Shown here in pieces: positions 1 to 41,747 of a stretch of 41,747 nt of DNA (the first letter of the stretch is position 1; every line of letters starts with the position of its first letter). The DNA comes from an uncultured Bacteroidales bacterium. Lineage in GTDB: Bacteria > Bacteroidota > Bacteroidia > Bacteroidales > UBA7960. The translations under genes and the position numbers were made by a program. The notes under the pieces were generated by a model, which saw only the letters and a list, made by a program, of their open reading frames with translations, did not search any database and had not been told where the DNA came from. The DNA is taken from positions 2,236 through 43,982 of the forward strand of contig CAYXIT010000017.1 in NCBI GenBank assembly GCA_964465275.1, in the 5' to 3' direction.

Positions 1-867
1 CTTACCCAAAAGATAAGTATCAGATTCATAATAGATCTTATCGAAGAAAACACCCAGCCTTTGATACGTGGAGTCGAAACCCTTGTAAACCCAGCCGTTC
101 ATCTTTTTCCAGATATCAACTGTTTCAGGATCCCTGGCTTCCCACTTGCGGAGCAGTTCACGTGCCTGCTGCATTAAAGGGGCGTTATTGCGTGCATTTT
201 CATCGTCAAGCAGTTGCGATTCTTTCAGAGCCAGTATTTCTTTGCGCAGCTCCGTTTCAAACATTACATAATAATCACCAACAAGTTTATCACCCTTCTT
301 ACCTGATGATTCGGGTGTTTCTCCCTTGCCCCATTTCATCCAGGCGAGCATCGACTTGCAGATGTGTATGCCCCTGTCGTTCACCAGGTTTACTTTCACT
401 GTTTTTTTACCGGCTGCTTCAATAATCTGTGCCACTGAATAACCCAGCAGATTATTACGAATGTGTCCGAGGTGCAAAGGTTTGTTGGTATTTGGGGAAG
501 AATATTCAATTACTACCGGATCGGGATCATCAGCCGGAAACTTACCATACTTGCTATCACCGGCTGTTTCATGAAGAAAATTCTTCCAGAATGTATCATT
601 CAGAGAAAGGTTAAGAAATCCCTTTATCACGTTAAAACTCTCAACTTCATCCAGGCTTTGCAGAAGTTCTTCACCTAATGCCCGGGCAGTGTCCTCCGGC
701 GACCTGCGTGCCAGCTTTACAAAAGGAAATACAACAAGCGTAAAATCGCCGTCAAAATCCTTTCGTGTGGGTTGCAATGCAATTTTTTCACGTTCCACAT
801 TCTGGCCAAACAGCTTTTCTATGGCCTGCTGTACCTGATCTGTTATTTTTTCTTCTATCCGGATCAT
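1..867 (-). CDS. argS: arginine--tRNA ligase, N-terminal 289 codons; the gene runs off the window start
   Basis: Absent from the ORF track because it is open at the window edge. My reverse-strand translation from the ATG (complement of 865-867) reads MIRIEEKITDQVQQAIEKLFGQNVEREKIALQPTRKDFDGDFTLVVFPF...IEYSSPNTNKPLHLGHIRNNLLGYSVAQ...NDRGIHICKSMLAW. This gives the class-I HIGH motif in the context typical of ArgRS. Confidence 0.85.
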   Translation of the reverse strand, partial: MIRIEEKITDQVQQAIEKLFGQNVEREKIALQPTRKDFDGDFTLVVFPFVKLARRSPEDTARALGEELLQSLDEVESFNVIKGFLNLSLNDTFWKNFLHETAGDSKYGKFPADDPDPVVIEYSSPNTNKPLHLGHIRNNLLGYSVAQIIEAAGKKTVKVNLVNDRGIHICKSMLAWMKWGKGETPESSGKKGDKLVGDYYVMFETELRKEILALKESQLLDDENARNNAPLMQQARELLRKWEARDPETVDIWKKMNGWVYKGFDSTYQRLGVFFDKIYYESDTYLLGK

Positions 868-885
868 ACACTTATTTTTAGATGG

Positions 886-893
886 CAAATTTA
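886..893 (-). promoter_or_regulatory. candidate Bacteroidota -7 promoter element (TAAATTTG) for argS
   Basis: The reverse complement of caaattta is TAAATTTG, a perfect TAnnTTTG match, 18 nt upstream of the argS ATG. No clear -33 TTTG was seen. Confidence 0.35.
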
Positions 894-1075
894 GAGCTTT
901 TTTTGGGAAATGATTTAATCAGGCACCGGGGCTTTTGGAAGGTAGTAAGAAAGATATGTAAGCTATAAATTGCTTAAACAAATTACTTAATGGTTTGCCT
1001 ATCCAAAGGAAACCAAATCCTATTCTCCATTTTAAAGTTTCCCTGTTTCACTGTTTTCTTACCAACTTATTTTTC

Positions 1076-1105
1076 CATCAACACATCAACCATCAACCCA
1101 TAAAC
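1076..1105. repeat. short tandem CATCAAC-type intergenic repeat
   Basis: catcaac occurs at 1076-1082, 1084-1090 and 1091-1097, followed by a degenerate cataaacc. A related catcaaac/catcaacc pair lies at 6052-6067. Confidence 0.6.
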
Positions 1106-1246
1106 CAATTTTAACTTGTATTTAGAAAAAAACATTTTACATTTACAAACTTTAATGAAAAGTGATTTATTCAGGACGCATTTTCAAGCAAAACAGATGT
1201 CCCTGGTTTCTTTGTTTTTTATCTATTATTTCAAAAATAAAAACAT

Positions 1247-2929
1247 ATGTTATACAAAAGGTTACTTATTGCATTTTTTGCTCTGCTGCCCCTGCAGTGG
1301 GTTTTAGCGCAGAGCAACTTTTCCTTTTCTCCTGAAGCGGTTGAAGGAAGGCTGAGGGCAGACGTTTATACACTTGCTTCTGAAGAATTCGAGGGACGTG
1401 AATCAGGTACTCCCGGTGAAGAACTGGCTGCTCAGTACATTAAAGAAAGAATGACAGAAGCCGGACTTAGCCCGCTTTTTGGTGATTCTTTTTTTCAGAA
1501 TTTTGAGTTCTCCGGAAGGCTTGAACTGGGCGATGAAAATTTTCTGGTTGTCGGAGAACAGGATTTTGTGCTTGAAGAAGACTTTTTTGTGCTGTCGAAT
1601 TCAGAAAGTAAAAGGGTATATGCCCAGGCGGCATATGCAGGGTTCGGAATTAGCTCAGAAGACAAGGATGACTACTCAGACCTGGGGCCGGTTGAAGGTA
1701 AAATACTCTTTATGGAGTTTTATCTTCCTGAAGAAATGGACGAACGCGGCACTCCCCTGCCTATGGATTTGATATCGCGCAAAATTGATATTGCCAAAGA
1801 AAAAGATGCTGCCGCAATAATTTTTGTTAACACCAAAAGCTGGCGTAACGACCCCCCTCTGCGACTGGGTCGTGCCCGGGAAACTGCCGGAATACCCATT
1901 ATGTTTGCCAAAAGCGAAGTACTGGAATTCTGGCAGCAAAATGCTGTTGATGAATACCTTTTTATTTCTGCTGATCTGCAAAGTCAAACCTATACATCTG
2001 TGAATGTGGCCGGTTATTGGGATAACGATGCAGACCAAACCATTGTTATCGGGGGCCATTTCGATCATCTCGGATACGGGCAAAGTGGTTCGCGCAGCCC
2101 GGGATCAGAGGAAATCCACTTCGGGGCCGATGATAATGCTTCGGGTACTGCCGGAGTATTGGAAGCTGCCAGATACCTGCCACAATCTGATCTTACATCA
2201 AACAACTATATTTTTATCGCCTTCGGTGCCGAAGAAAAAGGACTGCTGGGTAGTCGCCATTTTGCCAATAGTGATGCTTATGACATGGAGCGGATAAATT
2301 ACATGTTCAACTACGACATGATCGGACGTATGGAAGAAGGAAACATAACCCTTTACGGTACAGGCACTTCCCCCCAATGGGAATCAACCATTGACAATAA
2401 TTCTCCGGAAACATTCAATATCCGCAAAAGTGCTTCGGGTATGGGCGGATCTGACCATACAAACTTCTACCGGAAAGATATTCCTGTAATATTCTTTTTT
2501 ACCGGCATACATGATGATTACCACCGGCCCACCGATACACCCGATAAAATCAACTTCCCGGCAATGGCAGATATCCTCTCGTTTTCATTTGATATGATCG
2601 CCGATCTGGATGGAGAAGAAAAACTTGCTTTTGCAACTACACCGATTGAACGCCGTGGCCAGCAGCGTCGGGGCACCGGGGCAACCCTGGGAGTAATGCC
2701 CGATCATGCTTGGGAAGGGCAAGGCGTTAAGATACTGGGTATTGTGGAGAATCGTCCTGCACAGAAGGCGGGGCTGCAAAACGGTGATATTATTGTTAGT
2801 ATCAACGAAGAAAGCGTTCCCGACATCCAGGAGTACATGCGCATTATGAATGGACTACAGGCCGGACAAAAAGTGATGGTAGGCCTTATCCGGGAAGAAG
2901 ATACTATTGAGAAGGAAGTGGAGTTATAG
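1247..2929 (+). CDS. secreted M28-family aminopeptidase with a C-terminal PDZ domain
   Basis: Signal peptide MLYKRLLIAFFALLPLQWVLAQ. M28 metal-ligand motifs are GGHFDHLGYG, GADDNASGTAGVLE, FGAEEKGLLGS, NYDMIG and GGSDHTNF. A PDZ-like segment reads GVKILGIVENRPAQKAGLQNGDIIVSINE. Confidence 0.85.
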   Translation: MLYKRLLIAFFALLPLQWVLAQSNFSFSPEAVEGRLRADVYTLASEEFEGRESGTPGEELAAQYIKERMTEAGLSPLFGDSFFQNFEFSGRLELGDENFLVVGEQDFVLEEDFFVLSNSESKRVYAQAAYAGFGISSEDKDDYSDLGPVEGKILFMEFYLPEEMDERGTPLPMDLISRKIDIAKEKDAAAIIFVNTKSWRNDPPLRLGRARETAGIPIMFAKSEVLEFWQQNAVDEYLFISADLQSQTYTSVNVAGYWDNDADQTIVIGGHFDHLGYGQSGSRSPGSEEIHFGADDNASGTAGVLEAARYLPQSDLTSNNYIFIAFGAEEKGLLGSRHFANSDAYDMERINYMFNYDMIGRMEEGNITLYGTGTSPQWESTIDNNSPETFNIRKSASGMGGSDHTNFYRKDIPVIFFFTGIHDDYHRPTDTPDKINFPAMADILSFSFDMIADLDGEEKLAFATTPIERRGQQRRGTGATLGVMPDHAWEGQGVKILGIVENRPAQKAGLQNGDIIVSINEESVPDIQEYMRIMNGLQAGQKVMVGLIREEDTIEKEVEL

Positions 2930-2938
2930 ACTAATTTC

Positions 2939-3011
2939 ACCGCGGAGACACAGAGAACGCAAAGCAATTAATATCTCCCTGCGAACTCAGCGCACTCTGC
3001 GACTCTGCGGT
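2939..3011. repeat. REP-like element between convergent genes; may act as a bidirectional terminator
   Basis: accgcggag (2939-2947) can pair with ctctgcggt (3003-3011) with one G-U pair, followed by attttt. Inside are three copies of cYctgcgR (2977-2984, 2995-3002, 3003-3010) and acgcaaag (2957-2964). The accgcggag 9-mer recurs at 3512-3520. Confidence 0.45.
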
Positions 3012-3015
3012 ATTT

Positions 3016-3477
3016 TTACTTAAAAACCATATTCTTCTTCACCGTGATCTTTTCACAGTAGTGGCATTTGAGCCTGATATCCTCTTTATCTACCACAGTA
3101 AAGCGGGTAGTGATTGTTTCAATATTGGTGATACAATTGGGATTGAAGCATTTTACAATTCCGGAAATTTTATCAGGCGTTTCCACAATGGTTTTATTTG
3201 CTACCTGAAAGTCCCTGATCTCAATGATACTCGCATGTGGAGCAACAAGAGCGATCTTGTTCAGTTCTTCGGGTTTGAAAAACTTATTGCTTACCTTAAT
3301 GATACCCTTGCTTCCGTATTTCTTACTCTCCAGGTTGGTGCCAAATAACACCATCTGGTCAAACACATCAAGTTTCAACATCTTGATAACCTGAAATACA
3401 GCGGTTGCCGGTATATGGTCTATTACGGTGCCATTTTCAATGGCCGATACTTTCAGTTCTTTTATTTTTTCACTCAT
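3016..3477 (-). CDS. pyrI: aspartate carbamoyltransferase regulatory subunit
   Basis: MSEKIKELKVSAIENGTVIDHIP... with the C-terminal Zn-binding CFNPNC...CHYCEK. It lies directly downstream of pyrB. The ORF stays open to 3534, but the ATG at 3477 matches the usual PyrI N-terminus. Confidence 0.85.
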   Translation of the reverse strand: MSEKIKELKVSAIENGTVIDHIPATAVFQVIKMLKLDVFDQMVLFGTNLESKKYGSKGIIKVSNKFFKPEELNKIALVAPHASIIEIRDFQVANKTIVETPDKISGIVKCFNPNCITNIETITTRFTVVDKEDIRLKCHYCEKITVKKNMVFK

Positions 3478-3536
3478 GGGATGATATATTTTTGATTTAT
3501 GTTTTTTTTTAACCGCGGAGTTGCTAAACCCCAAAC

Positions 3537-4445
3537 CTATCTAAGTCCCAGCATTATCGCCAGCAATGCCTGCCTCACATACACCCCGTTGAGTGCCTGC
3601 TGAAAATAATACGCCCGTGGGTCGGGGTCCACATTGATATGGATTTCATTGACCCGTGGCATAGGATGCAGTATCCTGAAATTTTCCTTTGTTGTGTGAA
3701 GCATGTCTTTATGCAGATTATAGGAATCCTTGATACGTTCAAATTCAAGCGGATCGGAGAATCGCTCCTTCTGAATACGGGTCATGTAAAGGGTATCAAC
3801 AACAGGAATCACCTCTTCCATCTGGGTGTACTGATGATAAGTAAGATTTCTTTCCTTGATATGCATCTTGACAGAGCTGGGAAGCTTAAGTTCCACCGGT
3901 GATACCAGATGAAAAGTTGTATTGTAGTTGCAAAGTGCAATTACCAGTGAATGTACAGTACGCCCGTATTTAAGGTCACCCACAAATGCCACATGCAGAT
4001 TATCGAGTGTGCCCTGGGTTTTGATAATACTGTACAGGTCAAGTAGTGTTTGTGTGGGATGTTGGTTGGAACCATCGCCGGCATTGATAATAGGTACAGG
4101 TGAAATTTCCGATGCAAACCGTGCACTGCCCTCCACGGGGTTACGCATCACAATCAGGTCGGAGTAATTAGCAATGGTAAGGATTGTGTCTCTGAGTGAT
4201 TCACCCTTCTTTACACTGGTGTTTGATGCTTCAGAAAAACCTACGATTTTTCCACCCAAACGGTTGATGGCACTTTCAAAACTCAGTCGTGTACGGGTTG
4301 ATGGTTCAAAAAACAAGGAGGCAATAACATGATCTTTCAGAATTGTTTGTACCGGGTTGGCTTCAAATTCTTTGGCCACCTCCAGTACATGCAGTTGTTC
4401 TTCTTTGGAGTAATCGTTAATGGATACCAGACTTTTGTTCTTCAT
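3537..4445 (-). CDS. pyrB: aspartate carbamoyltransferase catalytic subunit
   Basis: Carries the STRTR carbamoyl-phosphate motif, HPTQ, and HPMPR (the HPLPR-type motif). It is 302 aa long and is followed by pyrI. Confidence 0.9.
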   Translation of the reverse strand: MKNKSLVSINDYSKEEQLHVLEVAKEFEANPVQTILKDHVIASLFFEPSTRTRLSFESAINRLGGKIVGFSEASNTSVKKGESLRDTILTIANYSDLIVMRNPVEGSARFASEISPVPIINAGDGSNQHPTQTLLDLYSIIKTQGTLDNLHVAFVGDLKYGRTVHSLVIALCNYNTTFHLVSPVELKLPSSVKMHIKERNLTYHQYTQMEEVIPVVDTLYMTRIQKERFSDPLEFERIKDSYNLHKDMLHTTKENFRILHPMPRVNEIHINVDPDPRAYYFQQALNGVYVRQALLAIMLGLR

Positions 4446-4506
4446 GATTTCTGTGTTATAAATTGTAATTATATTGATAATTAAGAATTTGCACTAACAA
4501 ATGGCC

Positions 4507-4533
4507 AAAAAAAAGGCGGCTGATAAAGCCGCC
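4507..4533 (-). terminator. rho-independent terminator of the 4544-5899 gene
   Basis: Perfect 7-bp stem ggcggct (4515-4521) / agccgcc (4527-4533) with a 5-nt loop. The A8 run at 4507-4514 gives a U-run after the hairpin on the minus strand. It lies 11 nt beyond the stop codon. Confidence 0.75.
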
Positions 4534-4543
4534 CAATGAATAA

Positions 4544-5899
4544 TTATTTACAACCGCAATCTTTTCTGACCAGATTCTTATCTTTCAGGAAGTCGCATAC
4601 CAGATCGCAAAGGATTGGTTTTCCGATCTCCTGAAGTTCATAGTCAACCTTAACTGTGGGTTTGTCAATTTTCACGATCCTTTGCAGATCGATGGGGGTG
4701 GCAATCACCACAGCGTCGCAATCGGTATTGTTGATAGTTTTCTCCAGGTCGGCAATCTGCTGATCGCCATAACCCATAGCCGGGAGTATACTGCCAATCT
4801 CAGGATAGATCTCGAAGGTTTCTTTCAGACGACCTATGAGGAAGGGTCTTGGGTCAACCAGTTCGGCGGCACCAAATTTTTTAGCGGCAACAGCACCTGC
4901 ACCAATCTTCATATGTCCGTGTGTCAGGGTTGGGCCGTCTTCCACAACCAATACCCGCTTGCCTTTGATAAGTGAAGGATCGCTTATGGTAAGCGGAGAT
5001 GCTCCGTCAACCACAACAGCATCCGGATTTACCTTCATGATATTGTCGCGTACGATCTGAATGTTCTCAGGGCCTGCACTGTCCATCTTGTTTATCACTA
5101 CGATATCGGCCAGACGAAGCGTAGTTTCGCCGGGATAGTAATTGAGTTCGTGACCGGGACGATGTGGATCAACCACGGTAACCATCAGGTCGGGCTTGTA
5201 AAATGGGAAATCGTTGTTTCCGCCATCCCACAGGATCACGTCGGCTTCTTTTTCTGCTTCACGCAAAATGGCTTCATAATCCACACCGGCATAAATTACA
5301 TTTCCGCGTACCACGTGGGGTTCATACTCTTCCATTTCTTCAATGGTACAATTGTGCTTATGAAGGTCTTCAACAGTGGCAAAACGCTGTACTTTCTGGG
5401 CAACCAGGTCACCGTAAGGCATGGGGTGCCTGATGGCTACCACCTTCATGCCATGGTTCATAAGTGCTTCTATGATTTTACGTGATGTCTGGCTTTTTCC
5501 ACAACCCGTTCTTACAGCACCCACAGCAACAACCGGCTTGGTGCTTTTTATCATGGTTTCTTTAGGCCCTATAAGCAAAAAATCGGCCCCATTTGCATTT
5601 ACAATAGAACCGACTGCCATAACCTGCTGGTAAGAAACATCACTGTATGAGAATGCGCAAACATCAACATCCAGTTCCTTGATAAGTCGCGGCAGATCGT
5701 CCTGCGTGTAAATGGGAATTCCTTCGGGGTAAAGCTCGCCGGCAAGTTCAGCAGGATATTTCCTCCCGTCGATATCCGGAATCTGGGCAGCGGTAAAAGC
5801 TACCACATTATAATTGTCGTTTTTCCGGTAGTAGGTGTTAAAGTTGTGAAAATCTCGTCCGGCAGCACCGATAATAATTACGTTCTTCTTTTTACTCAT
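4544..5899 (-). CDS. COG2403-type predicted GTPase / cyclic 2,3-diphosphoglycerate synthetase-like protein
   Basis: 451 aa. Starts VIIIGAAGRDFHNFN, has a P-loop-like AVRTGCGKSQTS, and contains RHPMPYGDL, CTIEEMEEYEP and ILWDGGNNDFPF. This recalled family resemblance was not checked against a database. Confidence 0.55.
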   Translation of the reverse strand: MSKKKNVIIIGAAGRDFHNFNTYYRKNDNYNVVAFTAAQIPDIDGRKYPAELAGELYPEGIPIYTQDDLPRLIKELDVDVCAFSYSDVSYQQVMAVGSIVNANGADFLLIGPKETMIKSTKPVVAVGAVRTGCGKSQTSRKIIEALMNHGMKVVAIRHPMPYGDLVAQKVQRFATVEDLHKHNCTIEEMEEYEPHVVRGNVIYAGVDYEAILREAEKEADVILWDGGNNDFPFYKPDLMVTVVDPHRPGHELNYYPGETTLRLADIVVINKMDSAGPENIQIVRDNIMKVNPDAVVVDGASPLTISDPSLIKGKRVLVVEDGPTLTHGHMKIGAGAVAAKKFGAAELVDPRPFLIGRLKETFEIYPEIGSILPAMGYGDQQIADLEKTINNTDCDAVVIATPIDLQRIVKIDKPTVKVDYELQEIGKPILCDLVCDFLKDKNLVRKDCGCK

Positions 5900-6051
5900 T
5901 TGTTTTGATATTTTTTAAAGGTTAGATTTTATTTTGATTGTGAAATTTGTTTTCGCAAAAAATCCCACAAACCTACACAAATTTTGGAAAAAATTTTTAC
6001 CCGTGCAGGAATTTTTTTCCAAATGTAATTAACAGGAGAGTGAAAACAGGA

Positions 6052-6067
6052 CATCAAACCATCAACC
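6052..6067. repeat. CATCAAC-type short repeat (2 copies)
   Basis: catcaaac then catcaacc, 14 nt beyond the stop of the 6081-7097 gene. Same motif family as 1076-1105. Confidence 0.4.
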
Positions 6068-6080
6068 TTTAAAAAACTGC

Positions 6081-7097
6081 TTAAAGCTTCCTGAACCACT
6101 GGACCATAGGAATGGGAACCCCTATAGTTTCGCCATCGGCACGCACACCTGCAAAGCCAAACTGGAAAGCTGAGTTGGGATTGGTCTGGAACCGTAATCC
6201 GGGCAGGAATATGGCAATACCATATTTCTTTCGGGTTTCTTCTCGTATATCTTCAACATATTCCCCTGTTTCCGGATCCCAGTAACTGTAATCGTTATAT
6301 TCTGTATATGTGCCTGTTCGGGGCACAATAAAAGAATCGAAAACAAAACTTATATTACGTCCTACTTTCGCCATTCCGGCCAGGGATATAAGAAAATTCC
6401 CTTCATTTTCTCTTTGGGTTCTGTAAATACCTTGACCCATTAAATCGCTATAAACATATTCTTCCACATTATAGGTAACACCTCCATAGCCAAAAGAGAA
6501 GTTTATGTTTTTGGTTCGGTCGCCCCAGGTTGCCACCCCGTATGGCAGTGCCAGTGCAAAGTCGGGCCAGGTCCAGGAGCCGGTACCTAATAGTAAACCC
6601 ACGCCGGTACTGAATTTTTCAGTCAGTGGAATACTGTATTTTATACTTCCGATAAGTGGCGTTCCAATCCATGTAGTAAGGATTCCCAGGCCGATATTTT
6701 CACCTACACCAAATTGAAAATCCGGTCCAAAAAGGCTCATGAGCATGTATGTTTCCCCTTTTTCAACAGGTAAACCGTTGGTAGTGATAAAATAGCGTGT
6801 GGCAAATATTTCTGCAGGAATAAATTCACCGGGTTTTTTAAGATCATCACCGGTTGCTTCGCGTATCTCCCTGATCTCATGGCGGGGAATGTATACTTCT
6901 CCCATATCTTCTGTTTTTATAAGCACTTCGCGGGCATCCTGGCTGAGTATCTCACCCACAAAACGACTGCCATCATTTTTTATTACAACAAATATTTTTG
7001 GTAGATCTTCCTGGGAAGGTGCCTCCTGTGCTAATGATATCTGGAAAGAAAAAGCAAGCAAGAGAAAAATTATAGTCAACGGGAATTGTGTTTTCAT
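6081..7097 (-). CDS. hypothetical secreted, probably outer-membrane protein
   Basis: Signal peptide MKTQFPLTIIFLLLAFSFQISLAQ. The C-terminal two thirds are rich in Gly/aromatic alternating stretches. I recognise no family. Confidence 0.6.
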   Translation of the reverse strand: MKTQFPLTIIFLLLAFSFQISLAQEAPSQEDLPKIFVVIKNDGSRFVGEILSQDAREVLIKTEDMGEVYIPRHEIREIREATGDDLKKPGEFIPAEIFATRYFITTNGLPVEKGETYMLMSLFGPDFQFGVGENIGLGILTTWIGTPLIGSIKYSIPLTEKFSTGVGLLLGTGSWTWPDFALALPYGVATWGDRTKNINFSFGYGGVTYNVEEYVYSDLMGQGIYRTQRENEGNFLISLAGMAKVGRNISFVFDSFIVPRTGTYTEYNDYSYWDPETGEYVEDIREETRKKYGIAIFLPGLRFQTNPNSAFQFGFAGVRADGETIGVPIPMVQWFRKL

Positions 7098-7204
7098 TGT
7101 TTTGCGGTTTTAAAGTAACGATTTTTCACTGCTAATGTAATATTTATTTATGTGAAAATTATATAGGGTTGATTTTTGATTTTAAAATGGGAAAGTGGGA
7201 TATT

Positions 7205-7395
7205 AAGGAAAGATGGAACCGCAGGGAGCGCAAGGTTTCTCGAAAGGAACGCAAGGATTCTGGTGGCCCTTCGCTCGCTTTGCGCATTCTTCGCGCCTTT
7301 GCGTGAGGAAAAACACCCGTGCCCGGATCCCACCCCTGCCTCCCTGCAAGCAGGAACCTGTCCCGTCCATGCGGATGGTGTTAAGGGCTGCTGAA
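7205..7395. repeat. GC-rich REP-like intergenic element
   Basis: Visibly more GC-rich than its flanks. CGCAAGG is in forward orientation at 7229-7235 and 7250-7256, and its inverted form (c)tttgcg is at 7279-7284 and 7296-7303. accgcaggg at 7218-7226 resembles accgcggag at 2939 and 3512. The overlapping track ORFs translate to low-complexity LCAFFAPLREEK-type strings. Confidence 0.6.
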
Positions 7396-7400
7396 GGTTG

Positions 7401-9194
7401 TCATTTTCTTTTTCTTCGTGTCTTGGTGGCTTTTTTTTCATTCGTGGCAAAAAAATACCCCTTCTGCTGTCTTTTCGCTTTATCATCACGAACAACGAAA
7501 ATTCGCTTCCCGGTGTAGGGATCAATGCCGGTATAATACATTGTAGTTGCCAGGGTCATGGGTGTAGGAGTAAATTCCTGCACCTGTTCGGGGGAGTACC
7601 CAAGTTTACTGAGCAAACGTGACAGGTCTTTCATATCACTTTCCATTGTGCCGGGATGGCCTGAAATAAAATAGGGAACCAATTGCCAGGGCAGGTTCTC
7701 TTTCCGGCAAAGGTTACGAAATTCTTCATGGAATTTTTCAAAATTGCTGAAAGAGGGTTTACGCATAATATTCAGCACTTTCGTGGATGTATGTTCGGGT
7801 GCCACTTTTAGTCTGCCTGAAACATGGCTGCGGATGAGTTTGCGGATGTAAGGTTTCAGAGCATAATCTCGGTTTTGCTGTTCGGTTTTTCCCAGCAACA
7901 TATCATAACGCACTCCACTGCCGATAGTAATCTTTTTGATGCCCTGAATTTTTTCGGCCTTCTCATACAACTGCAGAAGGGGATTATGATCAAAGTTGAG
8001 ATTTTTACACGTATTCGGGAAAATGCATGAAGGCCTTTTGCACTTTCGGCAGATCTCCTTATCAATGCCTTCCATGCGATACATATTAGCAGACGGACCG
8101 CCAAGGTCAGTGATATGACCCTTGAAGCCCGGCAATTGCGATATTTTCTCCACTTCCTTTAAAACAGACTCTTCACTTCTGCTCACTACAAATTTTCCCT
8201 GGTGCATATTGATTGCACAAAAACTGCAACCGCCAAAGCAACCCCGGTGAATATTAACTGAATGTTTTATCATTTCCCAGGCTGGTACAGGTGGCTTTTT
8301 ATCATAGTGCGGATGGGGCTTTCGTGCATAGGCTAATTCATAAGGCTCATCAGCATCTTTCCCATCCGGGATCGGGAAAGGTGGATTTACCACTATAACC
8401 TGATCATCTACCCTTTGCAACAGCCGCGGTGCTTCAATGGTGTTTGAGACTTCCTCAATCATCCGGAAAGCACTGGCAAAAGTTGTTTTATCAGCCATGC
8501 AATCATCATGAGACGGTAATTCCCTTTCTGATATATTCTTCAAAGGGGGAAGATCCTTTTGGTGCGGCCACAAAAAGCCCGTTTGAGGAATATTGTGCAG
8601 CGATGTAAGTGGCACCCCCTTTTTCATGAGAGAAATGATCATTTTCCATGCCTGCTCTCCCATACCGTAAAGCAACAGATCGGCTCCGCTTTCGGTAAGA
8701 ATGGATGGCTTAACTTTATCCTGCCAGTAATCATAATGAGTAAACCGGCGCATGGATGCCTCAACTCCGCCCAAAACCACAGGAACCTCGGGATATAGTT
8801 TTTTAAGGATTTGAGTATAAACGACTGATGCGTAGTCAGGCCGGTATCCCGGTCGCCCTCCCGGGGTATAGGCATCATCGCTGCGGCGGCGGCGCAAAGC
8901 TGTATAGTGATTTACCATAGAGTCCATGCTTCCTGCTGTAACTCCGAAAAAGTACCTGGGTACACCCAGTTTTTTGAAATCGCGCAGATCATCGCGCCAG
9001 TTGGGCTGCGGCAATATGGCAACGCGCATCCCCAGCTTTTCTGCCATACGACCCATAATTGCAGCACCAAAGGAAGGGTGATCAATATAGGCATCGCCGG
9101 TAACAATAATGATATCGGGTTGATCCCAACTTAACAATTCTATTTCATTGCGGCTTACAGGTAAAAAAGGAAGGGCAGCGTTTTCTGTTTTCAT
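7401..9194 (-). CDS. ygiQ: YgiQ-family (UPF0313) radical SAM protein
   Basis: 597 aa. The radical-SAM cluster motif appears as CFGGCSFC. The N-terminus LPVSRNEIELLSWDQPDIIIVTGDAYIDHPSFG is typical of YgiQ, and the tail is Lys/Arg-rich. Confidence 0.85.
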   Translation of the reverse strand: MKTENAALPFLPVSRNEIELLSWDQPDIIIVTGDAYIDHPSFGAAIMGRMAEKLGMRVAILPQPNWRDDLRDFKKLGVPRYFFGVTAGSMDSMVNHYTALRRRRSDDAYTPGGRPGYRPDYASVVYTQILKKLYPEVPVVLGGVEASMRRFTHYDYWQDKVKPSILTESGADLLLYGMGEQAWKMIISLMKKGVPLTSLHNIPQTGFLWPHQKDLPPLKNISERELPSHDDCMADKTTFASAFRMIEEVSNTIEAPRLLQRVDDQVIVVNPPFPIPDGKDADEPYELAYARKPHPHYDKKPPVPAWEMIKHSVNIHRGCFGGCSFCAINMHQGKFVVSRSEESVLKEVEKISQLPGFKGHITDLGGPSANMYRMEGIDKEICRKCKRPSCIFPNTCKNLNFDHNPLLQLYEKAEKIQGIKKITIGSGVRYDMLLGKTEQQNRDYALKPYIRKLIRSHVSGRLKVAPEHTSTKVLNIMRKPSFSNFEKFHEEFRNLCRKENLPWQLVPYFISGHPGTMESDMKDLSRLLSKLGYSPEQVQEFTPTPMTLATTMYYTGIDPYTGKRIFVVRDDKAKRQQKGYFFATNEKKATKTRRKRK

Positions 9195-9304
9195 GAATTG
9201 AATGTTGCCGGGTTTGCTGCAAAATTATACAAGAATTAACAATTGCCGTGGAAAAAGGAATAATGCAGCGGCAATATTTGGGAAAATAATTAAGCGGGAT
9301 TAAT

Positions 9305-9802
9305 TCAACGCCACCAGTGCAATATGCCCAGAGCAATTATACCCAGTACAAGCATTACAATAATGGTAATAATTACTTTTCGACTACGTTTTAAAAGACG
9401 GTTCTCTCTTTTTATATGATTCTCAAAACTGATGCGGCGTAAAATATTACGAATACGCTCAACTGCGCCTTCTGATTTTACCACATAATCATAAGCTCCG
9501 AGTCTGATGGTTTGTGTGGCAACCTCAAGTTTATCAACAGAGGTAAGAAATACAACTTGTACATCATCATCCTGCCTTTTTATTTCTTTAAGAACATCCA
9601 TGCCATCTTTCTTGTCTTCTCCCAAAAGGTAATCAAGTAAAATAACGTCCGGCTTCAGGTGCATATGCTTAATACATTGCTCTCCGCTGGAAAACATACG
9701 TATGTTCATATAATTTCTTTTCTCAAGACTATGGCTCAGAACCTTGGCATAGGCTTCATCATCCTCCACAATAAAAATCAGTGTATAGTCAGGCTTATTC
9801 AT
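9305..9802 (-). CDS. orphan response-regulator receiver domain with a C-terminal transmembrane helix and no output domain
   Basis: Acidic pocket IFIVEDDE, putative phospho-acceptor Asp in DVILLDYLL, then FLTSV and YDYVVK. The protein ends in RKVIITIIVMLVLGIIALGILHWWR, a hydrophobic helix. Confidence 0.8.
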   Translation of the reverse strand: MNKPDYTLIFIVEDDEAYAKVLSHSLEKRNYMNIRMFSSGEQCIKHMHLKPDVILLDYLLGEDKKDGMDVLKEIKRQDDDVQVVFLTSVDKLEVATQTIRLGAYDYVVKSEGAVERIRNILRRISFENHIKRENRLLKRSRKVIITIIVMLVLGIIALGILHWWR

Positions 9803-10078
9803 ACACCCTTTTTAAATGATACTTTATATACGTTAACGAATTTAATACATTTTTTTAATGATATTTGGAATTAAAAAATAAAAACTTAACTTGCAGCCCG
9901 AAAACCAGAAATACATCCTTTCATCCCGATCCGAAAACAGCAAAAAAGTATTATATGAAATTTTTATGCAGACTGAATAAAAATAAGAGCATATATGTAC
10001 TGATTAACAGATTTTTACCTTTTTATTTAACCTGATTTTAAAAACAGGCAGATTCTTCTTCAATCCGCTTCGTATTTA

Positions 10079-10086
10079 TATATTTG
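10079..10086 (+). promoter_or_regulatory. candidate -7 promoter element (TATATTTG) for the cytochrome/sulfur operon
   Basis: Perfect TAnnTTTG match 97 nt upstream of the ATG at 10184, inside a 381-bp AT-rich divergent intergenic region. No convincing -33 TTTG was found. Confidence 0.3.
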
Positions 10087-10183
10087 CCTAATTAGATATG
10101 TTGGCAATATTTCATTGTATATGCATATAACAATCAATTAAATACCAACAGCTTAACCCTATCAGCAATATAATTTTAATTGT

Positions 10184-11761
10184 ATGAAGAATACCGTAAC
10201 ATTTATTCTTTCGGTTGTTGTACCCCTGGTGATTATTACTGTTGTATTACGGGATGCATCGCAGGACAACAAACTTCTGGCTGAATTGAAAGAAGAATAC
10301 AGCGAGCCGCACATTCCCAGTGTTGATCACAGCAAGCATGAGGTATTGCAACGTGATTTCGACAATCCCCATGAAATCACAGCCACATGTCTATCATGCC
10401 ATACCGAGCGTGGCGAAGAATTGCTCAACAGCTTTCATTTCACATGGGAAAGGGAAGATTTTATTGAGGGCAGAGGAGTAACATACCTTGGAAAGAAAAA
10501 CCTGTTAAATAACTTCTGCACAGGTATTTTCTCCAATGAATCTACCTGTAACCGCTGCCACGCAGGATATGGATGGGAAGATATGAGTTTTGATTTTACC
10601 AACCAGTACAATGTGGATTGCCTGGTTTGTCATGACAATACCGGTACCTATGAAAAACTAAGGGGTGGAGCGGGCTATCCCGAACCCAACCAGGATTTTC
10701 AAACCATTGTGCAAAATGTTGGAAGACCTACGAAAAGCAATTGCGGATATTGTCACTTCCACGGAGGCGGAGGTAATAACGTAAAGCACGGCGACCTTGA
10801 AGAAGCCCTGCTTACTGCTTCGCGCCAGGTAGATGTGCATATGGGCGTAGACGGTGGAAATATGGACTGTGTAGATTGCCATACAGCTACCAATCATAAG
10901 ATGCTTGGAAGATACTATGGTGTATCATCATCCGATACGCGGCGTGCAACCTGCGAGCAATGCCATACTGCAGTACCCCACATTGATAATATGCTCAATA
11001 CACATGTTGAAAAAATTGCCTGTCAAACCTGCCATATACCGGAATATGCCAAAGTTAATGCTACCAAAATGTACTGGGACTGGTCAACTGCCGGTGAACT
11101 GGAAGACGGAAGAGCTTTTGAACTTTACGATGAACAGGGTAACATCATTTATCAATCCATTAAAGGTGATGCTACCTGGCAAACCAATGTGGAACCCGAA
11201 TACCTCTGGTTTAACGGCACAGCTGATCACTTCCTTTTATCGGATAAGGTTGATACGACAGCAGCTTTTCTAAAGATCAATACACTTTTGGGAAATGCTG
11301 CCGATCCCAGGTCGCGTATTTACCCTGTTAAGGTACACCGTGGCCGCCAACCTTACGATCCTGTGCATCTTTCTATTTTACAGGCCAAACTCTGGGATCG
11401 TGAAGAAGGTAAAGGAGCACTCTGGCTCGACCTTGACTGGGAAAGAGCTCTGATTGAAGGAATGAAATACCTTGACAGACCTTACAGCGGGCAGTGGGAT
11501 TTCGTTGATACCGAGATGTACCTTCCGGTAAATCATATGGTTTCACCTGCCAGTGAAGCATTGCAATGCCAGGACTGTCATTCGCGTGAAAACGGACGTA
11601 TGCAGTTTGTTGAAGGAACTTACATACCGGGCAAAACTTCAAAGGCTGCAATCGACAATTTAGGTGTAGTGCTCATCATACTTTCATTTTTGGGTGTACT
11701 AACCCATGCTGTCATAAGATTTATTTCCTCAAAAAAACTGAAAGATTCAACTTCTGATTAA
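10184..11761 (+). CDS. octaheme c-type cytochrome, tetrathionate reductase (Otr) family, with N- and C-terminal hydrophobic helices
   Basis: Eight CXXCH motifs: CLSCH, CNRCH, CLVCH, CGYCH, CVDCH, CEQCH, CQTCH, CQDCH. Otr-like signatures are NNFCTGIFSNESTCNRCHAGYGW, CLVCHDNTGTY and CHFHGGGGNNVKHGDLE. N-terminal helix is FILSVVVPLVIITVVL; C-terminal helix is LGVVLIILSFLGVLTHAVIRFI, followed by KKLK. Confidence 0.85.
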   Translation: MKNTVTFILSVVVPLVIITVVLRDASQDNKLLAELKEEYSEPHIPSVDHSKHEVLQRDFDNPHEITATCLSCHTERGEELLNSFHFTWEREDFIEGRGVTYLGKKNLLNNFCTGIFSNESTCNRCHAGYGWEDMSFDFTNQYNVDCLVCHDNTGTYEKLRGGAGYPEPNQDFQTIVQNVGRPTKSNCGYCHFHGGGGNNVKHGDLEEALLTASRQVDVHMGVDGGNMDCVDCHTATNHKMLGRYYGVSSSDTRRATCEQCHTAVPHIDNMLNTHVEKIACQTCHIPEYAKVNATKMYWDWSTAGELEDGRAFELYDEQGNIIYQSIKGDATWQTNVEPEYLWFNGTADHFLLSDKVDTTAAFLKINTLLGNAADPRSRIYPVKVHRGRQPYDPVHLSILQAKLWDREEGKGALWLDLDWERALIEGMKYLDRPYSGQWDFVDTEMYLPVNHMVSPASEALQCQDCHSRENGRMQFVEGTYIPGKTSKAAIDNLGVVLIILSFLGVLTHAVIRFISSKKLKDSTSD

Positions 11762-11771
11762 TTTAACAGCC

Positions 11772-12503
11772 ATGGCAAAAAAAGAAAAAGTATATATATA
11801 TAAATCTTACGAAAGATTCTGGCACTGGACCCAGGCTTTTCTTGTGTTTTTTCTTGCATTAACCGGCTTTGAAGTGCATGGTTCCTTTACCTTCTTTGGA
11901 TTTGAAGATGCCGTTGACCTCCATAACAAGGCAGCCTGGGCATTTATCATTCTTACCATATTTACCATCTTCTGGCATTTTACCACAGGTGAATGGAAAC
12001 AATACATGCCCACTACAGAAAACCTGAGGGCGCAGGCAGAGTATTATATTTTTGGTATTTTCCGTAATGCTCCCCATCCTACACGTAAAACTGTACTCAG
12101 CAAACTTAATCCCCTGCAAAGATTGGTTTATCTTTCTTTGAAAATACTGGTGTTTCCGGTTATGATAGCCAGTGGACTGGCTTATATGTATTACCGGTTT
12201 TTCGGCCAGGGAGAAGTAAAACAACTGGGAATTGAAAGCCTGGAAAGAGTTGCCCTGGCACATACCATCGGGGCATATATTCTTATTGCTTTTGTTATTG
12301 TACATTTATATTTGATTACTACAGGGCATACGCTTACATCAAACCTGAAAGCGATGATTACGGGGTGGGAAGAACTGGAATCAGATGAGGGTGAAGTTCC
12401 TGAATCAGAAACATCTAAAGATCCTGTCGGAGAAAGAATAGATAAACCTGGTGATACTTCAAAAGTTAAACCAGATAGCTATGATGATAAAACGGAAATT
12501 TAA
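11772..12503 (+). CDS. membrane cytochrome b subunit (Ni/Fe-hydrogenase/thiosulfate-reductase b-type cytochrome family)
   Basis: About four TM helices with conserved His positions (ERFWHWTQAFLVFF, DLHNKAAW, LAHTIGAYILIAFVIVHLY). It starts 10 nt after the cytochrome c stop and has an acidic C-terminal tail. Confidence 0.75.
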   Translation: MAKKEKVYIYKSYERFWHWTQAFLVFFLALTGFEVHGSFTFFGFEDAVDLHNKAAWAFIILTIFTIFWHFTTGEWKQYMPTTENLRAQAEYYIFGIFRNAPHPTRKTVLSKLNPLQRLVYLSLKILVFPVMIASGLAYMYYRFFGQGEVKQLGIESLERVALAHTIGAYILIAFVIVHLYLITTGHTLTSNLKAMITGWEELESDEGEVPESETSKDPVGERIDKPGDTSKVKPDSYDDKTEI

Positions 12504-12519
12504 ACCAACTCACAAAAAC

Positions 12520-13767
12520 ATGAAAAGGTTTACAATCTTTACTGCATTGCTGGCAATATCCTTAGCAGCCGGCGCACAACTCTCACTTAATGCAGATATT
12601 AGCCCGCGTGCTGAACTCAGGCATGGATACAGAACCCTTCCCGGGCCCAATGATGAGGCAGCAGGTCATATAAACCAAAGAACCCGTCTGGGACTTGGTT
12701 ATGATGTTGAGAATTTTCGCCTGCATATTTCATTTCAGGATGTAAGAGTATGGGGGCAGGATCCTTTGCTTACAAACATCCCATCTCTGTCTGTTCATGA
12801 AGCATGGGCTGAGATGATGTTTAACAACAATCTTTCCCTGAAGATTGGCCGTCAGGAATTGAAATACGATAACCAGCGTTTTCTTTCTTTCAACGACTGG
12901 CAGGTATATGGGCGGAAGCATGATCTGGCTCTGCTGAAATTCAAATCCGATATATGGGAGTTACACGTTGCTTCAGCTTTCAACCAGGAATGGTCTGCTT
13001 ACACCCAACTTTTCGGAACTGATTATGATATTCCCAGTTATAAACTCATGAATTTTGTCTGGTATAACACCCGTCTTTCCGAAACAGCAAAACTATCGCT
13101 GCTTGCCCTGTTTGACAGTTATGAAAATCCGGGAAACAGTGAGCAATTAAATACAAGAGCTACGTGGTCAGCATATCTGAATATGGATATTGATGCTGTT
13201 AATCTTGTTTTTAACCCGGCCTATCAGCACGGAAAAAACCGTTTCGGCAATGGTATAAGAGCGTTTTATTTCAGACTTGAAGGAAGCATGGGTGTTGCTG
13301 ACAATGTAAGATCAACCCTGGGGATGGAACTTTTTTCAGGAAATGATTACACTGACCTTTCTGATGATACAAATCGTGCATTTGATCCATTATATGGTGC
13401 CGGGCATGCCAATGCCGGTTTTATGGATTACTTCACAAATATACCCGTGAATACTGCCGGTGCCGGTTTGGTGAATCCTTACCTGAAAAACCGCATTCGT
13501 CTGAACCCACGCACCGCGTTTAATGCTGATCTGCATTTTTTCTTCCTGCAAAACAATTACGTTCAGAACAACGAAACCATCAATAAATACCTGGGTACCG
13601 AAATTGACCTTACACTCAACTACAGGTTTAATGATTTTACAAATATAATCGGTGGATTTTCAACAATGTTCGGGTCAGAATCCATGGAAATAATAAAAGG
13701 GGGCAGCAAGGATGAGTTTGCTTACTTCATGTATGTAATGATGAGAATAAGGCCCAGGTTCTTATAA
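12520..13767 (+). CDS. outer-membrane porin, alginate-export-like beta-barrel
   Basis: The start was moved to the ATG at 12520, which gives signal peptide MKRFTIFTALLAISLAAGAQ. The track ORF start at 12451 would overlap the cytochrome b gene. It has beta-barrel-like alternating segments and ends in an aromatic-containing motif (MRIRPRFL). The family assignment is recalled, not verified. Confidence 0.65.
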   Translation: MKRFTIFTALLAISLAAGAQLSLNADISPRAELRHGYRTLPGPNDEAAGHINQRTRLGLGYDVENFRLHISFQDVRVWGQDPLLTNIPSLSVHEAWAEMMFNNNLSLKIGRQELKYDNQRFLSFNDWQVYGRKHDLALLKFKSDIWELHVASAFNQEWSAYTQLFGTDYDIPSYKLMNFVWYNTRLSETAKLSLLALFDSYENPGNSEQLNTRATWSAYLNMDIDAVNLVFNPAYQHGKNRFGNGIRAFYFRLEGSMGVADNVRSTLGMELFSGNDYTDLSDDTNRAFDPLYGAGHANAGFMDYFTNIPVNTAGAGLVNPYLKNRIRLNPRTAFNADLHFFFLQNNYVQNNETINKYLGTEIDLTLNYRFNDFTNIIGGFSTMFGSESMEIIKGGSKDEFAYFMYVMMRIRPRFL

Positions 13768-13806
13768 CCAGGAAATACAATTCAAACCAAATAAAAATAT
13801 TAAACT

Positions 13807-14892
13807 ATGAAACGTATACATTTTTTTCGTCTGGCATTATTGCTTCTCCTGATCCCGGTATTGCTGGTTTCCTGTTCAGAAAGACAAGCCCAAACCGAAC
13901 AGGAAAGTGAAATAAACGAAGTAGAAATCCTTTTGCAATATCTTGAGGAGAACGGAAATATTGTAAATGAACCTTCCATTCCTTTTTTTGTAAATGCCGA
14001 AGAGGTTCACAACAACATGAACGGATCCAACTATCATGTTGTGGATGTAAGGTCACCACGTGAATTCAAACGCGGTCATATTGAAAATGCCGTGAATGTG
14101 CAACCCGAAAATATCCTGGATTATTTTGAGAACAGAATTGAACCCAACAGCTTTGAAAAAATTGTTATTGTTTGTAACAACTCTATGCTTTCGGGTTATG
14201 TAACAGCAATTTTAAGAATGCTGGGTTACAATAATACCTTTAACATGCGTTTTGGCCTGAGTTCATGGCACGATGATATTGCACGCCGTGCATGGTTTGC
14301 GAATATTTCCAGTGATCTGGTGGGCAGGCTTGAAACCACACCCCATCCCAAAAATGATCCCGGCAGTCTGCCGGTAATTAATACCGGCAAGACCAGCGGA
14401 TACGATATCCTGAGAGAACGGGCCCTGGAAGCACTAAATATCAACTGGGATGATGTAAGCATCAATTATCTTGATATTATTGAGGAGGCAGAGAACTATT
14501 ATGTAATAAATTACTGGCCTCAGGCATTATATGATCAGGGACACCTGCCGGGAGCCATTCAATACAATCCCAAGAAATCATTTCACAGTGAAGAGGATAT
14601 TTTTACCCTACCTGTCGATCAACCTTTGGTGGTATATTGTTTTACAGGTCAAAATGCAGCCTATGCAAGTGCATTCCTTTCTCTGATGGGGTATGATTTC
14701 AGAAGTCTTGATTATGGTGCCAACAGCTTTATTCACGAAACCATGATCAATACCCAACCTGCTGGCAGGGCTTTTTCAGAGATTCATGTAAAAAATTACC
14801 CCCTGGTAAGGGACGGGCTCCTTCAACCTGCAGATCCCGCAGCTCAACCTGAAGAGAAAGAGGAGGTGGTTACGGCGCAGGGAGGATGCTAG
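13807..14892 (+). CDS. lipoprotein with tandem rhodanese domains and a C-terminal -AQGGC tail
   Basis: Lipobox LLVSC. Two rhodanese modules: HVVDVRSPREFKRGHIENAVNV...IVIVCNNSMLS and ...QGHLPGAIQY...VVYCFTGQNAAYA. A Pro/Glu-rich linker LLQPADPAAQPEEKEEVVT precedes the terminal AQGGC. Confidence 0.8.
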   Translation: MKRIHFFRLALLLLLIPVLLVSCSERQAQTEQESEINEVEILLQYLEENGNIVNEPSIPFFVNAEEVHNNMNGSNYHVVDVRSPREFKRGHIENAVNVQPENILDYFENRIEPNSFEKIVIVCNNSMLSGYVTAILRMLGYNNTFNMRFGLSSWHDDIARRAWFANISSDLVGRLETTPHPKNDPGSLPVINTGKTSGYDILRERALEALNINWDDVSINYLDIIEEAENYYVINYWPQALYDQGHLPGAIQYNPKKSFHSEEDIFTLPVDQPLVVYCFTGQNAAYASAFLSLMGYDFRSLDYGANSFIHETMINTQPAGRAFSEIHVKNYPLVRDGLLQPADPAAQPEEKEEVVTAQGGC

Positions 14893-14903
14893 GGAAGTAG
14901 AAT

Positions 14904-15118
14904 GGTTATTGGGTTAGTAAGTTATTAGGGTTTTAGTTTAATGAGTAGTAAAGGATTTAGCTGCAGAGCAGCGACAATATTTGTAATCATTTTCATTGCA
15001 CTAAAGTACTCAATGGATCTATTGCCTATTTGAAAAAAGCCAAAGAAGAAAACACTATAAAGAAAACCTAAATAACCCATTAACCCAATAACTCAATAAC
15101 CTAATAACTCAATAACCC
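14904..15118. repeat. inverted arrays of an 8-mer (AATAACYY) flanking about 140 nt; candidate long hairpin or MITE-like element
   Basis: The right arm has six tandem 8-mers at 15071-15118 (aataaccc attaaccc aataactc aataacct aataactc aataaccc), ending 6 nt before the ATG at 15125. The left arm, 14904-14932 (ggttatt gggttagt aagttatt agggtt), is the imperfect reverse complement. An inner 5-bp hairpin gctgc-aga-gcagc lies at 14961-14973. Confidence 0.7.
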
Positions 15119-15124
15119 ATACAT

Positions 15125-15679
15125 ATGCAAAATAAACCAACCCCAAACCGAGCCCCTGGCGAGCTCAGCGAAGCTAAACCCTTTATGAACCCATACCTGG
15201 CAGGTTTTCTGCTGGGACTGGTTTTACTGGCATCATTTGTTATAGTGGGTCGTGGCCTGGGTGCCAGTGGCGCCGCAAAGGATGTAATGGTAGCAGGAGT
15301 AATGAACGCAGCACCTGAATATGTTCAGGAGAAACCCTTCTATGAGCCGTATCTTGCAGCCGAAGAAAGCCCGATACGCTCCTGGCTGGTTTATCTGGCC
15401 ATTGGCGTGATTGTTGGCGGCTTTGTTAGCGGTGCCTCATCAAATCGTTTAGGATTTAAAATGGAACGCGGACCGCGCATCAATGCTCCTACCCGGGCAA
15501 TTTTTGCCCTTGCAGGCGGATTATTGTTCGGACTGGGTGCCCAGTTCGGCCGGGGCTGCACAAGTGGTGCGGCATTAAGCGGAATGGCGGTACTTTCTAC
15601 CGGCGGCATCCTTACCATAATGATGATATTTGGCAGCGGATACCTGGTCGCTTACTTTTTCAGGAGGTTGTGGATATAG
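15125..15679 (+). CDS. YeeE/YedE-family sulfur-compound transport protein, first half-channel
   Basis: About four hydrophobic segments with family motifs VGRGLGASGA and GRGCTSGAALSG. This second motif holds the only Cys in the protein. Confidence 0.8.
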   Translation: MQNKPTPNRAPGELSEAKPFMNPYLAGFLLGLVLLASFVIVGRGLGASGAAKDVMVAGVMNAAPEYVQEKPFYEPYLAAEESPIRSWLVYLAIGVIVGGFVSGASSNRLGFKMERGPRINAPTRAIFALAGGLLFGLGAQFGRGCTSGAALSGMAVLSTGGILTIMMIFGSGYLVAYFFRRLWI

Positions 15680-15680
15680 C

Positions 15681-15769
15681 GGAAGGCATGAAAAAAATGG
15701 GGTATCGAAATAAATCAAAATTTCGAAATTCGAAATTCGAAATTTAAACCCATGAATCCGAATGCCTCC
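15681..15769. repeat. 7-bp tandem repeat (TCGAAAT x3 plus one extra copy) enclosed by an imperfect inverted repeat
   Basis: tcgaaat occurs at 15723-15729, 15730-15736 and 15737-15743, with another copy at 15705-15711. The flanks can pair: ggaaggcat (15681-15689) with atgcctcc (15762-15769), and atggg (15697-15701) with cccat (15749-15753). Confidence 0.65.
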
Positions 15770-15817
15770 ATCATACTTAGATATTTCAGCAAAAAATAAT
15801 ATAAAACAAACAAACAT

Positions 15818-17047
15818 ATGGCACCTTTTATCCCCGAAGGATTAGTAAATCCCCAACTGAGTCTGTTCTTTGCCCTGGTACTGGGTATTGGTTTCGGTTA
15901 TGCGCTTGAACAGGCCGGTTTTTCATCATCACGTAAGCTGGCCGGTGTATTTTACGGCTATGACTTTGTTGTATTGCGTGTGTTTTTCACTGCAGGTATT
16001 ACAGCCATGATCGGACTGCTATTTCTCAGCTTTATGGGTTGGATTGATATGAGCCTTGTATATATTAACCCGCTTTATGTATGGTCGGCAATAATAGGCG
16101 GAGCCATTATGGGAGTCGGTTTTATACTGGGTGGTTATTGCCCCGGCACCAGTATTGTAGCTGCTACTGTGGGCAAAATTGATGCAATGCTTTTTCTGGC
16201 CGGCTCTGTAATTGGCATTTTCCTTTTCGCTCATTTTTACAGCATATTTGAACCCCTGCATATGGGGTATTTTGAAGGAAATCCATTTATCTATGAAACT
16301 TTTGGAATATCAAGGGCGTGGTTCGGATTCATTATGGTTATGATGGCAGTAATTGCATTTGCCGTAACCCAGCGTATTGAAGACAGGGTTAACAATACAC
16401 CTCCTGCTGTTATTGAGCAGCGCCCGTCATATATAATGCCCGGAATGTTGCTTATCATAGCTATTTTTGCGTTCCTTTTCCTTCCCGAGCAAAGAAAAAG
16501 CAATGCACGTGAAATACCGCCAGATCAATTGCATAGTATGCTCCAGGATGATAAGCGTTTTGTGGATGCTGAAGAGGCAGCGTACAAAATAATCAACGAA
16601 GACCGCAACTTCATTCTTATTGATGTGCGTGAACCCGAAGAGTTTGAAAGATTCTCACTCCCCGGTTCCGTCAATATTACCAAAGATGAAATATTGGGTC
16701 GCAGATACCGTGATTTCTTCAGTGATGCTCCACCTCACAGCAAAAGGGTATTCTATGGTTTTGGTGAGAGTGCTGCAGATCTGGCATGGACAGTGGCTGC
16801 ACGGGCAGGATTTGAAAATATATTTGTGCTGCAGGGCGGATTGAACGGAATGTTTGAGACCCTGTTCAATGGCAACGTGAAACCCGAAGATCATTTAAGT
16901 CTTGATGAAGAATTTGAAACAAGGTTCAGGGCCGAAGCAAGACGATTATTCCTTGAAGGGGAAGCCGTTCCAACTGAACCACAAACACCCGTGCCTATAC
17001 GCACAGTAATTGAATTAGAAACTCCTGGCGGAAGAGGAGGATGTTAA
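15818..17047 (+). CDS. YeeE/YedE second half-channel fused to a rhodanese-like domain lacking the active-site Cys, with a C-terminal -GRGGC tail
   Basis: The N-terminal part (about 225 aa) has about six hydrophobic helices and the motif GFILGGYCPGTS. The C-terminal rhodanese fold reads ILIDVREPEEFERFSLPGSVNI...RVFYGFGESAADLAW...VLQGGLNGM, with Gly where the catalytic Cys normally sits. A Pro-rich linker follows, and the protein ends PGGRGGC. It has only two Cys in total. Confidence 0.8.
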   Translation: MAPFIPEGLVNPQLSLFFALVLGIGFGYALEQAGFSSSRKLAGVFYGYDFVVLRVFFTAGITAMIGLLFLSFMGWIDMSLVYINPLYVWSAIIGGAIMGVGFILGGYCPGTSIVAATVGKIDAMLFLAGSVIGIFLFAHFYSIFEPLHMGYFEGNPFIYETFGISRAWFGFIMVMMAVIAFAVTQRIEDRVNNTPPAVIEQRPSYIMPGMLLIIAIFAFLFLPEQRKSNAREIPPDQLHSMLQDDKRFVDAEEAAYKIINEDRNFILIDVREPEEFERFSLPGSVNITKDEILGRRYRDFFSDAPPHSKRVFYGFGESAADLAWTVAARAGFENIFVLQGGLNGMFETLFNGNVKPEDHLSLDEEFETRFRAEARRLFLEGEAVPTEPQTPVPIRTVIELETPGGRGGC

Positions 17048-17066
17048 ACAACAAAATGATGATATT

Positions 17067-17690
17067 ATGAACTTCAATAAAAATCTAAACAACATCAGTA
17101 TACTGTTTTTCAGTTTTGTTGCCATCATTGTGGTGATCAATCTTTTTACCACAAAAAACTACGGCAGATCAAACGATGAGGTGGTAAGGCTTCTGGATAC
17201 CCATGAATATATGCTTGACTATTATGAACTGCGTAATGCAATATCACAACAGGCTGACAATTACTTATTTATTGATCTGCGAACTGAAACAGAATACGAG
17301 TCAGGTCATATACCCGGAGCAATTAACATTCCCTTTGATCAGTTGCTCGAGAGCAGGAATATAAAAACTGTCAAAAGATCAGGCGATCAAATACCAGTAT
17401 TGTATGCCGGATCAGAATCAAAAGCACAAACTGCCCGTATGTTGCTTCTGGCAAAAGGTCTGGATGCCGGCATCAGGGTAATGGGTGGCAACTACAACAC
17501 AGCTGTGGAGTTTGCCATTGAAGATTTTAAGCCTGCCTTTGCAGCCTATAAAGATGAAAAAGCCAGGTTTGACTACCGCAGATTCATGCGACCCTCCCCT
17601 ACCGGCCAACCTGCTAAAAAACGAGATCAACCGGCAGGTATTATTCCTGCAGTAAATCAACAAACACTCTCTGCTCAGGGTGGTTGCTGA
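17067..17690 (+). CDS. membrane-anchored rhodanese-like protein lacking the active-site Cys, with a C-terminal -AQGGC tail
   Basis: N-terminal anchor ISILFFSFVAIIVVINLF. Rhodanese fold LFIDLRTETEYESGHIPGAINIPF...VLYAGSESKAQTA, with Ala at the catalytic position. A Pro/Gln-rich linker follows, and the protein ends SAQGGC. The terminal Cys is its only cysteine. Confidence 0.8.
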   Translation: MNFNKNLNNISILFFSFVAIIVVINLFTTKNYGRSNDEVVRLLDTHEYMLDYYELRNAISQQADNYLFIDLRTETEYESGHIPGAINIPFDQLLESRNIKTVKRSGDQIPVLYAGSESKAQTARMLLLAKGLDAGIRVMGGNYNTAVEFAIEDFKPAFAAYKDEKARFDYRRFMRPSPTGQPAKKRDQPAGIIPAVNQQTLSAQGGC

Positions 17691-17699
17691 TAATTAGTT

Positions 17700-17745
17700 G
17701 GGGTTACCGGTTAAGAAATTCTCTTAGGGTAACCCCGTTTTATTT
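17700..17745 (+). terminator. rho-independent terminator closing the sulfur/cytochrome operon
   Basis: Perfect 9-bp stem ggggttacc (17700-17708) / ggtaacccc (17728-17736). An inner 5-bp stem pairs taaga with tctta. The hairpin is followed by gttttattt and starts 10 nt after the stop codon. Confidence 0.8.
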
Positions 17746-17840
17746 AGTTGATATTATTGCCGGTTTATTAATGGCTTCATTGGATTGTGATTTTGCCATT
17801 TTTTTCTTATTTTTAGGAGACAAACGTGAAACTATTTTCG

Positions 17841-20327
17841 ATGGCAATGAATTTCCAGAACAATCCTCAATTACAACTGGCTCACGATTTTGTTGAGCAA
17901 ACCGGCATGAATATTTTTCTTACCGGCCGGGCAGGCACAGGTAAAACCACTTTTCTGCAATACATCAGATCAAATTCTTTCAAACGTTCTGTGGTGGTTG
18001 CACCCACAGGTGTTGCCGCTATCAATGCAGGCGGAGTAACAATACACTCTTTTTTCCAGCTCCCTTTCGGTCCTATTTTACCTGAAGACTCAGAATTCAG
18101 GAGGCAACAGGAAGATCATCGCTTCCATAAACTCAACAAAGAAAAGATCAATATCATCCGCAGTCTCGATCTGCTTATCATTGATGAGATAAGCATGGTG
18201 CGGGCCGATCTTCTGGACGGAATTGATCAGGTGCTGCGACGCTATCGCAACCGGTATAAACCTTTTGGTGGATTACAACTCCTGCTCATCGGCGACCTTC
18301 AGCAATTGGCACCGGTGGTAAAAGATGATGATACTGCCCTGTTGGGAAAATATTACGACAACTTCTTTTTCTTTGGTAGCAAAGCATTACAACAAACAAA
18401 ATACATCAGCATTGAACTTCAGCAAATATACAGGCAAACCGATAAGGAATTCATAGATTTGCTGAACAGAGTGCGAAACAATCAACTTGATCAATATTAC
18501 CTTCAGAAACTTAACCGCCAATACAGGCCCGGCTTTATGCCGGATGAAGATGAAGGATACATAACTCTTACCACCCATAATCAACAGGCCGCACAGATCA
18601 ACCAGACAAGATTAAGATCCTTACGCAGTAGTGTAAGATTCTTTAAAGCATATATTGATGGTGACTTCCCTGAAATGGCCTATCCTACAGAAGAAAGCCT
18701 GAGTCTCAAAACCGGTGCCCAGGTTATGTTTGTAAAGAACGACCCTTCTCCTGAAAAACTTTTCTATAACGGCAAGATTGGAGTAGTGGAAAGTATGGAA
18801 GATGATATGATTTATGTTAAATGCCCCGGAGAGGATTCACTGATAGCCGTAACACCTCTCATGTGGGAAAACCGTCGCTACAAACTAGACCCCGACACCA
18901 AAGAGATACGCGAAAACGTGATCGGTACCTTTACCCAATATCCTTTAAAACTGGCCTGGGCCATTACCATACATAAAAGCCAGGGATTAACCTTTGAGAA
19001 AGCTATAATTGATGCGCAGGCAGCCTTTGCACACGGCCAGGTATATGTAGCACTGAGCCGCTGCAAAACACTCGAAGGACTTGTGCTGAGTTCACGAATC
19101 TCAGGTCAGGCCATAAAAAGCGACATGAGCGTAAAAGATTTTTCTTTTAATATTAAGCAAAATCAGCCTGACGAACAAGTACTTTCCGGTGCACGACTGC
19201 AATTCCAGCATGAGCTGCTCGATGAACTGTTTGACTTCGATCCTGTTCAGCGTCGTCTGAATTATTTGCAAAAGCTCGTCAAAGAAAACATTGGCTCCAT
19301 TGATGAAGGAATCGCTGATATGCTGAAACCTCTCAGTAAAGAACTGGAGGACCTGGCAGGCGTGGGGTCAAAGTTCATGGTGGAGATCAGCAAACATGTA
19401 AAAAATTACGGGCAGATAGAAAATAATATAGCGTTGCAGGATCGTATCAGGAAGGCTTGCAGCTATTTCATTCCCCGGCTCGAAAAGGAAGTGATAAACA
19501 TACTTGAAAATGTAGTGATTGACAGCGATAACAAGCAGGTAAAGAAATCCCTTACCGAAGCTTATGATCGTCTTTTTCATGAGGGAGAGCTGAAACTTGC
19601 CTGCCTGAATGCCTGCACCGAAGGCTTTAAAACCGCAAACTACCTGGAAGTGAGAGCCAAAGCATCCATTGAAAAGACCCGCAGCCGTGAACGAAAACCC
19701 GGCAAATTTGCTGCAGTTTCTGATGTTTCGAACCATCCGCAGCTTCTTGAACAACTGCGCAACTGGCGCAACAGGGCTGCCGTTGAACTTGGCATTCCCA
19801 TTTTCATGATCCTGCCGCGCAAATCCATGATTTCCATCACCAACGAGTTGCCTGCATCTCTCAAGGCACTGAAAGCCATCTATGGCATGGGAAAGAAAAA
19901 GACTGAACAGTTTGGCCCCGATATCATTTCCATCGTGCAGGAATACTGTGCCAACAATGATCTGCAGCCCCAATATGATGCACCCGATACCGGCAAGCCC
20001 GAAAAAAAGCCCAAAGAGAGAAAAAAACCTTCGGCTGAGACCAGCCTTGAGCTTTACAGGCAGGGCAAAACCGTCGGGGAGATTGCAAAGGAAAGAGAAC
20101 TGGCCAAAAGCACCATTGAAGGACATCTCGCCAATTATATTGCTAACGGCGAGATCCCGGTGGAAGATATTGTAACCCCTGAAAAGATACAACCCCTTAT
20201 GGACTATTTTTCAAAATCGGAAGATCACAGCTTGAGCCTTGCACGACAAACCCTGGGAAATGAGTATTCATACCAGGAGATCAGATGTGTTCTGAGCCAC
20301 TACAGGTATAAAAATCAGCTCTTATAA
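17841..20327 (+). CDS. Pif1/RecD-like superfamily-1 helicase with a C-terminal HRDC-like region and a helix-turn-helix region
   Basis: Walker A is LTGRAGTGKTT and Walker B is LLIIDEISMV. AITIHKSQGLTF and VALSRC are typical of Pif1/RecD. The HRDC-like segment is LLEQLRNWRNRAAVELGIPIFMILPRKSM...IYGMGKKKTEQFG, and the HTH-like segment is LYRQGKTVGEIAKERELAKSTIEGHL. The start was set at the first ATG (17841); the track start at 17826 is GTG. Confidence 0.8.
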   Translation: MAMNFQNNPQLQLAHDFVEQTGMNIFLTGRAGTGKTTFLQYIRSNSFKRSVVVAPTGVAAINAGGVTIHSFFQLPFGPILPEDSEFRRQQEDHRFHKLNKEKINIIRSLDLLIIDEISMVRADLLDGIDQVLRRYRNRYKPFGGLQLLLIGDLQQLAPVVKDDDTALLGKYYDNFFFFGSKALQQTKYISIELQQIYRQTDKEFIDLLNRVRNNQLDQYYLQKLNRQYRPGFMPDEDEGYITLTTHNQQAAQINQTRLRSLRSSVRFFKAYIDGDFPEMAYPTEESLSLKTGAQVMFVKNDPSPEKLFYNGKIGVVESMEDDMIYVKCPGEDSLIAVTPLMWENRRYKLDPDTKEIRENVIGTFTQYPLKLAWAITIHKSQGLTFEKAIIDAQAAFAHGQVYVALSRCKTLEGLVLSSRISGQAIKSDMSVKDFSFNIKQNQPDEQVLSGARLQFQHELLDELFDFDPVQRRLNYLQKLVKENIGSIDEGIADMLKPLSKELEDLAGVGSKFMVEISKHVKNYGQIENNIALQDRIRKACSYFIPRLEKEVINILENVVIDSDNKQVKKSLTEAYDRLFHEGELKLACLNACTEGFKTANYLEVRAKASIEKTRSRERKPGKFAAVSDVSNHPQLLEQLRNWRNRAAVELGIPIFMILPRKSMISITNELPASLKALKAIYGMGKKKTEQFGPDIISIVQEYCANNDLQPQYDAPDTGKPEKKPKERKKPSAETSLELYRQGKTVGEIAKERELAKSTIEGHLANYIANGEIPVEDIVTPEKIQPLMDYFSKSEDHSLSLARQTLGNEYSYQEIRCVLSHYRYKNQLL

Positions 20328-20347
20328 TTTCTGAACCTAAAGGCTTC

Positions 20348-21511
20348 TCACATTTCCATATACAATTCCAGCACATTGACCAATTGATCAATTTCCCTGA
20401 AGTTGTTGAAAAAATTGCATGCTATTCTGATATTTCCAGCCCTTAGAGAAGTAACAATATTATGTTTACGTAAAAAATCCACAGCAGATGCATTATCTGC
20501 TTCCCTTAAACTGATAAGGATAATAGCAGAACGATGGCGGCGTTCTTTAACCGGAGATATCACATCTACAGGTAGTTCACTGAGTTGCTCCAACAGATAA
20601 CCGGTCAGTTGCTCTATCCTTTCCCTGATCTTTTCGCGCCCGATTTCTTTAAAAAATTCAATTCCGGTATCGAGCCCCAATAAGGCCTGAAAATTCATAG
20701 TACCGAAATTATATTGTTCAGCAGTATCAAAAGCCTTGTATTTCACGTTTTTTTGGGTGGGAATAAAATCATCCTCCGGAGGTTCTACTGATAACCATCC
20801 GGCCATTGCACCGGGGTATTTTTTCCTGAAATCTTCAGAAGTAAAGAACAGCGTTCCGGCCACAGCACATAACCCCCATTTATGGAATGAAACCGTCATT
20901 ACATCAATATGCATTTCCTTTACATCAACCTCATAAACCGGAAAAGCCTGTGTTGCATTCACGATAAATAACAAGCCCTTTTCTTTCAAAGCTTTACCAA
21001 GTTTCTCCATTTCTAACATAAAACCGGTTGAATATTGCACATAACTGCAAACCACTCCCAGCGTTTTGTCATCAACGGCATCAAGGATCTTTTCTGCGGA
21101 ATAAATCCCCTCTTCGGGCTCAACAAATTTCATAGGAATTCCCTGGAACTCAAATGGGATATGCGATGCCGGAAACTCATCCTGCAGAGAAACCAGGTTA
21201 AAATCTTCCTTCGCAGCCGACTTTTTCAATGCTGCTGCCACAAAGCTGAAGGCTGTGGATGAATTGTGGGCAAAAACAACATTGTCCCGGACAGTATTGA
21301 TCATCTCAGCCAGTTTTCCTCTCAGAACATTGGTACGTTCCAGGTCATCAAGGAAGTACATATCACCAAACCGGTTCAGCTTCTCATATGCATTTACAAC
21401 AGTTTTGAAAACCCGCGTAGGGATCGGACTCATTCCGGCACTGTGAAAATACGCCAGATTTTTTGTTACCGGGAACTCTTCACGTATTTCATCCCAGAAT
21501 TTTTCATCCAT
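20348..21511 (-). CDS. class V aminotransferase-fold PLP-dependent enzyme
   Basis: 387 aa. The PLP-lysine context is MTVSFHKWG, and the C-terminal motif is RAGNIRIACNFFNNFREID. I did not find a SufS/NifS-type catalytic Cys loop. Confidence 0.7.
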   Translation of the reverse strand: MDEKFWDEIREEFPVTKNLAYFHSAGMSPIPTRVFKTVVNAYEKLNRFGDMYFLDDLERTNVLRGKLAEMINTVRDNVVFAHNSSTAFSFVAAALKKSAAKEDFNLVSLQDEFPASHIPFEFQGIPMKFVEPEEGIYSAEKILDAVDDKTLGVVCSYVQYSTGFMLEMEKLGKALKEKGLLFIVNATQAFPVYEVDVKEMHIDVMTVSFHKWGLCAVAGTLFFTSEDFRKKYPGAMAGWLSVEPPEDDFIPTQKNVKYKAFDTAEQYNFGTMNFQALLGLDTGIEFFKEIGREKIRERIEQLTGYLLEQLSELPVDVISPVKERRHRSAIILISLREADNASAVDFLRKHNIVTSLRAGNIRIACNFFNNFREIDQLVNVLELYMEM

Positions 21512-21586
21512 AACATTTATTATCTTTTGATTTTTGTATATGCAACTGACCTGTTAAGCGAATTATGTCTCACCCCTTCTATACAG

Positions 21587-22114
21587 CTACTCATCATCGT
21601 TTGATATAATACGGTTAAAAGTGTCCTTAACCAATAAATAGTCTTTGGATGGCAGTATTGCCGGAACAAAGGCTTCTACTTTTTCATACAGAAAGCTTTC
21701 GTTGCGTGTTTCTTCTGACATCAGAATGCCGTTGCGATTGAGGTAGTTGAAAAAGATCAAAACCACGCTAAGCACAAATGCAATCTTAACAATGCCTGCA
21801 CCAATACCGGCAACCCGGTTAATAAGATTTGTACCGGTGAGCTTAAAGATTTTTTCAATCATTCGTCCGGCCAAATTCACCAACACTACTATCAATACAA
21901 AAACTGCAACAAAAGCCAGTATTTTAAAGGTCATAACGTTCCAGTCGGTAAGCTCTGTAATTATTTTGCCCAATATATCAGCAATGAGGGCAGCAAAAAA
22001 CACCCCGGCAACCAAACCGAAAAGTGCGGCCACTTCCATAATGAAACCCCGCGAGAAACCTCTGATGGCGCCGATTGCAAGGGGAATGGCAAGAATAATA
22101 TCTACATGGTTCAT
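21587..22114 (-). CDS. cvpA: CvpA-family membrane protein
   Basis: The N-terminus MNHVDIILAIPLAIGAIRGFSRGFIMEV and four hydrophobic helices are typical of the colicin V production family. Confidence 0.75.
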   Translation of the reverse strand: MNHVDIILAIPLAIGAIRGFSRGFIMEVAALFGLVAGVFFAALIADILGKIITELTDWNVMTFKILAFVAVFVLIVVLVNLAGRMIEKIFKLTGTNLINRVAGIGAGIVKIAFVLSVVLIFFNYLNRNGILMSEETRNESFLYEKVEAFVPAILPSKDYLLVKDTFNRIISNDDE

Positions 22115-22133
22115 TGATATTGTTTTATGATCG

Positions 22134-22541
22134 TTAATCTTCGCTTAGCTGAAGAATGATGTCAAACTCATCCTTCTTCAAAGGCATAACCGATAGTCGC
22201 GATTGTTTTACCAGGGCAATATTTTCCAACCGGTCATCTTTTTTGATCTGTTCAAGCCTGACAGGTTTGCTAAGTGTATCAACCGGTACTAGATCAACCA
22301 CTACCCAGCGATCATCATCGGCAGTAGGATCAGGATAATGTTCCTTTACTACTTTTGCTATTCCCATTACTTCTTTGGCACTTACGCTATGATAAAACAA
22401 TACCAGGTCGCCCTTTTCCATCTCTTTCAGATTATTGCGCGCCTGGTAATTACGCACCCCTTCCCACATGGTTTTGCCTTCTTTTACAAACCTTTCCCAG
22501 GAATATGCATCAGGTTCTGATTTTACCAGCCAATAGTTCAT
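22134..22541 (-). CDS. EVE (PUA-like) domain protein
   Basis: MNYWLVKSEPDAYSWERF...WEGVRNYQARNNLKEMEKGDLVLFYHS is the canonical EVE-domain N-terminus. 135 aa. Confidence 0.85.
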   Translation of the reverse strand: MNYWLVKSEPDAYSWERFVKEGKTMWEGVRNYQARNNLKEMEKGDLVLFYHSVSAKEVMGIAKVVKEHYPDPTADDDRWVVVDLVPVDTLSKPVRLEQIKKDDRLENIALVKQSRLSVMPLKKDEFDIILQLSED

Positions 22542-22562
22542 ACTACAAATATTTTTAGTTTT

Positions 22563-23570
22563 TTAATTTAAAATTTTATATATCAATTCTTTAAGCAACT
22601 CTCCCTGATCAGCTGACAGATTTTCCACACCCTTGTATTTCAGATCATATTCACGCAGGTCAGAGAAAATACTGATGAGCTTTTTACCGGAATATTGTGC
22701 AGCTGCTTTCTGGTAGTTTGACACCAGGTAAGGCGGTACACCCAGCTCAGAGGCAACATTTGTGCGGCTTTTATCTTTTAAAAAATGATATAAAAGCAGT
22801 TTTATGAAAAAGCTGTGCAGCACTGCAACAGTAACTACAAAAGGGTTGGTCTTGGGATTGTCGCCAAAATATTTTGCAATCTGAAAAGCTTTGAAAGCAT
22901 TTTTCGTTCCCAGTGCTTCCTGCAGTTCAAATACGTTATAGTCTTTGCTTATTCCTATATTCTGTTCGATGAGAATGGGGGTAACTTCATTGCCTTTGGC
23001 CAGGGAAATAAAAACTTTCTGGATTTCATTAACCACTTTCCCCAGATCATTTCCGAGGTGATCGGCCAGCATTTGTGTGGCTTTGGGTCCTATTTTATAC
23101 CCATGGCGGTTTACGTAACGCTGGATCCAGTCAGGCATTTTATTGTCATACACCTTCTTTGAATCCATCACCACGCCGTTTTCTGCAAATGCTTTTACAA
23201 GCCTGCTGTTTTTACGTAGTGATTTGTATTTATGACAAATTACAAGAATTGTACTTTTCAAAGGATTTTCAATATAACCTGCAAGTGTTTCTATTTCCTT
23301 TACCCCCTGGGCTTCCTTAATTACAACAACCTGATGATTGGCCATCATAGGAAAACGCTTTGCTGTACTGATGATGGTGGGCACATCGGTTTCGCGACCA
23401 TAAATAACAGTTTGATTGAACTCTTTCTCATTTTCATCCAGTACATTTTCTTCAATGTAACGCGATATTACATCAATATAAAAAGGCTCTTCACCCATAA
23501 GCAGGTAAACAGGGTGATACACCTTATTGCGTAAATCTCGGTAAATGTCTTCCCAGGAATACTCCTTCAT
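22563..23570 (-). CDS. holA: DNA polymerase III delta subunit
   Basis: 335 aa. YHPVYLLMGEEPFYIDVISRYIEENVL is the typical Bacteroidota HolA N-terminus. The usual neighbouring HsdR-N-domain gene is present. Confidence 0.75.
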   Translation of the reverse strand: MKEYSWEDIYRDLRNKVYHPVYLLMGEEPFYIDVISRYIEENVLDENEKEFNQTVIYGRETDVPTIISTAKRFPMMANHQVVVIKEAQGVKEIETLAGYIENPLKSTILVICHKYKSLRKNSRLVKAFAENGVVMDSKKVYDNKMPDWIQRYVNRHGYKIGPKATQMLADHLGNDLGKVVNEIQKVFISLAKGNEVTPILIEQNIGISKDYNVFELQEALGTKNAFKAFQIAKYFGDNPKTNPFVVTVAVLHSFFIKLLLYHFLKDKSRTNVASELGVPPYLVSNYQKAAAQYSGKKLISIFSDLREYDLKYKGVENLSADQGELLKELIYKILN

Positions 23571-23610
23571 AAAAAATCAAACGATTAATGCAATGCAGAT
23601 ATAAATTCTT

Positions 23611-24396
23611 TTAATGTTCATCATAATCGAACTTAAGGTGTTTAACGGTAAGACCGTTATTGATAAGTTCTTTTAGTGAATCCACGCCGATATCAAGGTG
23701 TTTTTCCACAAAGCTTTCACTGACAATCTTGTCACTTTCTTCGGTTTTTACCCCTGATGAGATCATGGGTTGATCCGACACAAGCAATAATGCACCGGTG
23801 GGTATTTTATTATAAAAACCTACTGAAAAAATGGTTGCCGTTTCCATATCAATTCCCATACAGCGAATTCGTCGCAGGTAATTTTTAAAATCGTCATCAT
23901 GCTCCCACACCCTACGATTGGTAGTGTAAATTGTACCGGTCCAGTAATCCATATTATGATTCCTTATATTTGTGGATACGGCTTTTTGCAGGCTAAAAGC
24001 AGGCAATGCAGGCACTTCAGGAGGAAAATAGTCATTTGATGTACCCTCTCCCCTGATTGCAGCAATAGGTAAAATAAGATCTCCTAATTGATTGATTTTT
24101 TTCAACCCGCCACACTTTCCAAGAAACAAAACTGCTTTGGGTTCAATAGTACTGAGAAGATCCATGATAGTAGCTGCATTGGCACTACCCATACCAAAGT
24201 TGATAATCGTCATATTTTCATGTGTCGCGCTTGGCATGGCACGGTCAAGTCCATTGATTTTCGTGTTGTATGTGCTTGCGAAAATATTTACATATTGAGT
24301 GAAATTGGTAAGCAGAATATATTTCCCGAATTCATCGAGAGCTGTTCCCGTATAACGCGGCAACCAGTTTTCAACTATTTCTTCTCTGGTTCTCAT
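23611..24396 (-). CDS. amn: AMP nucleosidase (short, PNP/UDP phosphorylase-fold form)
   Basis: REEIVENWLPRYTG..., GMGSANAATIMDLL, LFLGKCGGL and GIDMETATIF. The start was set at the ATG at 24396; the track start at 24417 is TTG. Confidence 0.65.
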   Translation of the reverse strand: MRTREEIVENWLPRYTGTALDEFGKYILLTNFTQYVNIFASTYNTKINGLDRAMPSATHENMTIINFGMGSANAATIMDLLSTIEPKAVLFLGKCGGLKKINQLGDLILPIAAIRGEGTSNDYFPPEVPALPAFSLQKAVSTNIRNHNMDYWTGTIYTTNRRVWEHDDDFKNYLRRIRCMGIDMETATIFSVGFYNKIPTGALLLVSDQPMISSGVKTEESDKIVSESFVEKHLDIGVDSLKELINNGLTVKHLKFDYDEH

Positions 24397-24559
24397 AGTT
24401 TTGATATGTTTTAACAAGGATGACAGATTTTACTGCTAAAATAAGTCTAATTAATCGAATTTAAGACAGCAATGCAAATTAAAATGGTAGCAAAATTAAT
24501 GGTTTTTGGGTAATGGACCACGGTGAAAGAAAAACACAAACCGGAGATTCAAAATATTC

Positions 24560-24567
24560 TAACTTTG
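24560..24567 (+). promoter_or_regulatory. candidate -7 promoter element (TAACTTTG)
   Basis: Perfect TAnnTTTG match 25 nt upstream of the ATG at 24593. Confidence 0.4.
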
Positions 24568-24592
24568 TCGTACAACTGATCTTTACCTGATA

Positions 24593-25045
24593 ATGAGACA
24601 ACTCAACCTGCCGGCATACGAATTTAAAACCATTAAAAAGAAAGATAAGACCTGGATTTTCGATCCATTCCGCAAGGGATACTTTGTGCTTACTCCTGAA
24701 GAATGGGTACGTCAACACTTTCTCATGTGGTTAACCAAAAGCCTGGGATATCCGGAAGGTTTAACAGCGGTTGAAACCTCATTGAAATATAATACTTTGC
24801 AAATGCGTGCCGATGTCGTAATATATAACCGGATGGGTAAACCTTTGATGATTATTGAATGTAAAGCCCCGCATGTTCAAATCACCGAAGCTACGCTGGA
24901 ACAGGCAGCACGATACAATTACAGTTTTAAAACCCAATATCTTGCGCTAACCAATGGCATGAAGCACTATTGTTGTCGTATCGATTTGAATGAGAAGAAA
25001 CTGATATATCTTGAAACCTTTCCTCATTTTGATGAAATATCCTGA
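24593..25045 (+). CDS. HsdR N-terminal-like PD-(D/E)xK fold protein (stand-alone)
   Basis: 150 aa. ...MRADVVIYNRMGKPLMIIECKAP... supplies the D...E-x-K nuclease-fold motif, preceded by EEWVRQHFLMWL. Confidence 0.7.
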   Translation: MRQLNLPAYEFKTIKKKDKTWIFDPFRKGYFVLTPEEWVRQHFLMWLTKSLGYPEGLTAVETSLKYNTLQMRADVVIYNRMGKPLMIIECKAPHVQITEATLEQAARYNYSFKTQYLALTNGMKHYCCRIDLNEKKLIYLETFPHFDEIS

Positions 25046-25157
25046 ATATCCGTATTTACATTGATAAATCATTGCTCCTTTTATTGTAATTTTATCATTC
25101 TTTATAAATCCACATATTGCTCGTGGGCTGAAAAATCAAAGACAAAACTGATTGTTC

Positions 25158-28022
25158 ATGAACAAACCCGGAATAAACACCCTGCTTCTTACGGTTATTA
25201 TAACAATGGTGTGTTCAGTTCATTCAAGAGCTGCAGCTCAGTCAAAAGATGCACAAATTTTCCGCATGCCTGAAAACATCAGATCCGATGAATATTTTCC
25301 CGGAGAAATAATTTTCAAGCTTAAAGAAGAATTCCGACCTTCAGAAAAGTTTGACCGGCCTGCAGATATAATCTTCCAAAACATTCTATTAAATCTTAAA
25401 ACCAGGGAAACGAAACGATTATTTCCGCAACACACCCCACCTGAAAAAACATTTCATGTATCGGGGCAACCTTATACTGACTTAAGTCTTATTTACAGCA
25501 CTTTCATACCTGATGGTGCTTCGTTGGAGAAAGCAATAAACAATTTATATGCATCGGGAATGGTAGAATATGCCCAACCCCGTTACCTGCCTGAACTTTT
25601 ATATGAACCCGACGATCCTTTTACCGGTTCTCAATATTATTTGCAGAATATTCGTGCTTTTGAAGCATGGGCTATTGAACAGGGAGACACCAATATTGTA
25701 ATTGCCATTACCGACACCGGGATTGATCTGTTGCACCCCGATCTTATCGATGCCATAGCCTACAACTATAACGACCCCATTAACGGTGAAGACAGTGACA
25801 ATGATGGTTACATTGACAATTTTCACGGCTGGGATCTGGGTGAAAATGATAATAACCCTCAATACAATGGAAGTGCCCACGGTGTGCATGTAACAGGCAT
25901 TGCAGGAGCATCAACCGATAACGGAACAGGGATGGCCGGAGTAGGATTTAACAGCCGTATTTTGCCTGTAAAGATAAGCGATGCCGACGGACGACTGGTG
26001 AAGGCTTATGAAGGGATTGTTTATGCAGCGGATCAAGGTGCAGAAGTGATAAACTGCTCATGGGGAGGATTTATTTCTCCCGGTCAGTTTGGCCAGGATA
26101 TAATCAACTATGCAGTTTTTAACCGCGATGCTATTGTTATAGCTGCTGCAGGAAATTCAAATAATCAGGCAAGAATGTACCCGGCTTCCTATGCCAATTC
26201 CATTAGTGTTGCCGCTACAAATAGCCAGGATATCAAATGGGACGGCTCAAGCTACGGAAATTTGGTTGATCTTTCGGCTCCCGGAGCCGGTATTTTCTCT
26301 ACATGGACTAATGGTTCATATATTACATCCAGCGGAACATCAATGGCTGCTCCGGTTGTCGCCGGTGCTGCTGCTTTGTTAAGATCATATTTTCCTGATT
26401 ATTCAGCTTTGCAAATTGCAGCACAGCTTAAAGTTACAACAGATCTCATTGATACGATAACCGGGAATGAAATATATGAAGGGCTTATGGGTACCGGCCG
26501 CCTGAACATCATGCGTGCTCTTACCGAAAACGATCATCCCTATTTAATGCTAAGCCAGTTTGAATATCCGGAAGAGTATTACCAGTTGTTTAATCCGGGA
26601 GAAACCTTTAACCTGGGAGCCCGGTTTATCAATCTGCTGGCCGCAACACAAAACATTACAGCAAAAATCACTACAACATCCCAATACATTGAGATTTTGT
26701 CGGATGAAGCAATTCTGGGAACTGCAGGACATATGGAAACAGTTGATAATTTTGAAGAACCCTTTGTGCTTCAGATCCAGCAAAACATGCCGCCAAGCCA
26801 CCAGGTTGACTTTTCCATCAGCTTTTTTACGGAAAACGGAGCATTTGCAGGAAGACAAAATTTTTCAATGACATTCAATCTTGATTATGTAACTATTGAT
26901 AACAGTCAGATTCAAACCACCATAAACAGCAAGGGGAATATTGGGTATAACTACCCCGATTACAACCAGGGTGTAGGCTTTCTTTACAGCAATACCAACC
27001 AGAACAGAACACTTATAAAGAGCGCGGGTTTTTTGGCAGGAGTTTCCACTGCTAAAGTTGTAGATAATATTTACGGGGCTGTTGAGAATTCTTTCAGCAA
27101 TCTGCTCTATCCTCATGAAAATGCCCGCATTCTTGATGATCCTCAATACGGAGATATTCATATACGTGGAATATTTTCCGATACTCTCGCGGGTACCAGC
27201 AGAGCCGGTATAAAAGTTTATTATGATATATATGCTTTTTCAGAGTCGCCGCTTGACAAATTCATGATACTTGAATATAATATTGTTAACACTTCCGGAC
27301 AAAACCTTCCTGGATTTTATGCGGGATTTTTTGCCGACTGGTCATTACAGGATATCCGTAACCACCGTGCGTCTTTTGATGCTGAAAACAAAATGGGATA
27401 TGCTTTCTCGGCCAATGGAGGCAACTATACGGGAATTCAATTGCTCAGTCATGACAATATAAACCATTATGCATTTGATAATCAGGGCTTCGGTGGCAGC
27501 ATACGAATCAACAACGGATTTACATCATTTGATAAATATACAGCGCTTAGAACCAACCGAAATAATGCAGGATTTTTTGATAAGGATAATGATATCAGTA
27601 CCCTGGTAAGTACAGGTCCTTTTATTATTTCCGATCATGACACCCTGCACATAGCTTTTGCATTACTGGCGGGCGATCATATCAATGACCTGCAGGCAAG
27701 TGCTCAACTGGCAGCACTTATTTATAGCGGTGAGGATCCGCTGACAACAGAACAGATCAGCAAATCTGCTTTTGGTTTGCATGCTTACCCGGTACCGGCT
27801 TCCGGTTACCTGAACATAAGCTACATGCAGCAACACAGTAATGCAGCAGAAATCAGGATCTATAACATGAAAGCCCGGCTTCAGTTTTATAAAATGATTG
27901 ATAATCCAACACCCGGTAAACAAAACTTACAGATTGATACTTCGCAATGGCCGGCAGGAACTTATATCATACAAATAATAAGCGATAATACAGTTGAAAG
28001 CTTAAGGGTATCAAAATCCTAA
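25158..28022 (+). CDS. secreted S8 (subtilisin-family) serine peptidase with a T9SS-type C-terminal sorting domain
   Basis: Catalytic triad contexts are AITDTGID (Asp), HGVHVTGIAGA (His) and SGTSMAAPVVAG (Ser), with oxyanion Asn in AAAGNSNN. The C-terminal beta-rich domain, about 80 aa, reads LHAYPVPASGYLNISY...IRIYNMKARLQ...GTYIIQIISDNTVESLRVSKS. The ATG at 25158 is preferred over the TTG at 25152. Confidence 0.85.
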   Translation: MNKPGINTLLLTVIITMVCSVHSRAAAQSKDAQIFRMPENIRSDEYFPGEIIFKLKEEFRPSEKFDRPADIIFQNILLNLKTRETKRLFPQHTPPEKTFHVSGQPYTDLSLIYSTFIPDGASLEKAINNLYASGMVEYAQPRYLPELLYEPDDPFTGSQYYLQNIRAFEAWAIEQGDTNIVIAITDTGIDLLHPDLIDAIAYNYNDPINGEDSDNDGYIDNFHGWDLGENDNNPQYNGSAHGVHVTGIAGASTDNGTGMAGVGFNSRILPVKISDADGRLVKAYEGIVYAADQGAEVINCSWGGFISPGQFGQDIINYAVFNRDAIVIAAAGNSNNQARMYPASYANSISVAATNSQDIKWDGSSYGNLVDLSAPGAGIFSTWTNGSYITSSGTSMAAPVVAGAAALLRSYFPDYSALQIAAQLKVTTDLIDTITGNEIYEGLMGTGRLNIMRALTENDHPYLMLSQFEYPEEYYQLFNPGETFNLGARFINLLAATQNITAKITTTSQYIEILSDEAILGTAGHMETVDNFEEPFVLQIQQNMPPSHQVDFSISFFTENGAFAGRQNFSMTFNLDYVTIDNSQIQTTINSKGNIGYNYPDYNQGVGFLYSNTNQNRTLIKSAGFLAGVSTAKVVDNIYGAVENSFSNLLYPHENARILDDPQYGDIHIRGIFSDTLAGTSRAGIKVYYDIYAFSESPLDKFMILEYNIVNTSGQNLPGFYAGFFADWSLQDIRNHRASFDAENKMGYAFSANGGNYTGIQLLSHDNINHYAFDNQGFGGSIRINNGFTSFDKYTALRTNRNNAGFFDKDNDISTLVSTGPFIISDHDTLHIAFALLAGDHINDLQASAQLAALIYSGEDPLTTEQISKSAFGLHAYPVPASGYLNISYMQQHSNAAEIRIYNMKARLQFYKMIDNPTPGKQNLQIDTSQWPAGTYIIQIISDNTVESLRVSKS

Positions 28023-28118
28023 CTTTCTCAGATAAGATTTGTTGATCCTGATCGCATAAAATAAAATGAGATGAATGGTTTTTTTTCATGTTTAGCACAA
28101 ATCTAATATAGATTTTCC

Positions 28119-29804
28119 ATGCAAAAAACATCCCTGGTAGTTCTGCTTCTTGCAGGCCTGGTTACGGTAATCATTTTTTCCGTTTACCTGGTTTTGAAGG
28201 AGTTTCAGGAGAAAGCTGAAATGTCGGCATTAAGCCCTTACAGCTATATTCCTGAAGATGCTACAATGATATACCAACTAAATGATCTCATAAAGGTCAG
28301 TAAGCTCAGGCCGGCAAATCCTTCTTTACTGCAGGAAAGAATTTCAGGAATTTTCTCACCAAATAATTTTTCGGATATTTTAAACTTCATCGATTCTTTT
28401 ATCGGTGAAAGTGATGGGAATACAAATATTCCTGAAAAAATTACCGTGCTCATTTCGTTGCATTTGCAGGAAGAGAAATCAGAAGGGAATTATCTCTTTG
28501 TCATCAGCCTGTCACCCGGCCGAAAATCAGAAAAACAAATTGCTGAACTGATAAAAAATCTTAGCCGGGATGAATTTATTTCAAAAACTGAAATAGATAA
28601 CTCAAATATTTTCAAATTTAATTCAGATAAAGAATCTTTAGCTTTTTTTGTTGTTCCGGTTCGAAATTCTGTACTTATTTCTCAGAATTATTCTTTGCTC
28701 GAAAGATCGCTGGATGCAGCCGGAGAACAAAAGAGTACAAACAACTTGCAGGCATTCAAAGATTTGATTGGTTTTACCAATGATCATCAAGATAATCTGT
28801 TCATTGAAACAGGAAGTTTTTCTGATTTTACCCTTGATTATTTTTTCTGGGATCATCCCCTGAGTATCGATTATTCCATCTTCTCGGGCTGGCAATTGCT
28901 AAAACCCGATCTTACTGATAGTCTCCTGAGGTTTGAAGGTTTGTTTATTAGCCCACCCGATGGATTTTTTTCATCACTTAATTTTCAGAAACCCGGCAAA
29001 TCAGATGTATGGCAAATGATTCCCGAAGATCCGGCACTTTTACTGCAAATTCAAATGCCCGATACCGAGCTTTTTCGCCAGGATATGACCTTTATACTAA
29101 AGCAAAATAAGAAATATTCACTGCATGAACTTAACCGGAGAAGATTCAATGATATTACTGCTTTACACCCCGATAGTATAAAAGAATTCTGGACCGGCGA
29201 ACTGGCAATGGTTTTGCCCGGAAAAGAACCCACGCAAAATGAATCTCCGGTGATTGTTCTTGGTATACGTAATTTCGAGAGTATACTTAATCATCCACGA
29301 TTAGGTGTATTCTTCCGGAAGCTTGATTCGGAATCAAATAATAAAACAAACCGCGACATGTTATTTGAAGTAACCGTACCTGGTTTTTTTCCTGCCCTTA
29401 CCCATGGCCTTATAAAAGATGATATAAAATGGCTGATTCCTAAGGGAGAATACCTGCTTGCATCGGCCCATAAAGAAGATCTCGTGAAATACCGCGAATA
29501 TCTTGCAGATAGTACACTATTTTCATTCACCGAATTCAACGATAATCATACGGAAAATGAACTAAGAGAGCAAAATGTTTTCTTTTATTTCTCTTTGCCT
29601 CTGTTACTCGAAAATTACGAAATTATGTTTACAGACCGGTTTCTTGATATGCTTGAAGAAAATGAAACTTATGAAGTACTGATGGAATTTCATCCTGTAA
29701 TTTTCGGATTCAAACAGCAGGATGAAATGGCAAGAAATATAATTACCCATTCATTTATCAAACATAATGAAAAGAGAGTATCATCTGATTCAATAAACAA
29801 CTGA
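28119..29804 (+). CDS. hypothetical membrane-anchored protein of unknown function
   Basis: 561-aa ORF with a single N-terminal helix LVVLLLAGLVTVIIFSVYLVL. I recognise no catalytic motifs. Confidence 0.6.
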   Translation: MQKTSLVVLLLAGLVTVIIFSVYLVLKEFQEKAEMSALSPYSYIPEDATMIYQLNDLIKVSKLRPANPSLLQERISGIFSPNNFSDILNFIDSFIGESDGNTNIPEKITVLISLHLQEEKSEGNYLFVISLSPGRKSEKQIAELIKNLSRDEFISKTEIDNSNIFKFNSDKESLAFFVVPVRNSVLISQNYSLLERSLDAAGEQKSTNNLQAFKDLIGFTNDHQDNLFIETGSFSDFTLDYFFWDHPLSIDYSIFSGWQLLKPDLTDSLLRFEGLFISPPDGFFSSLNFQKPGKSDVWQMIPEDPALLLQIQMPDTELFRQDMTFILKQNKKYSLHELNRRRFNDITALHPDSIKEFWTGELAMVLPGKEPTQNESPVIVLGIRNFESILNHPRLGVFFRKLDSESNNKTNRDMLFEVTVPGFFPALTHGLIKDDIKWLIPKGEYLLASAHKEDLVKYREYLADSTLFSFTEFNDNHTENELREQNVFFYFSLPLLLENYEIMFTDRFLDMLEENETYEVLMEFHPVIFGFKQQDEMARNIITHSFIKHNEKRVSSDSINN

Positions 29805-29839
29805 AGAGCTTGGTTTATAGTTCATATCGAAAAATTAAT

Positions 29840-29859
29840 ATTAGTATAGATATACTAAT
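29840..29859. promoter_or_regulatory. perfect 9+2+9 palindrome; candidate operator
   Basis: ATTAGTATA-ga-TATACTAAT, in the 185-bp gap upstream of the 29990 gene. Confidence 0.35.
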
Positions 29860-29989
29860 GACATCCAAATAAATGAGAACTTTTCAACATACGACAAAAA
29901 GAACGGGATTTTTAATACCTGTTTTGATTCAAATTATCTAATTTAGCTAAGTTTAACAGCACATTTTTATGATTTAACAAAATATAATT

Positions 29990-31600
29990 ATGAAGCCACT
30001 GCTTAACATTATCAGGAGTCACATACTTGCAGTAGTATTGATATCAGTTTTTACAATGCATGCATGCGACTACAGCTATCTGGATGCTATTGACAATATG
30101 GACGATTATACTTATGATGCCACCTTTGCAATACCACTGGTAAATTCCTATTTAAACATAAATGACATTATTGATACTGAAGGTATTGGAGCCATAGAAT
30201 CAGATGAGGAAGGTCTGATCTGGCTGATTTACAAAGGCAGAGTTTTCTCCATCCCGGCAGAGGACTTATTTTCTATTCCCGACCAATCACAAAGTTTTTC
30301 AATAGATATTGATCCTGTAATGAAGGAAGAAATTACATTTGACAGAATTTTCCTGGTAACCTTTGACAGCGATCAGCAGATTGATTTTATAAAATTCAGG
30401 CAAGGGATGTTCAGTGTGATTCTGGAAAATACAACACAGTTGCAGGCAGATGGTTATGACATTTCTGTTGAATTTGAGATTCTGAATTCAGAAACCGAAG
30501 AAGGTGGTCTTATAAGCGGAGAATTAACCCCGCAGCAACCTGCAAATATCGATCTGGCTGAAAGCAATATAGATTTCGAGGACGATACAAATTTCTTTCC
30601 GATAAAATTTACTGTAACCATAAGTGGAGATGGCAATCCGGTAAATGCTCCTTATACAATTGAGTTTAACCAGTCCATGGAAAACATGGAGTACGAATAC
30701 ATTTACGGTTTTATCGGAGAAATTCCCTTTCCGGTGGGAGACTCCGAAGTAAATATTGATATTTTTAAAAGTGCCAATATTGCTGACATCTTTTTTGAAA
30801 ATCCTACTATGGATGTTATTGCCAAAAACTCATTTGGCACTCCTATCACTCTGAATTTTAACGAGTTTTATGCTTCTAATCCGGATGATGAAACCATTGA
30901 CATTGTCACAGAAGCAACCGAAAACTGGGATATCGAAATGCCTGATGAACTTGATCAAACCAGCACTACACTGCTTGAACTGAACCGCTCAAATACCAAT
31001 ATTGATGAAATGATGAGCATACGTCCTACAACTGTGCATTTCGATGTATCCGGCGTCATTAATCCTGCGGGAAAGTTAACATCACCTAATTTTATTAATT
31101 ATGATAGTCAGCTATCCATTGATATTGATGTAAATCTTCCACTTTTTGGAAGGGTTGACAATTTCAAGCTTCGGGATACATTGGATCTCACCTTTAATGA
31201 ATTGCCCGAACAGATTGACTGGGCAGAGTTAAAGATTCAAATGGACAATGGTTTTCCTTTCAGGGCTTCAGTTCAGGTTTATTTTCTTAATGATAACAGC
31301 CAGGTTATTGATTCTCTGTTCTCAGAAGCATCTGTGGTAAACATAATAGAAGCAGCTCCTACTGATCCGGAAGATAATATTGTAACCGAACCCAGCCTGA
31401 AAGAAACATTCATTATGCTCGATCAGGCCAAGTTTGAATCATTAAGAAACGCACAAAAAATGTTGCTTGATGTTGAGTTTAATACATATAATCAGGATAT
31501 AGGAGAATCTGTAAAAATATTAGAAAGCTATGAAATTGGAATTCTGATGGGATTAAGAATAAAAGCAAAAGTTGATCCATTTGAAGAAGAAGAAAATTAA
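29990..31600 (+). CDS. hypothetical acidic lipoprotein
   Basis: Signal peptide with a possible lipobox (VFTMHAC) followed by an Asp-rich start. The protein is very rich in Asp, Glu, Asn and Ile. I recognise no motif. Confidence 0.6.
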   Translation: MKPLLNIIRSHILAVVLISVFTMHACDYSYLDAIDNMDDYTYDATFAIPLVNSYLNINDIIDTEGIGAIESDEEGLIWLIYKGRVFSIPAEDLFSIPDQSQSFSIDIDPVMKEEITFDRIFLVTFDSDQQIDFIKFRQGMFSVILENTTQLQADGYDISVEFEILNSETEEGGLISGELTPQQPANIDLAESNIDFEDDTNFFPIKFTVTISGDGNPVNAPYTIEFNQSMENMEYEYIYGFIGEIPFPVGDSEVNIDIFKSANIADIFFENPTMDVIAKNSFGTPITLNFNEFYASNPDDETIDIVTEATENWDIEMPDELDQTSTTLLELNRSNTNIDEMMSIRPTTVHFDVSGVINPAGKLTSPNFINYDSQLSIDIDVNLPLFGRVDNFKLRDTLDLTFNELPEQIDWAELKIQMDNGFPFRASVQVYFLNDNSQVIDSLFSEASVVNIIEAAPTDPEDNIVTEPSLKETFIMLDQAKFESLRNAQKMLLDVEFNTYNQDIGESVKILESYEIGILMGLRIKAKVDPFEEEEN

Positions 31601-31686
31601 TATTGAGAAGGACGGATATATCAAGATATTACAGAACATTTTAGTGAATTGAAACCTGGAAAAGATAACCTTTTAAAAAGCGTGAT

Positions 31687-33132
31687 ATGATCAGAAATAT
31701 AATTTCAAACCCCAGAAATCTGATTTTTATTGGTGCCTTTGCCTTTATGTTACTAAACCAACCGGTAAAAGCCCAGTATTACAACACCATATACTGGATG
31801 CAGGGTATTCCGCAAGCATCTTACAGCAACCCGGGAATTCAACCCGATGCGGGTTTCTACCTTGGCTTCCCGGGAGTTTCTTCTCTATACATCGGCTTGT
31901 CGCATTCAGGTTTTGCGCCCGAAGATCTTATTAAAAGGAATGAAAACGGAACCAGTTTTTACATTGATGATCAGGCAATGCTCGAAAAGCTTGAGCGAAG
32001 TAATTTTCTGTCATTCGATTTTCAAACAGACATACTGGGTTTTGGTTTCAGAAGCAAAAAAGATTATATCTCATTCAATATTGCTGAAAAAGTGGGCACC
32101 CGGTTGGGGTATTCCCGCGATTTTATGAGATTGCTGGTTGATGGCAATGATTATTTTCTGCAGCAAGGTGTGGCCGAGGGAAATGATGTGCCGGCTGAAT
32201 TGGGAAGACTTTCGCTGGACGCCATTCACTACCGTGAGTTTGGAGTAGGTTATTCAAGACAATGGACCGAATGGCTGACCGCCGGTATACGAGCCAAAGC
32301 ATTGCAAGGCATGGGGAATGTGTTTTTTGAAAAAACTGATCTGAACCTAACCACAAAACCCAATAATTATGAATTGCTGCTCAATGCCGACCTGCTGGTA
32401 AATACTTCGCTTCTCTTTCAGTTATCTCCGCTTGATTCCATTGGTAATGACACCTATTTTGAAGTAGACGAAGATGATCTGATAAACTATGTTACAAATA
32501 CAGGTAATCTGGGTTTTGCAATTGACCTTGGAGCTAACTTCAAGATATCTGATAAGTTTAATGTAGCTTTTAGTATTGTTGACCTGGGATTGATTGACTG
32601 GAAATCTGATGTTGAGAATTTCAGGATGCAGGGTGAATTTGAATACAATGGCATTGATTTTAATGACTTTTTTGGCGAAGATAATGAAGATCCTTTTGAA
32701 CAGATCATAGATTCGATACAAGGAGTTTTTGATATCGAAGAAACCACCAACTCATACAGAACCATGCTGCCCACGAAACTTTTCGTGTCAGCTGCGTACA
32801 GTCCGGCCCGTAAACACAAATTTGCCCTTCTGGCCAGGGGTGAATATTTCTCCGGTACATTATACCCATCATTTACAGCTTCTTATAACCTGCAGGTTGC
32901 TCCCATGCTCGGCACTTCATTATCATATTCTGTAATACACTGGAACTATAATAATATAGGATTTGGACTGCATCTGAATCTGGGACCGTTGCAGGTATAT
33001 ACTGTAGTAGATAATTTCCTGGGCGGGTTGAGACCCCATGCCCTGCAAACCGCAACTGTTCATTTCGGACTAAATATCCTTACCGGTTACAGGCAAAAAA
33101 CAGATCCTGCAGCACCAAGTATAAGGTGGTAG
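31687..33132 (+). CDS. putative outer-membrane beta-barrel protein
   Basis: Signal peptide ...FAFMLLNQPVKAQ. It has many short alternating hydrophobic and Gly/aromatic strands and a C-terminal aromatic residue (…SIRW). Confidence 0.55.
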   Translation: MIRNIISNPRNLIFIGAFAFMLLNQPVKAQYYNTIYWMQGIPQASYSNPGIQPDAGFYLGFPGVSSLYIGLSHSGFAPEDLIKRNENGTSFYIDDQAMLEKLERSNFLSFDFQTDILGFGFRSKKDYISFNIAEKVGTRLGYSRDFMRLLVDGNDYFLQQGVAEGNDVPAELGRLSLDAIHYREFGVGYSRQWTEWLTAGIRAKALQGMGNVFFEKTDLNLTTKPNNYELLLNADLLVNTSLLFQLSPLDSIGNDTYFEVDEDDLINYVTNTGNLGFAIDLGANFKISDKFNVAFSIVDLGLIDWKSDVENFRMQGEFEYNGIDFNDFFGEDNEDPFEQIIDSIQGVFDIEETTNSYRTMLPTKLFVSAAYSPARKHKFALLARGEYFSGTLYPSFTASYNLQVAPMLGTSLSYSVIHWNYNNIGFGLHLNLGPLQVYTVVDNFLGGLRPHALQTATVHFGLNILTGYRQKTDPAAPSIRW

Positions 33133-33240
33133 CAACTTAAAATATATTCCTGGTCGTTATGGCAGATTCATCCCATTGCCCGGGCATAAGATAACCGCAT
33201 TATTGAGGTAATGAAATGCTTAAATTGCAAATTATTTCTT

Positions 33241-33248
33241 TATTTTTG
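33241..33248 (+). promoter_or_regulatory. candidate -7 promoter element (TATTTTTG)
   Basis: TAnnTTTG match 32 nt upstream of the ATG at 33281. An upstream ATTG lies at 33223-33226. Confidence 0.35.
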
Positions 33249-33280
33249 CCATTTTAATCAATACTGTTAAATCTTATTCA

Positions 33281-35671
33281 ATGGATATTCAATATGTAGG
33301 AGAACATCTCCTTCCCGGCAACATTGGTAAATTCTCTTTAATAATTGGATTTGTTACTGCCTTCTTATCAGCATTCTTTTATCTTCAGGCATCAAAAGAA
33401 AACCCTTCTGACACACAAATGTGGAGAAAGTGGGGACGTTATACTTTCGGGGCACATAGCATTTTTATAGTTTTAGGCAGTATAATGTTTATGTACCTTC
33501 TCCTGAACCGGTATTATGAATACAGATATGTTTGGGTGCATGCTGAGAATGATCTGGGACTGGGCTACCTGATCTCTTCATTCTGGGCCGGGCAGGAAGG
33601 AAGTTTTCTTTTCTGGATACTTTGCCAGATGGTAGTCGGACTGTTACTTATACGTTTTTCGGGGAAGTGGGAAAATCAGGTAATGACAGTTGTAGCCTTT
33701 TCGCAGGTTTTTATGGTTTCCATGGTCCTGGGAATTCAACTCTCAGGCATCAACATAGGTCTTGACCCGTTTATTTTACTGCGAGAGGTACCCGAAAATG
33801 CAACAAGTGATTTTTTCCAGAACCCTCATTATCTTGCACTCATTACCGATGGCAACGGACTAAATCCTCTGCTGCGTAATTTCTGGATGCTTTCACACCC
33901 CCCGGTTTTGTTTATAGGTTTTGCCTTTACCCTGGTTCCATTTGCTTATGCCATGTCAGGATTATGGAAGAAGGAATACATTGAGTGGATTCGTCCTGCA
34001 CTTCCATGGACACATCTCGCCATTTTTTTTCTTGGTGCAGGCATTCTGCTGGGCGGTATATGGGCATATGAATCACTAACTTTTGGCGGGTTCTGGGCAT
34101 GGGACCCCATTGAGAATGCATCGCTTGTTCCCTGGCTCATACTTGTAGCTGCATTACACCTGATGCTGGTGGCAAAAAGGAAAAAAGAAAATTTGTTCCC
34201 TGCTCTACTGTTTACTTTTCTCGCTTTTATATTCGTAATTTACAGTACCTATCTTACACGCAGTGGTGTGCTCTCAGAAACATCTGTACATTCATTCGGA
34301 AGTGATGGAATGGGATTTCAAATACTCACCTATCTGTTTGCATTTCTGATTATTTCTTTGGTATTATTAGTTAAACATTATCGCAAACTTCCATCATCAG
34401 AAAACGAGAATCCCGTTTCCAGGGAATTCTGGCTGTTTATTGCAGGTATGGTACTTGTGCTTTCTGCTTTCCAGATCATATTTACTACCTCCATACCGGT
34501 TTTTAATAAGTTCTTCGGAACCGAATTATCACCCCCCACCAATGTAGTTGAACATTACAATACATGGCAGCTTCCTTTTGCTGTTCTTGTGGCACTGCTG
34601 ATGGGCTTTGCGCATTTTCTGAAATGGGGTAAAAACAATACTGCGAAATTCATCAAAAGAACCGGCCTCTCACTGGCATTAAGTCTGGCAGTCGGTCTAC
34701 TTATTATTGTAATTACAGGCAACTGGAAAACAGCTCATATGGTTTTCCTTTTTGCAGGGCTATTCGCATTTTTCTCATCTATGGATATGTTGTTTAGATT
34801 CCGTAATGCACTAGCAAATACACCAACCATTATTAGTCACCTGGGTATCGCGCTATTTCTTTTGGCTATATTGCTGACGTTTTCCAGACAGGAAACTATA
34901 TCAAAAAATACTTCGGGTTACTTTTTAGGTGAAGCATTTTCAGAAAATGAGAATCTGCTCCTGATAAAGGATGAGATCTTACCAATGGGCAGCTATTATG
35001 TTACGTATAAAGGACATTACCAGGAAGGTGAAGATATTATTTATGAAATAGATTTTCTGAGGAAAAACAAAGATGGAGAGTATTACAAGGTGTTTCAATC
35101 AACACCCACAATCAAGCTCAATGAAAACATGGGGAATGTGTATAATCCGCATGCAAAGGTTTATCCCGGGAAAGACATTTTTACTTACATAACTTTTGCA
35201 GATGTTGACCGCCACAATCACCAGCACGAAGCCGAGTTGCTGGGTACCTATGAAATGACTCTGTACGATACTCTGCATATTGACAACAATCACATGGTAG
35301 TTAGCGCCATTGGAGCCAATAATAACAGTGATATGGCTGCAGATGAACCGGTTGTTGTGGAGGCTACAATTGATGTGGTAACCCGTTCCGGGCAAACTTT
35401 TACTGCTTATCCACGCTTTGTATTGAGAGGGCAATCACTGCATTATCATGATGATGTCATCAGGGATCTGGATTACCGTTTCCGTTTCATTGAGGTATCT
35501 GATAAGCCGTTTACAATTGTTGTTGAGTTGTATCGCGAACAACCTGAATTTATCATCATCAAAACGATTGTTTTCCCGTATATTAACCTGTTGTGGTTCA
35601 GTTGCATTGTAATGCTTACCGGATTCTGGCTGGCATACCGAAAGCGATGGAAAAGCCGCAACAGTCAGTAA
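33281..35671 (+). CDS. CcmF/NrfE-type heme-handling (WWD-domain) cytochrome c maturation protein
   Basis: WWD motif is GGFWAWDPIENASLVPWL. The flanking conserved His contexts are LSHPPVLFIGF and SVHSFGSD. It has many TM helices and a soluble domain of about 200 aa before the last helix. Confidence 0.75.
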   Translation: MDIQYVGEHLLPGNIGKFSLIIGFVTAFLSAFFYLQASKENPSDTQMWRKWGRYTFGAHSIFIVLGSIMFMYLLLNRYYEYRYVWVHAENDLGLGYLISSFWAGQEGSFLFWILCQMVVGLLLIRFSGKWENQVMTVVAFSQVFMVSMVLGIQLSGINIGLDPFILLREVPENATSDFFQNPHYLALITDGNGLNPLLRNFWMLSHPPVLFIGFAFTLVPFAYAMSGLWKKEYIEWIRPALPWTHLAIFFLGAGILLGGIWAYESLTFGGFWAWDPIENASLVPWLILVAALHLMLVAKRKKENLFPALLFTFLAFIFVIYSTYLTRSGVLSETSVHSFGSDGMGFQILTYLFAFLIISLVLLVKHYRKLPSSENENPVSREFWLFIAGMVLVLSAFQIIFTTSIPVFNKFFGTELSPPTNVVEHYNTWQLPFAVLVALLMGFAHFLKWGKNNTAKFIKRTGLSLALSLAVGLLIIVITGNWKTAHMVFLFAGLFAFFSSMDMLFRFRNALANTPTIISHLGIALFLLAILLTFSRQETISKNTSGYFLGEAFSENENLLLIKDEILPMGSYYVTYKGHYQEGEDIIYEIDFLRKNKDGEYYKVFQSTPTIKLNENMGNVYNPHAKVYPGKDIFTYITFADVDRHNHQHEAELLGTYEMTLYDTLHIDNNHMVVSAIGANNNSDMAADEPVVVEATIDVVTRSGQTFTAYPRFVLRGQSLHYHDDVIRDLDYRFRFIEVSDKPFTIVVELYREQPEFIIIKTIVFPYINLLWFSCIVMLTGFWLAYRKRWKSRNSQ

Positions 35672-35734
35672 GCAGGTTTTACTGTCTGCAAAGTACATTT
35701 TCTGTGTTTTTGTCAAAACTCTTATCAGCAACAA

Positions 35735-36514
35735 ATGAATAGTATACAAAAGGTAGTACTGATCGGATCCGGAAATGTTGCCACGCAACTAGGTCTTGCA
35801 CTCGCTGAAAAGGGTTTTGATATTTTGCAGGTGTACAGTAAAACCCACGCCCATGCGAACGAACTTGCAAAGAAACTCAACTCTTTACCGACAAACCAGA
35901 TAAACAAGATAAGGCCGGATGCCGATATATATATTATTTCTGTTTCTGATAATGTAATATCAGAAATAGCGGAAGCTTTACATCTTGAAAGCAATTTTCT
36001 TGTGCATACCTCTGGTAGCACACCCATGGATATTTTCAAAAACAACTGGGAAAAATATGGGGTTCTTTATCCCCTCCAAACCCTATCCAAATCAGTGAAA
36101 TGTAATTTTTCAAATGTACCGCTATGTATAGAGGCATCTGACAAAGATCACTATGAGAAACTTATGGAATTTGGCAAAAAGATCAGCAGTAAAGTTTTCC
36201 AAATCAATTCTGATCAGCGGGAATATTTACATATTGCTGCTGTTTTTGCCAGCAATTTCACCAACCATATGTATGCAATAGCCAGCGATATCCTGGAAAA
36301 CAAAAACATATCTTTTGAAATTTTGCATCCTTTGCTCGACGAAACACTGCGCAAAGCCAAATACAATAACCCTGCAGAAGTCCAGACCGGGCCTGCCATG
36401 CGCGGTGACAAGCTTATTCTTGACAAACATATAGAAAAACTGTCTTCCTTGCCGGCTTATCAAAAAATTTATAATTTTATTTCCCAAAGTATTTATAACG
36501 CAAAAAAGCATTAA
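35735..36514 (+). CDS. Rossmann-fold / DUF2520-like oxidoreductase-family protein
   Basis: The dinucleotide-binding N-terminus is KVVLIGSGNVATQLG. 259 aa, in the position conserved upstream of kdsC. Confidence 0.6.
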   Translation: MNSIQKVVLIGSGNVATQLGLALAEKGFDILQVYSKTHAHANELAKKLNSLPTNQINKIRPDADIYIISVSDNVISEIAEALHLESNFLVHTSGSTPMDIFKNNWEKYGVLYPLQTLSKSVKCNFSNVPLCIEASDKDHYEKLMEFGKKISSKVFQINSDQREYLHIAAVFASNFTNHMYAIASDILENKNISFEILHPLLDETLRKAKYNNPAEVQTGPAMRGDKLILDKHIEKLSSLPAYQKIYNFISQSIYNAKKH

Positions 36515-36533
36515 ATCAGAAAAGACTCTTCAC

Positions 36534-37055
36534 ATGTCAAATTACAAAACCCTTCTTTCACAGGTTCACACTTTTATTTTTGATGTTGATGGTGTAATGA
36601 CTGATGGCATTGTACTGCTTACCCCCGACGGGCAAATGCTGCGTTCAATGAACGTGAAGGATGGTTATGCCATTCAACTGGCAGTTAAGAAAGGTTATCG
36701 TATTATTATTATAACCGGGGGCAACTCCGAAGCGGTAAGGCAAAGATTTGAAGGACTGGGCGTTAAGGAGGTTTATCTGTCAGTGGGCAACAAACTGAAA
36801 CTATTTCATGAAATTGTGAAAAATGATGAACTGAAGATGGAAAACATTCTTTACATGGGAGATGATATTATTGATTACGAGATCATGAAAGAAGTGGGTG
36901 TTGCTGCTTGTCCTGCAGATGCAGCTGAGGAGATCAAACACATCAGCCACTATATTTCATCCGTTCCCGGGGGAAAAGGCTGTGCACGGGATATATTGGA
37001 ACAAGTAATGAAAGTTCAGCATAAATGGTTTGATGAGGAAGGTTTTCACTGGTAA
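36534..37055 (+). CDS. kdsC: KDO 8-phosphate phosphatase (HAD-IIIA)
   Basis: HAD motif I is FIFDVDGVMTDG. VKDGYAIQL and YMGDDIIDYEIMKEVGVAACPADA are also present. 173 aa. Confidence 0.8.
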   Translation: MSNYKTLLSQVHTFIFDVDGVMTDGIVLLTPDGQMLRSMNVKDGYAIQLAVKKGYRIIIITGGNSEAVRQRFEGLGVKEVYLSVGNKLKLFHEIVKNDELKMENILYMGDDIIDYEIMKEVGVAACPADAAEEIKHISHYISSVPGGKGCARDILEQVMKVQHKWFDEEGFHW

Positions 37056-37093
37056 CAAACTTTTTCCGGGAAAAAACCCAAAATAAAAAATAT

Positions 37094-38047
37094 ATGATGG
37101 TATATCTGAAACTATTCCGCTGGCCCAACCTACTCATGGTGGCTTTAATACAGGTTCTTTTCAGGTATGGCATTATTGATCCCATTCTTCGTAGCGAAGG
37201 CATTGAACTTGCATTGTCACATGCTGATTTTGCTTTGCTTGTGCTGGCTACAGTCCTTATCACCGCCGCAGGTTATGCAATCAACGATTATTTCGATCTC
37301 AGGACCGATCGTATTAACAAACCTCACAGGATCATTCTTGGCAGGCAAATTTCACGGCGAAAAGCCATCTTCTTTCATTCGCTGTTTAATATCCTTGCTG
37401 TTGTTACGGGAGCCTGGCTGGCATACCGCTCGGGCTACTGGCCAATGGTTTTTGTTTTCATTATTATACCCACACTCTTATGGCTCTACTCGGTAAGATA
37501 CAAAAAGAAGTATCTGTTGGGAAACATTATAATAGCTTTTCTGGCAGCATTTGTAATAGGCATTGTATGGGCACTTGAAAGTGCTGCTTTAGCTGCCCAG
37601 GGGATAAATACAGAAAACCTTTTTGTGATCTCAGGTTTTTCGCATATTTATGCCCTTTTTGCTTTTCTTACCACATTCACACGTGAAATCATCAAAGACA
37701 TTGAAGACATAAAAGGTGATGCAAAAACCGGATGTAGAACCATGCCGGTCGTTTCCGGAATAAGAAAAACCAAAAAGCTGATTATTTCCCTTATCATAAT
37801 TACTTTCCTTTTTATTGCCTGGGTTCAGATTTACCTTTTGCTTAGAGATTTTGACGTAATTTTCAGCTATCTTCTGCTGACTGTGCAAATACCTTTTATT
37901 CTGATGATAAACAAAACGCTGCTTGCAAAGGAAAAAACCGATTATCATTATTTAAGCCTTTTTGCGAAATGGATTATGCTTGCAGGCATTTTATCTATGT
38001 TTCTATTTAACTTTTATCTGCAGAACGGCTTTCCCATTGATCCCTGA
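37094..38047 (+). CDS. UbiA-superfamily prenyltransferase (digeranylgeranylglyceryl-phosphate synthase-like)
   Basis: The Asp-rich motifs are NDYFDLRTD and KDIEDIKGDAKTGCRTMPV. It has about eight TM helices. Confidence 0.75.
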   Translation: MMVYLKLFRWPNLLMVALIQVLFRYGIIDPILRSEGIELALSHADFALLVLATVLITAAGYAINDYFDLRTDRINKPHRIILGRQISRRKAIFFHSLFNILAVVTGAWLAYRSGYWPMVFVFIIIPTLLWLYSVRYKKKYLLGNIIIAFLAAFVIGIVWALESAALAAQGINTENLFVISGFSHIYALFAFLTTFTREIIKDIEDIKGDAKTGCRTMPVVSGIRKTKKLIISLIIITFLFIAWVQIYLLLRDFDVIFSYLLLTVQIPFILMINKTLLAKEKTDYHYLSLFAKWIMLAGILSMFLFNFYLQNGFPIDP

Positions 38048-38111
38048 CTTTTCAAAGGGTGAAGGGCAATTGTGTATCTTTGCCCATGAAAAAAAGAAAT
38101 TCTCTTACCAG

Positions 38112-38726
38112 ATGAAAATCTTCGAAAAGTTACAAAAACTCGATTTGATCCTTGCATCACAATCGCCCCGGCGCAGGCAACTTCTTAAAGAAGCCGGCTT
38201 CCCTTTCAGGGTTTGGGCTTTACCTGGCGAAGAAAGTTTTCCTGAAAATTTATCTCCCCCCGAAATTGCCATACATCTGTGTAAAAAGAAAGCCGAACCC
38301 TTCCTTGATAAACTGGATAAAAAAAGCATTGTAATAACAGCCGATACAATAGTAGTAAAGGACAAAAAAATACTTAATAAAGCGGGCAACGTTATTCAGG
38401 CAAGGCAAATGCTCTCTCTTCTATCGGGATCAACTCATCAGGTAATAACAGGTGTTTGCATCACATCGCTGGATAAACAGTTGGCATTCTACGAAAAGAC
38501 CAATGTTACGTTTACTGAACTCAGCAAGGAAGAGACATACCATTATATAAATATCTGCAAACCATTTGACAAAGCAGGAGCATATGGAATACAGGAATGG
38601 ATAGGTCTCATCGGAGTTGAAAGTATTGAAGGATCTTACCATAATGTGGTAGGCTTACCGGTAGCACGCCTGTATAAGGAATTAAAGGTTTTTTTAAAGG
38701 AACAGTTTCCCGATACTGATACCTGA
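38112..38726 (+). CDS. maf: Maf-family nucleoside triphosphate pyrophosphatase
   Basis: LILASQSPRRRQLL, ITADTIV, LSGSTHQVITGV and KAGAYGIQ. The start was set at the ATG at 38112; the track ORF extends upstream to 37962 and would overlap the preceding gene. Confidence 0.85.
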   Translation: MKIFEKLQKLDLILASQSPRRRQLLKEAGFPFRVWALPGEESFPENLSPPEIAIHLCKKKAEPFLDKLDKKSIVITADTIVVKDKKILNKAGNVIQARQMLSLLSGSTHQVITGVCITSLDKQLAFYEKTNVTFTELSKEETYHYINICKPFDKAGAYGIQEWIGLIGVESIEGSYHNVVGLPVARLYKELKVFLKEQFPDTDT

Positions 38727-38771
38727 CAAAAAGAAAAAATAACAGAAAGACAAACAGCCAAACTGCAGGAA

Positions 38772-39902
38772 ATGAAGATCGCCATTAATACTCAATTGCT
38801 CATCCCGGGAAAACTGGATGGAATCGGATGGTACACCTACGAGACCTTAAGCAGGATCACTGCCCGGAATCCTGAGCATGAATTTATTCTAATTTTTGAC
38901 CGAGAACCATCTCCAGAGTTGAAGTTCCCATCCAATACACGTTTTGTTGTTTTGTCTCCTCCGTCAAGGCATCCTTTGCTATGGTTCATTCGGTTTGAGA
39001 TTTTCCTGCCCTTCCTGCTGAGAAAACTCAAACCTGATGTATTTCTTTCACCCGATGGCTGGATGACACTCAACTCGCCCGCTCCTTGTATACAGGTAAT
39101 ACATGACCTGAACTTTGTACATTTCCCTGAAGACATTCCGTTCTTAACCCGTAAATATTACAATATCCTTTTCAGGAAATATGCACAAAAAGCCCGACGT
39201 ATCGCTACTGTGAGTAATTACTCAAAGCAGGATATTATAAAAGCATGGGGAATTTCACCTGATAAGATTGATGTTACCCACAATGGCTGCAACGAAGATT
39301 ATAAAATCGTTGGCAAAGAGGAGAAACTAATAATACGGAAAAAATACGCCCGGGGTGCACCTTATTTCCTTTATGTTGGTGCGTTGATACCCAGGAAAAA
39401 TATTGCAAGGATGTTTGAAGCATTCAACCGTTTCAAAGAACAGGATACACAAAATACCCGCCTATTGGTAGTTGGTCAGAAAAAATGGTGGACCCCCGCT
39501 ATCAGAGAAGCGTGGGAAAAACTGGATTATAAGGAAGATGTGAGTTTCCTCGGAAGGTTAGGGGTTGCTGAACTCAATCATTTGTATGCAGCTTCACTTG
39601 CTTTTCTTTTTGTACCTTACTTCGAGGGATTTGGAATACCTATTCTTGAGGCTTTCAAATCGGGGGCTCCTGTTATCACTTCAAATGTTACATCTATGCC
39701 CGAAGTGGCAGGTGATGCTGCAATGCTGGTTGATCCTTATTCTGTTGATTCCATTTCTGATGCTATGATCTCACTGAGCTCCAATGAAGATTTGAGAAAT
39801 AGCCTTATTGAAAGAGGGAAAGAAAGAAGCAGGCAGTTTTCATGGGATAAAACCGCTGATGCATTGTGGAGAACTATAGAAAAGACTGTTCAGAATGACT
39901 GA
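38772..39902 (+). CDS. GT-B fold glycosyltransferase (family 4/1)
   Basis: The C-terminal motif [26 protein letters not shown] is of the E-x7-E type. 376 aa. Confidence 0.8.
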
Positions 39903-39925
39903 TGATGTTGAACAAAAAACAGATT

Positions 39926-40753
39926 TTATTTTTTCCCAAGTTCAAGAATACAGAACCAGGCATATTTGCGCATGAAGGGAAACATCTTAAACAATAGCCT
40001 GTCAGTACCGGAAAGAAAATTTAAAAAAGGTTTAAAAATAAATGTATTCCTGAAAGGAACGGCGGCAAGTGTACTCAGGTGGTAAAAATCAACAGAAACT
40101 TCATCAAAATACTCCCTTGCTAAATTTATGTCATCAATAAGCAGCGGATGCTCATCCTCCGTTCTCATCTCAGGAGTAGCTTTACGGTAATGATTGATAA
40201 AAAAATTATGCCCCAGGGGTTCATAGAAAATTGCCTTTCCTCCCGGCTTTAATACCCTTTTGATTTCGCTGAAGGAAATATTCAGATCAAGGTGGTGAAT
40301 AATAGAGTTGCCAAAAACCAGGTCGAAGGAATTATCATCAAATTCCAGCTCCTCGGCATTCATTTCCCGGAATTCAGCATTTGTGATGTTTAGTTGTTTT
40401 GCTCTTTGTATTGCGTTTTCAATGGCGTAATCGGAAATATCGATAGCCACCAGTTTACCGGCATGTTGAGCCAGGAAGAATGCGTTATCTCCCGGTCCGC
40501 AGCCATACTCAAGTACTGTTTTTCCTTTTGAGTACTGTTCTAATGTTTTATTTAGCTTTTTAAGAGAAGCAGCGTGGATGGTGTAATACTTATCAGCGGG
40601 TTTTCTTACTCCTTCACTAAATGCTTTGTTATGATATTCTTTTTCTCGTTTTAGTCGGTCACTCATTACTGGTATTAAAAGTAAGCTTGCAAAGATAAGG
40701 AAATATGAACTTAACAAAAGTATTATTTCCTTATCTTTCTTTAAGAATTGCAA
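39926..40753 (-). CDS. class I SAM-dependent methyltransferase with an N-terminal TM helix
   Basis: SAM-binding motif I is VLEYGCGPGDN. The post-I acidic residue is in VAIDIS, and motif II-like sequences are FDLVFGNSIIHHL and LKPGGKAIF. Confidence 0.8.
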   Translation of the reverse strand: MQFLKKDKEIILLLSSYFLIFASLLLIPVMSDRLKREKEYHNKAFSEGVRKPADKYYTIHAASLKKLNKTLEQYSKGKTVLEYGCGPGDNAFFLAQHAGKLVAIDISDYAIENAIQRAKQLNITNAEFREMNAEELEFDDNSFDLVFGNSIIHHLDLNISFSEIKRVLKPGGKAIFYEPLGHNFFINHYRKATPEMRTEDEHPLLIDDINLAREYFDEVSVDFYHLSTLAAVPFRNTFIFKPFLNFLSGTDRLLFKMFPFMRKYAWFCILELGKK

Positions 40754-41443
40754 CTATCTTCTGCTACCGAGAAATATCATAATATAATAGAGCAGGGTTG
40801 CCAGCGATGCCAGTGCAGCTACCACATAAGTCAGTGCTGCCCACTTAAGAGCGTCTTTTGCGTAACCGTGTTCTTCACCAACTGTGAGGCCAGTTTCCCT
40901 TAACCATCCCAATGCCCTTTTGGTAGCATCAAACTCTACCGGCAGGGTAATAAAACTGAAAAGGGTTGTCATTGCAAACATGATAATACCTGCAAGCAAA
41001 ATACCCGGAAATGTTTGCACAGTAAAAATACCAATTAGTAATATCCACTGCATATATCTTGAACTAACACTAATAACAGGCACTAATGCTGAACGCATTT
41101 TCAGGAACGAATAGGCACGTGCATGCTGAACCGCATGTCCGCATTCATGCGCTGCAACAGCGGCAGCAGAAATACTGCGTCCGCTATACACATCAGGGCT
41201 CAGATTTACTGTCTTATCAAGGGGGTTATAGTGGTCAGTAAGTTTACCGGGTGTTGAAATGACACGTACGCCACTGACACCACTTTCACGAAGCATTTTC
41301 TCCGCAATTTCACGGCCCGAAAGCCCGGAACGCAGACCCATACGGGAGTATTTGGCAAATTTTGATTTCAGCCGGTTACCAACCAGCCAGCTCAGGAGCA
41401 TGAAAACTCCGAAAATGATCAGAATATTAACATCAAAAACCAT
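40754..41443 (-). CDS. membrane zinc metallopeptidase (Zn_peptidase_2-like)
   Basis: HExxH motif is AAHECGHAVQH. It has an N-terminal helix and C-terminal helices, and is 229 aa. Confidence 0.8.
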   Translation of the reverse strand: MVFDVNILIIFGVFMLLSWLVGNRLKSKFAKYSRMGLRSGLSGREIAEKMLRESGVSGVRVISTPGKLTDHYNPLDKTVNLSPDVYSGRSISAAAVAAHECGHAVQHARAYSFLKMRSALVPVISVSSRYMQWILLIGIFTVQTFPGILLAGIIMFAMTTLFSFITLPVEFDATKRALGWLRETGLTVGEEHGYAKDALKWAALTYVVAALASLATLLYYIMIFLGSRR

Positions 41444-41579
41444 GTTTGTAAATTTTATGTTTTAAGAAAATCAGCCTAAAATTAGTCAAAAAGCACGCCA
41501 TGAGTACTATTCATGACATTATGTCGCGCGTTAAAAATAGTTAAGTTCTAAAGTGAAAAATAATACTGTCTAAAGATAG

Positions 41580-41747
41580 AAAAACAAACAAGACTTAAAA
41601 GTTGCAGTTTTGGTGAATGAATTTGGTGATATTAATATTGATAGCCAACTGCTAGTTACTGTAGATCAAGACATGGTAGAACTTAGTAATGGCTGTATCT
41701 GTTGTACCATTAATGATGGTTTAGTAGATGCGGTTTATCGAATTTTA
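41580..41747 (+). CDS. CobW/COG0523-family metallochaperone GTPase fragment; the 5' end is apparently disrupted and the 3' end runs off the window
   Basis: The frame from 41601 reads VAVLVNEFGDINIDSQLLVTVDQDMVELSNGCICCTINDGLVDAVYRIL, which contains the CXCC motif. The frame is closed by TAG at 41577-41579. No ATG or P-loop is present upstream in frame. Confidence 0.6.

Follow-up and report, generated by a model that had tools for sequence, protein, structure and literature searches.

Which compound is reduced by a multihaem cytochrome encoded together with rhodanese-like proteins and a sulfur-transport channel, and do these genes form one system? The window analysed, a stretch of 41,747 nucleotides from an uncultured Bacteroidales bacterium, carries seven co-oriented genes on the + strand (10184-17690) with a terminator hairpin at their end. 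Judged from the sequence, they probably make up a single operon whose reductase faces the periplasm, draws on quinol, acts on an inorganic S-S compound and has its own sulfur-trafficking cassette. The features of the region are as follows.

9305..9802, - strand: divergent gene for a REC-only response regulator of 165 aa with a C-terminal transmembrane helix (Response_reg 75.5 bits)
9803..10183, no strand: AT-rich divergent intergenic region with the candidate promoter motif TATATTTG
10184..11761, + strand: octaheme c-type cytochrome of the Otr family (TIGR04315, 562 bits against a cut-off of 375)
11772..12503, + strand: membrane dihaem cytochrome b, kin to PhsC/HydC/FdnI (Ni_hydr_CYTB 98.6 bits)
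12520..13767, + strand: beta-barrel in the outer membrane, Alginate_exp family (38.5 bits with Pfam, cut-off 25.2)
13807..14892, + strand: tandem-rhodanese lipoprotein (two Rhodanese domains)
14893..15124, no strand: deletion remnant of a 23S-rRNA-IVS-protein cassette with inverted 8-nt repeats on its flanks, between the lipoprotein gene and YeeA
15125..15679, + strand: YeeA, a PmpA/YedE1-type half channel (Sulf_transp profile positions 176-308)
15818..17047, + strand: YeeB-Rhd, the N-terminal YeeE half (Sulf_transp profile positions 10-161) with a Rhodanese domain
17067..17690, + strand: RHDa, a rhodanese-fold protein with one N-terminal transmembrane helix (one Rhodanese domain)
17700..17745, + strand: intrinsic terminator closing the operon (hairpin, then GUUUUAUUU)

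An earlier sequence-only reading had described seven co-oriented genes, most of them separated by gaps of 10, 16, 39 and 19 nt, ahead of a strong terminator. All seven genes were found where it had placed them, the four tight gaps were borne out, and the terminator proved real, with a 15-bp hairpin (17700-17736, -20.1 kcal/mol, z -2.96; no call by a simple terminator scanner) and GUUUUAUUU directly 3' of it. In order, the intergenic gaps are 10, 16, 39, 232, 138 and 19 nt, and the two wider ones could fit separate transcripts, which counts against a single operon; no + strand TAnnTTTG motif lies within either of them. The remnant that fills the 232-nt gap was rejected as a member of the system. 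The earlier start of the region at 9305 takes in the divergent REC-domain gene and the 381-nt AT-rich intergenic region, where TATATTTG (10079-10086) is the sole + strand Bacteroidetes-type -7 motif upstream of the operon. Since the number of -7 motifs in the window is not above chance, this motif is weak as promoter evidence. The REC-only protein, for which the domain search returned no output domain, is a possible local regulator of the operon, and its gene adjoins otr only among the close relatives L002, L005 and L011.

The cytochrome matches PDB 1SP3 with an E value of 5e-124, is about 50% identical to Shewanella Otr over 417 residues and carries eight CxxCH motifs, a hydrophobic segment at the N-terminus and a transmembrane helix at the C-terminus, the latter also found in 54 of 55 orthologues. 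Where 1SP3 has Lys56 and Cys64 it has K104 and C112, and neither varies among 56 orthologues; together with the score above the TIGR04315 cut-off, this upheld the earlier placement in the Otr clade rather than a nitrite/hydroxylamine octaheme clade. The cytochrome b gene stands directly 3' of otr in all Otr-type loci listed, and six His residues of its product are invariant across 59 orthologues. Among the NCBIfam models, that for the thiosulfate reductase cytochrome b subunit scores best (103 bits, under the cut-off of that family), and the protein is presumed to be the quinol dehydrogenase for Otr. Shewanella Otr reportedly reduces nitrite and hydroxylamine in vitro besides tetrathionate, a result credited to Atkinson et al. 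2007, and the substrate is thus not fixed by the enzyme alone.

Upstream DNA was in view for 69 related loci, and in 59 of these Otr-cytochrome b lies directly upstream of the YeeA/YeeB-rhodanese cassette; synteny, which had been put forward as a check, extends over Bacteroidales, Lentimicrobiaceae, Rikenellaceae, Ignavibacteriota and LCP-89. The minimal conserved core, reaching out to the last two of these groups, is Otr-cytochrome b-YeeA-YeeB_Rhd. In eight loci a PhsA/Psr-like molybdoenzyme ABC takes the place of Otr-cytochrome b, and three Lentimicrobiaceae loci hold both modules in tandem. This enzyme comprises a TAT-signal molybdopterin subunit, with PhsA as the top match (472 bits) and a TtrA score of only 26 bits, an FeS subunit resembling NrfC/TtrB and a membrane subunit resembling NrfD. 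The occurrence of the same cassette behind either enzyme suggests a module serving periplasmic sulfur-compound reductases, and its attachment to a PhsA/Psr-like enzyme gives independent support to the sulfur reading. It could alternatively be argued that Otr is a nitrite or hydroxylamine reductase or detoxifier beside functionally meaningless sulfur-transport neighbours, as the in vitro activities of the Shewanella enzyme would allow and as the authors of the Ch128a genome left open. However, adjacency conserved in so many loci and several phyla at tight spacing, as well as the swap of the cassette onto a sulfur molybdoenzyme, make this the least credible of the explanations considered.

The remaining profile assignments of the sequence-only reading, for Rhodanese, Sulf_transp, Alginate_exp and Ni_hydr_CYTB, held like that for Otr (five of five), but its description of the operon as envelope-spanning stood only in part, as the Alginate_exp match is sound and the porin is lineage-specific. 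Porin homologues occur in just 7 of 80 loci, each at most 76 nt from a tandem-rhodanese gene, and the porin counts as an accessory component that goes together with the lipoprotein gene. Its likely start is MKRF at 12520, while the mechanical open reading frame begins at 12451. The lipoprotein has the catalytic Cys in both Rhodanese domains (C123 and C278) and a tail of about 36 residues terminated by GGC (codons 14881-14889); among its orthologues, the lipobox Cys is kept in 56 of 56, C278 in 53 of 56, C123 in 46 of 56 and the GGC end in 52 of 57.

The two channel genes encode the halves of a YeeE protein, for which PmpB represents the N-terminal and PmpA the C-terminal half (PMC11582611). 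YeeA is the C-terminal half (H8-H13) and aligns to residues 236-330 of 8K1R/6LEO, with its Cys145 at the periplasm-facing Cys293 of StYeeE and K/R-rich termini that fit an N-in/C-in topology. YeeB-Rhd consists of H1-H7, one extra transmembrane helix, the rhodanese domain, a helix and a tail of about 29 residues to GGC (codons 17036-17044); its Cys108 equals Cys91 of StYeeE, and C108 and C409 are its sole invariant Cys residues. K/R-poor and K/R-rich loops take turns in YeeB in the same register as in the StYeeE structure, and where the gene is split, YeeB ends in KRVKK and the rhodanese protein begins with a signal-anchor-like segment. The AF2 model of YeeB-Rhd shows six long helices, a confident rhodanese domain and an unstructured tail (pLDDT 45-60). 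A split YedE1E2 channel imports zero-valent sulfur or polysulfide, with one Cys per half essential (PMC10812762). As in PmpAB and YedE1E2, the C-half here precedes the N-half and each half has one conserved Cys, and as in YeeE-YeeD a sulfur-transfer partner protein would be needed. In contrast to all three, the N-half described here has H7, the extra transmembrane helix and a rhodanese domain predicted to be periplasmic, which would place the channel partner outside rather than in the cytoplasm as for YeeE-YeeD. No TusA/YeeD or DsrE cytoplasmic acceptor was found in the window or conserved beside Otr-type loci, which weakens the sulfur-import step.

All three rhodanese proteins end in GGC (14881-14889, 17036-17044 and 17679-17687), far above chance, and all three are inferred to be periplasmic. 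Among database homologues the ending is retained in 116 of 120, 32 of 34 and 99 of 120, one count for each protein, and a family-wide search placed GGC within the last 6 residues in 110 of 114 divergent representatives (clustered at 50% identity), 61 of the 110 having Cys in the tail only. RHDa has a conserved K-x-EKARFDYxRF helix followed by a tail of about 33 residues to GGC, and C207 is its sole invariant Cys; in YeeB_Rhd and RHDa alike, the tail Cys is the only invariant one outside the membrane. The N-flank of RHDa carried the more positive charge in 59 representatives, whereas the reverse was true of 36 and 15 showed no difference, which supports the predicted topology only mildly. A point missing from the earlier reading is that two of the three rhodanese proteins have lost the catalytic Cys, YeeB-Rhd (YGFGESA) and RHDa (YAGSESK).

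A mechanism of the following kind would join these elements. Menaquinol would be oxidised by cytochrome b and electrons passed to the eight haems of Otr. The GGC tails would all face the periplasm, one of them at the YeeA/YeeB channel mouth, where the extra transmembrane helix would hold it, and the terminal Cys on its flexible arm of about 30 residues would take up sulfur covalently. S0/polysulfide or the lipoprotein's catalytic Cys would give a persulfide or polysulfide on this Cys, or tetrathionate would give an S-thiosulfonate. Otr would act on this adduct or on the free anion, releasing sulfide or thiosulfate, and part of the sulfur might travel via Cys145 of YeeA and Cys108 of YeeB into the cytoplasm. 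In this lineage the porin and lipoprotein pair may let the substrate in across the outer membrane. The AF2 model docks the tail of YeeB-Rhd nowhere and thus lends the arm mechanism no structural support. For the substrate, we lean tentatively towards polysulfide or sulfane sulfur, with tetrathionate a less likely candidate and thiosulfate or another compound making up the remainder.

Plain tetrathionate respiration would do without such an arm: cytochrome b would supply Otr with the electrons to reduce free tetrathionate, YeeA/YeeB would import the resulting thiosulfate for assimilation, and the rhodaneses would cleave or scavenge thiosulfate, the GGC tail having no carrier role. This is in line with the family and intact active site of Otr, the 36-fold induction of otr by tetrathionate in sediment microcosms (PMC8528874), thiosulfate import by full-length YeeE (PMC7449682) and the absence of the extra rhodaneses from the minimal core. 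It leaves unexplained, however, why the cassette also serves a PhsA/Psr-like enzyme that barely resembles TtrA, and why two rhodaneses lost the catalytic Cys while the C-terminal Cys is nearly invariant; moreover, zero-valent sulfur was taken up by the split channel of YedE1E2 type that was tested, but not by full-length YedE3 (PMC10812762). We regard the whole of this account as unlikely, although it is the strongest of the alternatives.

Reversing the electron flow would turn Otr-cytochrome b into a thiosulfate or sulfane:quinone oxidoreductase that loads the Cys arms as SoxXA loads SoxY. The related haem enzymes TsdA and SoxXA do such chemistry, the tetrathionate/thiosulfate couple is reversible, and otr has SoxY-S3/SoxZ genes beside it in sulfur-oxidising symbionts (PMC11237559). 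Yet most host lineages here are Bacteroidales and Ignavibacteria with a fermentative or anaerobic way of life, which others take to employ terminal reductases, the other enzyme found with the cassette is PhsA/Psr-like and of the reductase type, and Sox, sHdr or rDsr genes are not conserved nearby, so that an oxidative direction appears very improbable. Scarcely better are the prospects of a selenium or tellurium system, in which the cytochrome would reduce selenite or tellurite and the rhodaneses and YedE-like channel would deal with selenium, a role put forward for ExtH/ExtI and YedE. The Otr, rhodanese and YeeE families have selenoprotein forms (PMC13188914), MccSep also turns over selenite (PMC13510729), an ExtM/ExtP-like cytochrome lies upstream in locus L057, and NCBIfam gave weak matches to selenium-type YedE models for the YeeE halves and to the selenoprotein TsoB and to MnmH for the rhodaneses. 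Against this, all of the selenium-type matches fall far under their family cut-offs, no selD, selA or SECIS context was seen, and among over 200 orthologous genes no TGA replaces the tail Cys codon. The partner enzymes resemble PhsA, a TusE/DsrC-family and a DsrE2-like gene follow the molybdoenzyme-type cassette in L057, and the organisms live in sulfidic sediments and soda lakes.

Reduction of a sulfur compound served by a dedicated cassette thus remains the preferred reading, and much of the sequence-only interpretation (profiles, Otr clade, synteny) survives in it, with the exception of the porin as a general component and, in part, of its view of the operon as unprecedented. The operon type is conserved across dozens of species of anaerobic Bacteroidota and relatives, is uncharacterised, and points to a respiration of sulfur compounds with protein-bound sulfur.

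Among known systems, Otr of Shewanella oneidensis (PDB 1SP3) shares the family, the eight CxxCH motifs and the haem-2 Lys with its neighbouring Cys; its chain in that structure lacks an equivalent of the transmembrane helix at the C-terminus, and the otr loci compared with it here always have cytochrome b next and nearly always the YeeA/YeeB-rhodanese cassette. PsrABC with Sud of Wolinella succinogenes is likewise a periplasm-facing, quinol-dependent sulfur reductase with a rhodanese-fold sulfur carrier, and a Psr/Phs-like ABC enzyme precedes the cassette in 8 to 11 related loci. In the window, however, the reductase is a multihaem cytochrome with cytochrome b and no molybdoenzyme, the carriers keep a conserved Cys at the extreme C-terminus and not just in the active-site loop, and a split YeeE channel belongs to the unit. 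MccSep of Geobacter sulfurreducens is reportedly encoded alongside the rhodanese-like lipoprotein ExtH and the outer-membrane porin ExtI, and that extHIJKL cluster is not known to have a YeeE channel or GGC tails. MccSep (ExtKL) shows that a multihaem c-type cytochrome can be a polysulfide reductase with active-site Cys chemistry at its centre, but it is a pentahaem selenoprotein with a His/Cys-ligated haem (PMC13510729) and has no sequence kinship to Otr. Profile searches with the ExtK/L models gave no match to Otr. The SoxYZ swinging arm is said to end in Gly-Gly-Cys-Gly-Gly (Sauve et al. 2007 being the reported source). Both arms share a glycine-flanked Cys ending a flexible peptide after a short beta-like stretch, but here the fold is that of a rhodanese and not the SoxY beta-sandwich, Cys is the final residue, and SoxZ, SoxXA and SoxB are absent. 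The carrier SoxY-S3/SoxZ that adjoins otr in lucinid symbionts is a divergent member of the swinging-arm type (PMC11237559). In Desulfurivibrio dismutans, an outer-membrane porin, periplasmic rhodanese lipoproteins and YeeE/YedE are co-localised and a periplasm-to-cytoplasm sulfur relay was proposed beside a periplasmic reductase (PMC12142623). There the reductase is PsrABC, the host is a disproportionating member of the Desulfobacterota that also has a Dsr branch in the cytoplasm, and neither an Otr link nor a GGC tail was reported for its clusters (PMC12142623). The earlier reading had not recognised the combination as a characterised operon; since a similar scheme of porin, rhodanese lipoprotein, reductase and YeeE had already been proposed for Psr-based metabolism, the operon is less unprecedented than it had seemed.

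The layout that the sequence-only reading had described, seven co-oriented genes closed by a strong terminator, was recovered in the window together with a divergent gene in front of it:

9305-9802, reverse strand: REC-domain gene, divergent to the operon
10184-17690, forward strand: the seven genes of the operon
17700-17736: terminator hairpin of 15 bp (-20.1 kcal/mol, z -2.96), followed by GUUUUAUUU, which closes the operon

In operon order, the genes encode an octahaem cytochrome of the Otr family, a cytochrome b, a porin, a tandem-rhodanese lipoprotein, the YeeE half YeeA, a second YeeE half fused to a rhodanese domain (YeeB_Rhd, hereafter the fusion) and an anchored rhodanese protein (RHDa). 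The intergenic gaps are 10, 16, 39, 232, 138 and 19 nt, so that the four tight gaps of the earlier reading are present beside two wider ones; the 16-nt gap holds if the porin gene starts at MKRF, 12520. An AT-rich spacer of 381 nt separates the operon from the REC-domain gene, and on the forward strand near the operon the Bacteroidetes-type -7 motif occurs only once, 98 nt ahead of the first ATG, with none on this strand in the internal gaps. Since the motif shows no enrichment in the window, where its count is at chance level, this placement is weak evidence that one promoter may serve the operon. Internal promoters or terminators were set aside, the sigma-70 scan being at chance (24 found versus 24.3 expected), and a riboswitch or other RNA in the leader or gaps was dropped as Rfam matched no family across 9000-18200, leader and gaps included, at E up to 0.1.

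The REC-domain protein is without an output domain and has a C-terminal transmembrane helix; among the related loci, its gene stands divergent beside otr only in L002, L005 and L011, without an adjacent histidine kinase. Compared with the closest relative, L002 (6466-7056), the 232-nt gap at 14893-15124 is the deletion remnant of a small mobile-looking cassette, in which inverted arms of AATAACCC-like 8-nt repeats (6 matches versus 0.65 expected) bracket the final ~25 codons of a gene; in L002 this gene is complete, its product being a 23S rRNA-intervening-sequence protein (PF05635, 107 bits). The arms form a long stem (-47.9 kcal/mol, z -2.9), which could be an RNA processing site inside the transcript. 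The 138-nt gap separating the YeeE halves, the sequence of which is not kept in L002, carries the near-perfect palindrome AAATTTCGAAATTCGAAATTCGAAATTT at 15718-15745.

Judged by profile matches, the operon is built of parts from known families only, namely Otr, dihaem cytochrome b, split YeeE, rhodanese and Alginate_exp, and the Rhodanese, Sulf_transp, Alginate_exp, Ni_hydr_CYTB and octahaem Otr models all matched; no NCBIfam model reached its own cut-off for the porin, the lipoprotein, YeeA, YeeB_Rhd or RHDa. The assignment of the cytochrome to the Otr family stands, as it matched TIGR04315 over profile positions 1-440 of 440 (562.2 bits, cut-off 375) and the Shewanella Otr structure (PDB 1SP3) at E 5e-124, contains eight CxxCH motifs, and keeps the site residues of 1SP3 in the segment GKKNLLNNFC (pattern GKKNxxNNFC), aligned to residues 55-64. 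K104 and C112, equivalent to the haem-2 ligand Lys56 and to Cys64 of 1SP3 as reported by Mowat et al. (2004), are invariant across 56 orthologues. Unlike the 1SP3 chain, Otr here has a hydrophobic helix and then KKLK at its C-terminus, an ending kept in 54 of 55 orthologues. The cytochrome b matched Ni_hydr_CYTB with 98.6 bits (cut-off 30.1), its nearest curated relative being the thiosulfate reductase subunit PhsC, and His18, 51, 69, 102, 164 and 178, invariant in 59 orthologues, are candidate haem ligands of a PhsC-like dihaem type. Elsewhere in the window, a CcmF-like cytochrome c biogenesis protein and a class-V aminotransferase with a cysteine-desulfurase-like fold are encoded at 33281-35671 and 20348-21511 (reverse strand), respectively; the former fits a host that matures multihaem cytochromes. 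Two ORFs, at 28119-29804 (561 aa) and 29990-31600 (536 aa), had no Pfam match; the genes on their two sides encode a T9SS-sorted subtilase (25152-28022) and a DUF5723 protein (31687-33132).

The two YeeE halves were likewise correctly recognised: YeeA matched Sulf_transp (PF04143) over profile positions 176-308, the C-terminal half of YeeE, and YeeB over positions 10-161, the N-terminal half, thus standing in PmpA-then-PmpB order (halves assigned following PMC11582611). Cys145 of YeeA aligned with Cys293 of the Spirochaeta thermophila YeeE, and C108 of YeeB in IIGGAIMGVGFILGGYC, invariant in 116 sequences, corresponds in a comparison by eye to IIGGFVFGLGMVLAGGC(91) of that protein; Cys91 and Cys293 are the two cysteines indispensable to S. 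thermophila YeeE (PMC7449682). A PDB profile search with YeeB_Rhd did not reach the YeeE structures, as the rhodanese domain dominated. Whereas the PmpAB/YedE1E2 halves are small, four-helix proteins without extra domains, YeeB here has, in addition, the rhodanese domain and two more helices, one of them H7-like.

All four rhodanese domains of the operon scored above the Pfam cut-off (PF00581). Both domains of the lipoprotein carry an active-site Cys (C278 in 53/56 and C123 in 46/56 orthologues), and the catalytic loop Cys is absent from YeeB_Rhd (YGFGESA) and from RHDa (YAGSESK), in which the domain follows a single N-terminal helix. All three rhodanese-containing proteins end in Gly-Gly-Cys (GGC). 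Among database homologues this end is found in 116/120 fusions, 32/34 anchored proteins and 99/120 lipoproteins, and in the genomic loci in 52/57 lipoprotein genes and 60/69 anchored genes, six more of which end GGCS; the remaining exceptions among lipoprotein, anchored and fusion genes are mostly truncated, split or frameshifted. When the anchored-protein profile was searched against 1.84 billion cluster representatives, 114 of the best 150 matches were family representatives of ~200 residues, and 110 of these 114 had GGC in their final six residues, in agreement with the GGC ends noted from the sequence alone; 61 of the 110 contain no Cys other than in the tail. In YeeB_Rhd and RHDa the tail Cys is the sole invariant Cys outside the membrane, and across the three proteins the terminal Cys closes a stretch of 29-36 poorly conserved residues. 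The AlphaFold2 (AF2) model of YeeB_Rhd showed a well-defined rhodanese domain (pLDDT ~90), an unstructured GGC tail and a membrane half of low confidence, modelled without its partner; it is uninformative about docking, and a fold search with it returned generic rhodanese structures only. Weak TsoB and MnmH matches raised the possibility of a selenocysteine tail, which is unsupported since no orthologous gene had an in-frame TGA after GG and then another stop, the non-GGC ends being GGCS/GGCA, truncations or frameshifts.

The side of the membrane on which these Cys arms lie was approached through loop charges. In S. thermophila YeeE, the N-terminus is outside and is followed by four helices and two re-entrant loops, and then by H7 crossing inward (PMC7449682); YeeB_Rhd has the elements of this N-half plus one more helix (AF2 helices).

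Loop charge of YeeB_Rhd (mean K+R across 116 sequences)
N-terminus: 0.0
LA loop and H2 (residues 31-50): 2.0
H3-H4 loop (75-87): 0.03
LB loop and H5 (107-123): 1.0
H6-H7 loop (142-166): 1.0
Loop from H7 to the extra helix (185-205): 3.4

This K/R pattern, together with the extra helix, points to a post-H7 loop inside and a rhodanese domain outside. Some loci have the two parts of the fusion as separate proteins; there, YeeB terminates in KRVKKVEY and the rhodanese protein starts with a short basic segment followed by a hydrophobic helix, signal-anchor-like; RHDa shows the same charge tendency, in weaker form (59 versus 36 representatives). A cytoplasmic, YeeD-like position of the fused rhodanese was dropped in view of the six (not five) membrane helices, the alternating K/R and the signal-anchor-like starts of the split versions. 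The lipobox Cys, present in 56/56 lipoprotein orthologues, goes with a lipoprotein that would be extracytoplasmic. From the lipobox, the YeeB_Rhd charge pattern, the split versions and the weaker RHDa tendency, we infer that all three Cys arms are periplasmic, one of them tethered at the channel mouth.

The uncharacterised families are large: a scan of a one-genome-per-species collection yielded at least 557 loci encoding a protein related to the fusion, and the best 80 were compared. All 80 are from metagenome-assembled genomes, many of soda-lake sediments, mostly of Bacteroidales, Lentimicrobiaceae, Rikenellaceae and Ignavibacteriota, plus LCP-89. In 69 loci the sequence ahead of YeeA was in view, and 59 of them showed the expected synteny, with Otr-cytochrome b in matching order and orientation; the Ignavibacteriota have Otr-cytochrome b-YeeA-YeeB_Rhd only. 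In 8/69 loci (L057, L060, L063, L066, L067, L075, L077 and L080), Otr-cytochrome b is replaced by a TAT-signal molybdopterin subunit, an NrfC/TtrB-like FeS subunit and an NrfD-like membrane subunit, and 2/69 have neither module. The molybdopterin subunit has thiosulfate reductase PhsA as top match (472 bits), TtrA reaching only 26 bits. The molybdoenzyme type also occurs in L038, L041 and L044 (Lentimicrobiaceae), which have the two reductase modules in tandem, with a separate channel and GGC protein for each. Clustering of all flanking ORFs revealed no further conserved neighbours, cytoplasmic partners of Otr-type loci included. The porin, the outer-membrane entry pore of the envelope-spanning operon in the earlier reading, is accessory: it is present in 7 of 80 loci, and in all of them no more than 76 nt separate it from the lipoprotein gene, which it may precede or follow. 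It matched Alginate_exp (PF13372) with 38.5 bits (cut-off 25.2; profile positions 4-363 of 395), and as no alginate genes were found near it in the window, we limit the claim to the fold family.

Several loci show further arrangements. In L038 (98-11835), Psr/Phs-like ABC genes followed by YeeA, YeeB and a TM-rhodanese ending GGCS lie directly upstream of a complete Otr cluster, and likewise in L041 and L044. In L057 (regions 2374-5073, reverse strand, and 11870-13550), the YeeA/YeeB-rhodanese cassette is followed by genes for an Fnr-type (Fnr/Crp) regulator, a TusE/DsrC-family protein (71.6 bits, over cut-off) and a DsrE2-like protein, and upstream lies an 899-aa fusion akin to the ExtP cytochrome b and ExtM cytochrome c (234 bits, under cut-off), the reference being the Geobacter selenite/tellurite operon. 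L016 (3973-11717) and L018 have lipoprotein-YeeA-YeeB_Rhd-RHDa without a reductase in view, preceded by a TetR-like gene, a 729-aa membrane transporter-like protein and a DUF1302 outer-membrane protein; two genes of this variant are apparently frameshifted near their 3' ends, the lipoprotein GGC codons lying just past the stop in another frame.

Since the cassette serves two unrelated periplasm-facing reductases, one of them of the polysulfide/thiosulfate reductase branch, the swap argues for an Otr clade that would act on inorganic sulfur, and against a nitrogen-oxide role. As to which sulfur compound, sulfane sulfur is favoured by the polysulfide reductase of Wolinella, which is served by rhodanese-like carriers. 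It is also favoured by the split YedE1E2 channel, which imports zero-valent sulfur and polysulfide (PMC10812762), and by a Geobacter polysulfide reductase recently shown to be a multihaem cytochrome (PMC13510729), while tetrathionate is favoured by the in vitro activity of the Otr family and by in situ induction of otr (PMC8528874).

That the loop Cys was lost and an invariant Cys was gained at the end of a long tether suggests, by analogy, that sulfur may be carried covalently on the terminal-Cys arm, as in SoxY. The likeness of the carriers to SoxY is a resemblance of design only: SoxY has the SoxY fold, a C-terminal GGCGG and SoxZ as partner, whereas the operon carriers have GGC-COOH on a rhodanese fold, and the SoxY and SoxZ profiles found no match among the operon proteins. 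In lucinid symbionts a divergent SoxY adjoins otr (PMC11237559), an independent hint that Otr enzymes pair with Cys-arm carriers. Tentatively, and as a possibility rather than a probability, we propose that the GGC-ended rhodanese-fold proteins are a new class of swinging-arm carriers analogous to SoxY; in that case, the Otr clade and the PhsA/Psr-like enzymes would act in the cell on persulfide or thiosulfonate adducts of proteins instead of on free anions, and the same arm would load the Cys pair of the split YeeE in a Cys-to-Cys relay across the inner membrane.

To our knowledge, the structure and in vitro activities of Otr have been available since 2004 and its physiological role has never been settled. 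Metagenomic surveys count Otr as a stand-alone tetrathionate marker (including PMC8528874). That Otr is stably paired with a sulfur channel and with carriers that have Cys arms, and is interchangeable there with Psr/Phs, is genomic evidence for a sulfur role of this clade and gives it a concrete, testable hypothesis. If it is true, the fermentative Bacteroidales, Lentimicrobiaceae and Ignavibacteria that abound in sulfidic sediments, digesters and soda lakes would have a capacity to respire or scavenge sulfur.

Papers mentioning these genomes cover otr alone or otr with cytochrome b561, and in the literature, with incomplete coverage of subscription journals, neither the operon nor the C-terminal GGC motif was found described. 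The earlier view of the operon as not yet characterised is thus upheld for the operon itself and not for its general scheme, which has precedents (Desulfurivibrio dismutans, PMC12142623). The reading as sulfur respiration and uptake, a predicted function, is partly supported: it passed all its computational tests, with an accessory porin and a precedented scheme to be set against it. As an assembly, the operon is similar to Psr/Sud, to the Geobacter ext cluster and to the D. dismutans clusters of porin, sulfurtransferase and YeeE genes (PMC12142623). PsrABC/Sud polysulfide respiration uses molybdopterin, FeS and NrfD-type subunits, none of which is encoded within the window. Compared with these three systems, the operon has as its own the Otr and cytochrome b reductase, the rhodanese fused outside the channel, the modularity and the GGC-ended carriers.

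Follow-up and report, generated by a model that had tools for sequence, protein, structure and literature searches.

In Sox thiosulfate oxidation, intermediates are carried on the cysteine of a swinging arm of SoxY, a protein with the C-terminal sequence GGCGG and the canonical arm motif VTIGGC. Sud of Wolinella succinogenes, a periplasmic rhodanese-fold polysulfide-sulfur transferase, passes Cys-bound sulfur to the membrane-bound polysulfide reductase, and DsrC/TusE proteins hold a persulfide or trisulfide on the cysteine of a flexible C-terminal arm, which is reduced by a membrane complex. Channels of the YeeE family also have sulfur-binding partners: in YeeE-YeeD (TsuA-TsuB) the channel is linked, and sometimes fused, to a small single-Cys sulfur acceptor (PMC11073785), and a hand-over from SoxYZ to the YeeE-like SoxT has been proposed (PMC11582611). 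Both the Geobacter Ext cluster and YedE have been proposed to reduce or import selenium, and Sec variants are listed for the YeeE pore Cys and for Otr-family cytochromes (PMC13188914).

The window analysed here is a 41,747-nucleotide stretch of DNA from an uncultured Bacteroidales bacterium (Table 1). Three neighbouring proteins in it – of 361, 409 and 207 residues – contain PF00581 rhodanese domains (Pfam) and, as the original prediction had it, end in Gly-Gly-Cys: the C-termini are VVTAQGGC, TPGGRGGC and LSAQGGC, and the tail codons differ as it described (GGA GGA TGC, GGA GGA TGT and GGT GGT TGC, respectively). Among the 404 six-frame ORFs of at least 30 aa in the window, GGC forms the last residues of precisely these three, which bears out the claim that no other protein of the window ends this way; none of the 404 ends in GG.

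Table 1. Features of the locus, with positions given in nucleotides of the window.
Feature	Position	Strand	Remarks
Otr-family octahaem c-type cytochrome	10184..11761	+	TIGR04315, 562 bits vs cut-off 375
Membrane cytochrome b, PhsC/Ni_hydr_CYTB-like	11772..12503	+	PF01292, 4.6e-28
Outer-membrane beta-barrel, Alginate_exp-like porin	12520..13767	+	PF13372, 1e-9
Lipoprotein (361 aa), two catalytic-type rhodanese domains	13807..14892	+	PF00581 matched twice
Arm of 361-aa lipoprotein	14812..14889	+	residues 336-361, GGC end
YeeE/PmpA-like half-channel	15125..15679	+	PF04143 profile positions 176-308
YeeE/PmpB-like half-channel + rhodanese (409-aa fusion)	15818..17047	+	PF04143 profile positions 10-161 plus PF00581
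Arm of 409-aa fusion	16958..17044	+	residues 381-409, GGC end
TM-anchored rhodanese protein (207 aa), no catalytic Cys	17067..17690	+	PF00581, N-terminal TM helix
Arm of 207-aa protein	17592..17687	+	residues 176-207, GGC end

The tail is retained by most database homologues of all three families (32/32 for the 207-aa protein, 116/120 for the 409-aa fusion and 99/120 for the lipoprotein), the exception to the expectation that orthologues keep it being a tail-less sub-clade of the lipoprotein. Short relatives that share less than 50% identity in each pair carry it in 78 of 86 cases. Across 80 related loci, GGC is the ending of 209 of the 235 family ORFs, and 11 more have one residue after it; among the 1519 ORFs of 100 aa or longer that lie outside the family in these loci, a single one ends in GGC, and this is probably a spurious antisense ORF. 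The motif is thus rare in unrelated proteins and near-invariant within the families; the stricter expectation that it is always last does not hold, since about 5% of tails extend one residue further (GGCS, GGCG, GGCA, GGCN, GGCI) and one tail among the relatives ends in GGCGG. The GGC endings of the three rhodanese proteins are real and far from chance. No Pfam or NCBIfam model of a GGC-tailed rhodanese arm and no paper describing one was found, in agreement with the view that no such family has been described.

The three proteins differ in their other cysteines. The lipoprotein has four, among them the lipobox Cys23 and the catalytic-type Cys123 and Cys278 (each at least 90% conserved), and so retains both catalytic rhodanese residues alongside its GGC arm; no NCBIfam rhodanese model matched it above cut-off. 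The 409-aa fusion has two, the second lying in GGYCPG, and the 207-aa protein has the terminal one only, as predicted. In alignments of both latter families the position of the rhodanese catalytic Cys is occupied by an invariant Tyr (Tyr113 in the 207-aa protein), a substitution that had been missed earlier; the old active-site loop reads Y-x-x-x-E-S, with a conserved Glu. Because Tyr replaces the catalytic Cys, the tail Cys is the only reactive thiol of these two proteins, and it is the only extracytoplasmic Cys in their families.

The fusion and the gene before it together form a split YeeE channel, as in PmpAB (PMC11582611). The upstream half corresponds, judged from sequence, to TsuA's C-terminal half; its K/R loop pattern makes it N-in/C-in, and its one Cys, in GRGCTSG, is the counterpart of Cys293 of StYeeE (compared with PMC7449682 and PMC11582611). 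The fusion begins with an N-out YeeE half (StYeeE itself is N-out; PMC7449682), whose pore Cys in GGYCPG is the equivalent of Cys91, and continues through an H7-like TM5 and an extra TM6 to the rhodanese domain. Successive loops of the fusion contain 0, 2, 0, 1, 0.1 and 3.5 K/R residues, an alternation that places the domain after TM6 outside. Some members of the 207-aa family have a lipoprotein signal peptide in place of the N-terminal anchor, and the lipobox of the 361-aa protein likewise supports an external tail. From loop charges and the lipoprotein variants all three tails are predicted to be periplasmic, consistent with their proposed place among envelope components.

Despite variable sequence, arm length is narrowly distributed (about 27-31 residues): 27 in the lipoprotein (IQR 26-28), 28 in the fusion (IQR 28-28) and 31 in the 207-aa protein (IQR 29-32). 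The earlier description of these linkers as low-complexity stands, but they are only moderately Pro-rich (7-14% Pro, with E, A, T, V, Q and K also present), and a better description is disordered arms of low complexity and constrained length. In AlphaFold2 models of the lipoprotein (mean pLDDT 90.5) and of the fusion (about 90 in the rhodanese domain), confidence drops along the arm from 79 to 48 and from 61 to 46, respectively, so that the predicted flexibility of the tails is reproduced. Neither tail is docked onto anything in these single-chain models, and neither folds back onto its own domain.

The likeness to SoxY drawn in the original prediction holds in several respects: SoxY too is periplasmic, with a single reactive Cys in a Gly-Gly-Cys at the far C-terminal end of a mobile arm, and its VTIGGC resembles family tails such as VTAQGGC, TVIGGC and PVIGGC. 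The scaffold, however, is a rhodanese fold (the Pfam search gave no SoxY hit), the arm comprises about 27-31 disordered residues and usually ends at the Cys without the final Gly-Gly, and the context (Otr or a Psr-like enzyme plus a quinol-oxidising subunit) is reductive, not oxidative. The role of Sud fits the linkage of GGC rhodaneses to Psr-like enzymes or Otr, but Sud is soluble and has a canonical active-site-loop Cys, whereas in two of the three proteins here Tyr takes that place and the thiol is carried by an arm at the C-terminus; Sud (PDB 1QXN) did not appear among PDB sequence matches with E <= 0.01. DsrC/TusE shares the sulfur-carrying Cys on a flexible C-terminal arm but has another fold (PF04358) and is cytoplasmic, and the two Cys that DsrC has on a single arm contrast with one per arm here, on separate periplasmic proteins. 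As in YeeE-YeeD, a YeeE-family channel is genetically linked or fused to a putative sulfur acceptor; YeeD, by contrast, is TusA-like and cytoplasmic, following the C-in terminus of YeeE, whereas here an extra TM helix brings the rhodanese domain to the periplasmic side. The combination of porin, rhodanese-like lipoprotein and periplasmic multihaem cytochrome recalls Geobacter ExtH/ExtI and MccSep in sulfur/selenite reduction (PMC13510729), although MccSep is a pentahaem Sec enzyme and the cytochrome here is an octahaem Otr.

The locus belongs to a conserved Bacteroidota cluster of an Otr-type octahaem cytochrome, cytochrome b, the tandem-rhodanese lipoprotein, split YeeE and two tethered rhodaneses, with a porin in some loci only. 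In loci with enough upstream DNA, Otr, cytochrome b and lipoprotein occur together in 44 of 49 and the porin in 8 of 49 (the closest relatives and few others). The Otr protein carries a signal/anchor at its N-terminus and a TM helix at its C-terminus, and aligns to PDB 1SP3 with 418 bits, GKKN and NNFC being conserved. Cytochrome b, whose best NCBIfam match is a thiosulfate reductase cytochrome b subunit (below cut-off), is fused to Otr in one locus and is presumed to be the quinol oxidase that feeds it. Other genomes have the two tethered GGC-rhodaneses 3' of a Psr/Phs-like molybdoenzyme instead of Otr: the unfused YeeE plus TM-rhodanese module always follows a PhsA-like, FeS and NrfD-like enzyme, and in one locus (L088) the two rhodaneses follow such an enzyme without YeeE. 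The context throughout is a periplasmic quinol-linked sulfur-compound reductase, with or without a YeeE-type channel.

Same-genome paralogues frequently agree in the residue before GGC (in 26/47, 23/49 and 22/57 of the unique tail combinations, where about 6 would be expected; P<2e-4 by a permutation test that ignores phylogeny). At identical tail residues the same codon is used in 377 of 876 cases compared to 334 expected; recent gene conversion is therefore not indicated. Co-variation of this kind may point to a shared partner of the three proteins. When YeeE, Otr, cytochrome b and the lipoprotein were scanned for charge-compensating columns, none stood out (|r| about 0.5 or less), and no docking partner is therefore singled out.

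We propose, with a probability of roughly 0.55, that the GGC tails are periplasmic 'swinging-arm' carrier thiols on rhodanese-fold scaffolds, in a conserved Bacteroidota module that would handle sulfane or thiosulfonate sulfur on behalf of a quinol-dependent periplasmic S-S reductase. The observations behind this proposal are tail conservation, predicted flexibility and periplasmic topology, gene linkage and tail co-variation. The arm most likely carries sulfur atoms, because it is conserved in many relatives and adjoins sulfur-respiration genes. That the tails carry sulfur between envelope components, as first predicted, is partly supported: it agrees with conservation, flexibility, location, the SoxY-like motif and context; sulfur loading, like the chemistry, the identity of the partner and the direction of transfer, is what we infer. 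Against a carrier role stand the undocked tails of the single-chain models, the charge-column scan without an outlier, the tail-less lipoprotein sub-clade, the occurrence of at least one single-domain GGC-tailed rhodanese lipoprotein in an unrelated neighbourhood, and the protection against oxidation that free thiols in the periplasm would need.

A tentative alternative, which sharpens the carrier proposal rather than contradicting it, is a DsrC-like redox couple, in which the two single-Cys tethered arms bridge by a disulfide, trisulfide or polysulfide. The actual substrate of Otr or the Psr-like enzyme would be this bridge, and the thiols so regenerated would go on to reduce external S0, polysulfide or tetrathionate, either chemically or via the lipoprotein. 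TM-rhodanese(GGC) proteins are indeed paired in almost all loci, those without YeeE included, and their co-varying tails can match over 12 residues (KKKKKLPIEGGC in both proteins of L088). Otr also has a non-haem Cys112 (nt 10517-10519) close to the motif of the Lys-ligated haem, invariant together with the haem ligand Lys104 in 56 Otr sequences, and cleavage of S-S bonds via a Cys/Sec-bound intermediate has been proposed for the pentahaem MccSep of Geobacter (PMC13510729). Interaction of the two tethered proteins is, however, putative, a third similar arm is present on the lipoprotein, lone GGC-rhodaneses occur, and no established catalytic role of Otr Cys112 was found in the literature consulted.

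It is unlikely that the arms bind selenite-derived Se (as selenotrisulfide or perselenide) in a module that reduces or imports selenium or handles tellurium. Selenium-linked members of the YedE/YeeE family give weak NCBIfam matches, a multihaem cytochrome divergent from the Yeosuana module matches ExtM ('selenite/tellurite reduction operon'), the Geobacter porin ExtI and rhodanese-like lipoprotein ExtH are linked to selenite uptake (a reference cited in PMC13510729), and MccSep reduces selenite as well (PMC13510729). Yet the reductases best match sulfur-compound enzymes (Otr, PhsA), the arm motif matches that of a sulfur carrier, SoxY, and neither the tails nor the window contain selD, selA, Sec-insertion genes or a Sec codon. 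Slightly less probable again is that GGC serves as a sorting, processing or lipidation tag, or that it ligates a partner's metal or haem cofactor. A terminal motif whose preceding residue co-varies within genomes could reflect one processing enzyme or binding site, but the 80 loci hold no conserved protease, transferase or sortase-like gene, the tag is restricted to rhodanese proteins beside sulfur reductases or YeeE, the Cys may be followed by one more residue (GGCS, GGCG), and all eight Otr haems have CXXCH motifs, with the Lys ligand conserved. The least probable reading, in which the arm folds back so that its Cys stands in for the missing catalytic one of the same rhodanese domain and yields ordinary thiosulfate sulfurtransferases, would account for a rhodanese domain that is still well folded without its loop Cys in the 207-aa and 409-aa families. 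Against it are the arm of the lipoprotein, which has both catalytic Cys, the Y-x-x-x-E-S loop with its invariant Tyr, the absence of fold-back in the AlphaFold2 models and a linker of 28-31 residues, which greatly exceeds what fold-back needs.

If the tails are carrier arms, tetrathionate, polysulfide or thiosulfate would enter the periplasm, in this lineage via the adjacent porin, and the terminal Cys would be loaded with a persulfide, polysulfide or S-thiosulfonate, either by the two catalytic rhodanese sites of the lipoprotein or by direct thiol attack of the arm. The two arms tethered to the inner membrane (those of the YeeE fusion and the 207-aa protein), hanging off catalytically dead rhodanese domains by fixed-length linkers of about 28-31 residues, would then offer their sulfur cargo to the active site of a membrane-bound reductase: Otr-cytochrome b in the window, a PsrABC/PhsABC-like enzyme in other genomes. 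The same arms may also hand sulfur to the split YeeE channel at its outer vestibule, from where the two pore Cys of the channel would relay it inward.

Translation of three neighboring ORFs encoding rhodanese-domain proteins confirms the original observation that all three products terminate in Gly-Gly-Cys (GGC): the 361-aa lipoprotein ends in ...EEVVTAQGGC, the 409-aa fusion of a YeeE half-channel to a rhodanese domain (YeeE_B::Rhd) in ...LETPGGRGGC, and the 207-aa protein in ...QTLSAQGGC. The codons of the tails do differ (GGA GGA TGC, GGA GGA TGT and GGT GGT TGC, respectively), and the cysteine counts are as stated: one in the 207-aa protein and two in the 409-aa protein, with four in the 361-aa protein. 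The claim that the ending is unique within the window also stands, in that three of 404 six-frame ORFs (≥30 aa) end in GGC and these are exactly the three rhodanese proteins. A genome scan for relatives of the fusion returned 384 stretches, the best 80 of which were kept as loci; in these 80 loci the ending occurs in one of 1519 non-family ORFs of at least 100 aa.

Features of the window and of the gene cluster encoding the GGC-tailed rhodaneses
Feature	Position	Strand	Length	Description
Response regulator	9305-9802	-	165 aa	Receiver-only (PF00072)
Otr	10184-11761	+		Octaheme cytochrome
Otr Cys112	10517-10519			Sole Otr Cys beyond the eight CXXCH motifs
Otr C-terminus	11650-11761			TM helix
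Cytochrome b	11772-12503	+		PhsC-like
Lipoprotein	13807-14892		361 aa	Lipoprotein signal peptide (LVSC); two rhodanese domains with catalytic Cys C123 and C278, each ≥90% conserved
Inverted complement of repeat	14904-14958			Lipoprotein–YeeE_A gap
Tandem repeat	15063-15126			Six 8-nt units AATAACYC
YeeE_A	15125-15679	+	184 aa	PF04143 profile positions 176-308 (C-terminal half)
YeeE_B::Rhd (fusion)	15818-17047		409 aa	PF04143 profile positions 10-161, then two further TM helices and a rhodanese domain
Rhodanese	17067-17690		207 aa	N-terminal TM anchor, then a rhodanese domain
Helicase and aminotransferase	17826-21511		833 aa and 387 aa	PIF1/HRDC-type helicase; class-V aminotransferase on the opposite strand

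A further expectation was that GGC is invariant among homologues and always forms the last three residues. GGC is terminal in all 32 full-length orthologues of the 207-aa protein, at identities down to 36% (G205 is invariant in the alignment; G206 and C207 are nearly so), in 116 of 120 fusion homologues (two end in AGC or VGC and two are truncated) and in 99 of 120 lipoprotein homologues. Five of these 120 lipoproteins carry one extra residue (GGCG three times, GGCN and GGCI), the endings EGC and GGG occur once each, and a tail-less sub-clade of ~327-345 aa stops directly after the second rhodanese domain. An exhaustive profile search, run against 1.84 billion representatives (50% identity), gave 86 short relatives of the 207-aa type among the best 150 matches: the ending is GGC in 78, GGC with one further residue in two, and SGC in one; a three-domain relative from the same search ends in SSGGCGG. 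GGC is thus nearly invariant and terminal, with one-residue extensions and the tail-less lipoproteins among the exceptions. No frameshifted remnant of the tail was found in tail-less members. A selenocysteine version of the tail was also considered and rejected: none of the family ORFs has GG at its end with an in-frame TGA after it.

All three proteins contain a rhodanese homology domain as defined by the PF00581 profile (E-values of 5e-32 for the two domains of the 361-aa protein, and 7e-13 and 5e-12 for the other two proteins). In AlphaFold2 models of the 361-aa and 409-aa proteins the rhodanese domains have pLDDT values of ~90 or higher, and Foldseek matches are to rhodaneses only. An active-site loop Cys – the mark of a catalytic rhodanese – is found only in the lipoprotein. 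In the 207-aa and 409-aa families the position of the catalytic Cys is occupied by Tyr (Y113, invariant in the 207-aa family) within a loop that carries Glu (Y-x-x-x-E-S); the loop of the 409-aa protein reads FYGFGES (consensus FYSxGxS), and its two cysteines are the terminal C409 and C108, the latter in the YeeE half. By the classical definition, then, two of the three proteins fall outside the catalytic rhodaneses, and the sole thiol of these two families that lies outside the membrane is that of the tail. The Pfam and NCBIfam models that reach their cut-off on the three proteins are the generic rhodanese and Sulf_transp domains only; likewise, PDB sequence and Foldseek searches return generic rhodaneses, with no entry covering the arm.

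The arm itself was measured from the last folded motif. Its length is narrowly distributed within each family: 31 residues (IQR 29-32) in the 207-aa family, 28 (28-28) in the fusion and 27 (26-28) in the lipoprotein. Its sequence, on the other hand, varies and is rich in P, A, E, T, V, Q or K. From the narrow length range and variable sequence we conclude that the arms are length-constrained tethers. A low-complexity arm precedes GGC, as had been claimed, but its composition is mixed and the description as a "Pro-rich linker" is too specific. The models agree with a flexible arm: in the 361-aa protein (pLDDT 90.5 overall) the fold spans residues 38-335, and 336-361 lack structure (pLDDT declining from 79 to 48), and in the 409-aa protein the rhodanese domain (~90) is followed by a helix at 362-380 (~80) and an unstructured tail at 381-409 (61 to 46).

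The transmembrane parts of the fusion and of YeeE_A, the 184-aa half-channel, cover complementary portions of the YeeE/YedE family (PF04143), and by their sequences the two halves together are the split, PmpB/PmpA form of the channel, a type described as PmpAB (PMC11582611). Each half carries one pore Cys (GRGCTSG in the 184-aa half, GGYCPG in the 409-aa protein), equivalent to Cys293 and Cys91 of StYeeE, respectively. In StYeeE the N-terminus is outside and the C-terminus inside, and helix H7 reverses the topology of the second half (PMC7449682). Among 72 members of the fusion family the mean number of K+R in successive loops is 0.0, 2.0, 0.03, 1.0, 0.1 and 3.5: this clean positive-inside alternation places the N-terminus of the fusion outside, the TM5–TM6 loop inside and everything past TM6 in the periplasm. 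The 184-aa half is N-in/C-in: its predicted inside segments carry 1.7, 4.3 and 2.0 K+R. Some genomes have a split fusion, and in these the part from TM6 through the rhodanese domain forms a separate N-terminally anchored protein resembling the 207-aa protein, and in six members of the anchored family (P0350, P0351, P0355, P0366, P0390 and P0410) a lipobox signal peptide replaces the anchor. Taken together, loop charges, these lipobox variants and the lipoprotein itself predict that all three arms are periplasmic. On the loop K/R pattern and the lipoprotein variants, a role of the arm as a cytoplasmic acceptor in the manner of YeeD/TsuB was rejected.

The genes lie in a single co-directional cluster (10184-17690) in the order Otr, cytochrome b, porin (Alginate_exp-like), lipoprotein, YeeE_A, YeeE_B::Rhd and 207-aa rhodanese; with the helicase and aminotransferase beyond it, nine ORFs occupy 10184-21511. 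Otr is an octaheme tetrathionate reductase by profile (TIGR04315, 562 bits against a cut-off of 375), with 418 bits to PDB 1SP3. The sixteen heme cysteines, K104 and C112 are invariant across 56 sequences; the Lys ligand motif GKKN (K104) and the non-heme Cys112 are also kept in Shewanella OTR 1SP3 (NNFC). Otr was characterized in vitro ~20 years ago. In locus L051 Otr is fused to cytochrome b (754 aa). A second "Otr" in locus L028, considered as a Sec-interrupted copy, proved to be an unrelated multiheme lipoprotein.

Several features adjoin these genes. The response regulator is divergent from Otr across a 381-nt intergenic region and could be a local regulator of the cluster. The class-V aminotransferase belongs to the cysteine-desulfurase-like fold family; together with the helicase it is kept in most of the closest relatives (L001-L009) with downstream DNA and is rare in more distant loci, and this neighborhood probably reflects lineage synteny and not a functional link. 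The 232-nt gap between lipoprotein and YeeE_A holds a tandem repeat and its inverted complement, with arms of 55 nt that are 73% complementary and lie 104 nt from each other. Allowing up to one mismatch, TTATTGGGTTA occurs eight times in the window against 1.55 expected, and six of the eight are in this gap. In L001, a 94%-identical relative, the same arrays flank a gap of 592 nt, while most other loci have only 10-80 nt there. The repeat could have arisen as a short palindromic insertion or could serve as a regulatory array. Scanning 9700-18000 against Rfam gave nothing credible.

The best 80 of the 384 stretches come almost entirely from MAGs of Bacteroidales, Lentimicrobiaceae, Rikenellaceae and Tenuifilaceae, with one isolate, Yeosuana aromativorans; the full cluster was found separately in a Flavobacterium MAG. 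ORFs of the loci were compared with the window's own proteins and with the Psr-like set of Yeosuana. Gene order is conserved, and Otr, cytochrome b and lipoprotein occur together in 44 of the 49 loci with enough upstream DNA (the porin in 8). Otr is missing from L077, L079 and L080 (Yeosuana), and from a second module in each of L056, L059 and L063. These modules comprise a PhsA-like molybdoenzyme, an NrfC/TtrB-like FeS protein and an NrfD-like subunit, then unfused YeeE_A and YeeE_B and a TM-anchored rhodanese domain with GGC tail, of which L077, L079 and L080 have two. In locus L088 the same Psr-like enzyme is followed by two TM-anchored rhodaneses both ending KKKKKLPIEGGC, and beyond these by two tail-less tandem-rhodanese lipoproteins and a porin, with no YeeE. 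YeeE is a usual member of these loci and the tail of the lipoprotein an optional one; one GGC lipoprotein, with a single domain, lies in an unrelated neighborhood. What the arrangements have in common is a quinol-linked periplasmic reductase acting on S-S compounds, accompanied by membrane-tethered GGC-rhodaneses.

Individual loci show further arrangements. In L056, L059 and L063 (Lentimicrobiaceae MAGs, ~100-11900) two complete modules stand in tandem: Psr/Phs-like ABC, YeeE_A, YeeE_B and a TM-anchored rhodanese ending in GGCS, and directly after it Otr, cytochrome b, lipoprotein, YeeE_A, YeeE_B::Rhd and rhodanese. Downstream of the Psr-like/GGC-rhodanese cluster of L088, at 12678-14477, are a Pyr_redox_2 flavoprotein, a DsrC-family protein (102 aa, ...KPKSCI) and a DsrE-like protein, which suggests a cytoplasmic sulfur-relay set in the same neighborhood. 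A 629-aa multiheme cytochrome is divergent from the Psr-like/YeeE/GGC-rhodanese module of L080 (3618-5507, minus strand); against the NCBIfam model ExtM ("selenite/tellurite reduction operon c-type cytochrome") it scores 242 bits, short of the cut-off, and it has a homologue in L077. In two soda-lake Bacteroidales MAGs (L022 and L024) the tail is cleanly lost from both lipoprotein and YeeE_B::Rhd, the third rhodanese alone keeping PVIGGC, and neither Otr nor cytochrome b was detected upstream: in these two loci loss of tails and loss of the reductase are correlated.

Residues preceding GGC tend to match among the three proteins of one genome: PVIGGC occurs three times in L012, and the triplets are VPR/AAR/VPR in L052 and TVS/SVS/EVS in L070. 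Position -1 is identical between paralogues in 26 of 47, 23 of 49 and 22 of 57 unique tail combinations, against ~6 expected (permutation, p < 2e-4, uncorrected for phylogeny). Recent gene conversion as the source of this similarity is disfavored by the use of codons, since identical tail residues share a codon in 377 of 876 cases (43%), close to the 334 (38%) expected; the L088 pair, with 12 identical residues, is a possible exception. The similarity is thus maintained at the level of the peptide, as expected if all arms must fit one site. A charge-compensating column tracking the residue before GGC was sought in YeeE_A, YeeE_B, Otr, cytochrome b and lipoprotein, and none stood out.

Known sulfur carriers offer functional parallels. 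SoxY carries intermediates on the Cys of a swinging arm with C-terminal GGCGG; its canonical arm motif is VTIGGC, "GGC" being used as its functional signature, and a hand-over from SoxYZ to the YeeE-like SoxT has been proposed (PMC11582611). No SoxY family is found among the Pfam/NCBIfam matches of the three proteins, and the region before GGC is here modelled as disordered. In the arms GGC is present and terminal, and the trailing GG is absent from nearly all of them (a few end in GGCG or GGCS, and one, P0324, in GGCGG). None of the three matches the DsrC/TusE family (PF04358), which has conserved Cys in its C-terminal arm and to which the likeness is functional only. YeeD/TsuB is TusA-like with a conserved Cys and acts at the cytoplasmic face of YeeE (PMC11073785), whereas here the partner is a rhodanese domain which loop charges place in the periplasm. 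Given no SoxY, DsrC or YeeD fold and a topology unlike that of YeeD, the three proteins are rhodanese-fold proteins outside the SoxY, DsrC/TusE and YeeD families. Sud, itself a rhodanese, serves polysulfide reductase in Wolinella; by analogy, the GGC-tailed rhodaneses would work most like SoxY and Sud. No description of them was found in the open-access full-text literature, and what appears to be new is a putative C-terminal Cys carrier arm on a new scaffold, in a reductive context.

The reading with the best support, which we propose, is that the GGC arms are periplasmic carrier thiols; we put the probability of the model as stated here at roughly 55%. The terminal Cys would take up sulfane or thiosulfonate sulfur, either via the catalytic rhodanese sites of the lipoprotein or by direct attack on polysulfide or tetrathionate, and the arm would then swing its bound sulfur to the active site of the reductase as well as to the split YeeE pore at its outer vestibule. 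The sulfur-carrier reading of the tails is partly supported: the comparative evidence for it is strong, and its sulfur chemistry is putative. For MccSep, a multiheme polysulfide reductase, S-S cleavage via enzyme-bound chalcogen intermediates has been proposed, and its authors (2026) describe the sulfur delivery route as unknown (PMC13510729). Sec variants of the YeeE pore Cys (GUxSG) and of TIGR04315 cytochromes, listed in a 2026 review (PMC13188914), fit nucleophilic or redox roles of the residues concerned.

A sharper version of the carrier model, in which the reductase's actual substrate is a di- or trisulfide formed between paired arms, is unlikely by our estimate. Equally tentative is a bolder reading: the physiological substrate of the Otr-type and Psr/Phs-like enzymes in these Bacteroidota might be protein-bound sulfur on paired, membrane-tethered GGC arms and not a free anion, the same arms feeding leftover sulfur into the split YeeE pore by a Cys-to-Cys relay. 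Selenium handling, a sorting or ligand tag, and intramolecular completion of the active site share the remaining probability. Docking of the tail was sought in the AlphaFold2 single-chain models of the 409-aa and 361-aa proteins, in which both tails are disordered (the YeeE half is poorly modelled without its partner).

The putative carrier arm is widespread – the anchored form alone comprises at least 78 clusters at 50% identity – easily recognized, and found beside these reductases; it thus provides concrete, testable components, with a cultured host in Yeosuana aromativorans JCM 12862. It bears on the delivery of insoluble or reactive sulfur to periplasmic reductases and YeeE-type channels. 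If true, the carrier model would carry the "swinging arm" principle of SoxY over from oxidative into reductive sulfur metabolism and onto a new scaffold, would account for loss of the catalytic Cys in two of the rhodanese domains, and would allow better annotation of proteins that now bear no label beyond "rhodanese-like domain-containing protein". Were the substrate protein-bound, this would amount to a periplasmic, protein-based persulfide/trisulfide ("heterodisulfide-like") respiration.

Follow-up and report, generated by a model that had tools for sequence, protein, structure and literature searches.

The window analyzed here, a stretch of 41,747 nucleotides from an uncultured Bacteroidales bacterium, raises the question of what a rhodanese domain could be doing after its catalytic cysteine has gone. 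Three co-transcribed neighbors in the window code for a lipoprotein, for a fusion of a channel half with a rhodanese domain, and for a 207-aa protein (p207), and all three end in Gly-Gly-Cys (GGC). Rhodanese domains that have no loop cysteine are usually dismissed as docking modules; in this operon, the thiol appears to have been relocated to a flexible arm. Our preferred reading, to which we give somewhat better than even chances, is that the Cys-less rhodaneses are conserved bodies of membrane-tethered, periplasm-facing sulfur carriers whose thiol was moved to the C-terminal arm.

Organization of the operon

All the features located below are on the forward strand of the window. The rhodanese genes are those of the lipoprotein (361 aa, nt 13807-14892), the fusion (409 aa, nt 15818-17047) and p207 (nt 17067-17690). 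The lipoprotein has two Pfam Rhodanese domains and ends in GGC at nt 14881-14889. In the fusion, the N-terminal half of a YeeE/YedE channel is followed by a Cys-less rhodanese domain, while in p207 the Pfam Rhodanese match spans aa 62-141. The C-terminal half of the channel is a separate protein of 184 aa (nt 15125-15679), matching positions 176-308 of the Pfam Sulf_transp profile.

The same operon region carries genes of an Otr-family octaheme cytochrome c (nt 10184-11761; TIGR04315, 562 bits compared to the cut-off of 375), of a PhsC-like cytochrome b (nt 11772-12503; PRK15006, 103 bits) and of an Alginate_exp-like outer-membrane beta-barrel (nt 12451-13767; Pfam PF13372, E = 1e-9). The barrel ORF, with its listed start at 12451, overlaps the 3' end of the cytochrome b gene, and so the true start is probably located further in. 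This barrel, also found in the closest relatives (L004-L006), is where an anionic sulfur substrate is likely to enter. We found no TusA-family gene in the genome, i.e., no TusA-like cytoplasmic acceptor, and no SoxZ partner was seen; a gene for MnmH, the selenouridine synthase, is present. The closest relatives are MAGs, and their isolate names, CSSed and T3Sed, look sediment-derived.

Loss of the cysteine from the catalytic loop

The scores against Pfam Rhodanese (PF00581) were 49.4 bits for the fusion, 46.5 for p207 and 110.8 for the lipoprotein (two domains), with the cut-off at 22.2. The original prediction, made from the sequence of the window, had quoted a set of peptides with their positions; all of them were located as described, including ILIDVREPEEF, LFIDLRTETEYESGHIPGAINI, VLQGG, VMGG, IVIVCNNSMLS, and VVYCFTGQNAAYA. 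Its statement that the signature of the fold is retained agreed with Pfam, AlphaFold2 and Foldseek alike. Both Cys-less domains were modeled by AlphaFold2 with pLDDT of about 90 or above (above 90 for the p207 domain), and Foldseek returned rhodanese folds with target-normalized TM-scores of up to 0.77-0.80.

The degenerate loop of the fusion, VFYGFGESAA, occupies nt 16748-16777; within it, YGFGESA (aa 313-319) is coded by nt 16754-16774, and Gly314 (nt 16757-16759) stands at the position of the catalytic cysteine. The loop of p207, VLYAGSESKAQTA (aa 111-123, nt 17397-17435), has Ala114 (nt 17406-17408) at this position, followed by Glu117, which is nearly invariant in the family. The length of the loop, like the fold, is retained in both Cys-less domains.

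Aligned without gaps, Y113-A114 in the p207-family profile coincided with the Y-C pair in the active domain of the rhodanese 3tp9, and position 314 in the fusion-family profile fell, also gap-free, on the Y-C pair in each of the two 6mxv domains. The fusion-family profile matched Sud (1qxn, E = 3.8e-5) and PspE (2jtq) as well. In BLASTP, the 'YAGSES' of p207 was aligned with 'YCFTGQ' of the lipoprotein and with 'YGFGES' of the fusion. The assignment of the loop in the fusion, which the original prediction had made with some reservation, is thus upheld by the alignments, and the predicted loss of the loop cysteine in the fusion and p207 (G314 and A114) with it. A cysteine of the kind present in the loops of GlpE, PspE and Sud occurs in both domains of the lipoprotein and in neither of the other two proteins.

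The only cysteines of the fusion are C108, in the channel loop, and C409, and p207 has C207 alone. The lipoprotein has four, C23 (lipobox), C123, C278, and C361. As predicted, both its loops have cysteines at the catalytic positions, C123 (nt 14173-14175) and C278 (nt 14638-14640); judging from the presence of these residues, the lipoprotein is presumably catalytically competent. The description of the Cys-less domains as two out of three needs a change in the denominator: two domains are indeed Cys-less, but the three proteins have four domains. NCBIfam had no model dedicated to either the fusion or p207; every match, weak ones to the YedE/FdhT and TsoB models among them, was far under the cut-off.

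The Gly-Gly-Cys tail

In p207, an N-terminal transmembrane anchor is followed by the Cys-less rhodanese domain, a helix, a disordered linker of 35 residues and GGC-COOH (nt 17679-17687, codons GGT GGT TGC, then TGA). The flexible linker and the tail of the fusion take aa 381-409 (nt 16958-17044), with GGC at nt 17036-17044. The pLDDT values go down to 46-64 past helix 362-380 in the fusion, and are below 50 for aa 172-207 in p207. The tails are therefore borne on disordered linkers of some 30-35 residues. AlphaFold2 gave the tails no placement (pLDDT <50), and the membrane half of the fusion was modeled with low confidence when taken alone.

Among the ORFs of the 3.79-Mb genome that reach 80 aa (n = 6279), only three ended in GGC, all of them from the operon, a clustering far outside the reach of chance, and the tail was absent from the four other rhodanese proteins of the genome. 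With the ending confined to three operon proteins, a genome-wide sorting or processing signal was rejected. We also rejected a motif at the nucleotide level, since the Gly, Cys and stop codons are variable. The three tails in the window differ in codons, which argues against recent gene conversion, and both Cys codons along with many pairs of Gly codons are in use among relatives, which points to selection acting on the protein. Variants of the tail in relatives include GGCG, GGCGD, and GGCGG. No selenocysteine version (GG-TGA) was found among the 165 tails of rhodanese ORFs in the fetched loci.

Conservation of the degenerate loop and the tail

We surveyed 80 genome loci with flanks of up to 10 kb fetched on each side. 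Not one of the 85 fusion-type modules in these loci had a loop cysteine, and 83 of them had a GGC or GGCx tail; S, A, G or D was observed at the catalytic position. A survey of the fusion family gave a similar picture, with GGC at the end of 116 of 120 proteins and with G407, G408 and C409 kept in 117-119 of 121 sequences. Position 314 was S or G in 119 of the 121 aligned sequences and Cys in none.

Among p207-type proteins, the loop cysteine was present in one of the 50 found in the loci. In the p207 family (n = 25), 24 proteins ended in GGC and none had Cys at the catalytic position. For the short representatives of p207-type clusters built at 50% identity, the tail was present in 110 of 118, while the loop cysteine occurred in 9 of 119 when the window protein was counted with them; about 8% of the representatives had the loop cysteine and the tail together. 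The terminal residue was the sole cysteine of the module in 53 of the 67 fused proteins and in 40 of the 50 of p207 type. With the tail set on a disordered linker, this is in line with the predicted role of the terminal Cys as the lone thiol of the module.

In the lipoprotein family, GGC ended 99 of 120 proteins, and the two loop cysteines were kept in 111 and 119 of 121. Lipoproteins having the tail and both loop cysteines made up 27 of 41 in the loci, and the survey of proteins gave 91 of 121. Some lipoproteins had D/C, C/D or D/S at the loop positions with the tail still present, and in one locus (L001) an exported lipoprotein combined a Cys-less rhodanese with a GGCGD tail. Strict co-variation of the loss of the loop cysteine with the tail, a link considered in the original prediction, was therefore rejected, given that the lipoproteins usually have both and some p207-type proteins (the ≈8% above) do too. 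The possibility, raised along with it, that homologs ending in GGC commonly retain the loop cysteine turned out to be true for the lipoproteins, but not for the fusions or the p207-type proteins of the loci (0 of 85 and 1 of 50).

In 26 operons (from Ignavibacteria, Calditrichia and others), the Cys-less fusion was found alone, without the lipoprotein, and in 25 of them no Cys-loop rhodanese was seen within the flanks of up to 10 kb on each side. The same design is spread over Bacteroidota, Ignavibacteriota, Calditrichota and other groups. The degenerate loop together with the tail is a conserved design, not decay.

Co-variation of the tails within operons

We compared the residue immediately preceding GGC between proteins of the same operon, and counted the identities against 5000 shuffles across operons. 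The residue was the same for the lipoprotein and p207 in 20 of 36 operons (4.0 expected), for the lipoprotein and the fusion in 16 of 37 (4.1 expected), and for the fusion and p207 in 22 of 45 (5.5 expected), counts that overstate the number of independent events, as the kinship of the operons was ignored. None of the 5000 shuffles reached the observed numbers. Past gene conversion could add to the signal. Such co-variation suggests a site on a shared partner and, consequently, the same compartment as that of the exported lipoprotein. The three tails resemble equivalent arms that share one site of action; they do not look like one enzyme with two scaffolds.

The two-piece channel and the membrane topology

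The Pfam Sulf_transp match (PF04143) of the fusion covers aa 41-195 (profile positions 10-161), and the Rhodanese match covers aa 256-344. The order of elements along the chain is the YeeE/YedE N-half, an H7-like TM helix, an extra TM helix, the rhodanese domain, a helix, the linker, and GGC-COOH. The C-half was aligned to residues 236-330 of 8k1r/6leo, with its C145 over C293 of S. thermophila YeeE, known as the thiosulfate-binding cysteine on the periplasmic side (PMC7449682). A sequence search of the PDB with the N-half alone did not find YeeE; with only the C-half aligned there, the mapping of the N-half rests on Pfam. Each half has a re-entrant loop containing a cysteine (C108 of the fusion lies within GGYCPG), as in the split, PmpA/PmpB-like form of YeeE.

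In S. thermophila YeeE, the N-terminus is out and the C-terminus is in, with H1-H6 followed by H7 and then by H8-H13 (PMC7449682). The loops of the fusion alternate between acidic ones with no K/R (outside) and K/R-rich ones (inside), matching the YeeE N-half. The extra TM helix (aa 206-221, nt 16433-16480), with a hydropathy peak of 2.36 and a helix at 206-220 in the AlphaFold2 model, would take the chain from a cytoplasmic loop to the periplasm. We also observed 15 loci in which the fusion gene is split right before the extra helix; the second product then opens with a positively charged signal anchor, and so does the p207 equivalent in Yeosuana. Flanks of the p207 anchor were ambiguous: among 110 relatives, the net charge indicated N-in for 59, and the K/R counts indicated the opposite for 49. 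The positive-inside rule for this anchor was therefore set aside as evidence either way. From the helix count and the loop charges of the fusion, the signal anchors of the split forms and the co-variation of the tails, we infer that the arms and the rhodanese domains face the periplasm.

Linkage to reductases

Otr-family and PsrABC-type enzymes are known in the reduction of sulfur compounds. To our knowledge, the natural substrate of the Otr-family octaheme cytochromes is still unsettled. In the loci with the fused type, Otr and cytochrome b were both present in 57 of 68; in the split type, PsrABC-like molybdoenzyme genes adjoined in 13 of 14. One carrier of the Psr-linked split type is a cultured organism, Yeosuana aromativorans JCM 12862 (L040). 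Two loci had both reductase sets (Otr and Psr). As a rule, then, the module goes together with a split YeeE channel and with a periplasmic reductase of one of these two kinds. In L001, a TusA/DsrE/Hdr-like cluster adjoins.

Proposed mechanism and its alternatives

The GGC tail is probably a sulfur-carrying arm of a kind undescribed so far, serving both the periplasmic reductase and the sulfur channel made of two pieces; we found no published description of this architecture in open-access papers and preprints. The terminal Cys of the arm would covalently bear a sulfane sulfur or a thiosulfonate adduct, and the arm would shuttle it among a loading site, the reductase and the channel mouth. In this operon, loading may take place at the two Cys loops of the tandem-rhodanese lipoprotein, which itself has the same arm. 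The second site would be the adjoining periplasmic quinol-linked reductase, composed of the Otr-type octaheme cytochrome and cytochrome b, and the third would lie where the split YeeE/YedE channel opens to the periplasm; one of the arms is fused to this channel. As for the rhodanese body, its task would be docking or spacing. Along with the covalent carriage, we infer the direction of transfer and the substrate, which may be tetrathionate, thiosulfate or polysulfide. A free periplasmic thiol might also lend itself to other chemistry, e.g., that of selenium or metals.

The division of labor seen in the original prediction, with one competent enzyme and two scaffolds, would make the lipoprotein the only true sulfurtransferase, loading the tail thiols of passive Cys-less domains. 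The degeneracy of the loops, which proved to be conserved, is a part of that proposal which stands, and it is true that the loop cysteines of the window are confined to the lipoprotein, that most members of its family keep them (111 and 119 of 121), and that the three genes are co-transcribed neighbors. We still find this reading unlikely. The 26 fusion-only operons, 25 of them with no Cys-loop rhodanese in flanks of up to 10 kb per side, have no lipoprotein to do the loading, and lipoproteins with D/C, C/D or D/S in their loops retain the tail. Moreover, the co-evolving tail is present on the lipoprotein too, which for this reason resembles a third arm with loading as an extra function, and not a class apart. 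The regulatory or structural use of the terminal Cys (a disulfide or plug gating the YeeE mouth, covalent attachment to a partner, or redox sensing) seems very improbable to us. One arm is tethered straight to the channel, C145 (corresponding to C293) is exposed in the indentation on the periplasmic side and could form a disulfide there, and a carboxylate next to a thiolate could mimic an anionic substrate; however, three arms on different anchors, the lipoprotein included, exceed what gating needs, the linkage to the reductases is as strong as that to the channel, and the tail resembles the carrier arm of SoxY down to the GGCGG variants.

Two more readings, both quite improbable, change either the compartment or the element handled. 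The Cys-less modules might be cytoplasmic and take over from YeeD/TusA, supplying the 'fourth cysteine' that accepts sulfur where the YeeE channel opens on the inner side, given that YeeD acts at the cytoplasmic face with one conserved Cys (PMC11073785), that the genome has no TusA-family gene, and that the closest relatives of p207 have more K/R after the TM helix than before it. This reading was dropped because, by the helix count relative to the YeeE structure, the fused domain lies outside (PMC7449682) and the split forms open with typical signal anchors; the co-variation of the tails with that of the exported lipoprotein, and the L001-type exported lipoprotein with its Cys-less rhodanese and GGCGD, speak against it as well. 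Alternatively, the cargo of the arms might be selenium, tellurium or a thiophilic metal(loid), for example as a selenotrisulfide between tails that feeds a YedE-type channel or a reductase. YedE relatives are tied to selenium transport, the weak NCBIfam matches were to YedE/FdhT and TsoB, MnmH is encoded in the genome, and chelation by three thiol arms is possible. The reduction of selenite and tellurite in Geobacter has been tied to a porin and a rhodanese-like protein located beside cytochromes (PMC5877670). On the other hand, the usual neighbors are of the Otr family and the PsrABC type, known from sulfur-compound reduction, selenocysteine was seen in 0 of 165 tails, minimal operons have just one arm, and the TusA/DsrE/Hdr-like cluster of L001 points to sulfur.

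Comparison with known systems

If the arm carries sulfur, it gives the Otr-family octaheme cytochromes a concrete physiological role, extends the 'swinging arm' principle of SoxY to a second fold, and suggests a way in which sulfur species that dissolve poorly or react readily pass among outer membrane, reductase and channel in anaerobic sediments. We put forward tentatively, as a possibility short of even odds, that the dead rhodaneses with GGC form a new class of protein-bound sulfur carriers, analogous to SoxY on another fold and serving Otr/Psr as well as the YeeE mouth. In that case, Otr would in nature act on a persulfide or thiosulfonate bound to the carrier, not on a free anion, and sulfur would pass through the envelope from one tethered cysteine to the next. 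For annotation, a label such as 'rhodanese-like, no active-site Cys' need not exclude a reactive cysteine.

SoxY carries sulfur covalently on its GGCGG arm, whereas Sud carries it on the loop cysteine. Like SoxY, the proteins described here have Gly-Gly-Cys on a flexible C-terminal arm (GGCG, GGCGD or GGCGG in some relatives), c-type cytochromes as partners and a periplasmic location, predicted in our case. In SoxY, 'GGC' is accepted as the functional motif, and lucinid symbionts have a gene for a divergent SoxY beside otr (PMC11237559). Unlike SoxY, the proteins have the rhodanese fold, with Pfam and NCBIfam returning only rhodanese- and YeeE-related models; the Cys is the last residue, the protein is anchored in the membrane or fused to a channel half, and SoxZ was not seen.

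Sud of Wolinella succinogenes (PDB 1QXN) is a periplasmic protein that hands protein-bound polysulfide sulfur to the quinol-linked Psr. The single rhodanese domain is shared with Sud, and psrABC-like genes adjoin the split-type relatives. However, Sud uses its loop Cys and has no tail tipped with cysteine, whereas here G314 or A114 replaces the loop residue, the thiol has its place on the arm, and the protein has a membrane anchor.

Inactive rhodanese domains, such as the N-terminal ones of tandem proteins and the docking domains of MAP-kinase phosphatases, are generally seen as docking or regulatory. A similar replacement of the cysteine occurs in Alr3790 of Anabaena (PDB 3k9r/2kl3), with YGAGDEQ compared to YGFGESA in the fusion. 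We know of no inactive rhodanese domain with a compensating terminal Cys arm or with a linkage to YeeE and respiratory reductases.

A parallel to the fused arm among channel partners is YeeD (TsuB), the TusA-like partner of YeeE (TsuA). It is a small protein with one cysteine, active at a mouth of a YeeE-family channel, and it occurs in natural fusions with the channel (PMC11073785). Like YeeD/TsuB, the module here is a one-Cys partner fused at the mouth of a YeeE-type channel, and the channel itself is like the split PmpA/PmpB pair (PMC11582611). YeeD/TsuB has the TusA fold with a CPxP-type Cys, acts at the cytoplasmic face, and is fused to the C-terminus of a full-length YeeE. Pfam returned no TusA match for the three proteins; unlike YeeD, the module has the rhodanese fold and a terminal Cys, follows two extra helices after the N-half, and is predicted to be on the periplasmic face.

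Operon organization

The window contains an operon of seven genes, all on the (+) strand, with domain calls backed by Pfam. It consists of an octaheme cytochrome c (10184-11761) that scores 562 bits on TIGR04315, whose cut-off is 375; a cytochrome b resembling PhsC (11772-12503); an outer-membrane barrel of Alginate_exp-like type, whose gene ends at 13767; a lipoprotein of 361 aa carrying two rhodanese domains (13807-14892); the C-terminal half of YeeE/YedE as a protein of 184 aa (15125-15679); a 409-aa fusion of the YeeE N-half to a rhodanese domain (15818-17047); and p207, a 207-aa membrane-anchored rhodanese protein (17067-17690). The operon thus has four rhodanese domains in three proteins, rather than the three domains counted in the original prediction.

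The 232-bp gap between the lipoprotein and YeeE C-half genes (14893-15124) carries tandem AATAACYY-like 8-mers at 15071-15118, directly 5' of the YeeE C-half start codon, as well as reverse-complement-like copies directly 3' of the lipoprotein stop. Divergent from the operon is a response regulator (9305-9802, -) with a receiver domain only and a hydrophobic helix at its C-terminus. Since a 164-aa Response_reg gene likewise lies upstream of the cytochrome, and divergent from it, in a related locus (L003), this pairing is conserved. A PIF1-like helicase with HRDC and HTH_40 domains (17826-20327, +), directly downstream of the p207 gene, appears unrelated to the sulfur module.

Degenerate loops and conserved tails

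All three rhodanese proteins end in Gly-Gly-Cys (GGC). The cysteines of the lipoprotein are C23 (lipobox), C123, C278 and C361; the fusion has C108 (channel loop GGYCPG) and C409, and C207 is the sole cysteine of p207. Each peptide quoted in the original prediction was found at its coordinates, and the catalytic loops had been assigned correctly; all supporting alignments were gap-free. In the p207-family profile, Y113-A114 takes the place of Y-C in the active domain of 3tp9, while in the fusion-family profile, which also matches Sud (1qxn) and PspE (2jtq), position 314 corresponds to Y-C in both 6mxv domains. BLASTP paired 'YAGSES' of p207 with 'YCFTGQ' of the lipoprotein and with 'YGFGES' of the fusion.

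The Cys-less loops are as long as the active six-residue rhodanese loop, with acidic E317 (fusion) and nearly invariant E117 (p207) replacing the Gly or basic residues of active enzymes. AlphaFold2 models gave pLDDT of about 90 or more for both Cys-less domains and below or near 50 for the final 30-35 residues of both proteins; Foldseek searches returned rhodanese folds.

The Cys-less loop with the GGC tail is a conserved design and not decay. The GGC C-terminus was present in 24 of 25 members of the p207 family (Cys at the catalytic position in 0) and in 116 of 120 of the fusion family, where 119 of 121 aligned sequences had S or G at position 314 and none had C. We observed the same across 80 genomic loci of Bacteroidales, Lentimicrobiaceae, Flavobacteriaceae, Ignavibacteria, Calditrichia, LCP-89 and other groups: fusion-type modules had the tail in 83/85 cases and the loop Cys in 0/85, and p207-type proteins had the loop Cys in 1/50. 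When 1.84 billion cluster representatives were searched exhaustively with a profile, 118 proteins of ~200 aa emerged, 110 of them with a GGC or GGCx tail; the loop Cys was found in 9 of 119 when the p207 of the window was included. In 53 of 67 fused and 40 of 50 p207-type proteins, the module had no cysteine other than that of the tail. Across the tails, Cys was encoded by either codon and the Gly pair by many codon combinations, and each of the three stop codons was used. Of the 6279 ORFs in the 3.79-Mb genome to which the window belongs, none but these three has a GGC end, and the tail is absent from the four other rhodanese proteins of that genome.

Elsewhere in this genome (G000:C16:33834-34723) two adjacent small rhodanese genes form another rhodanese/cysteine-tail pairing, of a type different from the GGC system. 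The product of the first (144 aa) combines a loop Cys (ACPGGVRSS) with a Cys-rich terminal tail, ...GLGCGCGCNTSFDNQQNGCC; in that of the second (141 aa), Asp occupies the catalytic position and a CAC motif lies close to the end.

The tail is not a simple replacement of the loop Cys, because the lipoprotein family usually has both: in the protein survey the GGC end was found in 99 of 120 members, and the loop cysteines were retained in 111/121 and 119/121. At the loci, 27 of 41 lipoproteins had C/C loops plus the tail; further tailed ones were D/C (5), C/D (1) and D/S (2). Since lipoproteins with altered loops still keep the tail, it is the loop Cys that varies and the tail that stays constant. 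In two loci, L012 and L013, the lipoprotein has no tail, and the fusion gene appears interrupted (about 10001-11717), with a 373-aa ORF ending ...GGVKR and an overlapping 269-aa ORF with an IGGC tail; a frameshift, an insertion or a MAG assembly error could explain this.

Co-variation of the tails

The residue preceding GGC was identical within operons more often than expected, and 0 of 5000 shuffles reached the observed count. Identity was seen for lipoprotein and p207 in 20 of 36 operons (4.0 expected), for lipoprotein and fusion in 16 of 37 (4.1 expected), and for fusion and p207 in 22 of 45 (5.5 expected); these counts are not independent events, as shuffling across operons ignores operon relatedness. 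Residues found in common at this position include Q, I, R, K, S, G, E and A. In the window the tail codons differ (GGA GGA TGC, GGA GGA TGT and GGT GGT TGC), and this speaks against a gene conversion in the recent past. The simplest reading is that one partner site reads all three arms, in which case p207 would share a compartment with the exported lipoprotein.

Membrane topology

In YeeE of S. thermophila the N-terminus is outside and the C-terminus inside, with H7 linking H1-H6 to H8-H13 (PMC7449682). The 184-aa C-half aligns with residues 236-330 of this structure; its C145 matches C293, the cysteine that binds thiosulfate on the periplasmic side, and the RR at the C-terminus of the half-protein matches the cytoplasmic end. 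Loop charges of the fusion family alternate exactly as the YeeE N-half predicts: residues 1-14 have no K/R, residues 33-41 have two, and residues 74-86 and 140-165 are acidic and nearly K/R-free. An H7-like helix (166-185), a K/R-rich loop (186-205) and an extra helix (206-221) follow. This helix count places the rhodanese domain and tail on the outer side of the cytoplasmic membrane. Fifteen loci support this independently: there the gene is split immediately before the last helix, and the split-off rhodanese protein starts with a classic positively charged signal anchor, e.g. MKRKYIIPILILLLL or MVKKKVAKVL.

A periplasmic location of the fusion's rhodanese domain and arm is therefore well supported and highly probable. 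That of p207 is probable, if less well supported: its equivalent in Yeosuana aromativorans likewise starts with a signal anchor, but the charges flanking the anchor in the window's p207 are ambiguous.

Neighboring reductases

Fused modules adjoin an Otr-type cytochrome and cytochrome b at 57 of 68 loci, the rest being mostly on truncated contigs. Split modules, where the rhodanese is a separate gene product, adjoin PsrABC-like molybdoenzyme genes at 13 of 14 loci. In two loci (L024 and L026) two carrier sets, both complete, lie next to each other, the split set by psrABC-like genes and the fused set by the Otr cytochrome and cytochrome b; each reductase therefore seems to be served by a channel and arms dedicated to it. 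In a related Bacteroidales MAG (L001) the operon adjoins a TusA/DsrE/rhodanese/Hdr-like cluster, with TusA and DsrE beside the operon, unlike the window's whole genome (92% complete), where a TusA-family gene is absent.

Discussion

The observed anatomy, conservation, gene linkage and tail co-variation are most likely those of a swinging-arm sulfur carrier on a scaffold other than the known one. We infer covalent carriage of sulfur on the tail, its substrate and the direction of transfer. The terminal cysteine of the flexible arm would bear sulfur as a persulfide or thiosulfonate, and the arm would move it among a loading site, the reductase in the periplasm and the split YeeE channel's periplasmic mouth. 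In the window operon the Cys loops of the lipoprotein would be the loading site; alternatively, tetrathionate or polysulfide may react with the tail thiol directly. The dead rhodanese body would be a docking or spacing module.

The original prediction was stricter, with one competent sulfurtransferase working alongside two Cys-less scaffolds. Such a division of labor may fit the window's operon, but it does not hold for the system in general: 26 operons, mostly of Ignavibacteria and Calditrichia, contain the Cys-less fusion, the YeeE C-half, cytochrome c and cytochrome b and nothing else, and for exactly 25 of these operons no Cys-loop rhodanese was found in the fetched flanks of up to 10 kb per side. 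A cytoplasmic, YeeD-like role of the Cys-less modules would have to be squared with the helix count and the signal anchors. The arms might instead handle selenium or metal, for which MnmH (tRNA 2-selenouridine synthase, loop LIHCWRGGMRS, contig C64) in the window's genome and a parallel in ExtH/ExtI of Geobacter (PMC5877670) speak; no selenocysteine variant of the tail (GG-TGA) was seen in the tail codon survey. The tail Cys could also be a gating or regulatory thiol.

Searches of open-access papers and preprints found no published description of this architecture, and NCBIfam has no dedicated model for it. Among known systems, Sud of Wolinella is a periplasmic rhodanese passing polysulfide-sulfur to Psr. 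The functional motif of the SoxY swinging arm is 'GGC', and in lucinid symbionts a divergent SoxY is encoded beside otr (PMC11237559). The cluster in L001 includes a second lipoprotein of 167 aa (16976-17479, -), next to TusA, DsrE, FlpD and Hdr-like genes, with a Cys-less rhodanese loop (LYSDLHNRS) and a tail, ...SSGGCGD, that comes closer still to the GGCGG motif of SoxY.
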